Assembly (NCBI GenBank): GCA_964400385.1
Contig: CAYNUZ010000003.1
Span: 1 to 34,356 of the forward strand
Origin: an uncultured bacterium
GTDB lineage: Bacteria; Oederibacteriota; CAKKQC01
Length of the DNA stretch: 34,356 nt
Direction of reading: 5' to 3'
Shown here: in pieces, positions 1 to 34,356 of the stretch
How positions within the stretch are numbered: the stretch's first letter is position 1
How the letters are laid out: every line of letters begins with the position of its first letter
Notes under the pieces: generated by a model
The model's input: the letters and a program-made list of their open reading frames with translations, nothing else
What the model was told of the DNA's origin: nothing
Databases searched by the model: none
Position numbers and translations under genes: made by a program

Positions 1-169
1 CCCGCCACACCCCCTCGACCAAGCGCCGCATCACCGCCTCCGTGCCGGCCGCTCCCTCACCTGGGGGTGGCGGCGTCGGGTCCACACCCAGTTGTCGCAA
101 CACGCCGAGCCAATCCTCCTCTGCCCACATCTCGGCGATCTGACCGTCGATGACACGACGCGACTCCAT
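1..169 (-). CDS. partial CDS running off the left edge; tentative SnoaL-like/ester-cyclase-like protein
   Basis: Hand translation of the reverse strand from ATG 169 gives MESRRVIDGQIAEMWAEEDWLGVLRQLGVDPTPPPPGEGAAGTEAVMRRLVEGVWRG..., open to position 1 and therefore absent from the ORF track. The TEAVMRRLVEGVW stretch resembles the N-terminal helix of SnoaL-like/ester cyclase proteins (from memory). The competing + frame reads low-complexity RHTPSTKRR...SSAHISAI and stops at 141-143. No SD; start is ATG 169 or GTG 184. Confidence 0.35.
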   Translation of the reverse strand, partial: MESRRVIDGQIAEMWAEEDWLGVLRQLGVDPTPPPPGEGAAGTEAVMRRLVEGVWR

Positions 170-1265
170 AGAGATGAAAGGCACAGGGCGCGCGGAGGCC
201 CGGATCCCCGTCACCGTCCGGGTGCTCGCGGGGAACCTGCCGCCCCTCGACTTCCCGACCGGCCTCTTCTTCAGCGCAATCCCGGTGCCGCGCCCGCTCC
301 TGCCCGATGACGCGACCTACTGGCGGCTGACCGGCCGGCTCCTCGACCGGCTGGCGCAGGCCGGGCGGACCTGCCTGACCAGCGGCCCGGATTATGCGCT
401 CACCTGGAAGGGTGGCGCGGCGGTGTGGGAGGGCGCGGACGCGGTCCGGGTCATCCGGATGGCCCGGGAGCGCGGACCCGTCCTCGCCGTCGTGAACTAC
501 GGCGGGTTCGACCGGGGGCTGCGCGACTTCACGCCGCCCCCGGGGATGGCGGCCGGGCCGGCGCTGGCCGAGGCCGGCCGGGCCTGGCTCGCCTTCGAGA
601 AGGCCAACGGCCTGCCACCGCACTACGTCTATGCGTATGACGAACCCGGGGTGGAGGACGACTTCCTCCCGATCTGGCCGCGGCTGGCCGCCCTGGAAGC
701 CGCGCACCTGCGCACGATCGGGTTTACCAGCATCGAGGACCCCGTGCACGCGGATGCCAACCACCTGCGGCTCCTGCGGGAGACGTTCGCGCCCGCGTTC
801 AACGAGCACACGCCCGCCACCCTGGCGGCGGTGACGGCGCTGGGCCACGAGCCGTGGGTCTATAACAACGGCCTCGGGCGGTACGAGCAGGGCGTGCACC
901 AGTGGCGCAACCGCAAGGCCGGGATGGCCGGCCGGCTCGACTGGATCGGGGCCATCGTGCAGGGATTCCAGTTCGACGCGCTCGATGCGCGGGAGCCCGA
1001 CCCGTCGTGCTTCTACGTCCACGCCACGCTGGGTGTCCTCGTGGCGCCCCGGTACGTGGGGCTGTGCGAGGGGACGCTGGACGCGCGGCTCCTGTTCGAG
1101 CTGGAGCGGCGGGCCGCCGCCGGCCGCGGCGCCTGGGTCCCGAAGGCCCGGGCCCTGCTCGACAGCCTGCTCGCCCGCCCCTACCGCACCCCCATGGCGG
1201 ACGCGGAGCTCACCGCGCTGCGTTCCGCGGTGCTGGACCTGCTGGAGGCCGCCGCGAAGGACTAG
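150..1265 (+). CDS. hypothetical protein, weakly glycoside-hydrolase/TIM-barrel-like (DUF4091-like)
   Basis: 371-codon ORF with strong G/C third positions and protein-like sequence (ARIPVTVRVLAGNLPPLDFPTGLFF...). The YVYAYDEPG and WVYNNG segments recall DUF4091/GH-like proteins (weak, from memory). Start is ambiguous (ATG 150, ATG 174 or GTG 222), bounded by an in-frame stop at 141-143. Confidence 0.75.
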   Translation: MTRRDSIEMKGTGRAEARIPVTVRVLAGNLPPLDFPTGLFFSAIPVPRPLLPDDATYWRLTGRLLDRLAQAGRTCLTSGPDYALTWKGGAAVWEGADAVRVIRMARERGPVLAVVNYGGFDRGLRDFTPPPGMAAGPALAEAGRAWLAFEKANGLPPHYVYAYDEPGVEDDFLPIWPRLAALEAAHLRTIGFTSIEDPVHADANHLRLLRETFAPAFNEHTPATLAAVTALGHEPWVYNNGLGRYEQGVHQWRNRKAGMAGRLDWIGAIVQGFQFDALDAREPDPSCFYVHATLGVLVAPRYVGLCEGTLDARLLFELERRAAAGRGAWVPKARALLDSLLARPYRTPMADAELTALRSAVLDLLEAAAKD

Positions 1266-1271
1266 GCCCGG

Positions 1272-2327
1272 CTACCGGCTCCGCGGGCTCGCGAACTTCG
1301 TCCCGCGCTTGGCCCGGTCGATCGTCCGCATGATCTCCCGCGCCTGCTCGGGCGTCACCACCATCCGCCCCTTGCGCAGCAGCACGTCCGCCACGTTGTC
1401 GTAGAATCCGCCGCCCGGCTTGACCGGCTTCGCGGGCCGCTGCTCCTCCTGCCACGGGAGCGTCTCGCCCTTGCCGTCCACGCCGTACCGCCGGTTGGGC
1501 GCCGCGCCCGTGTGGAGGACGAGCCGGGGCACCTTCGCGGGGTCGTACCAGCGCAGCGTCGAGGTCGTCCCGTCGCTCACCAGCGATCCCGTGGACCCCA
1601 GGATCGTCCACTTGACCGCGGGGCTCGCGGTGGCCGTGGACAGCTCCAGGTCGCAGACCCGGCCGTTGGTCCCGCGGAGCAGGACCTTCACGTGGTCCTC
1701 GCAATCCCCCGCGTCCTTGATGTGCTGGAGGTCGCCCCAGACGTCCGCCACCGGGGCGTCGAGGAAGTCGAGCGCCATGTCCACCAGGTGCGGCCCGGTG
1801 TTGTTCAGCACCCCGCCGCCGTTCTTGCGGAGCGTCTGCCAGTCGTTGCGGCGGGCGTACCCGGACCAGCGGGCGGAGATCTGGAAGACCCGGCCCAGCC
1901 GGCCCCCGTCGAGCATCTCCCGCAGGTGCCGGTACTCGTCGTTGAACCGGTAGTTCTGGTGGACGAACAGCTTCCGGCCCGCGCGCTTCGCGGCGGCGAT
2001 CATCGCCGCGGCCTCCGCCGCGCCCATCGCCATCGGCTTCTCGCACACCACGTGGCACCCGGCGGCCAGCGCGGCCAGCGTGTGCGGGCCGTGGTCCACC
2101 GATTTCGAGGCCACCACCACGAGGTCGAGGGTCGCGCCCTTCAGCATGGCCTTGAGGTCGGGATACGCCCAGCACCCCAGCTCGCGCTGGGCTTCGGCCC
2201 GCCGCTCGGGCAGCGGATCCGCCACCGCGGCAACCTTGAAGTCCTTCCGCCCCTTGAGCTCACGGGCGTGGATATCCCAGCCCGACCGTCCCAGCCCGAC
2301 AATGCCGACGCGAATGGGTGTTTTCAT
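1272..2327 (-). CDS. Gfo/Idh/MocA family NAD(P)-dependent oxidoreductase
   Basis: N-terminal Rossmann motif IRVGIVGLGRSG, HVVCEKPMAM motif and 351 aa length are typical of the family. Confidence 0.95.
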   Translation of the reverse strand: MKTPIRVGIVGLGRSGWDIHARELKGRKDFKVAAVADPLPERRAEAQRELGCWAYPDLKAMLKGATLDLVVVASKSVDHGPHTLAALAAGCHVVCEKPMAMGAAEAAAMIAAAKRAGRKLFVHQNYRFNDEYRHLREMLDGGRLGRVFQISARWSGYARRNDWQTLRKNGGGVLNNTGPHLVDMALDFLDAPVADVWGDLQHIKDAGDCEDHVKVLLRGTNGRVCDLELSTATASPAVKWTILGSTGSLVSDGTTSTLRWYDPAKVPRLVLHTGAAPNRRYGVDGKGETLPWQEEQRPAKPVKPGGGFYDNVADVLLRKGRMVVTPEQAREIMRTIDRAKRGTKFASPRSR

Positions 2328-2333
2328 GGGCCC

Positions 2334-2339
2334 ATTCTA
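2334..2339 (-). promoter_or_regulatory. -10-like box TAGAAT, 6 nt upstream of the oxidoreductase ATG (leaderless-type promoter)
   Basis: Minus strand reads TAGAAT gggccc ATG. No SD is possible in a 6-nt spacer. Confidence 0.4.
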
Positions 2340-2352
2340 TTCCGGGGAGGGT

Positions 2353-2358
2353 TACTAT
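2353..2358 (+). promoter_or_regulatory. -10-like box TACTAT, 7 nt upstream of the PhyH ATG (leaderless-type promoter)
   Basis: Plus strand reads TACTAT aggaacc ATG(2366). Confidence 0.35.
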
Positions 2359-2365
2359 AGGAACC

Positions 2366-3514
2366 ATGCCCGACGGAAACGGATCCGCGCCTGCCGCGAC
2401 GGCGGCCCCCGCCAACCCGTGGACCCGCCCCGGCCGGTACACGCTCAGCGTCGAGGAATACGTCCGGTTCAAGCGGGACGGCTTCCTGGCCGTCCGCGGG
2501 CTGGTGGCGCCGGCCGAGGTCGCCGAGCTCCGCGCCCACACCGAGGACCTCATGCAGGGCCGGCTCCCCGAGCAGAACCGGAGCATGCAGGCCCGCGACA
2601 CGGCCAAGGACGACGGGGTCACGATCCAGGACCTCGAGGCGCCCCCGGCGGACCTGACGCCCACCCAGAAGGCCCAGTTCTTCCTGCGCATCCACATGCT
2701 CCACCGGCGGCTCGCGCTGCACGAGCGGTACATGCTCCACCCGCGGGTCCTCGACGTGGTCGAGTCGCTGATCGGGCCCGACGTCCTGGCGATGCAGACC
2801 ATGCTCTTCCTCAAGCCCCCGGGCAAGCCGGGCCAGGGCTGGCACCAGGACGCGTACTACATCCCGGTCTTCCCGGAATCGCTCCTCGGCGCCTGGATCG
2901 CCATCGACGAGGCGGACGAGATGAACGGCGCCATGTGGTTCGCCACCGGCAGCCAGCACGAGCCGGTGTACCCGCCGGCGGACGGCTACGGGTACGGCCA
3001 GCGCGACCTGGGGGGGATCGGGGGCGTCAAGGGCGTGAGCAACCCGGTGGACGGGGACAACGACCTTGCCCGGGTGGCGGACCGGTACCCGCAGGTGCTC
3101 GTCGCGGCCCAGCCCGGCGACGTCGTCTTCTTCGGCGGCCACGTGCTGCACCGCAGCAAGGCGAACCGCACCCCGGACCGGTTCCGGCGCGCCTTCGTTT
3201 CGCACTTCTGCAACGCACGCGCCTTCACCCAGTGGGGGGCCGACGCGGGATACGACGACCGGCACAAGGCGACCGCGCAGGATCCCGTGACGAAGATGAC
3301 CAACGGGTCGCACATCCTGGCCCGGGGCGATACCCACCTGCCGTTCGCGAAGCCCCGGTTCGGGACCCCGTGCGCCGCGCTGCAGTCCGCGGCGGAGCGG
3401 CAGCGGGCCTCCGCGTACGCGCTCCAGGTGGTGGCGGACATGGACTCGGGCGACATGGGCGTCATGCCCGCCGACCCGGCCCGCAAGGACGACGACTCCC
3501 CTTATTCGGCCTGA
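2366..3514 (+). CDS. phytanoyl-CoA dioxygenase (PhyH) family Fe(II)/2-oxoglutarate dioxygenase
   Basis: WHQDAYY (His-x-Asp) and HVLHRSKANRT (distal His, Arg) motifs; the N-terminal FKRDGFLAVRGL is typical of PhyH. I prefer ATG 2366 to the track start 2318, which overlaps the divergent gene's start codon. Confidence 0.9.
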   Translation: MPDGNGSAPAATAAPANPWTRPGRYTLSVEEYVRFKRDGFLAVRGLVAPAEVAELRAHTEDLMQGRLPEQNRSMQARDTAKDDGVTIQDLEAPPADLTPTQKAQFFLRIHMLHRRLALHERYMLHPRVLDVVESLIGPDVLAMQTMLFLKPPGKPGQGWHQDAYYIPVFPESLLGAWIAIDEADEMNGAMWFATGSQHEPVYPPADGYGYGQRDLGGIGGVKGVSNPVDGDNDLARVADRYPQVLVAAQPGDVVFFGGHVLHRSKANRTPDRFRRAFVSHFCNARAFTQWGADAGYDDRHKATAQDPVTKMTNGSHILARGDTHLPFAKPRFGTPCAALQSAAERQRASAYALQVVADMDSGDMGVMPADPARKDDDSPYSA

Positions 3515-4584
3515 CCCGACGCGGGTTCCGGCGGCGCGGCCGCCCGGATCGCGAGCAATTCCGGGAGGGCCCGCTCGAAGGACGCCACGACCGCGGGATC
3601 GAAGTGGGCGCCGCTCCCCATCCGCACCATCTTGACCGCCTCGTCCACGTCCACGGCCTGGTGGTAGCACCGGTCGGAGGTGATCGCGTCGAAGACGTCG
3701 CACACCGCGCAGATGCGGGCCGAGAGGGGGATGGCCTCGCCCGCCAGGCCGTCCGGATACCCCGTCCCGTCCCACTTTTCGTGGTGGGAGCGCGCGATCG
3801 TCCGGCAGGTCTGGATCAGCCGGGACGTGCCGCCGCTCAGCAGCTCGGCGCCGATCGCGGCGTGCGTCCGCATGATCTTCCACTCCTCCGGGGCGAGCGG
3901 GCCGGCCTTGAGCAGGATGGCGTCGGGGATCGCGATCTTGCCGATGTCGTGCATCGGGCTGGCCTGGAGCATCAGCTCCACGTCCTCCGCGAACCAGCCG
4001 TGCGCCGCCGCCACCCGCGCACAGTACCGGCTCATGCGCTCGATGTGGGCCCCCGTGGAATGGTCCCGGCGCTCGGCGGCGCGCGCGAGCCGGTGGACCA
4101 CCTCGAACTGGGCCTCCCGCAGCTCACGGGTGCGCTCCGCCACCCGCGCCGCCAGTGCGTGGTTCTGGTCCAGGACGCGCCGGCCCAGCAGGCGGGTCTC
4201 CAGCATGTTCCGGATTCGGGCCAGCACCTCCGGGACCTCGAACGGCTTGGCGATGAAGTCGCGCGCCCCGGAAGCCAGCGCCCGCACCCGGGTGGCGAGG
4301 TCGGCCTGGCCCGTGAGGACCAGGACCACGGGCTCGTCCCCGGGATCCACCGCCCGCAGTCCCGCGAGCACCGCGAACCCGTCGAGGTGCGGCATGTTGA
4401 TGTCGAGGAGCACGAGATCCGGCCGGAGGTCCGCGTACCGGGCCACGGCCTCCCGGGAGTCGGACACGCAGGTGACGGCGAGGTACCCGGCCGTGGAGAG
4501 GATCTCCACCAGGGTGTCGAGGTTGGCCTGCTGGTCGTCCACGATCAGCAGGCGGGCCCGCCGCACCTCCTCGTCCGGAATCAT
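3502..4584 (-). CDS. two-component response regulator with HD-GYP output domain (RpfG-like c-di-GMP phosphodiesterase)
   Basis: REC domain (LLIVDDQ, DLVLLDINMP, AKPF) followed by HD-GYP (HDIGKIAIP ... HHEKWDGTGYPDGL). Confidence 0.95.
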   Translation of the reverse strand: MIPDEEVRRARLLIVDDQQANLDTLVEILSTAGYLAVTCVSDSREAVARYADLRPDLVLLDINMPHLDGFAVLAGLRAVDPGDEPVVLVLTGQADLATRVRALASGARDFIAKPFEVPEVLARIRNMLETRLLGRRVLDQNHALAARVAERTRELREAQFEVVHRLARAAERRDHSTGAHIERMSRYCARVAAAHGWFAEDVELMLQASPMHDIGKIAIPDAILLKAGPLAPEEWKIMRTHAAIGAELLSGGTSRLIQTCRTIARSHHEKWDGTGYPDGLAGEAIPLSARICAVCDVFDAITSDRCYHQAVDVDEAVKMVRMGSGAHFDPAVVASFERALPELLAIRAAAPPEPASGQAE

Positions 4585-4673
4585 GACCCGGGGCCCCCGT
4601 GCCCGTCCATCACGGCCTGATCATGCCAGCCGGTCCGCGGATGCCGGAACCCCGGCCCCCGCCCAAGGCGGCG

Positions 4674-7600
4674 CTAATTGACCGTGACGCGGAAGCAGGC
4701 ACAGCCGGTTGTCTGGACGCCGGCCATCGGCACGGTCCACCGCAGCCACTTGGTGCCGACCGGCGGCAGCCCGGCGGCGAAGGAGGCGGCCGGCGGCGCC
4801 ACCGCGGAGGTCGAGGTGGACGACGAGACGGTCACCGCCACGCCGTCGGTGCTGCCGCAGTCGAACGGCGCGGTCGTGGCCTCCGGCAGGAACGTCGTCC
4901 CCATGGGGATGGCGTCGGTGATGACGAAACTGAACGCCGAGGCGCTGGAGTAGTTGCTCCAGCAGACCTGGAACCGCACGGTGTCGCCCGAGGCCGCGAT
5001 GGAGAGACCGGGCGTCTTGGTCAGCTTGACGTCCGCGCCGACGACCATCACCGTCGTCAAGCCCAGGATGGAGCCATCCACGGTGTCCATGCCCACGATG
5101 GTCTGGAGCCCCAGCTTGGTCATCGTCACGTTGATGAACATCTTGACCCCGTTGTCGCAGCCGTTGACGCACCCGGCGCCCTTGCACGGCGCGCCCGGGT
5201 CGTTCGAGTCCCACGTGTAGTTGTAGGTGTCCATGGGCGTCCCCTCGATCAGGGCCTTGGAGTCGGTCGAGGTGAACGAGGTGGAGCCGCAGTAGTCGGT
5301 CTTGGTGCTGCCCGCGCTGTCGATGACCAGGACCGTGATCCAGAACGACTGGCCGGCGAAGACGGTCGGGGGGGCGATGATGATGTAGTGGTCGCCGGTG
5401 CGGACGAACGGCGCCGTGAAGAACTTCTCGGTGATCTTCGCCTGGTGGTACTGGGCCACCATGTCGCCCTGGGCGCCGCCCGCGTTCAGCGTGATCCGGT
5501 AGTTGATCCGCGCCCCACTGCCGGGGTTGGTGAAGGGCATGAAGACGATCGCCTGGTCCACGCCGTCGGTCGTGTACCGGGCCGAGTAGCCGCCTCCCGC
5601 CGCGTTGGACGAGTTGATCTGGACGCCCATGCCGATCTTGGGGCAGAACACGTTGATGTACAGCGTGCCCGGCGTGCTCGCCACCGCGTGGTGGAACCAG
5701 AATTCCTGGCCGGCCTGCAATCCATCGGCGGAGTGGAGGTTGGACGCCCCGGACCAGTGGCTGAAGATGTTCCCGCCCGTATTGACCTGGATGGGCCCGC
5801 CGCCCGTCAACTCGATCTTCCAGAGCGTGGCGTAGGTGGTGGACGCCATGGTGGTGTCGTAGCCCCCGCCGTACACGTGCGCATTGCCGCTCACGCCGGC
5901 CAGCGGCGTCAGCCCCGGATTGACCGTGTCCGTCGCCTTCGGCAGCCAGATGCCCGCCGAGCCGGCCATCGTGGTCGGCCACGCGGTGCTCGGGACCTTG
6001 GTGTTCAGCGGCTGGTACTTGTAGACGCGGTACGTGGCCAGCGACCCCATCGAGGTGTTCCCGACGATGCAGTTCGGGGTCAGGCTCGGGTGCGCGATCG
6101 GGTAGAAGCTGCCCAGCCCGACCTGGGACACCAGGTTGCCGTTGTCCCGGTTGGGCACCATCCCGCCGTGGTTGTCGAACGCCCCGCCAATCCCCGGCGC
6201 GCCGAACGTGTGATAACCCTGGTAGATCATGTTCTGCGCGTCGGAGGAGATGATCCGGAAGTGGTAGATGGTGTCCACGGTCGGGCCGTAGGTCCCCTCC
6301 AGCGGCATCCAGCAGCTCTCCGCCGCGATGAACCCGGTCTTGACGTAGTCCCATGAGAGCGTGGCGGGGTTCCACTTGAAGAGGTGCACCGTCGTGTCCA
6401 GGTTCCCGTCAAACACATTGTTCGAATTCATGCTGGTGTTGATGATCACCAACCGGTCCCCGTGTCCGATGGTGTTCAGACCGTTCTGATCCGGACGCAT
6501 CGTCGTGTAGTGCATGAATCCGACGTACGACAGGCTGGTGGACGGCAGATACGTAAACGAGTCGTCGTTCGAATCGGATCCCTCGGTCATGGTGAGCCAC
6601 AGGATCGGCGAGTTCGAGGAGACCTTGTAGAGGAAGTCGAAGGGATAGGTCGGGCAGATATCGTCCCAGATGCCCGGCCAGTACATGGACGGGGCCCGCT
6701 CGATCTTGCACCCGGGGTTCGAAAGCCCGCCGTCGGCCGGATAGCCCCCGACGCACGACCCGACCAGCGTGTTGATGGTCGCGCTCTTCCCGCCGGTCAC
6801 CGCGACGCCGATGCCGGGGTACTCCAGCTTCCGGAACTCGAAGTTCGTGCTCATGTTGAGCGGGAAGAACGTCACGAAGAACCCGGGGCACACGCCCTTG
6901 TCGTCCTCCGAGGCCGCATAACTCGTGTACGAGAAGTAGGTGGTCCGGAGGATGATGATCGCCAGGTGCGTGAAGTTGGCCGGCTTGACCGAGCTGCCCG
7001 TCCCGTTGAAGATCCCCGTCCGCCCTTTTTCCAGCAGCGAGACCCGGTTGATGGCCGTCGAGTTCGCCGGGACGGTGGGCCGCAGTTTCGTCTTGTACCG
7101 CAGGGTCAGCGTGTACTGCGGAGCCATGTCCAGTGTCCAGGTGAGGATCGTCTTCGAACCGGAGAGCACCTTCCCGGCGCTGGCGGCGGCGCATCCGGAC
7201 GGCGTCATCGTCCAGCCCGTGCACGGATCCTCGAGGCCGTACCCCGGACCCCACACGTCCAGCTCCGCGGGGACCGTGTCCCAGACGCTCACGTTCCACC
7301 AGGTCTTCCGCAGCGAGACGTTCTTGAGGAAGATCTCGTACGTCATCTCGTCGTCCGGCACGCCGTAGCCCGCCGCGAACAGGATGTCGTTGCTCCCCAC
7401 CTTCCAGAAGAGGAACCGAGACACCACGGTGTCGGTCGGCGCGCTCACCATCGTCGGACTGCATGAGGCTCCGCCCCAGAACGACTGCGCGACGTTGTTC
7501 AGCCGCTGCCCCTCGGGCGCGGCGACGTCGCCGGATCCCGGCTCGAACAGCTCGCCGTTCCCCCAGTCCACCGTGAGCGAGAAGATGACCGATCCCGTCG

Positions 7601-8495
7601 GACCGCCGGCGGTCGCGAGCGGGCCGGGGATCGTCCACCGGAGGCGGATCGGCGGCCCGATATCGGGATCCCACAACGGGTCGGCGGCGGGCACCGCGCT
7701 GCCGGTGACGTAGTGGGTAAACGGGGGCACACTGTCAATCAGCGTGATGGGGGAAATGGCCGCCGTCCCCGGCCGGCCGTAGTAGATCGTGTACGTGATG
7801 GTGTCGCCCGGCGCCGCGGCGTCCAGGTTGCCCTCCTTGGTGAGGTACCGGATCTCCTTGGGCGTGGTGTCGGTCGTGTCCGCCCACGGCGCCGACCACC
7901 CGCACGTGTCGTACAACCCGCCGGGATTCGCCGGGTCGATGATGTCGTTGAATCCGGGCCCGAGCTCCACGGTCGCGCCGTCGGTGGGACACGACCCGAT
8001 GTCGGTGTACACGTACAGGTTGGGATACCCGAGGCAGGCGGTGGTCGGGTCCGTGCCAAACGGGATCGCCCCGGCCCACGTCCAGCACGGGTAGGTCTGG
8101 ATCCCGATGGTCCACACGCCGGCGTAGGTCATCGTGACCAGGCCCGAGTTTGTGCCGCCGCAGATCAGCTGGAAGTACATCGCCTTGATGTCGCCCGCCG
8201 CGCCCCCGCTGGCCGTGCCGTAGTTCATCATCGTGAGCCCGGTGATCGAGGACGTCGGGCACCCGCACGTGAGGTCGTCGCATTCGCCGATCACGAACGA
8301 GGACTGGGGAACGTGGTACCAGTTGGGGAAGATCGTCTGGTAGTTGGAGAAGGGGGCGATGGGGTTGGCGAGGAAATCCACGAACCCGTCCGCCCGCGCG
8401 GCGTCCGCCGCCAGCACGCACATCGCGATCGCCGCCATCCGGATGAACGCGCCCCCCCGCGCGCCCGGTTCCTGGCGGCACTGCCGGGTCGTCAT
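4674..8495 (-). CDS. 1273-aa secreted cell-surface protein. Architecture: signal peptide, Cys-rich N-domain, three DUF11-type repeat modules, one Ig-like module and a ~560-aa unassigned beta-rich core
   Basis: Signal peptide AFIRMAAIAMCVLAADAARA|DG. DUF11/conserved-repeat-domain signatures at aa ~216-310 (YLTKEGNLDAAAPGDTITYTIYY...LIDSVP), ~360-472 and 1154-1273 (VKLTKTPGLSIAASGDTVRFQVCW...ITDAIPMGTTF). G/C third positions remain high throughout. AGGAG lies 10 nt upstream of the ATG. Confidence 0.9.
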   Translation of the reverse strand: MTTRQCRQEPGARGGAFIRMAAIAMCVLAADAARADGFVDFLANPIAPFSNYQTIFPNWYHVPQSSFVIGECDDLTCGCPTSSITGLTMMNYGTASGGAAGDIKAMYFQLICGGTNSGLVTMTYAGVWTIGIQTYPCWTWAGAIPFGTDPTTACLGYPNLYVYTDIGSCPTDGATVELGPGFNDIIDPANPGGLYDTCGWSAPWADTTDTTPKEIRYLTKEGNLDAAAPGDTITYTIYYGRPGTAAISPITLIDSVPPFTHYVTGSAVPAADPLWDPDIGPPIRLRWTIPGPLATAGGPTGSVIFSLTVDWGNGELFEPGSGDVAAPEGQRLNNVAQSFWGGASCSPTMVSAPTDTVVSRFLFWKVGSNDILFAAGYGVPDDEMTYEIFLKNVSLRKTWWNVSVWDTVPAELDVWGPGYGLEDPCTGWTMTPSGCAAASAGKVLSGSKTILTWTLDMAPQYTLTLRYKTKLRPTVPANSTAINRVSLLEKGRTGIFNGTGSSVKPANFTHLAIIILRTTYFSYTSYAASEDDKGVCPGFFVTFFPLNMSTNFEFRKLEYPGIGVAVTGGKSATINTLVGSCVGGYPADGGLSNPGCKIERAPSMYWPGIWDDICPTYPFDFLYKVSSNSPILWLTMTEGSDSNDDSFTYLPSTSLSYVGFMHYTTMRPDQNGLNTIGHGDRLVIINTSMNSNNVFDGNLDTTVHLFKWNPATLSWDYVKTGFIAAESCWMPLEGTYGPTVDTIYHFRIISSDAQNMIYQGYHTFGAPGIGGAFDNHGGMVPNRDNGNLVSQVGLGSFYPIAHPSLTPNCIVGNTSMGSLATYRVYKYQPLNTKVPSTAWPTTMAGSAGIWLPKATDTVNPGLTPLAGVSGNAHVYGGGYDTTMASTTYATLWKIELTGGGPIQVNTGGNIFSHWSGASNLHSADGLQAGQEFWFHHAVASTPGTLYINVFCPKIGMGVQINSSNAAGGGYSARYTTDGVDQAIVFMPFTNPGSGARINYRITLNAGGAQGDMVAQYHQAKITEKFFTAPFVRTGDHYIIIAPPTVFAGQSFWITVLVIDSAGSTKTDYCGSTSFTSTDSKALIEGTPMDTYNYTWDSNDPGAPCKGAGCVNGCDNGVKMFINVTMTKLGLQTIVGMDTVDGSILGLTTVMVVGADVKLTKTPGLSIAASGDTVRFQVCWSNYSSASAFSFVITDAIPMGTTFLPEATTAPFDCGSTDGVAVTVSSSTSTSAVAPPAASFAAGLPPVGTKWLRWTVPMAGVQTTGCACFRVTVN

Positions 8496-8637
8496 TGTGC
8501 CGTCACTCCTGCTCCCGCCTCGATTCTAGCCCACCGGCCCCGTTCGTGCCTCCCCGGGGACCCCCGAGGGGTGCGTCCGCCCGGCCCACGCCCCCCTGCG
8601 CCACCGCAAATCGGGCGGCCAGGGCGGCCCCGGGACG

Positions 8638-9402
8638 TCATCCTCCCTCCGCGTATCCCCAGCGGCGCCGGACCCACCGCTCCAGTCGCCGGAAGGCGAG
8701 GTAATCCACGGTGGACCCGATCGCCACGATGACCAGCATGACCCCGAAGAGGGCCGCGACGTCCCCGGCCTTGCGGCCCTGCAGGAGCAGGAACCCCAGT
8801 CCGCGGTCCACGTCGAGAAGCTCCGCTGCCATGAGGCTCCGCCATGCGAAGTTCCAGCCCTGCTTGGTCCCGGCCAGCATCGCGGGAAAGGCGGCCGGAA
8901 AGATGACCCGCACGTAGACCGCGGCCCCCTGCGCCCCCAGGGTCCGTCCCGCCCGCAGGAAGATCGGCGGGACATTCTGGATCGCGGTCCAGGTCGTGGC
9001 GGCGATGGTCGGCAGCGCACCCATCACCACCACGAACAGGATGGCCGGTTCGCCGCGCTGGAACCAGAGGACGGCCAGGGGCAGCCAGCACACCGACGGG
9101 AGGGTCTGGAGGCCGAAGACGATTCCCCCCAGCGACTCGCTCAACCGGCGGGACCGCGCCACCAGGATGCCGAGCGCCACCCCGGCCACGACGGAAAGCC
9201 CGAACCCGGCCAGGAGCCGGGTAAAGCTGGCGGCCGCGCCCCATCCCAGCGAACCGTTCCGGACCCCGGCGGCGAGGTACGCGGCGACGGCAGCCGGACC
9301 CGGAAACATGGCGGGGGGCCAGAGCCCGGACCCTGCCAGCGCCCACCAGGCCACGAAGAGCGCGGCGGGAACGGCCGCCCGGTGGAGCCCGAGGCGGCTC
9401 AC
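8638..9402 (-). CDS. ABC importer permease, NitT/TauT (SsuC/TauC/ThiX-like) family
   Basis: Multi-TM protein with a binding-protein-dependent permease loop (AAELLDVDRGLGFLLLQG) and overall resemblance to SsuC/TauC. The GTG start overlaps the ATPase stop (GTGA). Confidence 0.9.
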   Translation of the reverse strand: MSRLGLHRAAVPAALFVAWWALAGSGLWPPAMFPGPAAVAAYLAAGVRNGSLGWGAAASFTRLLAGFGLSVVAGVALGILVARSRRLSESLGGIVFGLQTLPSVCWLPLAVLWFQRGEPAILFVVVMGALPTIAATTWTAIQNVPPIFLRAGRTLGAQGAAVYVRVIFPAAFPAMLAGTKQGWNFAWRSLMAAELLDVDRGLGFLLLQGRKAGDVAALFGVMLVIVAIGSTVDYLAFRRLERWVRRRWGYAEGG

Positions 9403-10196
9403 AGCGACTCCTCGGTGCGGGTGACGGGATCCACCCAGGAGGAGATGCCCGCGCGCAGCTCCTTGGCGATCCGGAGCACGGGCGCGTCATCCACGGACCG
9501 GGGACGCGGCAATTCCACCCGGATCTCCCGGGAAATCCGGCCGGGGCGCGCCGACAGCAGGACCACCCGGTCCCCCAGCGCCACCGCCTCCTTCAGGCCG
9601 TGCGTGACGAAGACGAAGGTGCACCAGGTCTGTTCCCAGAGTTCCTGCAGTTCCCCCTGCAGCCGCTCACGCGTGTGGGAGTCCAGCGATGAGAACGGTT
9701 CGTCCATGAGGAGGAACTTCGGCTCCATGGCCAGGCCGCGCGCGAGCGCGACCCGCTGCTTCATCCCGCCGGACAACTGGTGGATCAGGGACCGGCGGTT
9801 CTCCCGCAGGCCGACCAGACCGAGGTACTTGTCCACCCGGTGCTCCGCCTCGGCGGGCGCCAGGTCGAGCCGCTCGAGCCCGAACCGCACGTTGCCCTCG
9901 ACCGTCAGCCACGGGAAGAGGCCGAGATCCTGGAAGAGCATGACCCGTTCCGGGGACGGCCCGGTGACCGCGCGCCCCTCGGTCAGGATTTCGCCCCCGT
10001 CCGGACGGTCGAAACCGGCAATCATCGAAAGGATCGTGGATTTTCCGCACCCGGAGGGTCCGACGATCGTCAGGAACTCGCCCCGGCGGACGGAGAACGA
10101 GATGCCGTCCACGGCGTGCACCTCACCGTCCTCGCCGGCAAACCGCTTGGAGAGGCCCTTCACGTCCAGCACGACCGGTTCCTGGGGCGACGTCAT
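9399..10196 (-). CDS. ABC importer ATP-binding protein, NitT/TauT family
   Basis: Walker A GPSGCGKST, signature LSGGMKQRVALARGL, Walker B FLLMDEPFSSLD, H-loop VTHG. The canonical N-terminus MTSPQEPVVLDVKGLSKRF starts at ATG 10196. The 90 extra residues in the track ORF are low complexity and lie over the riboswitch. Confidence 0.93.
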   Translation of the reverse strand: MTSPQEPVVLDVKGLSKRFAGEDGEVHAVDGISFSVRRGEFLTIVGPSGCGKSTILSMIAGFDRPDGGEILTEGRAVTGPSPERVMLFQDLGLFPWLTVEGNVRFGLERLDLAPAEAEHRVDKYLGLVGLRENRRSLIHQLSGGMKQRVALARGLAMEPKFLLMDEPFSSLDSHTRERLQGELQELWEQTWCTFVFVTHGLKEAVALGDRVVLLSARPGRISREIRVELPRPRSVDDAPVLRIAKELRAGISSWVDPVTRTEESL

Positions 10197-10294
10197 CGCG
10201 GCAGGGTCGAAGCGCACGCGGGACACGGGCGGGATCGGACGGCGGACGGATGGAGGGGGCGGACACGGGGGGACGGCACGGCGGCACGGTTCAC
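10193..10294 (-). CDS. candidate 33-codon leader ORF, translationally coupled to the ABC ATPase
   Basis: GTG 10294 lies 6 nt after a strong SD (AAGGAGG, 10307-10301). The frame reads VNRAAVPSPRVRPLHPSAVRSRPCPACASTLPR, and its TGA shares ATGA with the ATPase ATG. The ATPase has no SD of its own. Confidence 0.4.
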   Translation of the reverse strand: MNRAAVPSPRVRPLHPSAVRSRPCPACASTLPR

Positions 10295-10300
10295 GGGATT
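10201..10300 (-). repeat. degenerate short-repeat tract (CCGTG x5, CCGTCC x3, CCCGTGTCC x2)
   Basis: Counted by hand on the minus strand. The 9-mer CCCGTGTCC occurs at 10269-10261 and 10229-10221, exactly 40 nt apart. Confidence 0.6.
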
Positions 10301-10311
10301 CCTCCTTCGGC

Positions 10312-10426
10312 CTATCGTTCGGGGCGCCTCGCGGCGCTCCCCTGGCGTTCCCACCTCGCCCCCGCGCAGGCCGGAGGCCGGTTGGAGAAGGGTCATCGGG
10401 CCAGTCCCTCGCCTTCCTCTTGATAG
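10312..10426 (-). promoter_or_regulatory. SAM-I (S-box) riboswitch aptamer
   Basis: Minus strand reads CUAUC AAGAG GAAGG C GAGGGA CUGGCCC GAUGA C CCUUC UCCAACC ... GGUGGGAACGCCAG GGGAGCGCC GCGA GGCGCCCC GAAC GAUAG. The invariant S-box blocks are present: AUCAAGAG, GAGGGACUGGCCCGAUGA, CAACC, GGUGnnAAnnCCAG and closing GAUAG. P1, P2 and P4 helices can be drawn by hand. Confidence 0.8.
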
Positions 10427-10468
10427 CGTCGCGTGCCGGGTTGGCTCTCCCGGTCGCCGACTTCAAGA

Positions 10469-10497
10469 ATTACAGCACCCGGGTTGGGGGCTGTCAA
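10469..10497 (-). promoter_or_regulatory. near-consensus sigma70 promoter: TTGACA - 17 nt - TGTAAT with extended -10 TGc
   Basis: Minus strand reads TTGACA (10497-10492), gcccccaacccgggtgc, TGTAAT (10474-10469). This stands out in ~70% GC DNA. The predicted TSS near 10462 gives a ~265-nt leader. Confidence 0.7.
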
Positions 10498-10520
10498 GAA
10501 CCGATGTATATAAGGAAGGC

Positions 10521-12368
10521 ATGTGGCGCCTGCTCTCGCTCCTTGCCTGCGCCGCGGCGGCCCGGGCCGGCCTCCTCCCGCCGCCCCGCGAACTTCGGAC
10601 GGGTGCGGGGGCGGCGCTCGACCTGCGGGCGGGCTGCCGCATCGTTGCAGCCAACGCGGCGGATCCGCGGCCGGCCCGCTACCTGGCCACGGAGCTGGCC
10701 GCCCGCGGCATCGCGGTCGGCGCCGCCGGACCAGGGGTCACGCTGGTGATCGAGGGGGGAACCGGCACCGGCATCGCCGCGCAGGGCTACCACCTCGCCG
10801 TCTCCCCGGCCGGGGCCACGCTCCGCGCGTCCTCCGCCGCAGGCGCGTTCTACGGCGGCGTGACGCTGCTCCAGTGGATGGATGCCGCCGGGGGGCCCGC
10901 GGCGGTTCCCGCCGTCGACATCGAGGACGCGCCCGACCTGGCGCTGCGCGGGCTCACCATCGACTTCCGGTACGCCGGCCTCTCCGAGGCCCGCATCCGG
11001 CGGGCCATTGATCGCGCCGCCTCGCTCAAGGCCAACCTGCTTGTCTGGTGGCTCCAGGACCGGTTCGCCTGGAAGAGCCATCCCGAGCTCGCAGGGCCGG
11101 GGGCCCTCTCGGCCACCACCTGGAAGGACCTGGTCGCCTACGCCGACGCCCGGTTCATCCAGATGGTCCCGTACGTGGACGCCTATGGCCACGGCGAGCG
11201 GTACCTCGAGTCACCGGGGTGGAAGGCGGTGTCCCGTGGCGAGCACGGGTACTGGGGGGAGGACGACCTCCAGTACTGCGCCTCCCACCCGCAGTCGTGG
11301 ACCCTCTTCGACGACCTGTCCCGCGAGGCGGCGGCGGTGTTCACGAACTCCCCCTGGCTGCATGTCGGCATGGACGAGGTGGGGGCGCAGGACGGCCACC
11401 TCTGCGCGGAGTGCCGGGCCGCGGTGAGGAGCATCGCGAAGGCCTCCGGGGAACCCGCCCCGTACCCCGCCGCCCGCAACCGGTTCGTGGCCCGCCGGCT
11501 CGCCGAGGCGGCCCGCCGGGCGGCGAAACTCGGCCGCCGGGTCATGTGCTGGGACGACTCCGCGACGGACGTGGGGACGCTGGCGTTCGGCCCGGGCGGG
11601 ATCGACGCCGTGCCCGACGGCGTCATGCCGCTGCTCTGGCACTACGACGCCGATCCGGGCCCGCTTCGCGCCGCCCTCGCGCGGCCCGCCGCCCGCCGGT
11701 TCCCGACCCTCGTGGCGACCTCGTCGAACGACCCGGACAACATCCTGCACGACCTGGCGGCGACCCGCGACTTCCCCCAGGTGGCCGGCGCGGTCGCCAC
11801 GATCTGGGAGGGGGATGTCCGCGGGTTCGAACGGCGGTGGCCGGGGTTCACGCTGGCGCTCGCGCTGGGCTGGAACCGGTCCACGACCGGCGCGGCGTGG
11901 GACCAGGCGGAAGCGGAAGGGCCGGCGGGCTGGACGCCGCTGGCCGATCCGGAGGGGTGGCTTCCCGACGGCGCGGATTCGCCCGCCGCGGTCCGGTGCC
12001 CCGCGGCCTCCCGGGCCGTCCGGTTTCCCTGCCCGTTTCCCGGGCTCACGGACTGGCGCTGCGTCTGGGACGCGGCCACGCGACTGGACCTCTCCGCCAT
12101 GATGTCCGCCCACCTGCGGGTCCGGGCCGCCGATCCCGACGCGGTCGGGTCGCTGGTCGTCTACTTCAAGTCCGGCCCGGGGTGGTACCGGATGCCGGAC
12201 CTGCATCCGGCCCGCGCGTGGGTCACGGCCGAATGGTCCCTCGGCTCCGCCCTGCCGGAAGGCAAACCGGCGGGGTGGAAGGCGGTGGATGGCGTGCGCG
12301 TGAGCCTGTTGCCGGCGGCGGGTCCCCGGCGGACGACGACGGTGGACCTGGAGTTCCCCGCGGACTGA
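10521..12368 (+). CDS. secreted glycoside hydrolase family 20-like (beta-N-acetylhexosaminidase-like) protein with C-terminal extension
   Basis: Signal peptide MWRLLSLLACAAAARA; GH20b-like N-domain (GYHLAVSPAGATLRASSAAGAFYGGVTLLQ); barrel start APDLALRGLTIDF; HVGMDEV Asp-Glu pair. The track ORF start at 9780 is rejected. Confidence 0.8.
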   Translation: MWRLLSLLACAAAARAGLLPPPRELRTGAGAALDLRAGCRIVAANAADPRPARYLATELAARGIAVGAAGPGVTLVIEGGTGTGIAAQGYHLAVSPAGATLRASSAAGAFYGGVTLLQWMDAAGGPAAVPAVDIEDAPDLALRGLTIDFRYAGLSEARIRRAIDRAASLKANLLVWWLQDRFAWKSHPELAGPGALSATTWKDLVAYADARFIQMVPYVDAYGHGERYLESPGWKAVSRGEHGYWGEDDLQYCASHPQSWTLFDDLSREAAAVFTNSPWLHVGMDEVGAQDGHLCAECRAAVRSIAKASGEPAPYPAARNRFVARRLAEAARRAAKLGRRVMCWDDSATDVGTLAFGPGGIDAVPDGVMPLLWHYDADPGPLRAALARPAARRFPTLVATSSNDPDNILHDLAATRDFPQVAGAVATIWEGDVRGFERRWPGFTLALALGWNRSTTGAAWDQAEAEGPAGWTPLADPEGWLPDGADSPAAVRCPAASRAVRFPCPFPGLTDWRCVWDAATRLDLSAMMSAHLRVRAADPDAVGSLVVYFKSGPGWYRMPDLHPARAWVTAEWSLGSALPEGKPAGWKAVDGVRVSLLPAAGPRRTTTVDLEFPAD

Positions 12369-13748
12369 TCAGTCGTGCAGCGGGGGCAGGACCCGCTTCT
12401 GGAGCGTGAGCATCTCGTCCACGCACGCCACGGCGGCACGGTACGAGTGGACGGTCGGCTCGAGCAGCATCGCCTGCAGCAGCTTCGCCTTCGACCGCTC
12501 CGCGTACGCCTCGACGAGCAGCTTGTGGATGCTGGCGTACGTGCGGCAGACCGCGGCGATCGCCTCCGGCAGCGGCTCCATCCGCCGGGGCGTCCAGCCC
12601 TTCCCGTCGGCGTCGGCCGGCACCTCGACCACCATGTCGTCCGGCAGGTTCGGGATCGCCCCGCCGTTGCGGCAGTTGAGGGCGAGGATCTCGTGCCGCA
12701 CCCCGCACGCCAGCGCCTCGATGAGCGGAACCGCATACTCGCCGGAGAACTTGAGCGGCCGGTTCCGGGACCGGTCGTCCGGGCTCCCCTTCCCGTCGGG
12801 CCGTTCGCGGGGCGCCGCCCGCCACGGCCGGTCGGTGGAGGTATACCCCAGCGAGTAGACGAACTCGGGCAGCCGGCCGCCCCCGGCCCACGGATGGCCG
12901 TCCGCGGGATCGTAGAAGAACTGGGCCTCGGACGCGTAGAACTCGTCGGCCCAGCGCAGGTACTCCCCGTGGTGGTTGGTCCCCGGTGAGGGCCAGAGCC
13001 CGAACCGGCGGAAGAGCACCCGCGACAGGACCAGCTCGTGGAAGTCCGCGAGCCAGTCCCCCTCGCGCTCCGCCGCGCGCAGCGCGGGGTACAGGTCCGC
13101 GCCCGTGGCCCGGTCCCGGACCTCCTGGAACCAGGTGAAGTGGTTCATGCCGCACGCGGCGAACGTCATGGAGCCGACGGGCCGGCCGAGGATGTGCGCG
13201 ATCTGGCGCATCCCCATGAAGACCCCGTGGCAGAGGCCGACCACCCGGATCGGGGACAGGCGGGACACCGCCTCCACCAGCTTGGTCTCGGGGTTGGTGT
13301 AGTTGATCAGCACCGCGCCGGGCGCCAGCCGCTCCATGGCCCGGCAGACCGCCAGCGTCGGGCCCATGTTCCGCAGCGCGTGGAAGAGGCCGCCCGGGCC
13401 GCCGTTCTCCCCGTACACCTGGCGGAAGCCGTAGGTGCGCGGCACATGGAAGTCCTGGTTCCAGTACCGGTACCGGTCGCGCTCGATGGCGGTCACCACC
13501 GCCGTGGCGCCGTCCACCGCCGCGTCCAGCCGGGTCGTTCCGGACACGACCGCGCCGGCCTTGAGCCGCCGGTTGACCCGGCGGGCATAGGCCAGCGTCT
13601 CGTCCAGCGCCTTGCGCGAGACGTCCATCAGCACGAGCTCGACGCCCCGGGCCCGCAGCGGGCGGCTGAGCAGGACGTCCCGGACGGTCGCCGGGCCGAA
13701 ACTCCGGCTCCCGGCCCCGACGAGCGCGATCTTCACCCGTGTCCCCAT
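12369..13748 (-). CDS. glycoside hydrolase family 4 (NAD+/Mn2+-dependent alpha-glucosidase/alpha-galactosidase-type)
   Basis: KIALVGAGS NAD-binding N-terminus, INYTNP and VVGLCHGV motifs, 459 aa. Confidence 0.92.
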   Translation of the reverse strand: MGTRVKIALVGAGSRSFGPATVRDVLLSRPLRARGVELVLMDVSRKALDETLAYARRVNRRLKAGAVVSGTTRLDAAVDGATAVVTAIERDRYRYWNQDFHVPRTYGFRQVYGENGGPGGLFHALRNMGPTLAVCRAMERLAPGAVLINYTNPETKLVEAVSRLSPIRVVGLCHGVFMGMRQIAHILGRPVGSMTFAACGMNHFTWFQEVRDRATGADLYPALRAAEREGDWLADFHELVLSRVLFRRFGLWPSPGTNHHGEYLRWADEFYASEAQFFYDPADGHPWAGGGRLPEFVYSLGYTSTDRPWRAAPRERPDGKGSPDDRSRNRPLKFSGEYAVPLIEALACGVRHEILALNCRNGGAIPNLPDDMVVEVPADADGKGWTPRRMEPLPEAIAAVCRTYASIHKLLVEAYAERSKAKLLQAMLLEPTVHSYRAAVACVDEMLTLQKRVLPPLHD

Positions 13749-13799
13749 CGCCCCACCACTCTACACCCGCCGGGAACTTGCGCCGTGGTTAGACGCTTG

Positions 13800-13829
13800 T
13801 ATAGTAATAGTTAGTCACCCGTGTAGTTA
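13800..13829. promoter_or_regulatory. AT-rich island with tandem (A)TAGT(A/T) repeats; candidate promoter/TetR operator
   Basis: The segment reads tATAGTA ATAGTT AGTC ... gTAGTTA. It contains TATAGT (13800-13805), a 5/6 match to the -10 consensus, 16 nt after TTGCGC (13778-13783), and TAGTTA repeated at 13808-13813 and 13824-13829. It lies in the 107-bp divergent region between the GH4 and TetR genes. Confidence 0.4.
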
Positions 13830-13855
13830 TCCCCGGGTCCGGGGAGGGAGTCGCC

Positions 13856-14506
13856 GTGCCAAGACCGTCGCACAACGCCGATGCCCGCCTGATCCAGGCC
13901 GCGCTCGACCTCATGCCCCGGCAGGGACTGGCCGCGCTCAAGGTCCGGCAGGTCGCCGCCAAGGCGGGGGTCAACCTGGGCATGTTCCACTATCATTTCA
14001 AGTCGAAGCGCGAATTCACCCGCCGGGTCCTCAAGGCGTTTTACGAAAGATTTTTCGAGCGCCTCACCACCGCCATCGCCGCCGCGGAAGGCGCCCCGCC
14101 GCGCGAGCGCCTGCGCAGCGCGATGCTGGCGATCATCCGGTTCGGGCGGGAGCATCGCGGCCACTTCCTCTCGATCCTCCGGGATCTCCTGGACGGCAAC
14201 CAGGAGGCCATGGCCTTCGTCCGGGAGAACTTTCCCCGGCACGTCTCCATCATGTTCCGCCTGCTCCGGGACGCGCAGCGGGCCGGCGTGGTCCGCCGCC
14301 TTCCCCTCCCCGTGCTCCTGCCTGTCCTGGCGGCCCCCCAGCTCGTCCCTGTCCTGGCGGTCGCCGCGGTGGAACGCTTCTTCGCCGGGAAGCTGCTCGG
14401 CTTCCCGGTCGCCGGACTGGCCCGGCTGCTCCTGACCGACCGGATGATCGGCGCCCGCCTGGACCTGTCGCTGGCCGCGGTGTCTCCGGGCGGCCGGCGC
14501 CCATGA
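13856..14506 (+). CDS. TetR/AcrR family transcriptional regulator
   Basis: HTH LKVRQVAAKAGVNLGMFHYHFKSKREF. GTG start with a GGAGGGAG SD 6 nt upstream. Confidence 0.93.
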   Translation: MPRPSHNADARLIQAALDLMPRQGLAALKVRQVAAKAGVNLGMFHYHFKSKREFTRRVLKAFYERFFERLTTAIAAAEGAPPRERLRSAMLAIIRFGREHRGHFLSILRDLLDGNQEAMAFVRENFPRHVSIMFRLLRDAQRAGVVRRLPLPVLLPVLAAPQLVPVLAVAAVERFFAGKLLGFPVAGLARLLLTDRMIGARLDLSLAAVSPGGRRP

Positions 14507-15855
14507 TCGGGCCGGGTCTCCTCCTCCTGGCCCTCGCGGGTCGCGCCCAGGCCGATCCGCCTCCCGTGTTCGCGATGGGGTTCGACGGCACGGTGCGGGC
14601 GGCGCTGGCGGCCTCCAACCAGCTCCGCGCCGCCGGACGGGAGGCGGACGCGGCCTCGACGCGGGCCAGCGGGGCCGGCGGGAGCCTCTGGCCGGCGCTG
14701 GCGGTGGACGGCTCCTACCGGTACGTGGCCGAGGTGCCCTCCCTCACCGTCTTTCCGGGCAAGGCCCCCGTGGACCTCGGCGCGCATGACAATTATTCCG
14801 TCGGGCCGACGGCCACGTGGACCGCCTGGGACTGGGGCGCCTCCTACGAGGCCTGGCGCGGCGCGCGGGACCGGGCCGACGCGGAGGCGGCGCAGCGCGA
14901 CCTCGCGCGCCGGCAGGTGAGACTGGGCGCCGCGGTGACGTACATCCAGGCCCAGATGGCGGCCGAACAGGTCCGGCTGCTCGCCGACGCGGCCAAGGTG
15001 GCCGAGGTCCAGCACCACGACATCGCGCTGCGGCAGTCCACCGGTGCGTCCAGCCGGCTCGAGACGCTGCAGGCGCACCAGGAGCTGCTGGCCCGCCAGC
15101 GCGGATTCGCGCAGGCGCGGGCGGACCTCGCGGCGGCGCTGCAGGACCTCTTCGTGCTCACCGGGACCGGGACCGGCCTCGACGCCTCCGCCCCGGTGGA
15201 TGCGCGGGTCACGGGCGACCTCCCGCCCGCCAGCGCGCCGGCGACGCTGGTCGTGCAACTCGATCCCCTCGATGCGGCGCTCACCGCGATGGCGGCGACC
15301 GCGGAGGGCGGGCCCGACCCGGCGTACCCGCGCGTGCGGTACTTCGAGCGGCTGGGGAACGCGGCGCGGCGGGCGGCGACCGGGATCTCCGTCTCGCGGC
15401 TCCCGAAGATCCAGGTCTCCGGCCGGATCAGCCTGGACTATCCGAACGGCCCGCTCCTGGAGCAGATCACCCAGAAATCCGCCGGGGTCGTCGCCTCGAT
15501 GCCGATCTTCACGGGGAGCCGGTTGGTGCGGGAGGCCGGGGAACAGCGTGAGCACGCCGCCGCGTTCGAGGCCCAGCAGCAGGCGGCCCGGGCCGACCTG
15601 GCCCGCGACTGGCGCAAGGCCGCCGACCGGTACCGGCTCCTGCGGGCCCAGGCCGAGCTGAACCGGCAGGCGGCCGCCGAGGCGAAGGAGACGGCCGGAC
15701 TGGTCTACGCATCCTACCGGGGCGGCCAGGCCCGGTTCATCGAGGTCGAGACCGCGAACCTGCACACGCTCGAGGCCCTGGTCCAGGAGGCGCGCACCAA
15801 GGCCGAGATGCTGACCCAGCTCGCCATCATGCACAGCCTGTCCAAGGAGGACTAA
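14503..15855 (+). CDS. TolC-family outer membrane efflux protein
   Basis: Signal peptide MIGPGLLLLALAGRAQA and two OEP-type repeats with long Ala/Arg/Gln/Leu-rich helices. The ATG overlaps the TetR stop (ATGA). The upstream part of the track ORF (13612..) is rejected. Confidence 0.9.
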   Translation: MIGPGLLLLALAGRAQADPPPVFAMGFDGTVRAALAASNQLRAAGREADAASTRASGAGGSLWPALAVDGSYRYVAEVPSLTVFPGKAPVDLGAHDNYSVGPTATWTAWDWGASYEAWRGARDRADAEAAQRDLARRQVRLGAAVTYIQAQMAAEQVRLLADAAKVAEVQHHDIALRQSTGASSRLETLQAHQELLARQRGFAQARADLAAALQDLFVLTGTGTGLDASAPVDARVTGDLPPASAPATLVVQLDPLDAALTAMAATAEGGPDPAYPRVRYFERLGNAARRAATGISVSRLPKIQVSGRISLDYPNGPLLEQITQKSAGVVASMPIFTGSRLVREAGEQREHAAAFEAQQQAARADLARDWRKAADRYRLLRAQAELNRQAAAEAKETAGLVYASYRGGQARFIEVETANLHTLEALVQEARTKAEMLTQLAIMHSLSKED

Positions 15856-15862
15856 GCAACCC

Positions 15863-16597
15863 ATGCCCCCCAAACGCATCCGCATCATCGTCGGCGTGCT
15901 GGTGACCGTGCTGACGGTCCTGGTCATCCGGCGCGTGTTCTTTCTCGACGAGTTCCGGTACGCGGGCACCGTGGAAGCGACCGAAGTGGACGTCCCCGCG
16001 CGCATCGCCTCCGTCATCGCCACGGTGGACGTCAGGGAGGGGCAGGATGTGGCCGCCGCCGCGCCGCTCTTCCACCTCGCGGGCGAGGACATCCGGCTGG
16101 CCGCGGACCTCAACGAACGGAACTACCAGCGGGCGAAGACGCTCTTCGACGGCGGGTCCATGCCGCAGGCCGAGTTCGACCGGCTCCGGTTCCTGCGGGA
16201 GGACAGCGCCCTCAAGGTCCGCTGGCTGACGATCCGCGCCCCGCTCGCCGGCACCGTCCTCAATACCTACTTCGAGGCGGGGGAGATGGTGGGCCCGGGC
16301 GCGCGCGTCGCCACGCTGGCGGACCTCTCGGAGGTCTGGGCCTGGGTCTACGTGCCGCAGCCGGTGCTGGCGTCCCTGAAACTGGGCCAGGCGGTTACGG
16401 GCGCCCTGCCCGAGCTGCGCAAGAAGGTCTTCGCCGGCCGGCTCGCGGAGATCCGCGAGAGGGCCGAGTTCACCCCGAAGAACGTCCAGACCCGGGAGGA
16501 GCGCACCCGGCTGGTGTACGGGGTCAAGGTCGCCTTCCCCAACCCGGACCGCATCCTCAAGCCGGGGATGACGATCGAGGTCGCGCTCGCGCGCTGA
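15863..16597 (+). CDS. HlyD-family membrane fusion protein (YbhG-like, short)
   Basis: N-terminal TM helix, lipoyl-like halves (VDVPARIASVIATVDVREGQDV ... IRAPLAGTVLNTYFEAGEMV) and a C-terminal beta-barrel segment (RLVYGVKVAFPNP...KPGMTIEV). Confidence 0.9.
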   Translation: MPPKRIRIIVGVLVTVLTVLVIRRVFFLDEFRYAGTVEATEVDVPARIASVIATVDVREGQDVAAAAPLFHLAGEDIRLAADLNERNYQRAKTLFDGGSMPQAEFDRLRFLREDSALKVRWLTIRAPLAGTVLNTYFEAGEMVGPGARVATLADLSEVWAWVYVPQPVLASLKLGQAVTGALPELRKKVFAGRLAEIRERAEFTPKNVQTREERTRLVYGVKVAFPNPDRILKPGMTIEVALAR

Positions 16598-16610
16598 AGG
16601 AAGCCGGACG

Positions 16611-17348
16611 ATGGACCCCGACGCCATCGGCATCGCCGTCCGGGACGTCGCCAAGACCCTGCGCACGACCCGGGCGCTGCGCGGCGTCACGGCGGCGTTC
16701 GAGCCCGGCCGGCTGCACGGGCTGATCGGGCCGGACGGCGCGGGCAAGACGACCCTGCTGCGGCTGCTCGTCGGGCTCCTGCGGCCCGACACCGGCACGA
16801 TCGCCTTCCACGCGGGGGGCCGCGACGTCCCCTTCGACAGCGTCCGCCCGGCGATGGCCTACATGCCCCAGCAGCAGAGCCTCTATCCCGATCTCTCGGT
16901 GATCGAGCACCTCGAATTCTTCAAGGAGCTGTACCAGATTCCGGAGGCGGTGTACGCGGAACGGAGCGCCCGGCTGCTGGCCCTGACCCGGCTGGACGGC
17001 TTCCGCGACCGGTCGGCCCGCCAGCTCTCCGGCGGCATGTACAAGAAGCTGGGCCTGATGTGCGCCCTGCTCCAGTCGCCCCGGGTGGTCCTGCTCGACG
17101 AGCCCACGAACGGCGTGGACCCGATCAGCCGGCGCGAGTTCTGGGAGCTGCTGTACGACCTGGTGGCGCAGGGCATCCTGGTGATCGTCACGACGGCGTA
17201 CATGGACGAGGCGGAGCGGTGCGGGCTGGTCCACGTCCTCGACGGCGGCGTGCTCCTGGCCGAGGGTGAGCCGCGCCGGGTCCTGGAGGAGGCGAAGGCG
17301 GCCTCCTTCGACGAGCTGTTCCTGCGCGCCGCGGGCGAGGCCCGGTGA
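16611..17348 (+). CDS. ABC transporter ATP-binding protein (YbhF N-half-like); H-loop His replaced by Ala
   Basis: Walker A GPDGAGKTT, signature LSGGMYKKL, Walker B VVLLDEPT and D-loop NGVD are intact, but the H-loop reads TTAYMDEA (Ala196, GCG 17196-17198). Confidence 0.95.
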   Translation: MDPDAIGIAVRDVAKTLRTTRALRGVTAAFEPGRLHGLIGPDGAGKTTLLRLLVGLLRPDTGTIAFHAGGRDVPFDSVRPAMAYMPQQQSLYPDLSVIEHLEFFKELYQIPEAVYAERSARLLALTRLDGFRDRSARQLSGGMYKKLGLMCALLQSPRVVLLDEPTNGVDPISRREFWELLYDLVAQGILVIVTTAYMDEAERCGLVHVLDGGVLLAEGEPRRVLEEAKAASFDELFLRAAGEAR

Positions 17349-18268
17349 GCGTCCCCGCGGTCGAGACCCGGGACCTGACGATGACGTTCGGCACGTTCAC
17401 GGCCGTGGACCGGGTGACCTTCCAGGTCGAACGGGGGGAGATCTTCGGGTTCCTCGGGGCCAACGGCGCGGGCAAGACCACGACCATCCGGATGCTCTGC
17501 GGCCTGCTCGTGCCCACCTCGGGCACGGCGACAATCGCCGGGCTCGACCTGCACGACGGGCTCGACCCGGTCAAGCGCAAGGTCGGGTACATGTCCCAGC
17601 GGTTCACGCTGTACGGCGACCTCACCGCCGGGGAGAACCTCGCGTTCGCCGCCGCCCTGCGGAAGATGGACGACGCCACCTTCCGGCGGCGCCGCGACGA
17701 GTTGTTTGCGCTGGTCGGGTACGATCACGACCCGCAGACCCTGGTCCGGGACATGCCCCCGGGGGTCCGCCAGCAGCTCTCGCTCGTCGCCGCCACGCTG
17801 CACGACCCGGAGATCATCTTCCTGGACGAACCGACGGCGGGGGTCACGCCCGCCTCCCGGGTGCGGTTCTGGCGGCTGATCCGCAAGCTGGCGGACGCGG
17901 GCAAGACGGTGTTCGTCACCACGCACTACATGGACGAGGCGGAGCAGTGCGGCCGGATCGCCCTGATGCGCGGGGGGCGGATCATCGCGCTGGACGACCC
18001 GGCGGGCTTGAAGCGGCTGGCGTTCCCGCTCCCGCTCGTCGAGGTCACCCCGGCCCCGGACGCCCCGGCCGGCTGGCAGGCGCGGTGGTTCGGCGACCCC
18101 GCGGTCGGCCACCTGACGCCGCACGGCATGCGGTACCACTTCGCCGTGCACGGGGCCGCAGCCTGGGCGGCGCAGGCCCCCGCCCTCCCGCCCTCACTGG
18201 TGGTGCGGGACATCGTGCCGTCGCTGGAGGACGTGTTCATCGAGATGGTGGAGGGCAAGGACCGGTGA
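17345..18268 (+). CDS. ABC transporter ATP-binding protein (YbhF C-half-like); degenerate signature motif
   Basis: Walker A GANGAGKTT, Walker B IIFLDEPT and H-loop TTHYMDEA are intact. The signature position reads MPPGVRQQL (17753-17764) and the D-loop reads AGVT. The GTG start overlaps the upstream stop (GTGA). Confidence 0.95.
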   Translation: MSVPAVETRDLTMTFGTFTAVDRVTFQVERGEIFGFLGANGAGKTTTIRMLCGLLVPTSGTATIAGLDLHDGLDPVKRKVGYMSQRFTLYGDLTAGENLAFAAALRKMDDATFRRRRDELFALVGYDHDPQTLVRDMPPGVRQQLSLVAATLHDPEIIFLDEPTAGVTPASRVRFWRLIRKLADAGKTVFVTTHYMDEAEQCGRIALMRGGRIIALDDPAGLKRLAFPLPLVEVTPAPDAPAGWQARWFGDPAVGHLTPHGMRYHFAVHGAAAWAAQAPALPPSLVVRDIVPSLEDVFIEMVEGKDR

Positions 18269-19383
18269 CAGGGGCGTTCTCGACCCGGCGCACCGTCGCG
18301 ATCGCGCACAAGGAGGTCCGGCACATCCTGCGCGACCCCCTCACCATGGGCTTCGCGCTGGGCCTCCCGCTGGTCCTCGTCGCGTTCTTCGGGTACGCGA
18401 TTGATCTCGACGTCCGGCACATCCCCGTCGCGCACGTGAACCGCGACCGGACCCGGGCCTCGCGGCAGTTCATCGAGGTCTTCGACTCGTCGCAGTTCTT
18501 CCGGATGTCCCCCGCCCCCGCGGGCGACGCCGTGGGCCACCTCGACGCGGAGCGCGCGCGCGCGATCCTGGTGATCGAGCCGGGGTTCGGCAAGCGGCTC
18601 GCCGCGGGCAAGCCCGTCTCGGCGCAGGTGCTGCTGGACGGGGTGGACAGCTCGACCGCGGGATCGGTCCTCGGGTACCTCGGCGGCATCGAGCGCGCCG
18701 CCAATGAGCGGCTCACCGGCCATGCGGTGCCGAAGGCCCCGCTGGCGCTTGAAACGCGGTACGTCTTCAACCCGGAGCTCTCGAGCCGGTGGTTCGTCGT
18801 GCCGGGACTGCTGGTCGTGGTCATGAGCATCATGGCCATCATGCTGACCGCCATGACCGTCGCCAAGGAATGGGAGACCGGGTCCATGGAGCTGCTGCTG
18901 TCCACGCCCGTCCACCCCGCGGAGATCGTCTTCGGCAAGCTCGCCCCGTACCTCGCGCTGTCCTTCATGGCGGTCGCGCTGGTGTACGTGATCGCCCGCG
19001 TCCTGGCGGTGCCCTTCGCGGGCAGCCACCTCCTCCTGATCCTGGCCTGCCTGCTCTTCCTGGTGCCGTGCCTCATGCAGGGGCTGCTCATCTCGGTGGC
19101 GACCCGGCAGCAGCAGCTCGCGATGCAGCTCTCGCTCATGGTGGGGATGCTCCCCTCCTTCATGCTCTCCGGGTTCATCTTCCCCGTCGAGAGCATGCCG
19201 CTGTTCTTCCGCATCGTCACCCGGCTCCTCTCGCCGCGGTGGTTCATGGTGATCGCGCGGGGCATCTTCCTCAAGGACGCGAGCCTCACCGAGCTGGCCG
19301 GGCCGCTGCTGGCGCTGACGGCCATCGGCGCGTTCTTCACGCTGCTGGCGGTCCGGCGGTTCAAGGCGGACCTCGAGACATGA
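18265..19383 (+). CDS. ABC-2 type transporter permease (YbhS-like)
   Basis: N-terminus RRTVAIAHKEVRHILRDPLTM, a large extracytoplasmic loop, then five or more TM helices. The GTG start overlaps the upstream stop. Confidence 0.9.
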   Translation: MTGAFSTRRTVAIAHKEVRHILRDPLTMGFALGLPLVLVAFFGYAIDLDVRHIPVAHVNRDRTRASRQFIEVFDSSQFFRMSPAPAGDAVGHLDAERARAILVIEPGFGKRLAAGKPVSAQVLLDGVDSSTAGSVLGYLGGIERAANERLTGHAVPKAPLALETRYVFNPELSSRWFVVPGLLVVVMSIMAIMLTAMTVAKEWETGSMELLLSTPVHPAEIVFGKLAPYLALSFMAVALVYVIARVLAVPFAGSHLLLILACLLFLVPCLMQGLLISVATRQQQLAMQLSLMVGMLPSFMLSGFIFPVESMPLFFRIVTRLLSPRWFMVIARGIFLKDASLTELAGPLLALTAIGAFFTLLAVRRFKADLET

Positions 19384-20480
19384 ATCCCACCATCCTGGGC
19401 TTCATGCGCAAGGAGCTCGCGCAGGCGCTGCGGGACCCGCGGATGCTCATGCTGATCCTCGTGATGCCGGTCATCCAGCTCACGCTGTTCGGGCTCGCGC
19501 TCAACGCCGAGACGCGCAATATCCGGCTGGCGGTGCTCGCCGCGCCCGACGACCGGATCGCCGCCCGGCTCGCCGACCGCGCCTTCACCTCGGGCTGGTT
19601 CGTGCGCGTGGACGCCGACCCGGCCAATCCCGTCAGCGCGCTCAAGGCGGGCACGGCCGACGCCATCCTGATCGCCCCGCCCGGCGGCGCCACGAAGGCC
19701 TTTGGGCACGGGCAGGCGACCTTCCAGCTCCTGACCGACGCCTCCAACGCGGTGCGCGCCCGCAGCGTCGAGAACTACGTCAACGCGATCCTGGGCCAGG
19801 TCCTCGAGGACCTGCTGCCCGGCGGCACCCCACGGCCGCCGATCCACCTCGACGTCCGGGTGCTCTACAACCCGGCGATGCGCTCGGCGGTCTTCATGAT
19901 CCCCGCCGTGCTGGCCATGATCCTCCTGCTCGTCTCCCAGCAGCTCACGGGCCTCTCCCTCGCCCGCGAAAAGGAGCTCGGTACGATGGAGATGCTCCTC
20001 GCCGCCCCGGTGTCGCGGTGGGAGATCCTCATCGGGAAGACGCTGCCGTACATCCTGCTCGCCCTGCTCGACGTGCCGATCGCCCTCGCCGTGGCCGTGG
20101 GCGGGTTCGGGGTCCCCATGCGCGGGCCGCTCTGGGAGCTGGTGGGGGTGGCCATCCTGTTCGTCTGCTCCACGGCGGCCTTCGGCACCCTGATCTCGAC
20201 CTTCGCCCGCAACCAGCAGCAGGCGATGATGGGCGGCTTCCTCTTCACCTTCCCGGCCAACCTGCTCTCCGGTCTCATGTTTCCGCTCGACACGCTCCCC
20301 TGGCCGGTCCGGTTCGTGAGCTACCTCAACCCCCTGCGGTACTTCATCTCGGTGATGCGCAACATCATGCTCAAGGGCGGCCACTTCGACGCGGTCTGGC
20401 CCAGCGCCCTCGCGCTGGCGGCGCTGGCGGTGGTGGCCGTCACGATTTCCGCCCGCCGCTTCCACGCCACCTTGGACTGA
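19380..20480 (+). CDS. ABC-2 type transporter permease (YbhR-like)
   Basis: MNPTILGFMRKELAQALRDPRMLMLILVMP; paralogous architecture to the preceding gene. The ATG overlaps the upstream stop (ATGA). Confidence 0.9.
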   Translation: MNPTILGFMRKELAQALRDPRMLMLILVMPVIQLTLFGLALNAETRNIRLAVLAAPDDRIAARLADRAFTSGWFVRVDADPANPVSALKAGTADAILIAPPGGATKAFGHGQATFQLLTDASNAVRARSVENYVNAILGQVLEDLLPGGTPRPPIHLDVRVLYNPAMRSAVFMIPAVLAMILLLVSQQLTGLSLAREKELGTMEMLLAAPVSRWEILIGKTLPYILLALLDVPIALAVAVGGFGVPMRGPLWELVGVAILFVCSTAAFGTLISTFARNQQQAMMGGFLFTFPANLLSGLMFPLDTLPWPVRFVSYLNPLRYFISVMRNIMLKGGHFDAVWPSALALAALAVVAVTISARRFHATLD

Positions 20481-20497
20481 CTGCCACTTCATTCATT

Positions 20498-20521
20498 CCC
20501 CTCTCCCTTCAGGGAGAGGGG
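20498..20521 (+). terminator. perfect 10-bp GC-rich hairpin after the efflux operon (no U tract)
   Basis: CCCCTCTCCC ttca GGGAGAGGGG, starting 18 nt after the stop at 20480. Confidence 0.45.
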
Positions 20522-20555
20522 GCGCCCGGGGGGTGAGGGTATCCGGGGCAGCAAC

Positions 20556-20561
20556 TATAAT
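20556..20561 (+). promoter_or_regulatory. consensus -10 box TATAAT, 6 nt upstream of ATG 20568 (leaderless-type promoter)
   Basis: Reads TATAAT gccccc ATG, with no SD. The -35 position reads GTGAGG (weak). Confidence 0.45.
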
Positions 20562-20567
20562 GCCCCC

Positions 20568-21455
20568 ATGCCGGACATCCTCCCGCGGGACCTCGCCGCC
20601 TGGTGCGCCATCCCGGGCGCCGAACTGGCAGGCCACCCGGCGCTCAAGGCAAAATTCCGGATGGTCAAGGATTCCGCCGCGATGGGCCGGGTGATGGCCG
20701 GGGAGCTGATCGAGGTCATCCGGGCCAACAATGCGGCGGGCCGGCCCACCCGGGCGATCATCCCGTGCGGGCCCACAGCCTGGTACCAGCCCTGGGGCGA
20801 GATGGTGAACGCCGAGAAGCTCAGCCTGGCCCATCTCCATGTCTTCCATATGGATGAATGCCTCGACTGGCAGGCCCGGCCGATCCCGAGGAATCACCCG
20901 TACAACTTCCGTACCTATATGGAAGCGAACTTCTACGGCCCGATCGCGGCCGCCCTCAACGTGCCGGAGGCCCAGCGGCACTGGCTGCTGCCGGAGACGC
21001 TCGATGCGGTCCGCAACGCCATCGCGGCGGCGCCCATCGACCTCACCCTCGGCGGGTGGGGACAGGACGGGCACATCGCGTACAACCAGGCGCGGCGGCA
21101 CCCGTACAGCCGGGTCACCATCGAGGAGGTCGCCAACAGCACCGCCCGGGTGCAGGAGAACAATCACGACACGATGCTGGCGCTGGCCCAGCGGACGTTC
21201 GGGACGGCGTGGCAGTTCGTGCCGCCGATGTCGGTGACCCTGGGCGTCAAGGAATGCCTCTCGGCAAAGAAGGTGCGCGTCTTTTCGGACACGGGAGCGT
21301 GGAAACAGACCGCGCTGCGGGTCGCCCTGTTCGGGCCGATCACTGCCGAGTACCCCATGACCCTGCTCCAGCGGCATCCCGATGCCATCATCACGGCGAC
21401 CGAGGAAACCGCGCGGCACCCGATCTCGGAACACCCGGAGTGGGAGCTGCTGTAA
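20568..21455 (+). CDS. glucosamine-6-phosphate deaminase/isomerase (NagB)/6-phosphogluconolactonase superfamily protein
   Basis: FHMDEC (MDEY-type) and GGWGQDGHIAYNQ (GxGxDGHxA[FY]N) motifs. At 295 aa it is longer than canonical NagB. Confidence 0.88.
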   Translation: MPDILPRDLAAWCAIPGAELAGHPALKAKFRMVKDSAAMGRVMAGELIEVIRANNAAGRPTRAIIPCGPTAWYQPWGEMVNAEKLSLAHLHVFHMDECLDWQARPIPRNHPYNFRTYMEANFYGPIAAALNVPEAQRHWLLPETLDAVRNAIAAAPIDLTLGGWGQDGHIAYNQARRHPYSRVTIEEVANSTARVQENNHDTMLALAQRTFGTAWQFVPPMSVTLGVKECLSAKKVRVFSDTGAWKQTALRVALFGPITAEYPMTLLQRHPDAIITATEETARHPISEHPEWELL

Positions 21456-21456
21456 C

Positions 21457-22398
21457 GTGCTGATCGCCGGCACCGGCGGAATCGGCTCCGGCATCTTCTT
21501 CGAGCTTGCGGGATCGCACACGCTGGGCCGCAACGAGAGCCGGGCCGCCCGGCTCCGGAATATCCGGGACTACGGCAAGCTCCACATCATCCTCCATTAC
21601 GTCGCGCTGGCCCTCCGGGGCCGGGCCCGGGTCCTGCCGATCGGGCGGGTCGGACGCGACGAGGCCGGCCGCCGGATGAAGGCGGAGATGCGCGCGGCGG
21701 GGATGGACATCTCCCGGGTCGCGGACATGCCCGGCGCGCCGACCATGTTCTCGGCCTGCTTCATGTACCCGGGCGGGGACGGGGGGAACCTGACGACCGT
21801 GGACAGCGCCAGTGCCCGCGTCTCCCCCGCCGACGTCCGAGCCGCCCTGCGGAGCGCCCGGGGACCGGGAATCGTCCTCGCGGCGCCCGAGGTGCCGCTC
21901 GCCGCGCGGACCGCGCTGCTGCGCGAGGGGACCCGGCGCGGGGCCTTCCGCGCCGCCGCCTTCACGTCGGCCGAGATGGCAACGGTCGTGCGCACGCGGC
22001 TGCTGCGGCAGGTGGACCTGCTCGCCCTCAACGCCCATGAGACGGAAGCGCTGGTCGGCCGGGCCGGATCCCCCATGGCGATGCTGGACGCCGCCGGGCG
22101 GAAGGCGGCGCGGGTCAACCCCGGGATCCGGGTTGCGGTGACGTTCGGCGCCCGGGGCGCCGGCGGCTGGGAGGCCGGCCGCATGGTCTTCGTCCCCGCC
22201 CCCCGGGTCCGGATCGTCAACACCGCCGGCGCCGGGGACGCCTTCCTGGGCGGCCTCCTCATCGCCCAGGCTCTTGGGAAGCCCTTCCTGCCTCACGCCC
22301 TCGCCTTTGCCACCCGGCTGGCCACTGCCAAGGTCACCGGCCGGGACACCATCCATCACGGCCTCACGACAAGGATGATCCGCGGCTTGCTACGGTAG
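21457..22398 (+). CDS. PfkB-family carbohydrate kinase
   Basis: C-terminal NTAGAGDAFLGGLL (DTxGAGD-type) motif and N-terminal GGIGSG. The GTG start lies 1 nt after the upstream TAA. Confidence 0.88.
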   Translation: MLIAGTGGIGSGIFFELAGSHTLGRNESRAARLRNIRDYGKLHIILHYVALALRGRARVLPIGRVGRDEAGRRMKAEMRAAGMDISRVADMPGAPTMFSACFMYPGGDGGNLTTVDSASARVSPADVRAALRSARGPGIVLAAPEVPLAARTALLREGTRRGAFRAAAFTSAEMATVVRTRLLRQVDLLALNAHETEALVGRAGSPMAMLDAAGRKAARVNPGIRVAVTFGARGAGGWEAGRMVFVPAPRVRIVNTAGAGDAFLGGLLIAQALGKPFLPHALAFATRLATAKVTGRDTIHHGLTTRMIRGLLR

Positions 22399-22475
22399 AC
22401 CATGGCCAACGTGAATGTCGGCGTGAGCTGCCTCGCGGACTCGGCATCTGCCGCCTCGCTCACGAGGCTTGCCAG

Positions 22476-23672
22476 ATGAAGCCATCCGGCGAGCCCCTTC
22501 ACATCGGCGTCATTGGATTCGGTGCCCGGATCAGCAACGTCTGCAAGCAGCTTGCCGGGCAGGACGCGGGCTTCCGGGTCGCGGCCGTCGCCGATCCGCG
22601 CACGGACGAGGTGAAGAAGAAGGCCAATCCGCTCCTCCAGGACACGCAGTTCTTCCCTGACGCGGACGCCATGCTCGCCGGCCCCAAACTCGACGGCCTG
22701 ATGATCGGCACCAAATGCGACCTGCACACCGACATGGCCGTGAAGGCCGCGAAGGCCGGGGTCCCGCTCTTCCTCGAGAAACCCGTGGCGGTCACCTTTG
22801 ACCAGATCAAGCGCCTCGATGCCGCGGCCCCGTCGTTCACGGCGCCCGTGGTCGTCTCCTTCCCTTTGCGGGTCAGCCCGCTGGTGAAGCGGGTCAAGGA
22901 GATCATTGATTCGGGGACGCTGGGCACGATCGAGCACGTGATCGGGTTCAACGACGTCCCGTATGGCGACGGGTATTTCGGGGGCTGGTACCGGAACTAC
23001 GCCATCGTCGGCGGGCTCTTCCTCCAGAAGGCGACCCACGATTTCGACTACCTCTCGTACCTGATCGGGTCCACCCCCCGGCAGGTCTGCGCCATGAACA
23101 GCCAGCGGGTCTGGGGGAAGCGCGGCAAGCCCGACCCCAAGCCGTTCGACCTCATGTGCAAAAACTGCGAGGAGAAGGCGACGTGCACCGAGAGCCCGTT
23201 CAGCGGCGAGGCCTCCATGGTGAATCCCGAGGGCCTCGAGAAGTGGAAGGACTGGCGGATGTGCCTGTATGCGGCCGAGATCAGGAACGAGGACAGTGGC
23301 AACGCCATCCTGGAGTACCATTCCGGCGTGCAAGCCAGCTACACGCAGAACTTCTTCGCGCGCGGCAAGGCCGCCCGGCGCGGCGCCCGGCTGTTCGGGT
23401 ACCGGGGCACCATCGAGTTCGACTGGTACACCAACAAGATTTCCATCATGCGGCACGACCGCCGGCCCGACGAGACGATCGACCTCTCCGGCGCCGAGGA
23501 GCACTTCGGTGGCGACGCCGAGCTGTGCAAGGACTTCCTGGCGGCGCTGCGGACCGGCGCCGCCTCCCGGGCACCCCTGGCCGCGGGCATCAACAGCGCG
23601 CTGACCTGCCTGTGGGCGCGGGAGTCGGCCAACCAGCGGAAGTTCTTCGACGTGGTGATGCCTTCGGCATGA
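22476..23672 (+). CDS. Gfo/Idh/MocA family oxidoreductase with Cys-rich insertion
   Basis: LHIGVIGFGARIS Rossmann motif, FLEKPVAV motif, and a CKNCEEKATC insertion in the C-terminal domain. Confidence 0.93.
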   Translation: MKPSGEPLHIGVIGFGARISNVCKQLAGQDAGFRVAAVADPRTDEVKKKANPLLQDTQFFPDADAMLAGPKLDGLMIGTKCDLHTDMAVKAAKAGVPLFLEKPVAVTFDQIKRLDAAAPSFTAPVVVSFPLRVSPLVKRVKEIIDSGTLGTIEHVIGFNDVPYGDGYFGGWYRNYAIVGGLFLQKATHDFDYLSYLIGSTPRQVCAMNSQRVWGKRGKPDPKPFDLMCKNCEEKATCTESPFSGEASMVNPEGLEKWKDWRMCLYAAEIRNEDSGNAILEYHSGVQASYTQNFFARGKAARRGARLFGYRGTIEFDWYTNKISIMRHDRRPDETIDLSGAEEHFGGDAELCKDFLAALRTGAASRAPLAAGINSALTCLWARESANQRKFFDVVMPSA

Positions 23673-24997
23673 CCACGGCCATCGACCCGGGCCTCGTCGC
23701 CGAGGTCACGGCGGCGGTGGAGAAGGCCCGGGACGAGATCATCCAGCTCGCCCGGTCGCTCGTCCGCATCCCCTCCGAAAACCTCCCGCCCACCGGCATG
23801 GAGCTGGGGGTCCAGAACCATGTCCAGGCCTTCCTCGAAACGGCCGGGATCCCCGTGGACCGGTTCACCCTCGAGGAGGCGGGCATCGCCTCCCACCCGG
23901 CGTTCATGCCCGGCCGCGAGTACGGCGCCAACCGGCCGGACGTTGTCGGCACCCTGAAGGGCTCCGGGGGCGGCCGGTCGCTGATCTTCTCGGGCCATGC
24001 CGACACCGTCCCCGTGGGCGGCGGCGCGTGGGCGCGGGACCCGTTTTCGGGCGATGTCGAGGACGGGAAGCTCCACGGCCGGGGGGCCTTCGACATGAAG
24101 GCGGGGCTGGCGGCCTCGCTGATGGCGGTCAAGCTGCTCAAGTCCATGCAGGCACCCCTCCGGGGCGATCTTCTCGTGGAGAGCGTCGTGGACGAGGAGT
24201 TCGCGGGCGGCCACGGGACGCTCGCGGCCCGGCTGCGCGGCCACCGCGCCGACGCCGCCGTCGTCGGGGAAAATTCCGGCATGACGATCTACCACGCCCA
24301 CCGGGGCTTCTTCCTCGTCCAGCTCACCGTGGAAGGCGCCGGCGGCATCGACTTCAACGTCGGCGCGGGCGAGCTGGCCAACCCGGTGGACCACGTGGGA
24401 CGGCTGATCGAGTGGATCAACGAGTACCGGCACGTCCGGCGCGAGCGGGCCGCCGTGCCCCCCGCCTACCGGGAGATGGCCGACCCGTCGCCGGTGCTGC
24501 TCACGCAGGTGAGCAGCGGCGACCTCGGGCCGACCCACCCGATCGCCGTCCCATCCCGGTGCACGCTGGAGGTCTATATCCAGACCATGCCCGGGGAGAC
24601 GCGGGAAGCGATCGAGCGGGAGTTCTTCGGCTTCCTGGATGCGCTGTGCCGCAAGGACCCGTACTTCGTGAAGCATCCCCTGGTGCGCCACTTCCCGTAC
24701 CGGTGGATTCCCGGCTCGGCGATCCCCGCCGACCACCCGCTGGTGGCCGCCGCCCGCGGGGCCGCGGGCGCGGTGGTGGGTCGCGACGTTCCGGCGCGGG
24801 CGGCCCCGTACCCGTGCGACCTGTACATCTTCAACGACCTCTTCCGGATCCCGGGCATCCTGCTGGGGCCCCGCGGCGACCACGCCCACGCCCCCGACGA
24901 GTATGTGCTGGTCGAGGACCTCATCGCCGTCACCCGGATTGACATGCTGACCGCGCTCTCGTGGTGCAACACTTCCTTGGTAGGATCGTCTGCATGA
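23669..24997 (+). CDS. M20-family metallohydrolase (ArgE/DapE/acylase-type deacylase)
   Basis: GHADTVP, GRGAFDMKAG and VVDEEFAGGHG motifs. The ATG overlaps the upstream stop (ATGA). Confidence 0.92.
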   Translation: MTTAIDPGLVAEVTAAVEKARDEIIQLARSLVRIPSENLPPTGMELGVQNHVQAFLETAGIPVDRFTLEEAGIASHPAFMPGREYGANRPDVVGTLKGSGGGRSLIFSGHADTVPVGGGAWARDPFSGDVEDGKLHGRGAFDMKAGLAASLMAVKLLKSMQAPLRGDLLVESVVDEEFAGGHGTLAARLRGHRADAAVVGENSGMTIYHAHRGFFLVQLTVEGAGGIDFNVGAGELANPVDHVGRLIEWINEYRHVRRERAAVPPAYREMADPSPVLLTQVSSGDLGPTHPIAVPSRCTLEVYIQTMPGETREAIEREFFGFLDALCRKDPYFVKHPLVRHFPYRWIPGSAIPADHPLVAAARGAAGAVVGRDVPARAAPYPCDLYIFNDLFRIPGILLGPRGDHAHAPDEYVLVEDLIAVTRIDMLTALSWCNTSLVGSSA

Positions 24998-25290
24998 GCA
25001 GGACGAACTGGGAGGCCATCGCGGCGACGCGCGAGTTCAAGCAGCTCGTGGCCGCCAAGGCCCGGTTCATCCTCCCGGCGACGCTCTTCTTCATCGTCTA
25101 TTACTTCGCCCTGCCCGTCCTCGTCGGATACTGGCCGGAGCTGATGAACCGGCCGGTGTGGGGGCCGCTGAATATCGCCTACCTCTTCGCGCTCTCCCAG
25201 TTCGTCATGGCCTGGGTGATCGCGGGCCTGTACATGGTGGCCGCGGCCCGGTTTGACGCCGGCGCCGCGCGCATCGTGAAGAGGGGCTGA
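24994..25290 (+). CDS. DUF485 (YjcH-like) small inner-membrane protein
   Basis: 98 aa, [11 protein letters not shown] followed by two TM helices; the usual partner gene immediately upstream of actP. The ATG overlaps the M20 stop (ATGA). Confidence 0.85.
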
Positions 25291-25294
25291 CGCC

Positions 25295-26854
25295 GTGGCC
25301 CTGGCGATGTTCCTCGGCTTCATCGCGGTGACGCTCGGGATCACGTACTGGGCGTCCCGCCGGTCGGCGGGTTCCTCCCACTTCTTCGCCGCCGGCCGCC
25401 GCATCACGGGGTGGCAGAACGGGATCGCGGTGGCGGGCGACTACATGAGCGCGGCCTCGTTCCTCGGCATCGCGGGCCTGATCGCGTTCAACGGGTACGA
25501 CGGGTTCATGTACTCGGTGGGCTGGCTCGTGGCCTACCTCACGGTCCTGCTGGTCGTGGCCGAGCCGCTGCGCAACGCGGGCAAGTACACGATGGCCGAC
25601 GTGCTGGCGTACCGGCTCAAGCCCCGGCCGGTGCGGGCGATGGCGGCACTGGCCACGCTCACCGTCTGCATCTTCTACATGATTGCCCAGATGGTCGGCG
25701 CGGGGGCGCTGGTCTCCCTGCTGCTCAAGGACGCCGGGATCTCCTTCGAGGCGGCCGTGACCGGCGTCGGCGCGCTCATGATCGTCTACGTCGTCTTCGG
25801 CGGGATGCTGGCCACGACCTGGGTCCAGATCGTCAAGGCCGTCCTGCTCATGGCGGGGACGATCCTGCTCAGCCTGCTGGTCATGGCGCACTTCGACTGG
25901 AGCTTCGCGACGTTCTTCGACGCCGTCACCCACGTGACGTACCACGACCCCAAGGGCGCCGCCGTCACCCAGAACTTCCTGACGCCGGGGCTCAAGTACA
26001 AGCCGCCGTACGGCGCGCTGGACCTCATCTCGCTGGGGATCGCGCTGATCTTCGGCACCGCGGGGCTCCCCCACATCCTCGTCCGGTTCTACACGGTGCC
26101 GGACGCGAAGACGGCCCGGGTCAGCGTGGTCTGGGCGATGGGGATCATCGGGACCTTCTACATCCTGACGACCTTCCTCGGATTCGGGGCCGCCACCATC
26201 GTGGGCCGCGACTTCATCGCGAAGAACGGCGGCACCAACATGAGCGCGCCCCTCCTCGCCCAGGCGCTGGCCGGCGATGCGTTCTTCGCCTTCATCTCCG
26301 CGATCGCGTTCGCCACCATCCTGGCCGTGGTGGCGGGACTGACGATCAGCGCGTCCACCTCCTTCGCCCACGACTTCTGGACCAACGTGGTCCACCACGG
26401 CCGCGAGCGCCGGCACGGCGAGGAGGTCCTCGTCGCGCGGATCACGGCCTTCGCGGTCGGGGCGGCGGCCATCGCCGTCGCGATCCGGCTGGGGCCGACC
26501 GCCAACGTCGCCTTTCTCGTGGCGCTGGCCTTCGCCGTGGCGGCGTCGGCCAACCTCCCGGCGATCGTGCTTTCGCTGTACTGGAAGCGGTTCACCACCA
26601 CGGGCGCGGTCGCCGGCATGGCCACCGGACTGGCCGCGTCCATCGCCCTGATCCTGCTCGGACCGTCGGTCCGCGGCGCCGCCAATGCGGTGTTCCCGCT
26701 CGACAACCCGGGGATCGTCAGTGTGCCCCTCGGGTTCCTGGGGGCGTGGCTGGGGACCCTCCTGGGCCGGGAGCCGGGGGCCGAGGCGAAATTCGCTGAA
26801 TTGAGCGTCCGTTCCACGACCGGCCTCGGATCGGAACAAGCCACGCCGCACTGA
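25295..26854 (+). CDS. actP: cation/acetate symporter ActP (solute:sodium symporter family)
   Basis: Collinear with E. coli ActP as I recall it: [74 protein letters not shown], and C-terminus [13 protein letters not shown]. Confidence 0.9.
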
Positions 26855-26877
26855 TTTTCGGGAACCTGCGGGTCCCC

Positions 26878-26883
26878 TACAAT
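26878..26883 (+). promoter_or_regulatory. -10-like box TACAAT, 12 nt upstream of ATG 26896 (very short leader, no SD)
   Basis: Reads TACAAT gttctgaatcaa ATG, in the 41-bp gap after actP. Confidence 0.35.
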
Positions 26884-26895
26884 GTTCTGAATCAA

Positions 26896-27615
26896 ATGCC
26901 ACCCATCGTGTCCATCCGCAATGTCTCCAAGGATTACGCCCTCGGCGAAACCGTCGTCCACGCCCTCAAGGGGGTCACCTTCGACATCCAGTCCGGTGAG
27001 TTCCTCTCGATCGCCGGGCCGTCGGGCTCCGGCAAGACCACCCTGTTGAACCTCATCGGGTGTGTGGACCAGCCCACGTCCGGATCCGTGGTCGTCGCCG
27101 GGGAGGACGTGACGCAGCGCACCGAGCAGCAGCTCACCACGCTGCGGCTCACCCGGATCGGGTTCATCTTCCAGAGCTTCAACCTGATCCCGGTCCTGAC
27201 CGTCTTCCAGAACATCGAGCTGCCCCTCCTGCTCCAGCAGAAGCATGCCCCCGCCGAACGGCGCGCGCGTGTCATGGACCTGCTGGTGCAGGTCGGGATC
27301 GGGGAATACGCCGACCACCGGCCCAACGAGCTGTCCGGCGGCCAGCGGCAGCGCGTGGCCATCGCCCGCGCCCTGGTCACCCGGCCGGCGCTGGTGCTCG
27401 CGGACGAGCCCACGGCCAACCTGGATTCCGTGACGGGGCAGACCATCATCGACCTCATGAAGGACCTCAACCGCAAGGAGGGCACGACCTTCATCTTCTC
27501 GACCCACGACCACCGGGTGATGTCCCACGCCGCGGCGATCATCCGGCTGGCGGACGGCCAGTACGTGGACCGCGTGACCCCCGCCGAGGCCGGCATCACC
27601 TCCGCGTCGCACTGA
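26896..27615 (+). CDS. ABC transporter ATP-binding protein, LolD/MacB-NBD type
   Basis: GPSGSGKTT, FIFQSFNL, LSGGQRQRVAIARAL, LVLADEPTANLD, STHD. Confidence 0.95.
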   Translation: MPPIVSIRNVSKDYALGETVVHALKGVTFDIQSGEFLSIAGPSGSGKTTLLNLIGCVDQPTSGSVVVAGEDVTQRTEQQLTTLRLTRIGFIFQSFNLIPVLTVFQNIELPLLLQQKHAPAERRARVMDLLVQVGIGEYADHRPNELSGGQRQRVAIARALVTRPALVLADEPTANLDSVTGQTIIDLMKDLNRKEGTTFIFSTHDHRVMSHAAAIIRLADGQYVDRVTPAEAGITSASH

Positions 27616-27628
27616 ACGGCATCCCGCG

Positions 27629-29773
27629 ATGAAGCTCGACACGCTGGGATTGCTGGCCCGGATGGCCTACCGGAACCTGTTCGCCGCGCGGCTCAAGACT
27701 GCCATCGTCGGGTCCATCGTCTTCTTCGGCGCCCTCATCGTCGTACTGGGCCACTCGCTCCTGGATGCCGTGGACGCCGGGATGAGCCGGTCCATCATCG
27801 GCAGCGTCGCGGGCGACTGCCAGGTCTATTCGTCGAAATCCAAGGAGAAGCTCGAGCTGTGGGGCAGCTTCGGCGGGTTCCCGGACATCGCACCCGTCGA
27901 GGATTATTCCCGCATCAAGAAGACCCTGCTGGGCGTCCCGAACGTCAAGGACGTGGTGCCCATGGGGATCAACGGCGCGCTGGTGACCTCCGGCAACACG
28001 ATTGACCTCGCGCCCGAGAAGCTCCGCAACGCCGTCCGGGCGATGCAGCAGCACCCCGGGCCCGCCGCCCGCGCCGAGTACCAGTCCCGCAAGGCGCACG
28101 TCCGGCGGATCGTGGGGCTGCTCGAGAAGGACCTGGCGAACCTGCAGGAGATCTCCGGCGACGCCGCCGCCACGGCCGAGGCGCGGCGGGACGTGGCGCG
28201 GGCCAACGCGGACGGGTTCTGGGCCGGGTTCGACGCCGATCCCCTGGCCAAGCTGGAGATCCTCGAGAACAAGGTCGCCCCCCAGGCGCCCGACGCGGAC
28301 CTGCTCTGGATCTCGTACATCGGGACGGACCCGCAGCAGTTCACGAAGTCGTTCGACCGGATGGAGATCGTGGAGGGCACCCCGATCCCCCCCGGGAAGC
28401 GCGGGTTCCTCTTCGCCAAGTGGGGGTACGAGGAGAACTGCAAGCTCAAGATCGCCCGCCGGCTGGACAAGATCAAGACGGCGCTGGAGGCGGGAGGCAA
28501 GCGGATCGCCAAGGACGCGGAGCTGCAGCGGTTCGTCAAGGAGAACGTCGCGCAGGTCCACGAGATCCTCTACCAGCTCGACCCGCTCAAGGCGAAGACC
28601 GCCACGGAACGGCTCCAGAAGGCCCTCAAGGACCCCATCGGCGAGCTGGAGCCGATGCTGGCCACGCTGCTGACGGTGGACGACGCGAATTTCCAGGAGC
28701 GCTACGCCATCTTCTACCGGGACGTCGCGCCCCTGATCGAGCTGTACAAGATCCGCGTGGGCGACACGCTCACCATCAAGGCGTTCACCCGGAGCGGGTA
28801 CGTCCAGTCGGTGAACGTGAAGGTCTACGGCACCTTCCAGTTCAAGGGGCTCGAGACCTCGTCCCTGGCAGGGTCCGAAAACCTCATGGACCTGGTCTCC
28901 TTCCGCGAGCTGTACGGGTACCTCACCGCCGACAAGCTGGCCGAGATCGAGGCGATGAAGAAGGCCGCCGGGGCGAAGACGGTCTCGCGCGAGCACGCTG
29001 AGGCCGAACTCTTTGGTCGCGCGGACGCGCCCACGCAGACGACCGGGGGGTCGGGCAAGGCCGTCACGGCGGAAGCCACGCCCGGCATCATCAAGGTGCC
29101 GCCCCGCCTGACCGGCGAGGGCCGCGCCCTGCGGGACGCCGAGATCGCGGCCCGGGTCTACGGCCCCGCCGAGCTGGAGCACGGGGTGGTCCTGAACGCG
29201 GCGGTCCTCCTCAAGGACCCGCGGAAGCTGAAGGTGACGATGCGGGCCATCGCGGCCGCGGCGAAGCAGGACGGGCTGGACCTCAAGGTCGTCTCGTGGC
29301 AGGAGGCCGCCGGGTTCATGGGCCAGCTCGTGATGCTGATGCGGCTGGTCCTCTACGTCGCCGTCTCGTTCATCTTCCTGGTGGCGATCATCGTCCTCAA
29401 CAACTCCATGGTGATGGCGGCGCTGGAGCGGGTCAAGGACATCGGGACGCTGCGGGCGGTGGGGGCCCAGCGCCCGTTCATCTTCGCCATGATCCTGGTC
29501 GAGGCGGCGGTCATCGGCGTGCTGTTCGGCGGCGCCGGGGCGCTCGCGGGCGGGGCCCTCGTGGCGCTGATCGGCCACTGGGGGATCCCGGCGACCTCGG
29601 ACGTCATGTTCTTCTTCTTCTCCGGCCCGCGGCTGCGGCCGGTGCCCCAGCCGGTGGCGGTCGCCATCGCCGCGGTGATGGTCCTGGTGGTCAACGCCGT
29701 CTCGGCCGCCTATCCGGCCTGGATCGCCATGCGGGTGACGCCGCGGCAGGCCATGGCCGCGGGAGACGCCTGA
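27629..29773 (+). CDS. FtsX/MacB-type (type VII) ABC permease with ~517-aa extracytoplasmic domain
   Basis: N-terminal TM helix (AIVGSIVFFGALIVVLG), a long soluble region, then a C-terminal FtsX module (three TM helices; ERVKDIGTLRAVGAQRPFIF). Confidence 0.9.
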   Translation: MKLDTLGLLARMAYRNLFAARLKTAIVGSIVFFGALIVVLGHSLLDAVDAGMSRSIIGSVAGDCQVYSSKSKEKLELWGSFGGFPDIAPVEDYSRIKKTLLGVPNVKDVVPMGINGALVTSGNTIDLAPEKLRNAVRAMQQHPGPAARAEYQSRKAHVRRIVGLLEKDLANLQEISGDAAATAEARRDVARANADGFWAGFDADPLAKLEILENKVAPQAPDADLLWISYIGTDPQQFTKSFDRMEIVEGTPIPPGKRGFLFAKWGYEENCKLKIARRLDKIKTALEAGGKRIAKDAELQRFVKENVAQVHEILYQLDPLKAKTATERLQKALKDPIGELEPMLATLLTVDDANFQERYAIFYRDVAPLIELYKIRVGDTLTIKAFTRSGYVQSVNVKVYGTFQFKGLETSSLAGSENLMDLVSFRELYGYLTADKLAEIEAMKKAAGAKTVSREHAEAELFGRADAPTQTTGGSGKAVTAEATPGIIKVPPRLTGEGRALRDAEIAARVYGPAELEHGVVLNAAVLLKDPRKLKVTMRAIAAAAKQDGLDLKVVSWQEAAGFMGQLVMLMRLVLYVAVSFIFLVAIIVLNNSMVMAALERVKDIGTLRAVGAQRPFIFAMILVEAAVIGVLFGGAGALAGGALVALIGHWGIPATSDVMFFFFSGPRLRPVPQPVAVAIAAVMVLVVNAVSAAYPAWIAMRVTPRQAMAAGDA

Positions 29774-31086
29774 TGCTCGAAACCCTCCGCACCGACCTGT
29801 TGATCGCCGGGCGGAACCTCCTCCAGCACACCCGCCGGAACCTGTTCCTGGGCGGGGCGCTGGCGATGGTGACGCTGCTCTTCTGCCTGCTCAACGGCCT
29901 GTCCACCGGCGTCAAGGAGACGATGGTCCGCACGGCCACCACGCTCGAGACCGGCCACGTGAACGTGGGCGGATTCTTCAAGATCACCTCCGGCCAGTCC
30001 GCGCCCGTGGTCACCCACTACGCGAAGGTGCTGGAGGTCATCCGGAAGAATGTGCCGGAGCTCGACTATGTCAGCGTGCGCGGCCGGGGCTGGGCCAAGG
30101 CGGTCTCCGACACGGCGACCACGATGTCCGGCGTCGGCGGTATCGACATCACCCGCGAGCCGGGCTTCCGGAAGGTCGTGCAGGTGGAGTCCGGCTCCCT
30201 CGACGACCTCGCGCACCCCGGCACCCTGCTCCTCTTCCGGGTGCAGGCGGACAAGCTGGGGGTCAAGGTGGGCGACACCGTGACGCTCTCCGCCCCCACC
30301 AGCCGGGGGGTCAACAACGTGATCGACGTGCGGGTGGCCGCGATCGCGAAGAACGTGGGGCTGCTGGGCCAGTGGAACGTCTTCATCAACGACGCCTCGC
30401 TGCGCCAGCTCTACCAGCTCACCGACGACGCCACCAGCGTGCTGATGCTGCACCTCAAGGACATCCGCTCGATGGGCCCGGTGGCGGAGCGGCTGCGCAC
30501 CGTCCTGGCCAACGCCGGGTACCGGGTCATGGACCAGGATCCGGTCGTCTTCTGGATGAAGTTCGACAAGGTGAACCGGGAGTCGTGGACCGGGCAGAAG
30601 CTCGACATCACCACGTGGAAGGACGAGCTGTCCTTCTTCATGTGGGTCCTGACCGCGCTGGACGCGCTGACCGCGATCCTGATCACGATCCTCCTCATCA
30701 TCGTGGTCGTGGGCATCATGAACACCATGTGGATCGCGATCCGGGAACGGACCCGGGAGATCGGGACCCTGCGGGCGATCGGCATGCCGCGCGCGCAGGT
30801 GCTGCGGCTGTTCATGGCCGAGGCCCTGCTGCTGGGGCTCGCGGGCACCGCCGCCGGAGCCGTCCTGGCCGCGGTCCTCGGGGGCGCGGTGAACCTCGCG
30901 CACATCCCGGTTCCGGACGCCGTGCAGCTCTTCCTGATGTCGAACCACATCTATTTCGCGATCCATGCCGGCGGGCTCCTCCGGGCCGTGCTGGGCATCA
31001 CCTTCGTCACCACCCTGGCCGCGCTCTACCCGTCGCTGCGCGCGGCCCGGCTCCGACCGGTCACGGCGATGCAGCATGCGGGCTGA
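29773..31086 (+). CDS. FtsX/MacB-type ABC permease (LolC/LolE-sized)
   Basis: MLETLRTDLLIAGRNLLQHTRRNLFLGG, TM1, ~240-aa periplasmic domain, FtsX module (ERTREIGTLRAIGMPRAQV). TGATG start/stop overlap with the previous gene. Confidence 0.9.
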   Translation: MLETLRTDLLIAGRNLLQHTRRNLFLGGALAMVTLLFCLLNGLSTGVKETMVRTATTLETGHVNVGGFFKITSGQSAPVVTHYAKVLEVIRKNVPELDYVSVRGRGWAKAVSDTATTMSGVGGIDITREPGFRKVVQVESGSLDDLAHPGTLLLFRVQADKLGVKVGDTVTLSAPTSRGVNNVIDVRVAAIAKNVGLLGQWNVFINDASLRQLYQLTDDATSVLMLHLKDIRSMGPVAERLRTVLANAGYRVMDQDPVVFWMKFDKVNRESWTGQKLDITTWKDELSFFMWVLTALDALTAILITILLIIVVVGIMNTMWIAIRERTREIGTLRAIGMPRAQVLRLFMAEALLLGLAGTAAGAVLAAVLGGAVNLAHIPVPDAVQLFLMSNHIYFAIHAGGLLRAVLGITFVTTLAALYPSLRAARLRPVTAMQHAG

Positions 31087-31096
31087 GGGAGGCACC

Positions 31097-31876
31097 ATGA
31101 CCACCGTGCGGATCGCGATCGGGTGTGCGGGCTGGCTGGCGGCGGCCGCCGCGGGGGCCGCGCCCATGCCCCGAGACGAAATGGTGGGGCTCCTCAAGAC
31201 CATCGACGTCCGGCAGCGCAACTCCGGCGACTGGAAGTCCGTGGTGTACATGGAATCCAGGGAGCGGGACAAGACGGACACCGTCTACGAGATGCTGGTC
31301 TTCCGCCGCGACGCGGACCAGAAGCTGATGTTCCTGTTCTCGAAGCCCAAGGCCGAGGCCGGCAAGGGCTACCTGCGGCTCGAGAAGAACCTGTGGATGT
31401 ACGATCCCAAGGTCGGGAAGTGGGAGCGGCGGACGGAGCGGGAGCGCATCGGCGGGACGGACTCGCGGCGGGAGGACTTCGACCAGTCCAACCTCGCCGG
31501 CGAATACGATCCTTCCGACGGGGGGGAGGAGAAGCTCGGGGCCTTCACGGTGCGCCACCTCAAGCTCGCCGCGAAGCCGAACGTGGACGTGGCGTTTCCG
31601 CTCACGCAGCTCTGGATCGACACCGCGAGCGGCAATATCCTCAAGCGCCAGGACTTCGCCCTGTCGGGCCGGCTGATGCGGACCGACTATTACCCGAAGT
31701 GGAAGAAGGTCTTCAGCGAGTCCAAGGGCAGCGACATCTGGTATCCGCAGGAGATGTGGTTCTACGACGAGGTGGACAAGGCCAACTCGACCCACATCCT
31801 GATCCAGCAGATCGACCTGCACGCGCTCGAGGCCAACCTCTTCACCAAGGCCTGGCTGGAGAGCAAGAGCCGGTGA
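31097..31876 (+). CDS. secreted LolA-like protein (outer membrane lipoprotein-sorting protein family)
   Basis: Signal peptide, 259 aa. Family assignment is from memory of LolA_like/DUF1329-type proteins encoded next to FtsX or RND exporters (YLRLEKNLWMYDPKVGKW, TQLWIDTASGNILKRQDF). GAGGGAGG SD upstream. Confidence 0.75.
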   Translation: MTTVRIAIGCAGWLAAAAAGAAPMPRDEMVGLLKTIDVRQRNSGDWKSVVYMESRERDKTDTVYEMLVFRRDADQKLMFLFSKPKAEAGKGYLRLEKNLWMYDPKVGKWERRTERERIGGTDSRREDFDQSNLAGEYDPSDGGEEKLGAFTVRHLKLAAKPNVDVAFPLTQLWIDTASGNILKRQDFALSGRLMRTDYYPKWKKVFSESKGSDIWYPQEMWFYDEVDKANSTHILIQQIDLHALEANLFTKAWLESKSR

Positions 31877-33237
31877 TGTGGGCGGCGCTGGTCTTTGCGG
31901 CGGCGACCGCCGCCGCGGAGGCCCGCCAGGACGAGGGCGCGATGTTCGGGGCGACGGAGTCCTCCACCACCGGCGCCGCCGCGGTCGCGCCGGAGCCGGC
32001 GCCCCCTTCCCGGCCGGCCGACGCCGCCCCCGAGAATCCCCTGGCGATCGGCGGCCAGTTCTACCTGCGCGAAGCGGTCACGGCGAGCCGGCACCTCGGG
32101 GCGGCGGCGTGGGCCAACACCGCCCCGCTCCTCGCCGACGGCTGGTTCGACGCCCGGCCCAACCCGCGCGTCCGGACCATGCTCCTCGCCCGGATGTCCT
32201 TCGATCCGACGGTCCCGCCCTCGACCACCACGTTCCTGGGGCCGACCCCGTCCGGGGGACCCTCCGTCGCGCTGGACCAGGCGTGGGTCAACTTCGACGT
32301 CGGCCATGTCGCCTTCGTGACCGCCGGCCGGCAGCACGTCAAATGGGGCGTGTCCCGGTTCTGGAACCCCAACGACCTGCTGCATGCCACCCGCCGCGAT
32401 GCGCTCGCCCAGTTCGACGCACGCACCGGCGAGACCCTCCTCAAGGTCCACGTGCCGTGGGAGCGGGAGGGCTGGAACTTCTACGCCATCCAGCTCCTGG
32501 AAAGCCTGGACCACGCCGCCCAGGTGGGCCGGATCGGCGGGGCGGCCCGGGCGGAGGTGGTGGCGGGGCCGGGCGAGCTGGGACTCGATACCCTGGTGCA
32601 GCGCGGCTTCCGGCCGCGCGCGGGCGCCGACCTGTCCGCCGGCGTGGGCCCGGTGGATGTCTACGCCGAGGGGGTGCTCCAGCAGGGCACCGACCGGCCG
32701 TTGTGGCGCCGCGCAGCCGTCCAGCCCCCGTTCGGGACCGCGCTGGAAACCTATACGCCGGACAAGCTGGTCGGTTCCGTCTCCGGCGGCCTCACCTGGG
32801 CGTTCAACATCACGGATCGCGACGCGATGACGCTGGGGGCCGAGTACTTCTACAATCCCGCCGGGTACACCGACAAGGCCATCTATCCGTGGCTCGTCTT
32901 CCAGGGCTCCTTCGCCCCGTTCTACGTCGCCCGCGACTACGCCGCGGCGTACGTCTTCTTCACGGTGCCCGGCACCAACGGCAACCAGACGCTCACGCTC
33001 TCCAACCTCGCCAACGTCTCGGACCGGACGGCGGTCGGCCGGGTGGACTGGACGATCCTGGCGCTCACCCACCTGCGTATCGAGGCCTTCGCGGCGGGCC
33101 GCTACGGCGCCCCCGGCGGCGAATTCCGGTTCGCCCTGGACCTGGCCCCGCAGGTGATCAACGGGATTCCCATTCCCGCGCTGCACGTCCCCCCGCCGCT
33201 GGCCGAGGCGGGCGCGGCCCTCCGCGTCAGCTTCTGA
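31876..33237 (+). CDS. putative outer-membrane beta-barrel protein (family unassigned)
   Basis: Signal peptide MWAALVFAAATAAAEA, alternating-hydrophobicity segments, and a C-terminal ...ALRVSF ending in Phe. The ATG overlaps the upstream TGA. Confidence 0.7.
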   Translation: MWAALVFAAATAAAEARQDEGAMFGATESSTTGAAAVAPEPAPPSRPADAAPENPLAIGGQFYLREAVTASRHLGAAAWANTAPLLADGWFDARPNPRVRTMLLARMSFDPTVPPSTTTFLGPTPSGGPSVALDQAWVNFDVGHVAFVTAGRQHVKWGVSRFWNPNDLLHATRRDALAQFDARTGETLLKVHVPWEREGWNFYAIQLLESLDHAAQVGRIGGAARAEVVAGPGELGLDTLVQRGFRPRAGADLSAGVGPVDVYAEGVLQQGTDRPLWRRAAVQPPFGTALETYTPDKLVGSVSGGLTWAFNITDRDAMTLGAEYFYNPAGYTDKAIYPWLVFQGSFAPFYVARDYAAAYVFFTVPGTNGNQTLTLSNLANVSDRTAVGRVDWTILALTHLRIEAFAAGRYGAPGGEFRFALDLAPQVINGIPIPALHVPPPLAEAGAALRVSF

Positions 33238-33263
33238 CGCTCCCGCGGTTCCCGCCGGACTGA

Positions 33264-33281
33264 CCGCCCCCGCGGGGGCGG
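33264..33281 (+). terminator. 18-nt perfect GC palindrome (hairpin) after the beta-barrel gene, no U tract
   Basis: CCGCCCCCG|CGGGGGCGG, starting 27 nt after the stop at 33237. Confidence 0.35.
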
Positions 33282-33297
33282 GCCCGCGCCGAACCCG

Positions 33298-33303
33298 TAG
33301 AAT
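33298..33303 (+). promoter_or_regulatory. -10-like box TAGAAT, 8 nt upstream of GTG 33312 (leaderless-type promoter)
   Basis: Reads TAGAAT ggacggcg GTG. Confidence 0.35.
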
Positions 33304-33311
33304 GGACGGCG

Positions 33312-34356
33312 GTGGAAGCCAGAACCGAGTCCGTCACCGTCACCGAGCGCATCAAGCTGCTGGCGTGGGACGACGCCCTCCTCGAACGGCCGGTGCTGGT
33401 GGACCTCGTCTGCGCGGGCGAGGCCCACACCCTCAAGGAGCTCGCCGGCCGCATCCACCTCGGCGACCTGGTGGACGCGGTCCGCAAGGCCCACGAGAAG
33501 CTCCCGCGGCGGCGGAACCTGGCCGAGGCGGAGGCGGCCGCCGGCGGGGCGGGCGGGGCCGCGGCCGAGGGCCTGGTCTTCGAGCTCCCGCGCGAGCTCG
33601 TCAACAAGCGGTTCGTCCTTCCCGCGACGTTCGAGGAGGCGGTCCGGCACGAACTGTTCACCCGCAGCGGGTTCGGGCAGCTCCGGCCCTTCCTGACCGG
33701 GCACGGGGACGGCGGGCCGCTCCAGCGGCTCGGGATGCTCGGGCGGGCGGTCCAGGAGGAGCGCACCGCGGTCACGGATTCCCCGTTCTACTACGCCACG
33801 CTCCTGCAGGCCCTGAGTTTCCTCGCCGACCAGATCATCCGCAAGCAGGGCACGCCCGTGAAGATCAAGGAGGCGTTCGACACCCTGCGGGCCGAGCTCC
33901 GGCAGTGGACCGCGCGGTACGGCGCCGAGGTCCACCAGGCCGAGGCCGCCGCCCGGGTGCTGGCCAATCCCCTGGCCCCGTATGCGCTCCGGCGCACGGT
34001 GCCGCCGCCCTCCGTGACCGAGATCGCGGACCAGTACCTCTCGTACCCCAACGACTATGCCCTCACGCCGGACCTCCTCCACGCGCTGGACGCCCATTAC
34101 GAGGGGGATATCCGGCTGCTGATCGACGACGAGGCGGCCCAGGATGCGCTGCGGCAGCGGGTCTACCTCTACACGGACGCCGCGCTGGCGACGCTCCGGA
34201 TGCGGGACGAGGAGCGCGCCGCGCGGAAGCGCTTCGCCCTGCGGGCGGTCTGGCTGGCGGGCCTCGTGACCGCGAGCCTGGTCCTCCCATGGCTGCTCGC
34301 CCCCGCGCGGGGCGCCGCGATCGCGGCGAAGCTGGCCGACCCCGAGCTGCTCCGCC
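33312..34356 (+). CDS. hypothetical protein, 3'-truncated by the window edge
   Basis: Hand translation: VEARTESVTVTERIKLLAWDDALLERPVLVDLVCAGEAHTLKELAGRIHLGDLVDAVRKAHEKL...FYYATLLQALSFLADQIIRKQGTPVKIKEAF...RAVWLAGLVTASLVLPWLL... It is open to position 34356 with G/C-rich third positions. It is not in the ORF track because there is no stop. In-frame stop at 33261-33263; GTG 33312 is the first start. Confidence 0.75.
   Translation, partial: MEARTESVTVTERIKLLAWDDALLERPVLVDLVCAGEAHTLKELAGRIHLGDLVDAVRKAHEKLPRRRNLAEAEAAAGGAGGAAAEGLVFELPRELVNKRFVLPATFEEAVRHELFTRSGFGQLRPFLTGHGDGGPLQRLGMLGRAVQEERTAVTDSPFYYATLLQALSFLADQIIRKQGTPVKIKEAFDTLRAELRQWTARYGAEVHQAEAAARVLANPLAPYALRRTVPPPSVTEIADQYLSYPNDYALTPDLLHALDAHYEGDIRLLIDDEAAQDALRQRVYLYTDAALATLRMRDEERAARKRFALRAVWLAGLVTASLVLPWLLAPARGAAIAAKLADPELLR

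What the first reader, a model, noticed from the sequence alone, without database searches (positions are those of the whole stretch)
4674..8495. 1273-aa secreted DUF11/Cys-rich surface protein with a ~560-aa core that matches nothing I recognise
The architecture read from the translation is as follows.
- Signal peptide (cleavage near ARA|DG).
- 180-aa N-domain with 8 Cys (C72, C77, C79, C112, C137, C154, C169, C198).
- Two DUF11-type modules (aa ~216-310 and ~360-472).
- An unassigned Asn/Thr/Ser/Tyr/Trp-rich core (aa ~473-1035, nt 5391-7079).
- An Ig-like module (APPTVFAGQSFWITVLVIDSAG...YCGSTSFTSTD...).
- A terminal DUF11 module.
The core carries four similarly built strand motifs at roughly 105-150-aa spacing: KVSSNSPILWLTMTEG, RIISSDAQNMIYQGYH, IELTGGGPIQVNTGGN and RITLNAGGAQGDMVAQYH. 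There is no LPXTG, PEP-CTERM or obvious T9SS-type sorting signal. DUF11 is the repeat of the chlamydial Cys-rich adhesin OmcB. Here it frames a large unknown domain, in a gene sandwiched between SAM-regulated transporter genes and a c-di-GMP phosphodiesterase regulator.
Basis: partly seen in the sequence, partly recalled or inferred. Interest (0 to 1): 0.75.

Follow-up and report, generated by a model that had tools for sequence, protein, structure and literature searches.

The report
Expanded surface-protein family with unassigned core
This gene encodes a large secreted all-beta protein whose 540-residue centre matches no described protein family or solved structure; a small group of uncultured groundwater bacteria carries 15 to 28 or more diverged copies per genome, and they are most likely surface binding proteins, though none has been tested.

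Summary
The ORF is real. It lies on the minus strand (4674-8495) and encodes 1273 aa with GC3 0.94.

- **Family matches.** Only the C-terminal DUF11 (now "CLIPPER") domain passes the Pfam and NCBIfam cut-offs. The two internal "DUF11-type" modules fall below Pfam threshold, but profile-profile comparison supports homology.
- **The core (aa ~496-1034).** It has no Pfam, NCBIfam or PDB-sequence match. AlphaFold2 models it with confidence (pLDDT 89.9, pTM 0.91) as a compact all-beta unit of about 32 strands. Foldseek against PDB and BFVD returns only weak jelly-roll/CBM-type matches (TM ≤0.2).
- **Rarity.** An exhaustive HMMER search of 1.84 billion representative proteins finds 66 relatives. Nearly all are the same ~1250-aa architecture or fragments of it.
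- **Expansion.** A pattern scan of one genome for each of 185,579 species found it in only four (Candidatus Coatesbacteria-type MAGs), with at least 15, 26, 12 and 4 copies.
- **Variation.** Paralogues are about 46% identical. The scaffold domains are conserved, while the core and N-domain vary.
- **Context.** The gene neighbourhood is not conserved, and no SAM riboswitch is present.
- **Distant relatives.** They place the same core ahead of DUF11 repeats and a T9SS-like tail, an adhesin layout.

Best reading: a diversified surface ligand-binding family with a new head domain. Function is untested.

The parts
4674..8495 (-). Whole ORF, 1273 aa plus stop codon (stop at 4674-4676)
   Evidence: GC3 0.94; more than 120 full-length homologues
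8523..8528 (-). -10-like hexamer TAGAAT, 33 nt upstream of the ATG, followed by a GGAG-rich Shine-Dalgarno-like stretch; possible own promoter
   Evidence: TAnnAT occurs upstream of 5 of 17 family genes against 0.97 expected from shuffles; weak evidence
8391..8495 (-). Signal peptide, aa 1-35 (hydrophobic core aa ~14-32, ARA|DG)
   Evidence: all 32 aligned homologues have an N-terminal hydrophobic leader ending A-x-A/D or a lipobox-like ..A-C
7854..8390 (-). N-terminal Cys-rich all-beta domain, aa 36-214 (8 Cys; about 10 predicted strands); one of the two variable regions of the family
   Evidence: no family match
7428..7853 (-). Divergent DUF11/CLIPPER-like domain D2, aa 215-356; K220/D254/N334 conserved in 29-31 of 32 sequences
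   Evidence: PF01345, 12.3 bits; hhalign to C-terminal domain, prob 87%, P 4e-6
7011..7427 (-). Divergent DUF11/CLIPPER-like domain D3, aa 357-495; K365/D406/N483 conserved in 18/32/24 of 32 sequences
   Evidence: 12.4 bits; D2-D3 P 1.8e-4
5394..7010 (-). Unassigned all-beta core, aa 496-1034; four blocks of about 8 strands each (aa ~504-641, 642-767, 768-913, 914-1034); the most variable part of the family
   Evidence: (pLDDT 89.9, pTM 0.91)
6579..6626 (-). Hairpin motif 1, KVSSNSPILWLTMTEG (aa 624-639); K624, N628, P630, W633 conserved even in distant relatives
6210..6257 (-). Hairpin motif 2, RIISSDAQNMIYQGYH (aa 747-762)
5769..5816 (-). Hairpin motif 3, IELTGGGPIQVNTGGN (aa 894-909); G900 and G907 conserved
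5445..5498 (-). Hairpin motif 4, RITLNAGGAQGDMVAQYH (aa 1000-1017)
5046..5393 (-). Ig-like 7-strand beta-sandwich, aa 1035-1150; conserved; no family match
4677..5045 (-). C-terminal DUF11/CLIPPER domain, aa 1151-1273; best-conserved part; every family member ends ...GC[AV]C[FY][RK]VxV[N/Q/D]

Best explanation
The gene encodes one member of a lineage-specific, heavily expanded family of exported cell-surface binding proteins (adhesin- or lectin-like) in a diderm Candidatus Coatesbacteria-type bacterium.

Proposed working:
- The signal peptide takes the protein across the inner membrane.
- The conserved modules form a stable, disulfide-bonded and possibly isopeptide-locked scaffold. These are the two divergent CLIPPER/DUF11 domains, the Ig-like domain and the C-terminal CLIPPER domain with its fixed ...GCxCFRVxVN end. 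The C-terminal domain is the candidate attachment or sorting module.
- The two variable parts carry ligand specificity. These are the N-terminal Cys-rich domain and the 540-aa core, a rigid pack of four ~8-stranded jelly-roll-like beta-sandwich blocks.
- The ligands are most plausibly glycans or other particulate or polymeric substrates.
- The many paralogues are diverged versions for different ligands.

Shown: the architecture, export signal, fold class, rarity, expansion and conservation pattern. Inferred: surface location, binding function, ligand class, isopeptide bonds and the role of the C-terminus.
For: - **Export.** An N-terminal signal-like leader is present in all 32 aligned members. 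Cysteines C112, C169, C345, C581, C596, C1178, C1265 and C1267 are invariant, which fits an oxidising extracytoplasmic location.
- **Diderm host.** The window encodes a TolC-type OEP and a LolA-like protein.
- **Fold.** All-beta models with high confidence: pLDDT 88.3 / pTM 0.85 for aa 36-1150, and 89.9 / 0.91 for the core.
- **Whole-model matches.** Foldseek matches are multi-beta-sandwich extracellular proteins.
- **Core matches.** Weak matches are to jelly-roll carbohydrate-binding or lectin-type modules: Cry1 protoxin C-terminal domains, botulinum HA70, Vip3, neuropilin, PNGase F, allantoicase.
- **Conservation pattern.** Scaffold domains show 0.53-0.61 identity to the target. The N-domain and core show 0.41-0.44.
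- **Conserved residues.** Residues conserved out to the most distant relatives are mostly Gly, Pro and aromatic. No conserved acidic pair is seen.
- **Distant relatives.** They place the same core at the N-terminal end, ahead of 3-8 DUF11/DUF7507 repeats and a FlgD_ig / Por_Secre_tail-like C-terminus. This is the head-stalk-anchor layout described for CLIPPER-containing fibrillar adhesins (PMC12617251).
- **Expansion.** At least 15, 26, 12 and 4 copies in the four genomes that have it. Median pairwise identity is 0.46, and nearest neighbours are at 0.70.
- **Neighbours.** Some paralogues sit beside glycoside hydrolase genes: GH20 and GH4 here; GH31, GH116, a fucosidase and a CBM9 protein elsewhere.
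Against: - No binding, localisation or expression data exist.
- No recognised anchor or sorting signal was found in this family: no LPxTG, PEP-CTERM, T9SS CTD, lipobox or TM segment.
- The 'stalk' is only two or three domains, not a long tandem array.
- The jelly-roll/CBM similarity is weak (TM ≤0.2, rmsd above 10 Å). No CBM or lectin family is detected by sequence.
- Carbohydrate genes are not consistent neighbours. The 76 flanking proteins hit 135 Pfam families, and none occurs in more than 3.
- Model coordinates could not be inspected, so the packing of the four blocks, the disulfides and the Lys-Asn distances are unverified.
Confidence: 0.5

Rival explanations
1. The core is a catalytic domain: a new jelly-roll-type polysaccharide hydrolase, lyase or amidase displayed on the cell surface. 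The paralogues would then be enzymes for different substrates.
For: Several Foldseek hits are jelly-roll enzymes: GH11 xylanase XynJ, PNGase F, allantoicase and PHM. Some paralogues are adjacent to GH and sugar-catabolism genes. A few polar residues are conserved throughout the family: E599 (90% or more), R600, K624, N628, D645, N813, D980 and K1024.
Against: All these matches have TM ≤0.25 and rmsd of 12-20 Å or more. No CAZy-type Pfam family is detected in any of 15 diverse cores at E ≤5. Residues conserved out to the distant relatives are dominated by Gly, Pro, Trp and Tyr, with no conserved Asp/Glu pair. The core is the least conserved region of the protein, which is unusual for a catalytic domain. 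The neighbourhood is not consistently carbohydrate-related.
Confidence: 0.15
2. The family is a variable surface coat, a set of alternative envelope proteins. Its diversity would serve evasion of phages, predators or competitors, or envelope architecture (S-layer- or porin-like DUF11 proteins), rather than substrate binding.
For: There are many dispersed paralogues, possibly each with its own promoter-like element. Variable exposed parts sit on conserved scaffold and C-terminal parts. There is no conserved operon partner. DUF11 domains also occur in archaeal and bacterial envelope proteins and porins (PMC12617251).
Against: Paralogues are anciently diverged (about 46% identity) and retained as roughly 70%-identical counterparts in related genomes. 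This looks like stable functional specialisation rather than rapid antigenic turnover. No repeats, invertible elements or cassette structure were seen near the genes inspected. No lattice-forming or beta-barrel features are predicted.
Confidence: 0.15
3. It is a secreted toxin or effector component related to Cry/Vip3/HA70-type proteins.
For: The best core Foldseek hits are Cry1Ac/Cry1Aa/Cry1Ca/Cry8Ba protoxins, Vip3, botulinum HA70 and binary-toxin translocases.
Against: E-values are only 1e-6 to 1e-3, with probabilities 0.1-0.8, TM 0.07-0.18 and rmsd 25-44 Å. No helical pore-forming domain is present: the models are all-beta with only 4-residue helices. The host is a free-living groundwater or sediment lineage. 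The matching parts of those toxins are their carbohydrate-binding jelly-roll modules (own knowledge).
Confidence: 0.03

Closest known systems
Fibrillar adhesins with CLIPPER (DUF11, PF01345) stalk domains, e.g. Acinetobacter silvestris B9T28_05395 (PDB 9IFR; PMC12617251)
   Same: Exported all-beta multidomain protein containing CLIPPER/DUF11 domains. The conserved Lys/Asp/Asn positions in D2 resemble the isopeptide triad. A Cys-x-Cys in the last strand of the C-terminal domain recalls the CTTC disulfide motif. Distant relatives of the core (P0137, P0173, P0175, P0178) have a true head, DUF11-repeat stalk and C-terminal tail layout.
   Different: There are only three DUF11-type domains, two of them below Pfam threshold, and they are not tandem. 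The core sits in the middle, not at the tip. There is no recognised anchor (OmpA-like, LPxTG or T9SS). The head domain is a new family. The family is expanded to dozens of paralogues.
Chlamydial cysteine-rich outer membrane protein OmcB (DUF11 repeats plus Chlam_OMP6, PF03504)
   Same: Cys-rich, exported, and contains DUF11-type domains.
   Different: The target has no Chlam_OMP6 match. OmcB has no equivalent of the 540-aa core. The lineage and size are unrelated. The resemblance is limited to one shared domain type.
Multi-jelly-roll / CBM-like assemblies (Cry1 protoxin C-terminal domains 4w8j, botulinum HA70 9ug5, allantoicase 1sg3, PNGase F 1png)
   Same: These are the best structural matches of the core. 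Both are all-beta, with about 8-stranded sandwich blocks packed side by side.
   Different: TM 0.07-0.25 and rmsd 12-44 Å. No sequence relationship. The number and arrangement of blocks is not reproduced by any hit.
Alpha-2-macroglobulin / complement C3-C5 / CD109 (MG-domain proteins)
   Same: Top Foldseek hits of the aa 36-1150 model (E 1e-13 to 1e-9). Both are long strings of beta-sandwich domains.
   Different: TM 0.10-0.18 and rmsd above 30 Å. There is no helical thioester domain and no CGEQ/CLEQ motif. This is a generic multi-sandwich resemblance only.
Expanded paralogous surface-protein repertoires (e.g. Chlamydia Pmp family, Bacteroidota SusD/SusE/F-type glycan-binding lipoproteins); own knowledge, analogy only
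   Same: Many diverged paralogues per genome, with a conserved scaffold or anchor and variable exposed parts. Some copies lie next to glycoside hydrolase genes.
   Different: No sequence or fold relationship. No conserved partner gene (no SusC-like or autotransporter barrel). Function untested.

Membership tests
DUF11 / CLIPPER (PF01345, TIGR01451) | HMM match above the curated cut-off | tested here: met
   C-terminal domain aa 1155-1225: PF01345 36.9 bits (cut-off 24.6), E 5e-9; TIGR01451 49 bits (cut-off 24)
DUF11 / CLIPPER (PF01345, TIGR01451) | The two internal modules (aa 215-356, 357-495) also belong | tested here: inconclusive
   Pfam 12.3 and 12.4 bits, E 0.2, below cut-off. hhalign D2 vs C-terminal domain prob 87%, P 4e-6; D2 vs D3 P 1.8e-4; D3 vs C-terminal domain P 0.1
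DUF11 / CLIPPER (PF01345, TIGR01451) | Intramolecular Lys-Asn isopeptide bond with a catalytic Asp (PMC12617251) | not testable with these tools
   Candidate triads are conserved in sequence: K220/D254/N334 in 29/31/31 of 32; K365/D406/N483 in 18/32/24 of 32.
Fibrillar adhesin (adhesive head + tandem-repeat stalk + cell anchor) | Stalk of tandemly repeated domains | tested here: not met
   No internal repeats by BLAST. Only two adjacent DUF11-like domains plus single Ig-like and DUF11 domains. Distant relatives do have 3-8 repeats
Fibrillar adhesin (adhesive head + tandem-repeat stalk + cell anchor) | Recognised anchoring motif or domain | tested here: not met
   No LPxTG, PEP, lipobox, OmpA-like domain, T9SS CTD or C-terminal TM segment
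Fibrillar adhesin (adhesive head + tandem-repeat stalk + cell anchor) | Demonstrated or family-assigned adhesive domain | not testable with these tools
   The core and N-domain match no known adhesive or lectin family. A binding assay is needed
Chlamydial OmcB | Chlam_OMP6 (PF03504) match | tested here: not met
   No hit at E ≤1 for the full protein or E ≤10 for segments
T9SS cargo | C-terminal sorting domain (Por_Secre_tail PF18962 / TIGR04183, CHU_C) | tested here: not met
   None in the target. The distant relative P0175 has a sub-threshold hit (23.9 bits against 27), and FlgD_ig-type tails occur in P0175 and P0178
Alpha-2-macroglobulin / complement thioester proteins | Thioester motif C[GL]EQ and helical thioester domain | tested here: not met
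   Motif absent. The model has no helix longer than 4 residues
Carbohydrate-binding jelly-roll modules (CBM / galactose-binding-like) | Sequence or confident fold match to a CBM or lectin family | tested here: inconclusive
   No Pfam match in 15 cores. Foldseek hits to jelly-roll proteins only at TM ≤0.25.

The most novel reading that the evidence does not exclude
The 540-aa core is a previously undescribed protein superdomain: four fused jelly-roll blocks with signature Φ-[KR]-Φ-x-[ST] hairpins. It would serve as the ligand-recognition head of a new class of surface receptors. Its radiation into dozens of paralogues would be the main substrate-capture (glycan or particle binding) repertoire of Coatesbacteria-type bacteria. 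That would make it functionally analogous to, but unrelated to, the SusD/E/F or cellulosomal CBM systems. The invariant C-terminal CLIPPER domain would then define a new attachment or sorting signal.
Probability: 0.3. Interest if true: 0.65.

Novelty: new variant of a known kind. Interest (0 to 1): 0.5.

Why it matters
- **A new domain family.** It adds a well-defined, confidently modelled domain that Pfam, NCBIfam and the PDB do not cover. It is confined to barely studied candidate phyla, Coatesbacteria and more distantly Goldbacteria-like organisms.
- **A large genomic investment.** The carrier genomes devote about 60-100 kb to 15-28 or more diverged copies. The family is therefore probably central to how these uncultured groundwater and sediment bacteria interact with their surroundings.
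- **Uses if the binding reading holds.** The paralogues would be a ready-made library of stable all-beta binding scaffolds, and a handle for predicting substrate range from metagenomes.
- **A possible new sorting route.** The invariant C-terminal domain may mark an unrecognised surface-attachment route in diderm bacteria that lack the usual signals.

Tried and rejected
- **SAM riboswitch or regulatory RNA.** Rfam at gathering threshold over the whole window gave 0 hits. The 'SAM-regulated' label was dropped.
- **Operon or guilt-by-association.** The closest homologue (70%) and 18 other loci have unrelated neighbours. The 76 flanking proteins hit 135 Pfam families, none in more than 3. This line was rejected as a source of function.
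- **PDB by sequence.** phmmer and an hmmsearch profile of 32 sequences gave nothing better than E 0.3.
- **Pfam on separate segments and on 15 diverse cores at E ≤5-10.** Only DUF11 appeared.
- **Internal repeats in the core.** BLAST self-comparison found none. hhalign between the four blocks gave P 0.04-0.4, so the repeat is not supported by sequence. It rests only on equal strand counts and equivalent hairpins.
- **Foldseek of the aa 36-1150 model.** It returned only generic multi-sandwich proteins at TM ≤0.18. The alpha-2-macroglobulin reading was rejected: no thioester motif and no helical domain.
- **Foldseek of the core against viral BFVD.** TM ≤0.2.
- **N-terminal domain alone against the 5.8-billion-protein index.** Only 3 fragments of the same family came back, which was uninformative.
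- **Cluster look-up of the distant relatives.** No names. One 88%-identical fragment is labelled Candidatus Goldiibacteriota.
- **Sigma-70 and terminator scan around the gene.** Nothing convincing.
- **Paralogue in the same window.** None.
- **Foreign origin.** The lower GC of the gene (0.62-0.68 against 0.72) comes from codon position 1 (0.52), while GC3 stays at 0.94. It reflects amino-acid composition, not horizontal transfer.

Full report
**1. The observation**

The interval 4674-8495 holds a single ATG-to-stop ORF of 1273 codons, but on the minus strand. The plus-strand frame is broken by stops.

Third-position GC is 0.94, as in the neighbouring genes. First-position GC is only 0.52, against 0.70-0.78 in the neighbours. 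That explains the local dip in GC (0.62-0.68 against about 0.72) as an amino-acid composition effect rather than foreign DNA.

All listed sequence features are present:
- The eight N-domain cysteines are at the stated positions.
- The four strand motifs are at aa 624-639, 747-762, 894-909 and 1000-1017.
- The Ig-like strings are there.
- There is an N-terminal hydrophobic leader ending ARA|DG.
- LPxTG, PEP, lipobox and T9SS-tail signatures are all absent.

**2. Family assignments**

- Only the C-terminal domain passes curated thresholds: PF01345 at 36.9 bits (cut-off 24.6) and TIGR01451 at 49 bits (cut-off 24).
- PF01345 has recently been renamed CLIPPER. It has been shown crystallographically to be a CnaA-like fold that can carry a Lys-Asn isopeptide bond (PMC12617251).
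- Profile-profile comparison of family sub-alignments links module D2 (aa 215-356) to the C-terminal domain (probability 87%, P 4e-6) and D2 to D3 (aa 357-495; P 1.8e-4). The modules are best described as divergent DUF11-type domains.
- Lys/Asp/Asn positions that could correspond to the isopeptide triad are conserved. K220/D254/N334 occur in 29-31 of 32 sequences. K365/D406/N483 are less conserved. This is a sequence-level inference, because model coordinates could not be inspected.
- The N-domain, core and Ig-like module have no Pfam or NCBIfam match even at E ≤10.
- None of 15 diverse cores matches any Pfam family at E ≤5.
- PDB sequences give nothing by phmmer or by a 32-sequence profile.

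**3. Structure**

AlphaFold2 with a 56-sequence family alignment gave confident all-beta models. Mean pLDDT was 88.3 and pTM 0.85 for aa 36-1150. For aa 490-1040 the values were 89.9 and 0.91. The high pTM of the core alone indicates one rigid unit.

Its roughly 32 strands fall into four blocks of 7-9 strands (aa ~504-641, 642-767, 768-913, 914-1034). The blocks are not significantly similar in sequence (hhalign P 0.04-0.4). The four-fold build is therefore a structural inference, not a demonstrated repeat.

Foldseek results were as follows:
- The long model against PDB returned only generic strings of beta-sandwiches: complement and alpha-2-macroglobulin, CD109, integrin alpha and mastigoneme. 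TM was 0.10-0.18 and rmsd above 18 Å. The target has no thioester motif and no helical domain.
- The core against PDB gave a best E of 1.7e-6 with TM ≤0.18-0.25. The hits were jelly-roll proteins: Cry1 protoxin C-terminal domains, reelin, botulinum HA70, Vip3, neuropilin, allantoicase, PNGase F and SIDT1.
- The core against BFVD was no better.

The building blocks therefore look like jelly-roll/CBM-type sandwiches, but no solved or viral structure reproduces the assembly. AFDB could not be searched.

**4. Distribution**

- The word-indexed search found 198 relatives. The best 120 are all full-length (1119-1333 aa) at 44-70% identity. Where named, they come from Candidatus Coatesbacteria MAGs, with up to three on one contig.
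- An exhaustive HMMER search with a 15-sequence core profile against 1.84 billion representatives found only 66 proteins at E ≤0.001. Nearly all have the same architecture or are fragments of it.
- A pattern scan of one genome for each of 185,579 species returned 74 loci (the output cap is 80). They came from just four genomes: Hainich-H43-bin172-1, Ca. Coatesbacteria nzgw597 and two unnamed MAGs.
- Counting C-terminal domains gives at least 15, 26, 12 and 4 copies respectively.
- Across 120 members the pairwise identity is tightly centred on 0.46 (5-95%: 0.43-0.55). Nearest neighbours are typically at 0.70. This indicates an old radiation whose members are retained in related genomes.
- Along the protein, D2, D3, the Ig-like module and the C-terminal domain are the most conserved (0.53-0.61 identity to the target). 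The N-domain (0.44) and the core (0.41; lowest around aa 600-1025) are the most variable.
- Every aligned member ends at the same position, with ...GC[AV]C[FY][RK]VxV[N/Q/D].

**5. Context**

In the window the gene lies between two sets of genes:
- Upstream is an ABC permease and ATPase pair. It matches NitT/TauT-type models, with the best but sub-cut-off hits to SaoP/SaoA.
- Downstream is a receiver plus HD-GYP response regulator.

The wider context is:
- GH20, GH4, a PfkB kinase, a glucosamine-6-phosphate isomerase-like gene and an SSF symporter lie further away.
- No riboswitch is detected.
- This context is not conserved. The 70%-identical relative sits between pyrimidine-biosynthesis genes and a GH31 gene.
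- Three paralogues on another contig are interleaved with GH116, an AraC regulator and a fucosidase.
- A survey of 76 flanking proteins from 18 loci hit 135 Pfam families, with none in more than three proteins.
- A -10-like TAGAAT lies 33 nt upstream of the ATG, and similar TAnnAT elements occur upstream of several paralogues. In the 100 nt before the first possible start codon, 5 of 17 genes have one, against 0.97 expected. This weakly suggests the genes are transcribed on their own.
- The window also encodes a TolC-type OEP and a LolA-like protein, so the organism is diderm.

**6. Distant relatives**

Four distant core homologues have different architectures:
- P0137 is 2024 aa.
- P0173 and P0175 are both 1087 aa.
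- P0178 is 1459 aa.

An 88%-identical fragment of the P0175 core region is labelled Candidatus Goldiibacteriota.

In these proteins the entire four-block core lies at or near the N-terminus. It is followed by 3-8 DUF11/DUF7507 (CLIPPER/CLIPPER_2) domains, in some cases by Ser/Thr/Pro linkers, and by a FlgD_ig / Por_Secre_tail-like C-terminus. This is the head-stalk-anchor layout of fibrillar adhesins.

The four hairpin motifs are the most recognisable conserved landmarks in this wider alignment. The positions conserved throughout are mostly Gly, Pro, Trp and Tyr, plus K624, N628, D645, N813 and K1024, with no conserved acidic pair.

**7. Interpretation**

The best-supported reading (confidence about 0.5) is an exported, surface-displayed binding protein. 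Conserved CLIPPER-type and Ig-like domains would form a stable scaffold. The variable N-domain and the new four-block core would provide specificity. Paralogue radiation would supply different specificities, most plausibly for glycans or other polymers.

Shown:
- the architecture and export signal;
- the all-beta fold class;
- the absence of any family or structure match for the core;
- the rarity, the expansion and the conservation pattern;
- the adhesin-type architecture of distant relatives.

Inferred:
- surface location;
- binding function and ligand class;
- isopeptide bonds;
- a sorting or attachment role for the invariant C-terminal domain.

The rivals are:
- a surface-displayed enzyme (0.15);
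- a variable envelope coat (0.15);
- a toxin component (0.03).

**8. Novelty and score**

The overall type, a multidomain DUF11-containing surface protein, is known. New here are three things:
- the 540-aa core as a domain family with a confident model and no structural counterpart in the libraries searched;
- its restriction to a few candidate-phylum genomes;
- its expansion to dozens of copies per genome.

I rate this a new variant of a known kind, with interest 0.5. It is a solid lead for domain curation and for the biology of uncultured lineages. It has no functional evidence, and lineage-specific expanded surface families are not rare in themselves.

Noticed in passing
window 8523-8528 (-); also L018, L024, L027, L077 upstream regions: A -10-like hexamer TAGAAT lies 33 nt upstream of the target ATG. 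TAnnAT elements (TAGAAT, TATCAT, TAGGAT) occur just upstream of several paralogues despite about 70% GC. In the 100 nt before the first possible start codon, 5 of 17 genes have one, against 0.97±0.94 in shuffles. This may be a shared promoter type for the family.
   Followed up: partly
L002 2058-18629 (contig ERZ27247709 k141_925362); L004 1949-9683; L006 1954-9762: Paralogues occur in clusters. Three lie within 17 kb, interleaved with GH116, an AraC regulator and an alpha-L-fucosidase, with a CBM9 protein nearby. Tandem pairs occur elsewhere, at 49-66% identity between cluster members.
   Followed up: partly
alignment A1 N-termini, e.g. P0010, P0012, P0051, P0062, P0079: Some paralogues have lipobox-like leaders (..VAGAC..LRAC..SPAC..AAGC). 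Others, including the target, end A-x-A|D. The family may mix lipoproteins and soluble exported forms.
   Followed up: no
window 9399-13748 and 20568-26854: Amino-sugar and carbohydrate catabolism genes surround the target: GH20 (about 10500-12368, +), GH4 (12369-13748, -), a glucosamine-6-phosphate isomerase-like gene (20568-21455), a PfkB kinase (21382-22398), GFO/IDH/MocA oxidoreductases (1272-2327, 22476-23672), an M20 peptidase (about 23900-24997) and an SSF symporter (25295-26854).
   Followed up: partly
window 13856-20480 (+): Efflux-type cluster: a TetR regulator, a TolC-like OEP (14503-15855), a HlyD-type adaptor (15863-16597), two ABC ATPases (16611-18268) and two ABC-2 permeases (18265-20480).
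   Followed up: partly
window 26896-31876 (+): MacB/Lol-like set: an ABC ATPase (26896-27615), two FtsX/MacB_PCD permeases (27629-29773 and about 29700-31086) and a LolA-like protein (30965-31876). This is consistent with a diderm envelope.
   Followed up: no
window 150-1265 (+), 31878-33263 (+), 33264-34355 (+): High-GC3 ORFs with no Pfam hit. For 150-1265 there is also no NCBIfam hit. Function unknown.
   Followed up: no
window 8492-9490 (-) vs 8638-9402 (-): The 332-aa ORF abutting the target start has no family match and overlaps the real ABC permease gene (the BPD_transp_1 frame). It is probably a spurious high-GC ORF, which leaves a 142-nt intergenic gap upstream of the target.
   Followed up: partly
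window 4674-8495: The local GC dip (0.62-0.68 against about 0.72) comes from codon position 1 (0.52), while GC3 stays at 0.94. It reflects the Asn/Thr/Ser/Tyr-rich composition and is not evidence of horizontal transfer.
   Followed up: yes

Follow-up and report, generated by a model that had tools for sequence, protein, structure and literature searches.

A short ORF behind a SAM-I aptamer may couple its Shine-Dalgarno sequence to an SD-less ABC transporter ATPase gene in an uncultured bacterium

The minus strand of a 34,356-nucleotide stretch of DNA from an uncultured bacterium (the whole stretch is hereafter called the window) carries a SAM-I (S-box) aptamer followed by a Shine-Dalgarno (SD) sequence, a 33-codon leader ORF (uORF) and the genes for an ABC transporter ATPase and permease. 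The SD next to the aptamer belongs to the uORF, and the ATPase starts at an SD-less ATG overlapping the uORF stop. The reading that we favour, with modest confidence and from the sequence, is that this ORF is a remnant which couples a riboswitch-gated SD to the ATPase and may in addition shield a Rho-loading tract.

Results

A SAM-I aptamer, an SD and a 33-codon ORF precede the ATPase gene

The features on which the analysis bears are given below in the order in which they are read on the minus strand.

10469–10497, minus strand: promoter-like sequence with −35 TTGACA (10497–10492), a 17-nt spacer and −10-like TGTAAT (10474–10469)
10428–10461, minus strand: P0 hairpin directly 5′ of the aptamer, from the RNAalifold consensus of four leaders, with one compensatory pair
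10309–10429, minus strand: SAM-I (S-box) aptamer, RF00162
10301–10307, minus strand: Shine-Dalgarno AAGGAGG, starting 4 nt (GCCG) beyond the 3′ strand of P1
10193–10294, minus strand: leader ORF of 33 codons, GTG 10294 to TGA 10193
10197–10291, minus strand: C-rich, G-poor tract (53% C, 25% G, C/G 2.08)
10193–10196, minus strand: ATGA stop/start overlap of the NUGA class, in minus-strand reading
9399–10196, minus strand: NitT/TauT-family ABC ATPase, 265 aa from ATG 10196 (PF00005, 1.7e-33)
10170–10183, minus strand: alternative ATPase start GTG 10172–10170 with weak SD AGGAA (10183–10179)
8638–9402, minus strand: ABC permease (PF00528, 8.9e-22), whose GTG overlaps the ATPase stop (GTGA, 9402–9399)

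The positions that a first-pass annotation of this DNA had given for the SD, GTG 10294, the 33 codons and the ATGA all hold on the minus strand to the base. The SD is separated from GTG 10294–10292 by 6 nt (AAUCCC) on this strand, and the 33 sense codons give the peptide VNRAAVPSPRVRPLHPSAVRSRPCPACASTLPR. The frame opened by GTG 10294 is out of frame with the ATPase and ends at a TGA (10195–10193) that shares ATGA with the ATPase ATG (10196–10194). A Logan contig (L164, run SRR12313479), which was assembled separately, possibly from the same reads as the window, shows no difference from the window over 2612 nt from 10380 downstream, and the 33-codon frame is therefore no artefact of one assembler.

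The aptamer was detected with RF00162 in a permissive scan at 42.8 bits (E 1.6e-8). Because this score is under the Rfam gathering score of 44.4, the default Rfam scan at the gathering threshold returned no match anywhere in the window. The orthologous aptamers of three related loci scored 45.2 (L161, above the gathering score), 40.9 (L170) and 40.5 (L171) bits, and the score of the window is a near miss of the kind typical of a divergent high-GC subgroup. P1 is formed by CUAUC (10426–10422) with GAUAG (10316–10312) and has 5 bp. When the four leaders were folded together with RNAalifold, P1–P4 and P0 were obtained with compensatory changes in 7 of 43 pairs, several of which are specific to the window; AUCAAGAG and GAGGGACUGGCCC are among the core motifs that were invariant in all four. 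Judged from its sequence and consensus fold, this is a genuine SAM-I aptamer, though a sub-threshold one, and the window-specific compensatory substitutions in P2, P3 and P4 together with the intact core argue for continued selection on the switch. The TTGACA of the promoter-like sequence is likewise invariant among the four S-box leaders; the promoter at 10469–10497 was not called by a strict consensus scan, and the transcription start was placed by inference.

The S-box is best read from its sequence context as being of the translational type. No intrinsic terminator was found between the aptamer and the ATPase, and both the SD and the start codon were unpaired in the four-leader consensus fold. 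The unconstrained minimum free energy fold of the window leader did not recover the aptamer. Whether P1 was forced, free or forbidden, with 30 or 75 nt of downstream sequence, SD accessibility did not change in a consistent way among the four leaders.

The strong SD serves the uORF and the ATPase start is SD-less

The possible starts were compared by hybridisation to a generic anti-SD. The duplex energy was −11.7 kcal/mol before GTG 10294, +0.4 kcal/mol before ATG 10196, −5.2 kcal/mol before GTG 10172 and about zero for two in-frame upstream GTGs. The SD adjacent to the S-box is the sole strong one and serves GTG 10294 and not the ATPase, and the ATPase ATG, which overlaps the uORF stop, has none, so that both of the earlier assignments were borne out.

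The gene caller had chosen GTG 10172, giving a product of 257 aa (P0001). The codon that matches this position in L161, L170 and L171 is GTC, a non-start. The N-terminus read from ATG 10196, MTSPQEPVV, aligns to MANHEPVV in these three relatives and to VTGTNEPVV in another, L163; its start position is the same as that of L163 and lies at most one residue from the start in L161, L170 and L171. The GTC at the equivalent of 10172 and the conserved upstream EPVV indicate that the longer N-terminus is the ancestral form, and on this comparison the gene caller mis-started the ATPase. GTG 10172 with its AGGAA could nevertheless give some riboswitch-independent ATPase synthesis.

The uORF peptide carries no mark of protein-type selection

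No homologue of the uORF peptide or of the underlying tract was found at the DNA or peptide level by BLASTN-short and TBLASTN in 173 loci. The GC content of the uORF by codon position was flat (76/76/79), as against about 71/45/91, 72/55/90 and 52/53/95 for window genes, the first two values being those of the ATPase and permease, which are intact and have full Pfam matches. Coding-type GC periodicity was absent from the tract in any frame, and a signal-peptide-like hydrophobic segment was encoded by none of its three frames. By these measures, the peptide is under no protein-type selection. A Cys-sensing leader peptide that acts by codon-starvation attenuation was also considered and rejected: internal Met is absent from the peptide, its two Cys stand against a chance expectation of about one Cys codon as estimated from the base composition of the tract, and the peptide is unconserved.

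The length of the uORF and the frame of its junction are compatible with chance. All three minus-strand frames are open across the leader tract, the chance of meeting no stop over 32 codons was estimated at about 0.8 from the tract composition (7% A, 18% T), and the ATGA junction represents one frame out of three possible. The SD and start codon are beyond chance and are positionally homologous to those of the three related loci.

It may be asked if there is a separate uORF at all, for an ATPase with a 33-residue N-terminal extension from GTG 10294 could have been split within a C run, either by a one-base error or by a recent frameshift. Such an event would find C5–C6 runs within the tract and an ATPase frame that is open through the whole leader (ORF 9399–10466). 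The separately assembled L164 contig is nevertheless identical, no relative has the extension, ATG 10196 fits the starts of L163 and of L161, L170 and L171, and the tract lacks the periodicity of coding sequence in every frame, which together make a split ATPase very improbable.

Related loci place a porin gene behind the same leader

L001, from a Candidatus Coatesbacteria MAG and 86% identical in its ATPase, was the single close relative found by genome and metagenome scans with the ATPase. The other loci came from contig look-ups; L161 has 82% ATPase identity, and L170 and L171 were located through their porin genes. In L161, L170 and L171, a methyltransferase gene is followed by the TTGACA promoter, the SAM-I aptamer, an SD (GAGGAGG or AAGGAGG) and, 5–6 nt later, an ATG. 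This gated ATG opens a Porin_O_P gene of 455–472 aa, behind which lie the genes for an NMT1 binding protein, the ATPase and the permease. The SDs of the porin genes (−11.4 to −11.8 kcal/mol) occupy the same position as the SD of the window, and the window leader could be aligned to those of the three loci from the −35 box to the start codon, where the similarity ends. No porin or binding-protein homologue was found across the 34 kb of the window.

In L161, L170 and L171, the ATPase start and the stop of the binding-protein gene share bases (TGATG or TAATG) and a well-placed SD is missing, whereas the ATPases that are first genes (L001 and L165–L167) have their own SD with −6.1 to −10.5 kcal/mol. 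The SD-less ATPase start of the window, being as in the coupled relatives, is the signature of a gene that was once translationally coupled to an upstream gene. The leader is of a different, terminator-type kind in L001, L165–L167 and L173. A binding-protein gene precedes the ATPase in L172 and L173; L001 and L165–L167 are like the window without an adjacent one, so that such absence is normal in this group.

Conservation of the ORF and of the ATGA junction in homologous leaders had been proposed as a check on the relay, and its outcome was negative, as the uORF occurred in no other locus examined. A regular-expression scan for the S-box core over L001–L171, with about 160 distant ATPase loci included, matched only L161, L170 and L171. 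An S-box directly driving the ATPase was also considered as the ancestral state and received no support from L163 or L172: the L163 contig starts at GAAGGAGGAA, followed by 5 nt and GTG, with the sequence further upstream lying outside the contig, and L172 illustrates that an SD like that of L163 can sit directly behind a binding-protein gene.

A C-rich, G-poor tract is a common element behind the S-box

The tract comprises the 95 nt between GTG and ATG, and its skew ranks among the highest 0.4% in the window. It holds CCGTGCCG twice and CCUCC at 10256–10252, and this repetition suggests that it is partly remodelled by local duplication. In the porin genes of L161, L170 and L171, the C/G ratio of the first 96 nt is 1.88, 2.23 and 2.43, respectively; it falls to about 1.0 in the following 96 nt and is 0.83–0.93 for the entire genes. 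Control 5′ gene ends in these loci, of which four are signal-peptide-like, gave 0.70–1.31. The C-excess per 24-nt bin was 2, 11, 6, 5 and 1 in the window; 3, 10, 1, 7 and 0 in L161; 7, 14, 5, 1 and 1 in L170; and 3, 14, 7, 5 and −2 in L171, and these profiles run parallel across the four loci. The excess runs out at about nt 100–125 in three of the four. The cumulative C-excess reaches its maximum at about nt 110–125 in the window, L161 and L170, and in L171 the per-bin excess is over by about nt 96 with a later cumulative maximum (nt 294). In length and composition, the body of the uORF thus matches the C-rich module that is seen behind the S-box in all four loci.

Exposed C-rich, G-poor RNA is the classic requirement for Rho loading, and the 95-nt tract falls within the Rho-attenuation definition (C-rich, G-poor, about 80 nt or more). 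We tentatively raise the possibility that the tract of about 100 nt belongs to the expression platform of this S-box subgroup and is conserved in it at the RNA level, acting either as a translation-shielded Rho-loading module or as an SD-pairing module, and that the window kept it as a free-standing 33-codon ORF after the loss of the porin and binding-protein genes, for the delivery of ribosomes to the SD-less ATPase start and for shielding.

Taken further, the same composition could mean that control is mainly by Rho-type polarity. A masked SD would then leave the tract untranslated, Rho would load on it and transcription would end before or within the ATPase gene, while the ATPase would be made from GTG 10172 or from AUG 10196 without reinitiation and the ATGA would be incidental. 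This would agree with the 53% C and 25% G over 95 nt, with a composition that is kept in four loci where sequence and peptide are not, with a leader that has no intrinsic terminator and with the −5.2 kcal/mol SD of GTG 10172, the start picked by the gene caller; riboswitch–Rho coupling is itself established (e.g., Hollands et al, 2012, as cited in PMC11260477). We nevertheless hold polarity to be somewhat unlikely as the main explanation, given the GTC at the equivalent of 10172 in three relatives, the conservation of EPVV upstream of it, and an SD-less AUG 10196 that is still most simply started by some form of coupling. Rho polarity and coupling through the uORF are compatible and not mutually exclusive.

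Two segments had been pointed out earlier as candidate anti-SD sequences, CCUCC at 10377–10373 inside P3 and CCUCCAUC at 10256–10249. Both are present at these positions; a masking role found no support for either. The CCUCC in P3 was rejected as an anti-SD because it is missing from all three relatives. A downstream CCUCC is found at +35 to +44 in all four loci, and by composition such a motif is expected with P of about 0.5–0.7 anywhere and about 0.1 within +35 to +44. This element was also rejected as an anti-SD, as composition explains it and the SD:tract duplex energy was no better than that of shuffles.

The arrangement most likely arose by operon decay

Set against the porin-type loci, the 33-codon ORF looks like a remnant left by the loss of the porin and binding-protein genes. 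The S-box module and the SD-less ATPase start suggest descent from a porin/binding-protein operon from which about 2.4 kb would have been lost. When the 95-nt tract was aligned with the 5′ ends of the porin genes and the 3′ ends of the binding-protein genes from L161, L170 and L171, it scored no better than dinucleotide shuffles (z 0.2 to 2.0, best 17/300), so that synteny and composition are the basis of the deletion history. The tree of the ATPase plus permease was ((L166,(L165,L167)),((L001,window),(L161,L170))). The sister of the window in this tree is L001, and in L001 as in the outgroup the ATPase is directly preceded by a different leader, of the terminator type. The place of the window beside L001 requires a history of more than one event, in which leaders were swapped at least once in the group, and the loss from a porin/binding-protein operon is therefore only a probable path. 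The arrangement is confined to a single lineage and is most likely a by-product of operon decay in which the coupling was preserved. As the architecture is found in one organism only, selection for the relay is not demonstrable.

A by-product of decay could also be an inert scar, in which the S-box gates a meaningless ORF, the ATPase and permease are weakly or constitutively expressed or are being lost, and there is no selected relay. The restriction of the uORF to this one locus, an ORF length and frame that are compatible with chance, a peptide without coding bias and the absence of a binding-protein gene from the window would all be expected of a scar. The last of these loses force because a missing adjacent binding-protein gene is normal in L001 and L165–L167, and a scar would fit poorly with an ATPase and a permease that are intact, with normal codon-position GC and full Pfam matches, or with an aptamer that has an intact core and window-specific compensatory changes in P2, P3 and P4. 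We consider such a scar quite unlikely.

Discussion

The coupling that we favour is reasonable because a strong SD precedes the uORF, the ATPase start is SD-less and overlaps the uORF stop, and the leader has no intrinsic terminator. At low SAM, the SD would be free and the short ORF would be translated. Having terminated at UGA 10193, ribosomes would reinitiate at AUG 10196 in spite of its missing SD, and while on the uORF they would also cover the C-rich tract. At high SAM, the aptamer with P1 would close and the SD, lying 4 nt from P1, would become unavailable. The uORF would then stay untranslated and no ribosomes would be delivered to the ATPase start; with the C-rich tract left naked, Rho could load on it. 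The peptide would have no function of its own and the uORF would serve only as a conduit for ribosomes. Much of this had been anticipated in the first-pass annotation, which read the locus as a relay from riboswitch to uORF to coupled gene: the S-box is real, the SD and the junction are placed as it described, and no terminator intervenes. Its reading has to be amended in that the arrangement is unconserved and that neither GTG 10172 nor Rho polarity had been considered.

The relay had further been taken as undescribed, which, as far as the literature searched shows, can be maintained for S-boxes only. In the ppe2 locus of Mycobacterium tuberculosis, B12 masks the SD of the short ORF uPPE2, PPE2 expression strictly requires uPPE2 translation, and a tight AUGA overlap drives termination–reinitiation (Kipkorir et al, NAR 2024, PMC11260477). 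The window resembles ppe2 in that the riboswitch-adjacent SD belongs to a short uORF, in an AUGA (NUGA-class) overlap between uORF stop and main start, in an SD-less main start, allowing for the weak SD before GTG 10172, and in a high-GC genome with few intrinsic terminators. It differs in having a SAM-I and not a B12 aptamer, in an arrangement that is unconserved in related loci, and in a uORF that seems to be left over, in this lineage only, from a first gene that was lost; moreover, ppe2 was tested experimentally, whereas the relay of the window is predicted. A literature search returned no paper tying a bacterial SAM riboswitch to a uORF.

Compared with translational SAM-I riboswitches (RF00162), the window has the P1–P4 junction, the conserved core, a sulfur-related transporter operon, an SD beside P1 and no terminator. 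It departs from their norm in its sub-gathering score, the extra P0, the 5-bp P1, the lack of an identifiable anti-SD and in that the gated ORF is not the regulated gene.

Leader-controlled Rho termination is represented by Salmonella mgtA with mgtL and by E. coli ribB (Hollands et al, 2012, as cited in PMC11260477). As in mgtA and ribB, a ligand-gated leader in the window is followed by a C-rich, G-poor stretch, and translation of a short ORF could decide Rho loading; unlike in those systems, the role of Rho in the window is drawn from composition only.

Overlaps of the NUGA and URRUG type are common, more than half of the downstream ORFs being SD-less, and tight coupling may counteract termination by Rho (D'Halluin et al, bioRxiv 10.1101/2022.06.01.494293, from the same laboratory as the ppe2 work). 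Coupling through such overlaps inside operons has been described by Huber et al (2019, as cited in PMC11260477). The ATGA between uORF and ATPase, the GTGA between ATPase and permease and the TGATG or TAATG of the relatives are of the same nature, with SD-less downstream ORFs, but the upstream partner in the window is a 33-codon ORF without protein function and not a gene.

If the relay works, control by riboswitch, uORF and reinitiation would not be confined to mycobacterial B12 riboswitches, and it could arise in other riboswitch classes and phyla through loss of the first gene from a coupled operon. If the reading of the tract as a retained platform module is true, the window would hold the first such relay for an S-box together with a documented operon-decay route to relays of this kind. 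For annotation, the ORF nearest to a riboswitch SD may be tiny and unannotated. Beyond this one locus, the wider lead is the C-rich tract that this subgroup of S-boxes conserves on its downstream side, which is a testable candidate for the means by which SD-adjacent, terminator-less S-boxes may bring about repression.

Start codons and repeats in the S-box leader

The ATG at 10396–10394 (−) lies inside the SAM-I aptamer in frame with the 33-codon leader ORF (uORF) and would extend it to 67 codons (ORF 10193–10396). This ATG is part of the conserved GAUGA of P2, where the aptamer sequence is structured and conserved, and initiation from it is unlikely. In addition, a second GTG at 10287 (−) opens a 54-codon ORF in the third frame, which ends 70 nt within the gene of the NitT/TauT-family ABC ATPase. 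The C-rich tract following the uORF start contains short tandem repeats between 10255 and 10289, with two exact copies of CCGTGCCG and a 13-nt unit repeated 2.6 times in tandem, and these repeats suggest that the tract was moulded by local slippage or duplication.

The ATPase predicted by the gene caller (P0001, 257 aa) starts at GTG 10172 (−), which costs the protein 8 residues, the conserved EPVV among them. Homology favours ATG 10196 over GTG 10172 as the true start. The related locus L163, a 950-nt contig, encodes an ATPase 74% identical to that of the window and opens with GAAGGAGGAA, 5 nt and GTG (L163:1–20) right at the ATPase start; its Shine-Dalgarno bases are the same 10 as in the window.

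Transporter partners

No substrate-binding protein or porin gene for the ATPase-permease pair (8638–10196) was found in the whole 34-kb window, and an adjacent binding-protein gene is also absent from L001 (a Candidatus Coatesbacteria MAG) and the related loci L165–L167. The partner is presumably encoded elsewhere. The permease is separated by 142 nt from a downstream gene with an unusual GC content by codon position (52/53/95):

Window 4674–8495 (−), 1273-aa protein, sole match a C-terminal DUF11

A second leader type and the S-box subgroup

A non-S-box leader holds the place of the S-box ahead of orthologous ATPase-permease (or binding-protein) operons in L168, L169 and the following related loci:

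L001:612–742, non-S-box leader
L165:3108–3262, non-S-box leader
L166:3822–3992, non-S-box leader
L167:3818–3990, non-S-box leader
L173:1866–1996, non-S-box leader

It consists of a conserved GGGCUUUAAG..CCAACUUGCyCC, a variable insert, GGrGCUAAAGCGG and an intrinsic terminator, in that order, and was folded by RNAalifold into two nested stems with compensatory pairs. The search of this leader against Rfam 15 matched no family even at E ≤ 10. The genes beside it encode PAPS reductase, CysN-like, ThiF, PALP and RuBisCO-like proteins. It appears to be a riboswitch-like sulfur leader, as yet unclassified, that has been exchanged with the S-box inside the clade.

The S-boxes of the window and two related loci scored below the Rfam gathering score for SAM-I (44.4 bits):

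Window 10429–10309 (−), S-box aptamer, 42.8 bits
L170:4870–4988, S-box aptamer, 40.9 bits
L171:339–446, S-box aptamer, 40.5 bits

Only the L161 member of this subgroup exceeded it (45.2 bits). The subgroup has a P1 of 5 bp and an additional conserved 5′ hairpin (P0), and would go unseen in standard annotation.

Follow-up and report, generated by a model that had tools for sequence, protein, structure and literature searches.

A probable SAM-I riboswitch, just short of the Rfam gathering score, in the leader of a NitT/TauT-family ABC transporter operon from an uncultured bacterium

The window analysed here is a stretch of 34,356 nucleotides from an uncultured bacterium, in which two overlapping genes for an ABC transporter of the NitT/TauT family lie on the minus strand. 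The first encodes a 265-aa ATPase (9399..10196; ABC_tran, 1.7e-33) and the second a 254-aa permease (8638..9402; BPD_transp_1, 8.9e-22), with the permease start overlapping the ATPase stop as GTGA. A first-pass annotation of this DNA had placed such an ATPase and permease downstream of a SAM-I riboswitch on the same strand, and both were confirmed by these domain matches. The best NCBIfam matches were SaoA, NtrCD and TauB for the ATPase and SaoP, NtrB, TauC and SsuC for the permease; as all of them were under their equivalog cutoffs, no specific substrate was assigned. Both proteins are full length and have a coding-type third-position GC of 0.87. Their closest relatives come from metagenomes, with orthologs 82-86% identical for the ATPase (82% to locus L003 and 86% to L001, the closest ATPase relative) and 63-69% for the permease (63% to L003). 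The N-terminus of the ATPase, MTSPQEPVVL, read from ATG 10196, aligns with MANHEPVVL in L003. A 332-aa, Arg-rich ORF at 9490-8492 on the minus strand, which had probably been taken for the permease at first reading, was rejected, as it is off-frame, has no family match and overlaps the true permease (9402-8638); the ORF at 8492-9490 is an annotation trap of high-GC DNA.

Upstream of the transporter genes, the plus strand carries a divergent GH20 gene whose start is at 10521. The next minus-strand gene (4674-8495) encodes a secreted-looking protein of 1273 aa with a C-terminal DUF11 repeat, and a 44% identical counterpart follows the permease in L004 (1010-4282). A promoter-like -10 sequence, which is TAGAAT in the window, is present in the 140-nt gap before the DUF11-repeat gene in both, and these genes probably form transcription units separate from the transporter. 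Elsewhere in the window the genes are for sugar metabolism, ABC-type efflux, a LolA-like protein and the like, and none of them is a sulfur gene. No relatives of the orthologous binding proteins or porin were found in the 34-kb window by tblastn, and an HMM of four orthologous binding proteins gave a best E value of 2.6 in the window, in line with the initial description of the importer as lacking a binding-protein gene.

The leader between the GH20 gene and the ATPase could be aligned with four others (L003, L086, L090 and L091) over a region that starts at an invariant TTGACA, includes the aptamer and ends at the start codon. In the window, this -35-like hexamer is at 10492..10497 (minus strand) and is followed, 17 nt later, by the -10-like hexamer TGTAAT (10469..10474, minus strand); the hexamer found at this spacing is TAGGCT, TAGTCT or CATACT in the sister leaders. 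We infer from the leader alignment that these form the leader promoter, which would imply a transcription start near 10463-10461. A consensus promoter scan called no promoter in the leader, the -10 hexamer failing the rule of the scan. Downstream, a conserved GUCGRCGR precedes a 5-bp hairpin, CCGGG-AGAGCCAA-CCCGG (10436..10453, minus strand), and a 9-nt linker separates the hairpin from the aptamer. This 5' hairpin, which is outside the Rfam SAM-I model, is common to the window, L003, L090 and L091, absent from L086, and shows compensatory changes at two of its five pairs (C-G/G-C and G-C/U-A/C-G). A weak match to the Na+ riboswitch RF03071 was found at 10439-10492 on the plus strand (19.6 against a threshold of 40.5 bits, E = 0.09) and was judged to be due to chance; it is on the strand of the GH20 gene and overlaps the promoter and 5' hairpin region.

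The aptamer itself is at 10309..10429 on the minus strand. The letters of 10429-10309 were identical to the leader sequence quoted in the first-pass annotation (quoted part 10426-10312), and the 18-nt core block GAGGGACUGGCCCGAUGA occurs in the window as a single exact copy with no mismatches; in the shuffle control, at least one match with up to two mismatches was seen in 13 out of 100 shuffles. In a permissive Rfam scan of the region 10150-10600, RF00162 (SAM-I) matched 10429-10309 on the minus strand with 42.8 bits over model positions 1-108 of 108 (cmscan; E = 1.5e-8, a value that refers to the 451-nt search). The pair table has the four-way junction in its canonical order: P1 (CUAUC/GAUAG, 5 bp, 10426-10422 with 10316-10312), P2 with its kink-turn GA motifs (GAAGG/CCUUC, including the GA/UGA kink-turn motif, 10416-10387), a long, GC-rich P3 (10386-10350) and P4 with one bulged A (10346-10317). 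The P1, P2 and P4 pairings drawn by hand at first reading therefore hold. The RF00162 alignment places the kink-turn motifs at 10410-10409 (GA) and 10397-10393 (GAUGA), and complementarity between the P2 loop and J3/4 provides the pseudoknot (CUGG 10404-10401 with CCAG 10345-10342), a pairing that is invariant in all five sequences. The conserved RF00162 blocks were all matched (AUCAAGAG, GAGGGACUGGCCC-AUGA, CAACC, GGUG-AA-CC and GAUA), and so were all the upper-case consensus positions, including AAGAG in J1/2, CAACC/GGUG in P3, AA..CC in J3/4 and the A-U pairs of P1. Computed ORFs overlap the aptamer on both strands (10396-10193 and 10466-9399 on the minus strand and two on the plus strand), in agreement with the earlier remark that the aptamer was hidden under a spurious ORF.

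At gathering thresholds, the Rfam scan of the whole window gave no matches. The gathering score of RF00162 is 44.4 bits, an operational, curated cutoff and not a structural feature, and the window aptamer is 1.6 bits under it. The features that lower the score are the short P1, in which the three outer model pairs are mismatched, the long, GC-rich P3 and the bulged A in P4. The minimum-free-energy fold of the isolated aptamer recovered P1, P2b and P4, and the folding energy was no better than that of shuffled sequences (z = -0.44), a value that is expected at 72% G+C, is uninformative and counts neither way.

The sister leaders provided the comparison needed to interpret this score. In L003, the aptamer (RF00162, 45.2 bits) is followed by a Shine-Dalgarno sequence and by genes for a porin (porin_O_P), an NMT1-type binding protein, the ATPase and the permease, and the binding protein passes the SsuA-family cutoff (192 against 163.5 bits). 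L090 and L091, which were found via the porin, have the same layout, with aptamers of 40.9 and 40.5 bits, respectively. L086, found by a DNA-pattern scan of metagenomes, carries the same aptamer subtype (1132-1248, 52.6 bits) with a Shine-Dalgarno sequence directly 3' of P1 and then, from 1256, a sulfate ABC transporter binding-protein gene that passes the NCBIfam cutoffs, an arrangement suggesting that several sulfur-uptake systems belong to the SAM-I regulon of this lineage. The sister aptamers thus straddle the 44.4-bit cutoff, and metagenomes that are independent of one another have the aptamer in an unchanged position ahead of orthologous genes.

Covariation, which had been proposed as a check on homologous leaders, was assessed by writing the SAM-I structure onto the alignment of the five sequences, a small sample, and counting pairs. 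Across the five aptamers 95.6% of cells pair, compared with 31-52% in slid controls, and the covariation score was 0.242 against 0.062 in shuffles, with none of 500 shuffles reaching 0.242. In six pairs both partners have changed, with one such pair in P2, two in the distal part of P3 and three in P4. These compensatory changes support helices P2, P3 and P4, while P1, P2b and the pseudoknot are invariant in the five sequences and so provide no covariation evidence. A covariance model built from the five aptamers (R1) gave the window aptamer 104.7 bits. The first-pass annotation had held that a score under the RF00162 cutoff would count against the aptamer, and the score is indeed under it; we consider that yardstick too strict as a refutation, because the match is full length at E = 1.5e-8, the orthologous leaders straddle the cutoff and the helices covary. 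The SAM-I assignment was therefore kept despite the score, as the core blocks, P1 to P4 and the pseudoknot are all present, and we are highly confident that 10429-10309 is a genuine SAM-I aptamer.

A Shine-Dalgarno sequence, AAGGAGG (10301..10307, minus strand), starts 4 nt past the 3' strand of P1. Its counterparts in the alignment are the Shine-Dalgarno sequences that precede porin in L003, L090 and L091, and in all five leaders the Shine-Dalgarno sequence is 0-4 nt past P1. In the window, AAGGAGG does not serve the ATPase start directly: six nt beyond it is GTG 10294, which opens a Pro/Arg-rich ORF of 33 codons (10193..10294, minus strand) ending at TGA 10195-10193, and this stop overlaps the ATPase start codon as ATGA. 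GTG 10294 aligns with the start codons of the porin, the first regulated gene in the orthologous leaders, and no purine-rich Shine-Dalgarno sequence is present in the stretch upstream of the ATPase ATG. From this arrangement the 33-codon ORF is probably a translated coupling ORF, although an open frame of 33 codons ending in ATGA is not improbable in DNA of 70% G+C.

The best explanation of the locus is likely to be a SAM-I riboswitch in the 5' leader of a two-gene operon for an Ssu-like (NitT/TauT) importer of sulfur compounds, working as a translational OFF switch. When SAM is abundant, it would bind the four-way-junction aptamer and stabilise the short, 5-bp P1. The folded, ligand-bound aptamer would then make the ribosome-binding site that starts 4 nt past P1 unavailable, and translation from GTG 10294 would drop. 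Synthesis of the ATPase and the permease would be expected to drop with it through translational coupling via the 33-codon ORF, because no separate Shine-Dalgarno sequence serves the ATPase, whose ATG is overlapped by the stop of the short ORF. Rho acting on the untranslated leader could possibly reinforce the repression. That the element is an OFF switch for the ATPase and permease is a well-favoured part of this reading, while its action at translation initiation by occlusion next to P1 is only somewhat better than an even bet.

The initial suggestion that regulation is translational is plausible, with no terminator-like sites found in 9900-10800, as had been noted at first reading, and with the Shine-Dalgarno sequence placed 0-4 nt past P1. 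Fold comparison, duplex energies and the leader alignment gave no conserved masking or anti-Shine-Dalgarno helix. The accessibility of the Shine-Dalgarno sequence showed no consistent change between free folds and folds in which the aptamer was constrained. CCUCC-like stretches located 40-60 nt inside the coding region, considered as candidates for a dedicated anti-Shine-Dalgarno element, pair with the Shine-Dalgarno sequence in some constrained folds, and their duplex energies are ordinary for the composition (p = 0.11-0.94). Two further pairings work in some leaders and break in L091: a helix that encloses P1, in which the conserved 5' GUCGRCG would pair with the linker downstream of P1, and a duplex between the 5' hairpin and the start region. 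In the free fold of the window, the Shine-Dalgarno sequence pairs with the 3' strand of P2 (CCUUCUCC), a pairing that is not conserved in L003, L090 and L091.

This result also fits a different reading, in which the aptamer is real and control is mainly transcriptional, through Rho-dependent termination after the untranslated leader or short ORF, or through an unrecognised attenuator. The 100-nt stretch after the start codon is C-rich and poorly structured, and RNA of this kind suits Rho loading. However, there is no intrinsic terminator, and a Shine-Dalgarno sequence kept so close behind P1 in five leaders suggests initiation as the controlled step. We consider mainly transcriptional control unlikely, though still worth weighing, and the two mechanisms are not mutually exclusive.

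The gene content raises another alternative, that the ancestral porin and binding-protein genes were lost and that the riboswitch and the transporter remnant are decaying and non-functional. The window has neither a binding protein nor a porin, both of which are present in L003, L090 and L091, a short ORF of no recognisable family stands where the porin gene starts in those loci, and the aptamer scores under the gathering cutoff. Against this, every conserved aptamer position and helix is intact, and sister aptamers before complete operons score lower still (40.5 and 40.9 bits). The ATPase and permease are full length, with ortholog identity and third-position GC of the coding type, and the same pair without an adjacent binding protein recurs in L001, L088, L092, L094 and one JGI contig, making this a recurrent layout. 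No trace of a deletion was found in the sequence either. The 33-codon ORF has no BLAST similarity to porin or binding-protein genes, and its local alignments to the 5' end of the porin gene or the 3' end of the binding-protein gene were comparable with those of dinucleotide shuffles (p = 0.17-0.93), so that its origin as a deletion remnant is not supported by these comparisons. We regard a relic as improbable; a chance resemblance to SAM-I in GC-rich intergenic DNA, which could draw on the sub-gathering score and a folding energy no better than shuffles, is effectively refuted by the E value of 1.5e-8 over the full model and by the recurrence of the element, with compensatory substitutions, in the corresponding place upstream of orthologous genes from independent metagenomes.

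Compared with the classical SAM-I or S-box element (RF00162; yitJ of B. subtilis and metF of Thermoanaerobacter tengcongensis), the window element has the same P1-P4 four-way junction, the P2 kink-turn, a pseudoknot joining the P2 loop to J3/4 and the blocks AUCAAGAG, GAGGGA..GGCCC..UGA, CAACC, GGUG..AA..CC and GAUA, and it likewise belongs to the leader of a gene for sulfur or methionine. In Firmicutes, classical S-box leaders terminate transcription, whereas the window has no terminator/antiterminator platform. It also differs in the P1 of only 5 bp and in the long, GC-rich, bulged P3 and P4, which together result in scores at or under the cutoff (40.5-52.6 bits in the subclade), and in the extra conserved 5' hairpin in four of the five leaders. 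The host is likewise different, being an uncultured bacterium of 70% G+C with diderm-type neighbours (LolA-like and HlyD proteins in the window and the porin in the orthologous operons). The cysH sulfate-assimilation operon of B. subtilis is reportedly controlled by an S-box.

A possible parallel in mechanism is the SAM-I riboswitch of Xanthomonas campestris, SAM-I(Xcc), which represses translation and has no intrinsic terminator (PMC7270179). The two share the SAM-I aptamer, a Gram-negative-type organism and the missing intrinsic terminator. The expression platform of SAM-I(Xcc) is long and includes defined hairpins against the Shine-Dalgarno sequence and the AUG, and the RNA binds uncharged initiator tRNA as well (PMC7270179), whereas in the window the Shine-Dalgarno sequence starts 4 nt past P1 and no anti-Shine-Dalgarno element was found. 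With regard to the controlled genes, a SAM riboswitch is listed in Bacillus methanolicus MGA3 before BMMGA3_03030-ssuA1-ssuC1-ssuB1, annotated as 'sulfonate uptake' (PMC4342826). Both cases would place a sulfonate-type (NitT/TauT) ABC transporter under SAM control; the B. methanolicus operon is from Firmicutes and includes a binding-protein gene, whereas the window has only the ATPase and permease behind a short ORF. SAM control of an ssu-type operon is therefore already annotated, and the window element is not the first case. The first-pass annotation had called the context atypical, which was overstated given this precedent (PMC4342826), the SsuA-family or NMT1-type binding proteins encoded in L003, L090 and L091, and the location of more distant relatives in sulfate-assimilation clusters.

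The sulfur context of the transporter family is wider than its SAM control. ATPase relatives at 58-67% identity are found amid cysD, cysN, cysH, cysNC, sulfite reductase, cysteine-synthase-type, peroxiredoxin and sulfatase genes, and we infer that the transporter serves sulfur acquisition. A sulfonate, a sulfate ester or a related anion is suggested as the substrate by the SsuA-type binding protein and the anion-selective porin. Genes for a peroxiredoxin/redoxin (AhpC/1-Cys Prx type) and a sulfatase recur beside the transporter in L001, L003, L045, L090, L095 and the JGI contig. A binding-protein gene is next to the transporter in L003, L045, L089, L090, L091 and L095, and the importer of the window probably relies on a binding protein encoded elsewhere. 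In this unusual reading, the riboswitch would gate a 33-codon coupling ORF placed before an importer that uses a binding protein from elsewhere.

In L089, a 75-bit SAM-I aptamer heads a PALP (Cys)/ThiS/ThiF cluster, which continues into binding protein, ATPase, permease and CysD. The R1 model recovered this distant aptamer with E = 1.2e-8, which confirmed its sensitivity. Among 80 reference-genome relatives (43-53% identity), R1 found nothing credible and a strict regular expression for the core gave no SAM-I. SAM-I control of the transporter is thus limited to a narrow clade plus L089. Most of the more distant relatives in sulfate-assimilation clusters carry a different leader.

At seven loci outside the window, a second motif precedes the same NitT/TauT transporter clade or its sulfate-assimilation cluster, and SAM-I is absent at that position. 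The motif is about 45-90 nt long and has the form GCUUUAAG..CAACUUGCYCCGGC, a variable hairpin and ACAGGRGCUAAAGCGG, followed in all seven copies by an intrinsic terminator. The copies are in L001 (624-668), which carries no SAM-I, L045 (2537-2600), L088 (5835-5914), L089 (4875-4919), L092 (4830-4917), L094 (3118-3185) and L095 (849-916). In L045, the motif is before the same porin, binding protein, ATPase and permease operon that bears SAM-I in L003; in L095, it is before the sulfite reductase gene at the head of the cluster; and in L089, it is directly before the binding-protein gene, with SAM-I heading the upstream genes. Permissive scans of the L001 and L088 leaders against Rfam 15 returned no family. 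A model built from the copies in L001, L088, L089 and L045 (R2) matched each of the three independent loci that were added afterwards (L092, L094 and L095; E = 1.6e-7 to 1.8e-11), in none of which SAM-I was found. Covariation in the motif amounts to one pair (C-G to U-A, in a ratio of 4:3).

From its sequence and position, the second motif is a candidate for a new riboswitch or attenuator of sulfur uptake. Our searches of the literature on the motif and on riboswitch candidates in sulfate assimilation found nothing relevant. There is a possibility, which we put forward tentatively, that SAM-I and the second motif are interchangeable leaders of the same sulfur-uptake operon and that the second motif could be an undescribed riboswitch class sensing SAM or another signal of sulfur sufficiency.

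To summarise, the value of the window is mainly one of annotation, and the second motif is the more interesting result, being a testable riboswitch candidate for sulfur assimilation. The Rfam gathering threshold misses the SAM-I element of the window and two of the four sister aptamers, and a GC-rich, short-P1 SAM-I subclade of uncultured bacteria is therefore under-called by this threshold. Through the SAM-I leader, a clade of NitT/TauT transporters that is otherwise uncharacterised is linked to sulfur and methionine status, and the SsuA-type binding protein, the anion-selective porin and the sulfatase and CysDN neighbours support a role for these transporters in the uptake of an anionic sulfur source.

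Follow-up and report, generated by a model that had tools for sequence, protein, structure and literature searches.

What would an operon do that combines a Lol/MacB-like ABC ATPase, two FtsX-type permeases, a LolA-like protein and an outer-membrane barrel, and that holds no membrane fusion protein? The question is raised by a locus in a 34,356-nt stretch of DNA from an uncultured bacterium, analysed here as a whole and called the window, in which gene calling placed five co-oriented genes, g1 to g5, on the plus strand at 26896–33237 (Table 1). Gaps of 13 nt and 10 nt separate g1 from g2 and g3 from g4, respectively, and both the g2/g3 and the g4/g5 junctions consist of a TGATG sequence with a 1-nt overlap. 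A first-pass annotation, made from the sequence alone, had described this five-gene layout and all four junctions, and the computed coordinates matched it exactly. The operon-like packing, with overlapping stop and start codons, is repeated in related loci, where the overlap between g4 and g5 in particular recurs. Directly upstream of g1 lies an ActP symporter gene, and the spacer is only 41 nt, so that transcription could read through into the module; no regulator gene was found upstream of the module in the window itself.

Table 1. Genes of the module and copies of the motif shared by g2 and g5, with positions counted from the first nucleotide of the window
Feature	Coordinates	Strand	Length or location	Description
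g1	26896..27615	+	239 aa	ABC ATPase, MacB/LolD/DevA type
g2	27629..29773	+	714 aa	Large type VII (FtsX) permease
g3	29773..31086	+	437 aa	LolC/E-sized type VII permease, MacB-type periplasmic core domain
g4	31097..31876	+	259 aa	Soluble LolA-superfamily protein, predicted periplasmic carrier
g5	31876..33237	+	453 aa	Predicted outer-membrane beta-barrel, ~18 strands, C-terminal end ...LRVSF
Motif copy in g2	28988..29017	+	g2 aa 454–463	REHAEAELFG, within disordered periplasmic loop aa 422–516
Motif copy in g5	31924..31950	+	g5 aa 17–25	RQDEGAMFG, N-terminal extension

Type VII ABC systems are recognised by permeases of four TM helices that carry an FtsX domain and a large periplasmic domain between TM1 and TM2, together with a cognate MacB/LolD-type nucleotide-binding domain (NBD) with intact catalytic motifs, and g1 to g3 show all of these features. 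In Pfam, g1 matched ABC_tran at 2e-35; among NCBIfam models it scored highest with DevA (231 bits), LolD (224.5 bits) and the MacB NBD (208 bits), without reaching any of their equivalog cut-offs, and its translation retains Walker A (GPSGSGKT), the signature LSGGQ, Walker B (LVLADEPT) and the H-loop. Both permeases matched FtsX (PF02687), g2 at 3.5e-14 over aa 577–705 and g3 at 5.4e-21, and g3 additionally matched MacB_PCD at 4.4e-7. The LolD-type NBD and the two different type VII permeases of the first-pass annotation were thereby confirmed. In the AlphaFold2 model of g2, which is only moderately confident (pLDDT 64), TM1 is followed by a periplasmic domain and then by three C-terminal TM helices; this domain spans ~520 aa, contains helical insertions and is about double the size of its LolC/E counterpart. 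A Foldseek search with this model placed LolE and LolC on top (target TM-score 0.6–0.71), followed by MacB, with FtsEX and BceAB among the weaker matches, and the sequence of g3 matched YtrF, LolF, MacB, LolC and LolE in the PDB; the solved proteins closest to the two permeases by fold and sequence include LolE, LolC and LolF. Fusion of the permease genes was seen in some genomes, and in one locus (L004) g2 and g3 form a single ORF of 1147 aa with two FtsX stretches, which supports a g2/g3 heterodimer. As in LolD2CE, the module has one ATPase gene per two permeases.

The product of g4 matched the LolA_like/TP_0789-like family PF17131 at 2e-32, and a g4 profile aligned with the LolA-superfamily protein 3BUU at 1.1e-13 over nearly its full length (aa 34–259) and weakly with 4Z48 (E 0.013), in agreement with the LolA-fold periplasmic protein proposed at the outset. 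PF17131 was the only Pfam match of g4 at E up to 0.01, and the LolA family proper, PF03548, was not matched. The N-terminus is a type I signal peptide, and the g4 alignment holds no conserved lipobox Cys, the N-terminal Cys being variable, as expected of a soluble shuttle. A WERRTERE segment within the well-conserved GKWERRTERERIGG block is fully invariant in this alignment, and so is FTKAW within the near-invariant end FTKAWLESKSR. The median identity of g4 (66%) is unusually high, near that of the ATPase g1 (70%, 62 loci), and such sequence conservation suggests that g4 may have several binding partners. Some sources annotate g4 homologues as "outer membrane lipoprotein-sorting protein".

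With LolE, LolC and LolF as the closest solved relatives of the permeases and a carrier from the LolA superfamily, the module could serve as an alternative, LolB-independent lipoprotein route, in which a subset of lipoproteins would be extracted by g2 and g3 and ferried by g4, and g5 would serve as outer-membrane acceptor or surface translocon. The high conservation of g4 suits housekeeping and would fit, for example, a Myxococcota-specific route for lipids or lipoproteins. LolB cannot be identified outside beta- and gamma-Proteobacteria, so that Myxococcota need another insertion mechanism (PMC11784454), and a similar idea has been put forward for the BBJ23-BBJ29 cluster of Borrelia (PMC13078400). 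Nevertheless, we consider the lipoprotein route unlikely. The canonical Lol system was rejected as the identity of the module: with the NCBIfam lolCE model, g2 scored 52.9 bits and g3 81.4 bits against an equivalog cut-off of 362 bits (TIGR02212), the LolD score of g1 stayed far below 307.75 bits (TIGR02211), and the carrier belongs to PF17131, not PF03548. The earlier statement that the locus mirrors LolD/LolC/LolE/LolA therefore holds for architecture but not for orthology, the proteins being related to LolCDE and LolA only distantly. The module is also unlike lolF-lolD plus lolA, the usual arrangement outside gamma-Proteobacteria (PMC11784454), and contains neither lipoprotein genes nor lipoprotein-specific features.

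For g5, neither Pfam nor the PDB yielded a sequence match. Its AlphaFold2 model (pLDDT 74, pTM 0.72) is all-beta, with ~18 strands and three short helices (H20-23, H76-80 and H334-342), and the N-terminus comprises a short signal peptide and a disordered, Ala/Pro/Glu-rich extension (aa 1–55). The best 50 Foldseek matches in the PDB were all outer-membrane barrels or designs built on them, and AlgE, OccK, MOMP and OmpF were matched at E 1e-8 to 1e-10, with modest TM-scores of 0.4–0.5 (query TM-score up to 0.51). Thus, the two assignments on which the first-pass reading depended both held, the carrier through its homology to 3BUU and the integral beta-barrel through the predicted fold. DUF1302-type models, to which that annotation had also pointed, gave a sub-threshold hint only: DUF1302 (PF06980) was matched below threshold by 4 of 26 members of the g5 family (best E 0.004), by none of 10 further members scanned singly and not by the g5 of the window. 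The family comprises 1416 clusters at 50% identity and is present in 353 species genomes. As a TolC-type outer-membrane factor, g5 was rejected, as it has no match to OEP (PF02321) and its model lacks a long periplasmic helical barrel.

The absence of a membrane fusion protein, claimed at first sight of the locus, was borne out as well. A Pfam search found no HlyD-family match in g1 to g5 and no TolC-like or OEP gene inside the module, and the flanking regions of four related loci (L001, L002, L004 and L005) are likewise free of HlyD-type genes. The sole HlyD gene of the window, at 15815–16597, is part of a separate TetR-OEP-HlyD-ABC2 system at 13.8–20.5 kb, and the presence of this classical system in the same window indicates that the organism uses adaptors elsewhere.

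We compared 63 loci, one per species-representative genome and only those with enough flank, and in 62 of them all five genes are present in identical order. The hosts are nearly all Myxococcota and belong to several genera, and the genes flanking the module differ between loci, so that colinearity on this scale indicates an association beyond chance. It might still be argued that g5 is a general porin that merely adjoins an ABC/LolA-like operon and that no single system exists, since g5 structurally matches generic porins at TM-scores of 0.4–0.5 and one locus (L036) has an orphan g5 paralogue with the other four genes absent. We find a coincidental link scarcely credible; it conflicts with the conserved gene order across genera between unrelated flanks, with the overlap of the g4 stop and the g5 start here and in relatives, and with a conserved motif that g5 shares with g2, and given the synteny it is already close to refuted. 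We treat the five genes as a single unit because of the phylum-wide synteny and the permease gene fusions, and gene order and fusion support the view that they would act as one functional unit. Upstream of the module, 23 loci have a MarR regulator and at least 2 a PadR regulator; their occurrence in many lineages hints at inducible export and argues against the lipoprotein route, for which constitutive use would be expected. No conserved biosynthetic or cargo-related neighbour genes were found in the flanks of related loci.

The motif common to g2 and g5, E-x-x-Φ-F-G, lies in both proteins in a disordered segment, a periplasmic loop in g2 and the N-terminal extension in g5. The g2 copy is located in a loop with pLDDT < 50 in the AlphaFold2 model; R454, E458, E460, F462 and G463 are invariant in the g2 alignment, and the motif stands at the matching relative position in 59 of 64 g2 orthologues. 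In g5, F24 and G25 are invariant in the alignment, and most representatives of the family (214/266) carry one to three copies, with one carrying six. The density of the motif is 1.27 per 100 aa, whereas 924 flanking ORFs give 0.0077 per 100 aa. Probably, the motif on the g2 loop and the g5 extension marks donor and acceptor stations. However, in one MAG locus (L054) g4 is missing although g2 and g5 both retain the motif, which implies that the carrier may not be obligatory or that the motif may not be a carrier docking site. A motif common to pump and barrel could be a regulatory tether in a mechanotransducer that, like FtsEX-EnvC or BceAB, uses ATP to switch g4 or the barrel, for pore gating or envelope-stress signalling, and moves no cargo. 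The presence of FtsEX and BceAB among the weaker structural matches of g2 would agree with such a switch, and the large helical insertions of the g2 periplasmic domain could be its lever, but both permeases match LolC/E/F and MacB best, not FtsX or BceB, g4 has the fold of a LolA-superfamily carrier and not of an enzyme activator, and no conserved sensor kinase or hydrolase lies beside the module in the flanks of related loci. The chance that the module is a cargo-free switch is, in our estimate, slim at best.

Known type VII ABC systems (MacB, LolCDE, FtsEX and HrtBA) are extractors, exporters or mechanotransducers, and to our knowledge no type VII (FtsX/MacB) system works as an importer. This argues against import, in which g5 would admit a hydrophobic nutrient such as a fatty ester, an alkane or a sterol-like compound, g4 would carry it and the ABC transporter would insert it into, or move it across, the inner membrane. 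In principle, transport in either direction is conceivable for a barrel paired with a LolA-like protein, growth of Pseudomonas on fatty esters and on Tween 20 depends on DUF1302/DUF1329 pairs (bioRxiv 2020.07.04.188060), and the Marinobacter pair AupA/AupB, an outer- and an inner-membrane protein, has been implicated in alkane uptake, in a paper that does not contain the terms DUF1302 or DUF1329 (PMC5989066). The flanks of related loci hold no conserved catabolic genes next to the module, and we regard import as very improbable.

The first-pass interpretation as a whole is thus partly supported, and the function it proposed, extraction, shuttling and insertion or export, is consistent with all the evidence. 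We give a little better than an even chance to the reading that the module is an adaptor-less, envelope-spanning exporter, in which a hydrophobic cargo would pass from an ABC extractor through a LolA-like carrier to a barrel, and whose physical interactions, direction of transport and cargo we infer. Two copies of the g1 ATPase would power a heterodimer of the unlike permeases g2 and g3, and, as in LolCDE and MacB, ATP binding and hydrolysis would drive their periplasmic domains by mechanical transmission. These domains would pull a hydrophobic or amphiphilic cargo out of the inner membrane, from its outer leaflet, or out of the periplasm; g4 would receive it, shield it during the crossing of the periplasm and hand it to the g5 barrel for insertion into, or release through, the outer membrane. 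E-x-x-Φ-F-G may be a docking peptide for g4 that pump and barrel have in common, or it may tether the two directly to each other. The cargo is most likely a small hydrophobic molecule or lipid (an endogenous lipid, a secondary metabolite or a hydrophobic toxin) and not bulk lipoproteins, because the module is distinct from canonical Lol and has MarR/PadR regulators upstream in many lineages. More tentatively, and with considerable doubt, the module might be a hitherto unrecognised, phylum-wide pathway of Myxococcota by which a lipid, or a molecule anchored by one, reaches the outer membrane from the inner one, with a heterodimeric extractor, a dedicated LolA-like shuttle, an integral barrel acceptor and a docking peptide common to extractor and acceptor. 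If true, this would be a new answer to what replaces LolB or a membrane fusion protein, and a new principle of station recognition during periplasmic shuttling. It would bear on the passage of hydrophobic molecules through the periplasm and into the outer membrane in bacteria beyond E. coli, and on lipid export in Myxococcota. The module is compact, complete from inner to outer membrane, with energiser, carrier and outer-membrane terminus within a single operon; the motif common to pump and barrel offers a specific, falsifiable handle on station recognition, and orthologues occur in genera with cultured, tractable members (Myxococcus and Anaeromyxobacter), which opens the hand-over to direct testing.

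No publication on the five-gene module was found in the searchable literature, so that the description of such clusters as uncharacterised is right for this family, but analogous designs exist in Borrelia BBJ23-BBJ29 and AmeABCD. Like Lol (LolCDE/LolDF-LolA), the module combines a single LolD-like ATPase gene with two FtsX-type permeases that differ from each other and carry periplasmic domains; it also has a soluble periplasmic LolA-superfamily carrier and no membrane fusion protein. It differs in that all five genes stand in one operon, in the enlarged periplasmic domain of g2 and in its outer-membrane end, an integral barrel instead of the lipoprotein LolB. With MacAB-TolC and DevBCA-HgdD it shares the ATPase and FtsX/MacB_PCD permease families, DevA being the best match of g1 and MacB being among those of g2 and g3, as well as, in our proposal, export tied to a dedicated outer-membrane protein. 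Unlike these systems, it lacks both an HlyD/MacA/DevB adaptor and a TolC-type OEP channel, its permease is presumably a heterodimer rather than a homodimer, and where they have a continuous duct it has a LolA-like carrier and a porin-like barrel.

The Borrelia cluster, an in-silico proposal of 2026, combines a MacB-like ABC transporter, a LolA-like protein and an Omp85 barrel (PMC13078400). Its barrel is BamA/TamA-like, whereas g5 resembles AlgE, porins and OccK; its permease is homodimeric, whereas two different permease genes are present here; and it has two chaperone-like proteins and a protein of unknown function in addition, is plasmid-borne and is restricted to Borrelia. A Borrelia-like identity was therefore rejected, as only the LolA-like component of the three is shared. 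AmeABCD of Castellaniella defragrans, in which an HAE3-RND pump, a DUF1329 protein of the LolA superfamily and a DUF1302 barrel confer monoterpene tolerance and dye export (PMC6394551), may be considered a functional analogue of the five-gene module. AmeABCD and the Pseudomonas DUF1302/DUF1329/BNR/RND clusters have been implicated in handling very hydrophobic compounds (PMC6394551; bioRxiv 2020.07.04.188060), and they likewise join an energised inner-membrane transporter to a LolA-superfamily protein in the periplasm and to a dedicated barrel of non-TolC type. Possible further points of contact are the weak g4 match 4Z48, a LolA-superfamily structure cited for the Pseudomonas clusters (bioRxiv 2020.07.04.188060), and the few sub-threshold DUF1302 matches among g5 relatives. 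Their energiser, however, is an HAE3 RND pump driven by the proton-motive force and not an ABC transporter, they have an extra BNR/Ycf48-like protein, and their DUF1329 carrier and DUF1302 barrel families are not significantly matched by the module. In Porphyromonas gingivalis, the expression table of one study lists an operon of TetR, MMPL, an "outer membrane lipoprotein-sorting protein" and a hypothetical protein as strongly induced under hemin limitation (PMC10470040). As listed there, a repressor-controlled inner-membrane pump again adjoins such a sorting protein and an uncharacterised protein, the pump being MMPL/RND and not ABC, which suggests by analogy that LolA_like proteins may pair with different pumps. 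The module supports an emerging view in which a LolA-like protein and its dedicated barrel form a portable unit for delivery to the outer membrane, one that can be attached to ABC or RND/MMPL pumps.

Five ORFs at 26896-33237, all in one orientation and with coding-type GC3 in a window of about 70% G+C, form the module. It had been described in the first-pass annotation as five packed genes with four defined junctions, which exactly matched the ORF coordinates: from g1 to g5, a 13-nt gap, a TGATG overlap, a 10-nt gap holding a GGAGG ribosome-binding site, and another TGATG overlap. The RVSF ending reported there for g5 was also read from the translation (...LRVSF). The accompanying structural reading, an ABC ATPase (g1), a large and a smaller FtsX permease (g2 and g3), a LolA-superfamily carrier (g4) and a barrel (g5), was supported by Pfam, a PDB profile match and AlphaFold2/Foldseek. 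An unrelated symporter gene pair lies 41 nt upstream on the same strand, and transcription may run from it into g1-g5. Downstream of g5 come a G+C-rich hairpin and then an unrelated ORF without a Pfam match. The stability of this hairpin was not above that of shuffled sequence (z-score 0.5), and promoter and terminator scans gave nothing informative for the module, so the operon boundaries rest on spacing and synteny only.

Coordinates of the module, its sequence motif and other features in the window and in related loci (L numbers, loci from other genomes collected by the g5 family)
Feature	Position	Strand	Description
g1	26896-27615	+	239 aa
g2	27629-29773	+	714 aa
g3	29773-31086	+	437 aa
g4	31097-31876	+	259 aa
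g5	31876-33237	+	453 aa
g2 motif copy	28988-29017	+	aa 454-463
g5 motif copy	31924-31950	+	aa 17-25
Hairpin	~33264-33281		3' of g5
Symporter pair	24943-26854	+	DUF485 and sodium:solute symporter (ActP-like)
Efflux operon	13811-20480	+	TetR, OEP (TolC-like), HlyD, two ABC ATPases, two ABC-2 permeases (YbhGFSR-like)
Very long ORF	4674-8525	-	1283 aa; single DUF11 match, C-terminal
MarR-family gene, examples	L002:4474-4998, L008:2320-2880	as module	21 further loci
PadR-family gene	L052:2181-2825	as module
Fused g2-g3	L004:4550-7993		1147-aa ORF
Orphan g5 paralogue	L036:2753-4438
g5 directly after g3	L054:6446-9344

On the cytoplasmic and inner-membrane side, g1 matched ABC_tran in Pfam (2e-35) and its catalytic motifs are intact in the translation, while its best NCBIfam matches (DevA, LolD, DarD, FtsE and the MacB NBD) were all under the equivalog cut-offs. 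Pfam placed an FtsX domain in both g2 and g3 and a MacB_PCD domain in g3 as well, and their solved sequence relatives are LolF, LolE, LolC, YtrF and MacB. Against the NCBIfam lolCE model, g2 and g3 scored 53 and 81 bits versus a cut-off of 362. Judged by sequence, g2 and g3 are type VII ABC permeases and not Lol orthologues. In the AlphaFold2 model of g2 (pLDDT 64), a periplasmic region of ~520 aa separates TM1 from three C-terminal TM helices; this region has long helical insertions at aa 120-220 and 264-370, modelled fairly confidently, and a disordered loop at aa 422-516. By fold, the model was closest to LolE and LolC (target TM-score 0.6-0.71), with MacB next.

The g4 protein matched PF17131 (2e-32), a family named LolA_like in the Pfam copy used and TP_0789-like in newer releases. 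Its profile aligned nearly end to end with PDB 3BUU ('LolA superfamily protein NE2245', 1e-13) and weakly with PDB 4Z48. Its homologues have standard type I signal peptides and lack a conserved cysteine, so g4 is a soluble periplasmic protein; a lipoprotein assignment was rejected, as the homologues do not conserve Cys10 of the window protein. In the g4 alignment, the fully invariant segments are WERRTERE, within a well-conserved GKWERRTERERIGG block, and FTKAW, within a near-invariant C-terminal FTKAWLESKSR.

The g5 protein had no match in Pfam or NCBIfam, and a profile search of PDB sequences with the g5-family alignment found nothing. Since the Pfam hints of the family to DUF1302 and Porin_O_P all stayed below threshold, we did not assign g5 to DUF1302 or the alginate-export family. 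AlphaFold2, run on a 26-sequence alignment, returned an all-beta model of ~18 strands (pLDDT 74, pTM 0.72) preceded by a 55-residue disordered N-terminus. The best 50 Foldseek matches listed were all outer-membrane barrels or designs based on them, including MOMP, OmpU/F, OccK/OpdK and chitoporin, and AlgE had the top query TM-score among the matches listed (0.50-0.51). As modelled, g5 represents a new barrel family.

The family is of modest size, comprising 1416 clusters at 50% identity (E up to 1e-3), and 353 species-representative genomes carry it. Myxococcota account for nearly all of the best 80 of these 353 (Anaeromyxobacter, Archangium, Myxococcus, Corallococcus, Pyxidicoccus, Hyalangium, Vitiosangium and many MAGs), and the family also occurs on Polyangia-type contigs. 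Among loci with enough upstream sequence, g1-g4 precede g5 in the same order in 62 of 63, and a merely coincidental linkage of the five genes is extremely improbable. Flanking genes vary by lineage, and clustering of all flanking ORFs from 85 loci revealed nothing conserved outside the five genes except lineage-specific MarR or PadR genes and unrelated genes, and hence no cargo clue. Median identities to the window proteins were 70% (g1), 49% (g2), 56% (g3), 66% (g4) and 44% (g5); phylum-wide, the g4 value is unusually high for a small periplasmic carrier and near that of the ATPase. In one locus (L004), g2 and g3 are fused into a single ORF with two FtsX domains, which argues for a g2/g3 heterodimer. 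One Anaeromyxobacteraceae MAG, JBGQLS01, holds both an orphan g5 paralogue without the other four genes (L036) and a locus with no LolA-like gene (L054).

Several further loci deserve mention. ORFs of a length similar to the L004 fusion are found in L071 and L079, where a fusion is probable. The closest relatives of the window module, L006 and L007 (identities 72-88% and 60-74%), were found in MAGs that carry the labels 'Candidatus Coatesbacteria' and plain 'bacterium', neither a named Myxococcota; this may mean that the source organism represents a poorly sampled lineage or that the bins are mislabelled. L059 is labelled 'Comamonas sp.', yet its gene order, spacing and identity levels are like those of Myxococcus and Pyxidicoccus loci.

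A short motif links the large permease to the barrel. The middle of the disordered periplasmic loop of g2 contains an invariant island, R-E-x-A-E-A-E-L-F-G, whose core E-x-x-Φ-F-G, often with R-P before it, recurs in the N-terminal extension of g5, an Ala/Pro/Glu-rich stretch with a median length of ~77 residues. The longer form common to both is [RK]-x(2-4)-[DE]-x-x-Φ-F-G. The core was present in 214 of 266 g5-family representatives, usually in one to three copies and once in six. The motif was enriched ~160-fold relative to flanking ORFs, and g3 is nearly free of it. We infer that the motif is a station marker, serving either as a shared docking peptide for the carrier or to tether the barrel to the pump. 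Both barrels of JBGQLS01 keep it, and its retention in L054, which lacks g4, slightly favours the tether, unless g4 is encoded elsewhere in that genome.

Regulators and neighbours bear on the module's role. In 23 Archangiaceae/Myxococcaceae loci, the gene immediately upstream, co-oriented with the module, encodes a MarR-family regulator. A PadR gene is placed likewise in at least two loci, and the fused-permease locus L004 has a PadR regulator gene upstream. In the window, neither a MarR nor a PadR gene is directly upstream of g1. A classical tripartite-type efflux operon elsewhere in the window shows that the organism uses membrane-fusion protein (MFP) and outer-membrane factor (OMF) adaptors in other systems. 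Its HlyD gene at 15.8 kb was rejected as an adaptor for g1-g5, being a member of its own TetR-OEP-HlyD-ABC2 operon. Also in the window, G+C around the 1283-aa ORF is 0.62-0.68 versus ~0.72 nearby, no tandem DNA repeats were found in this stretch, and the ORF possibly encodes a large surface or adhesin-like protein.

Known type VII ABC systems such as MacB and LolCDE pass ATP-driven motion to periplasmic domains, and substrates are extracted or expelled; proteins with the LolA fold keep acyl chains or other hydrophobic groups shielded. On these grounds, we infer export of a hydrophobic cargo in four steps as the most economical reading. The cargo would be extracted by a g1(2)-g2-g3 complex, taken up by g4, carried on it across the periplasm, and accepted by g5 for insertion or release, with neither MFP nor TolC on the route. 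The motion passed to periplasmic domains could instead make the module a mechanotransducer, which we consider very improbable, and a role in uptake is quite improbable, known type VII ABC systems being, to our knowledge, not importers. Within the export reading, a lipid or small hydrophobic molecule is the favoured cargo, because the module is distinct from canonical Lol and is linked to MarR/PadR control. That g4 is so highly conserved would still fit a housekeeping role in lipid or lipoprotein handling; a lipoprotein route as such appears unlikely.

A literature search found no publication on the myxobacterial five-gene module. Its architecture mirrors Lol, but equivalog scores, the LolA family and LolB do not place it there; with neither MFP nor OMF, it is not of the MacAB-TolC type either. 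The nearest functional analogues are AmeABCD (PMC6394551) and the Pseudomonas DUF1302/DUF1329 clusters (bioRxiv 2020.07.04.188060), which likewise combine a LolA-superfamily protein with a dedicated barrel, but there the pump is RND. The same job has been proposed in silico for Borrelia BBJ23-29, with an Omp85 barrel (PMC13078400), and, judged from an expression table, a P. gingivalis operon of TetR, MMPL, LolA-like and hypothetical proteins (PMC10470040) points the same way. New in the present module are a type VII ABC pump and LolA-type shuttle ending in a new barrel family, the enlarged permease and the shared motif.
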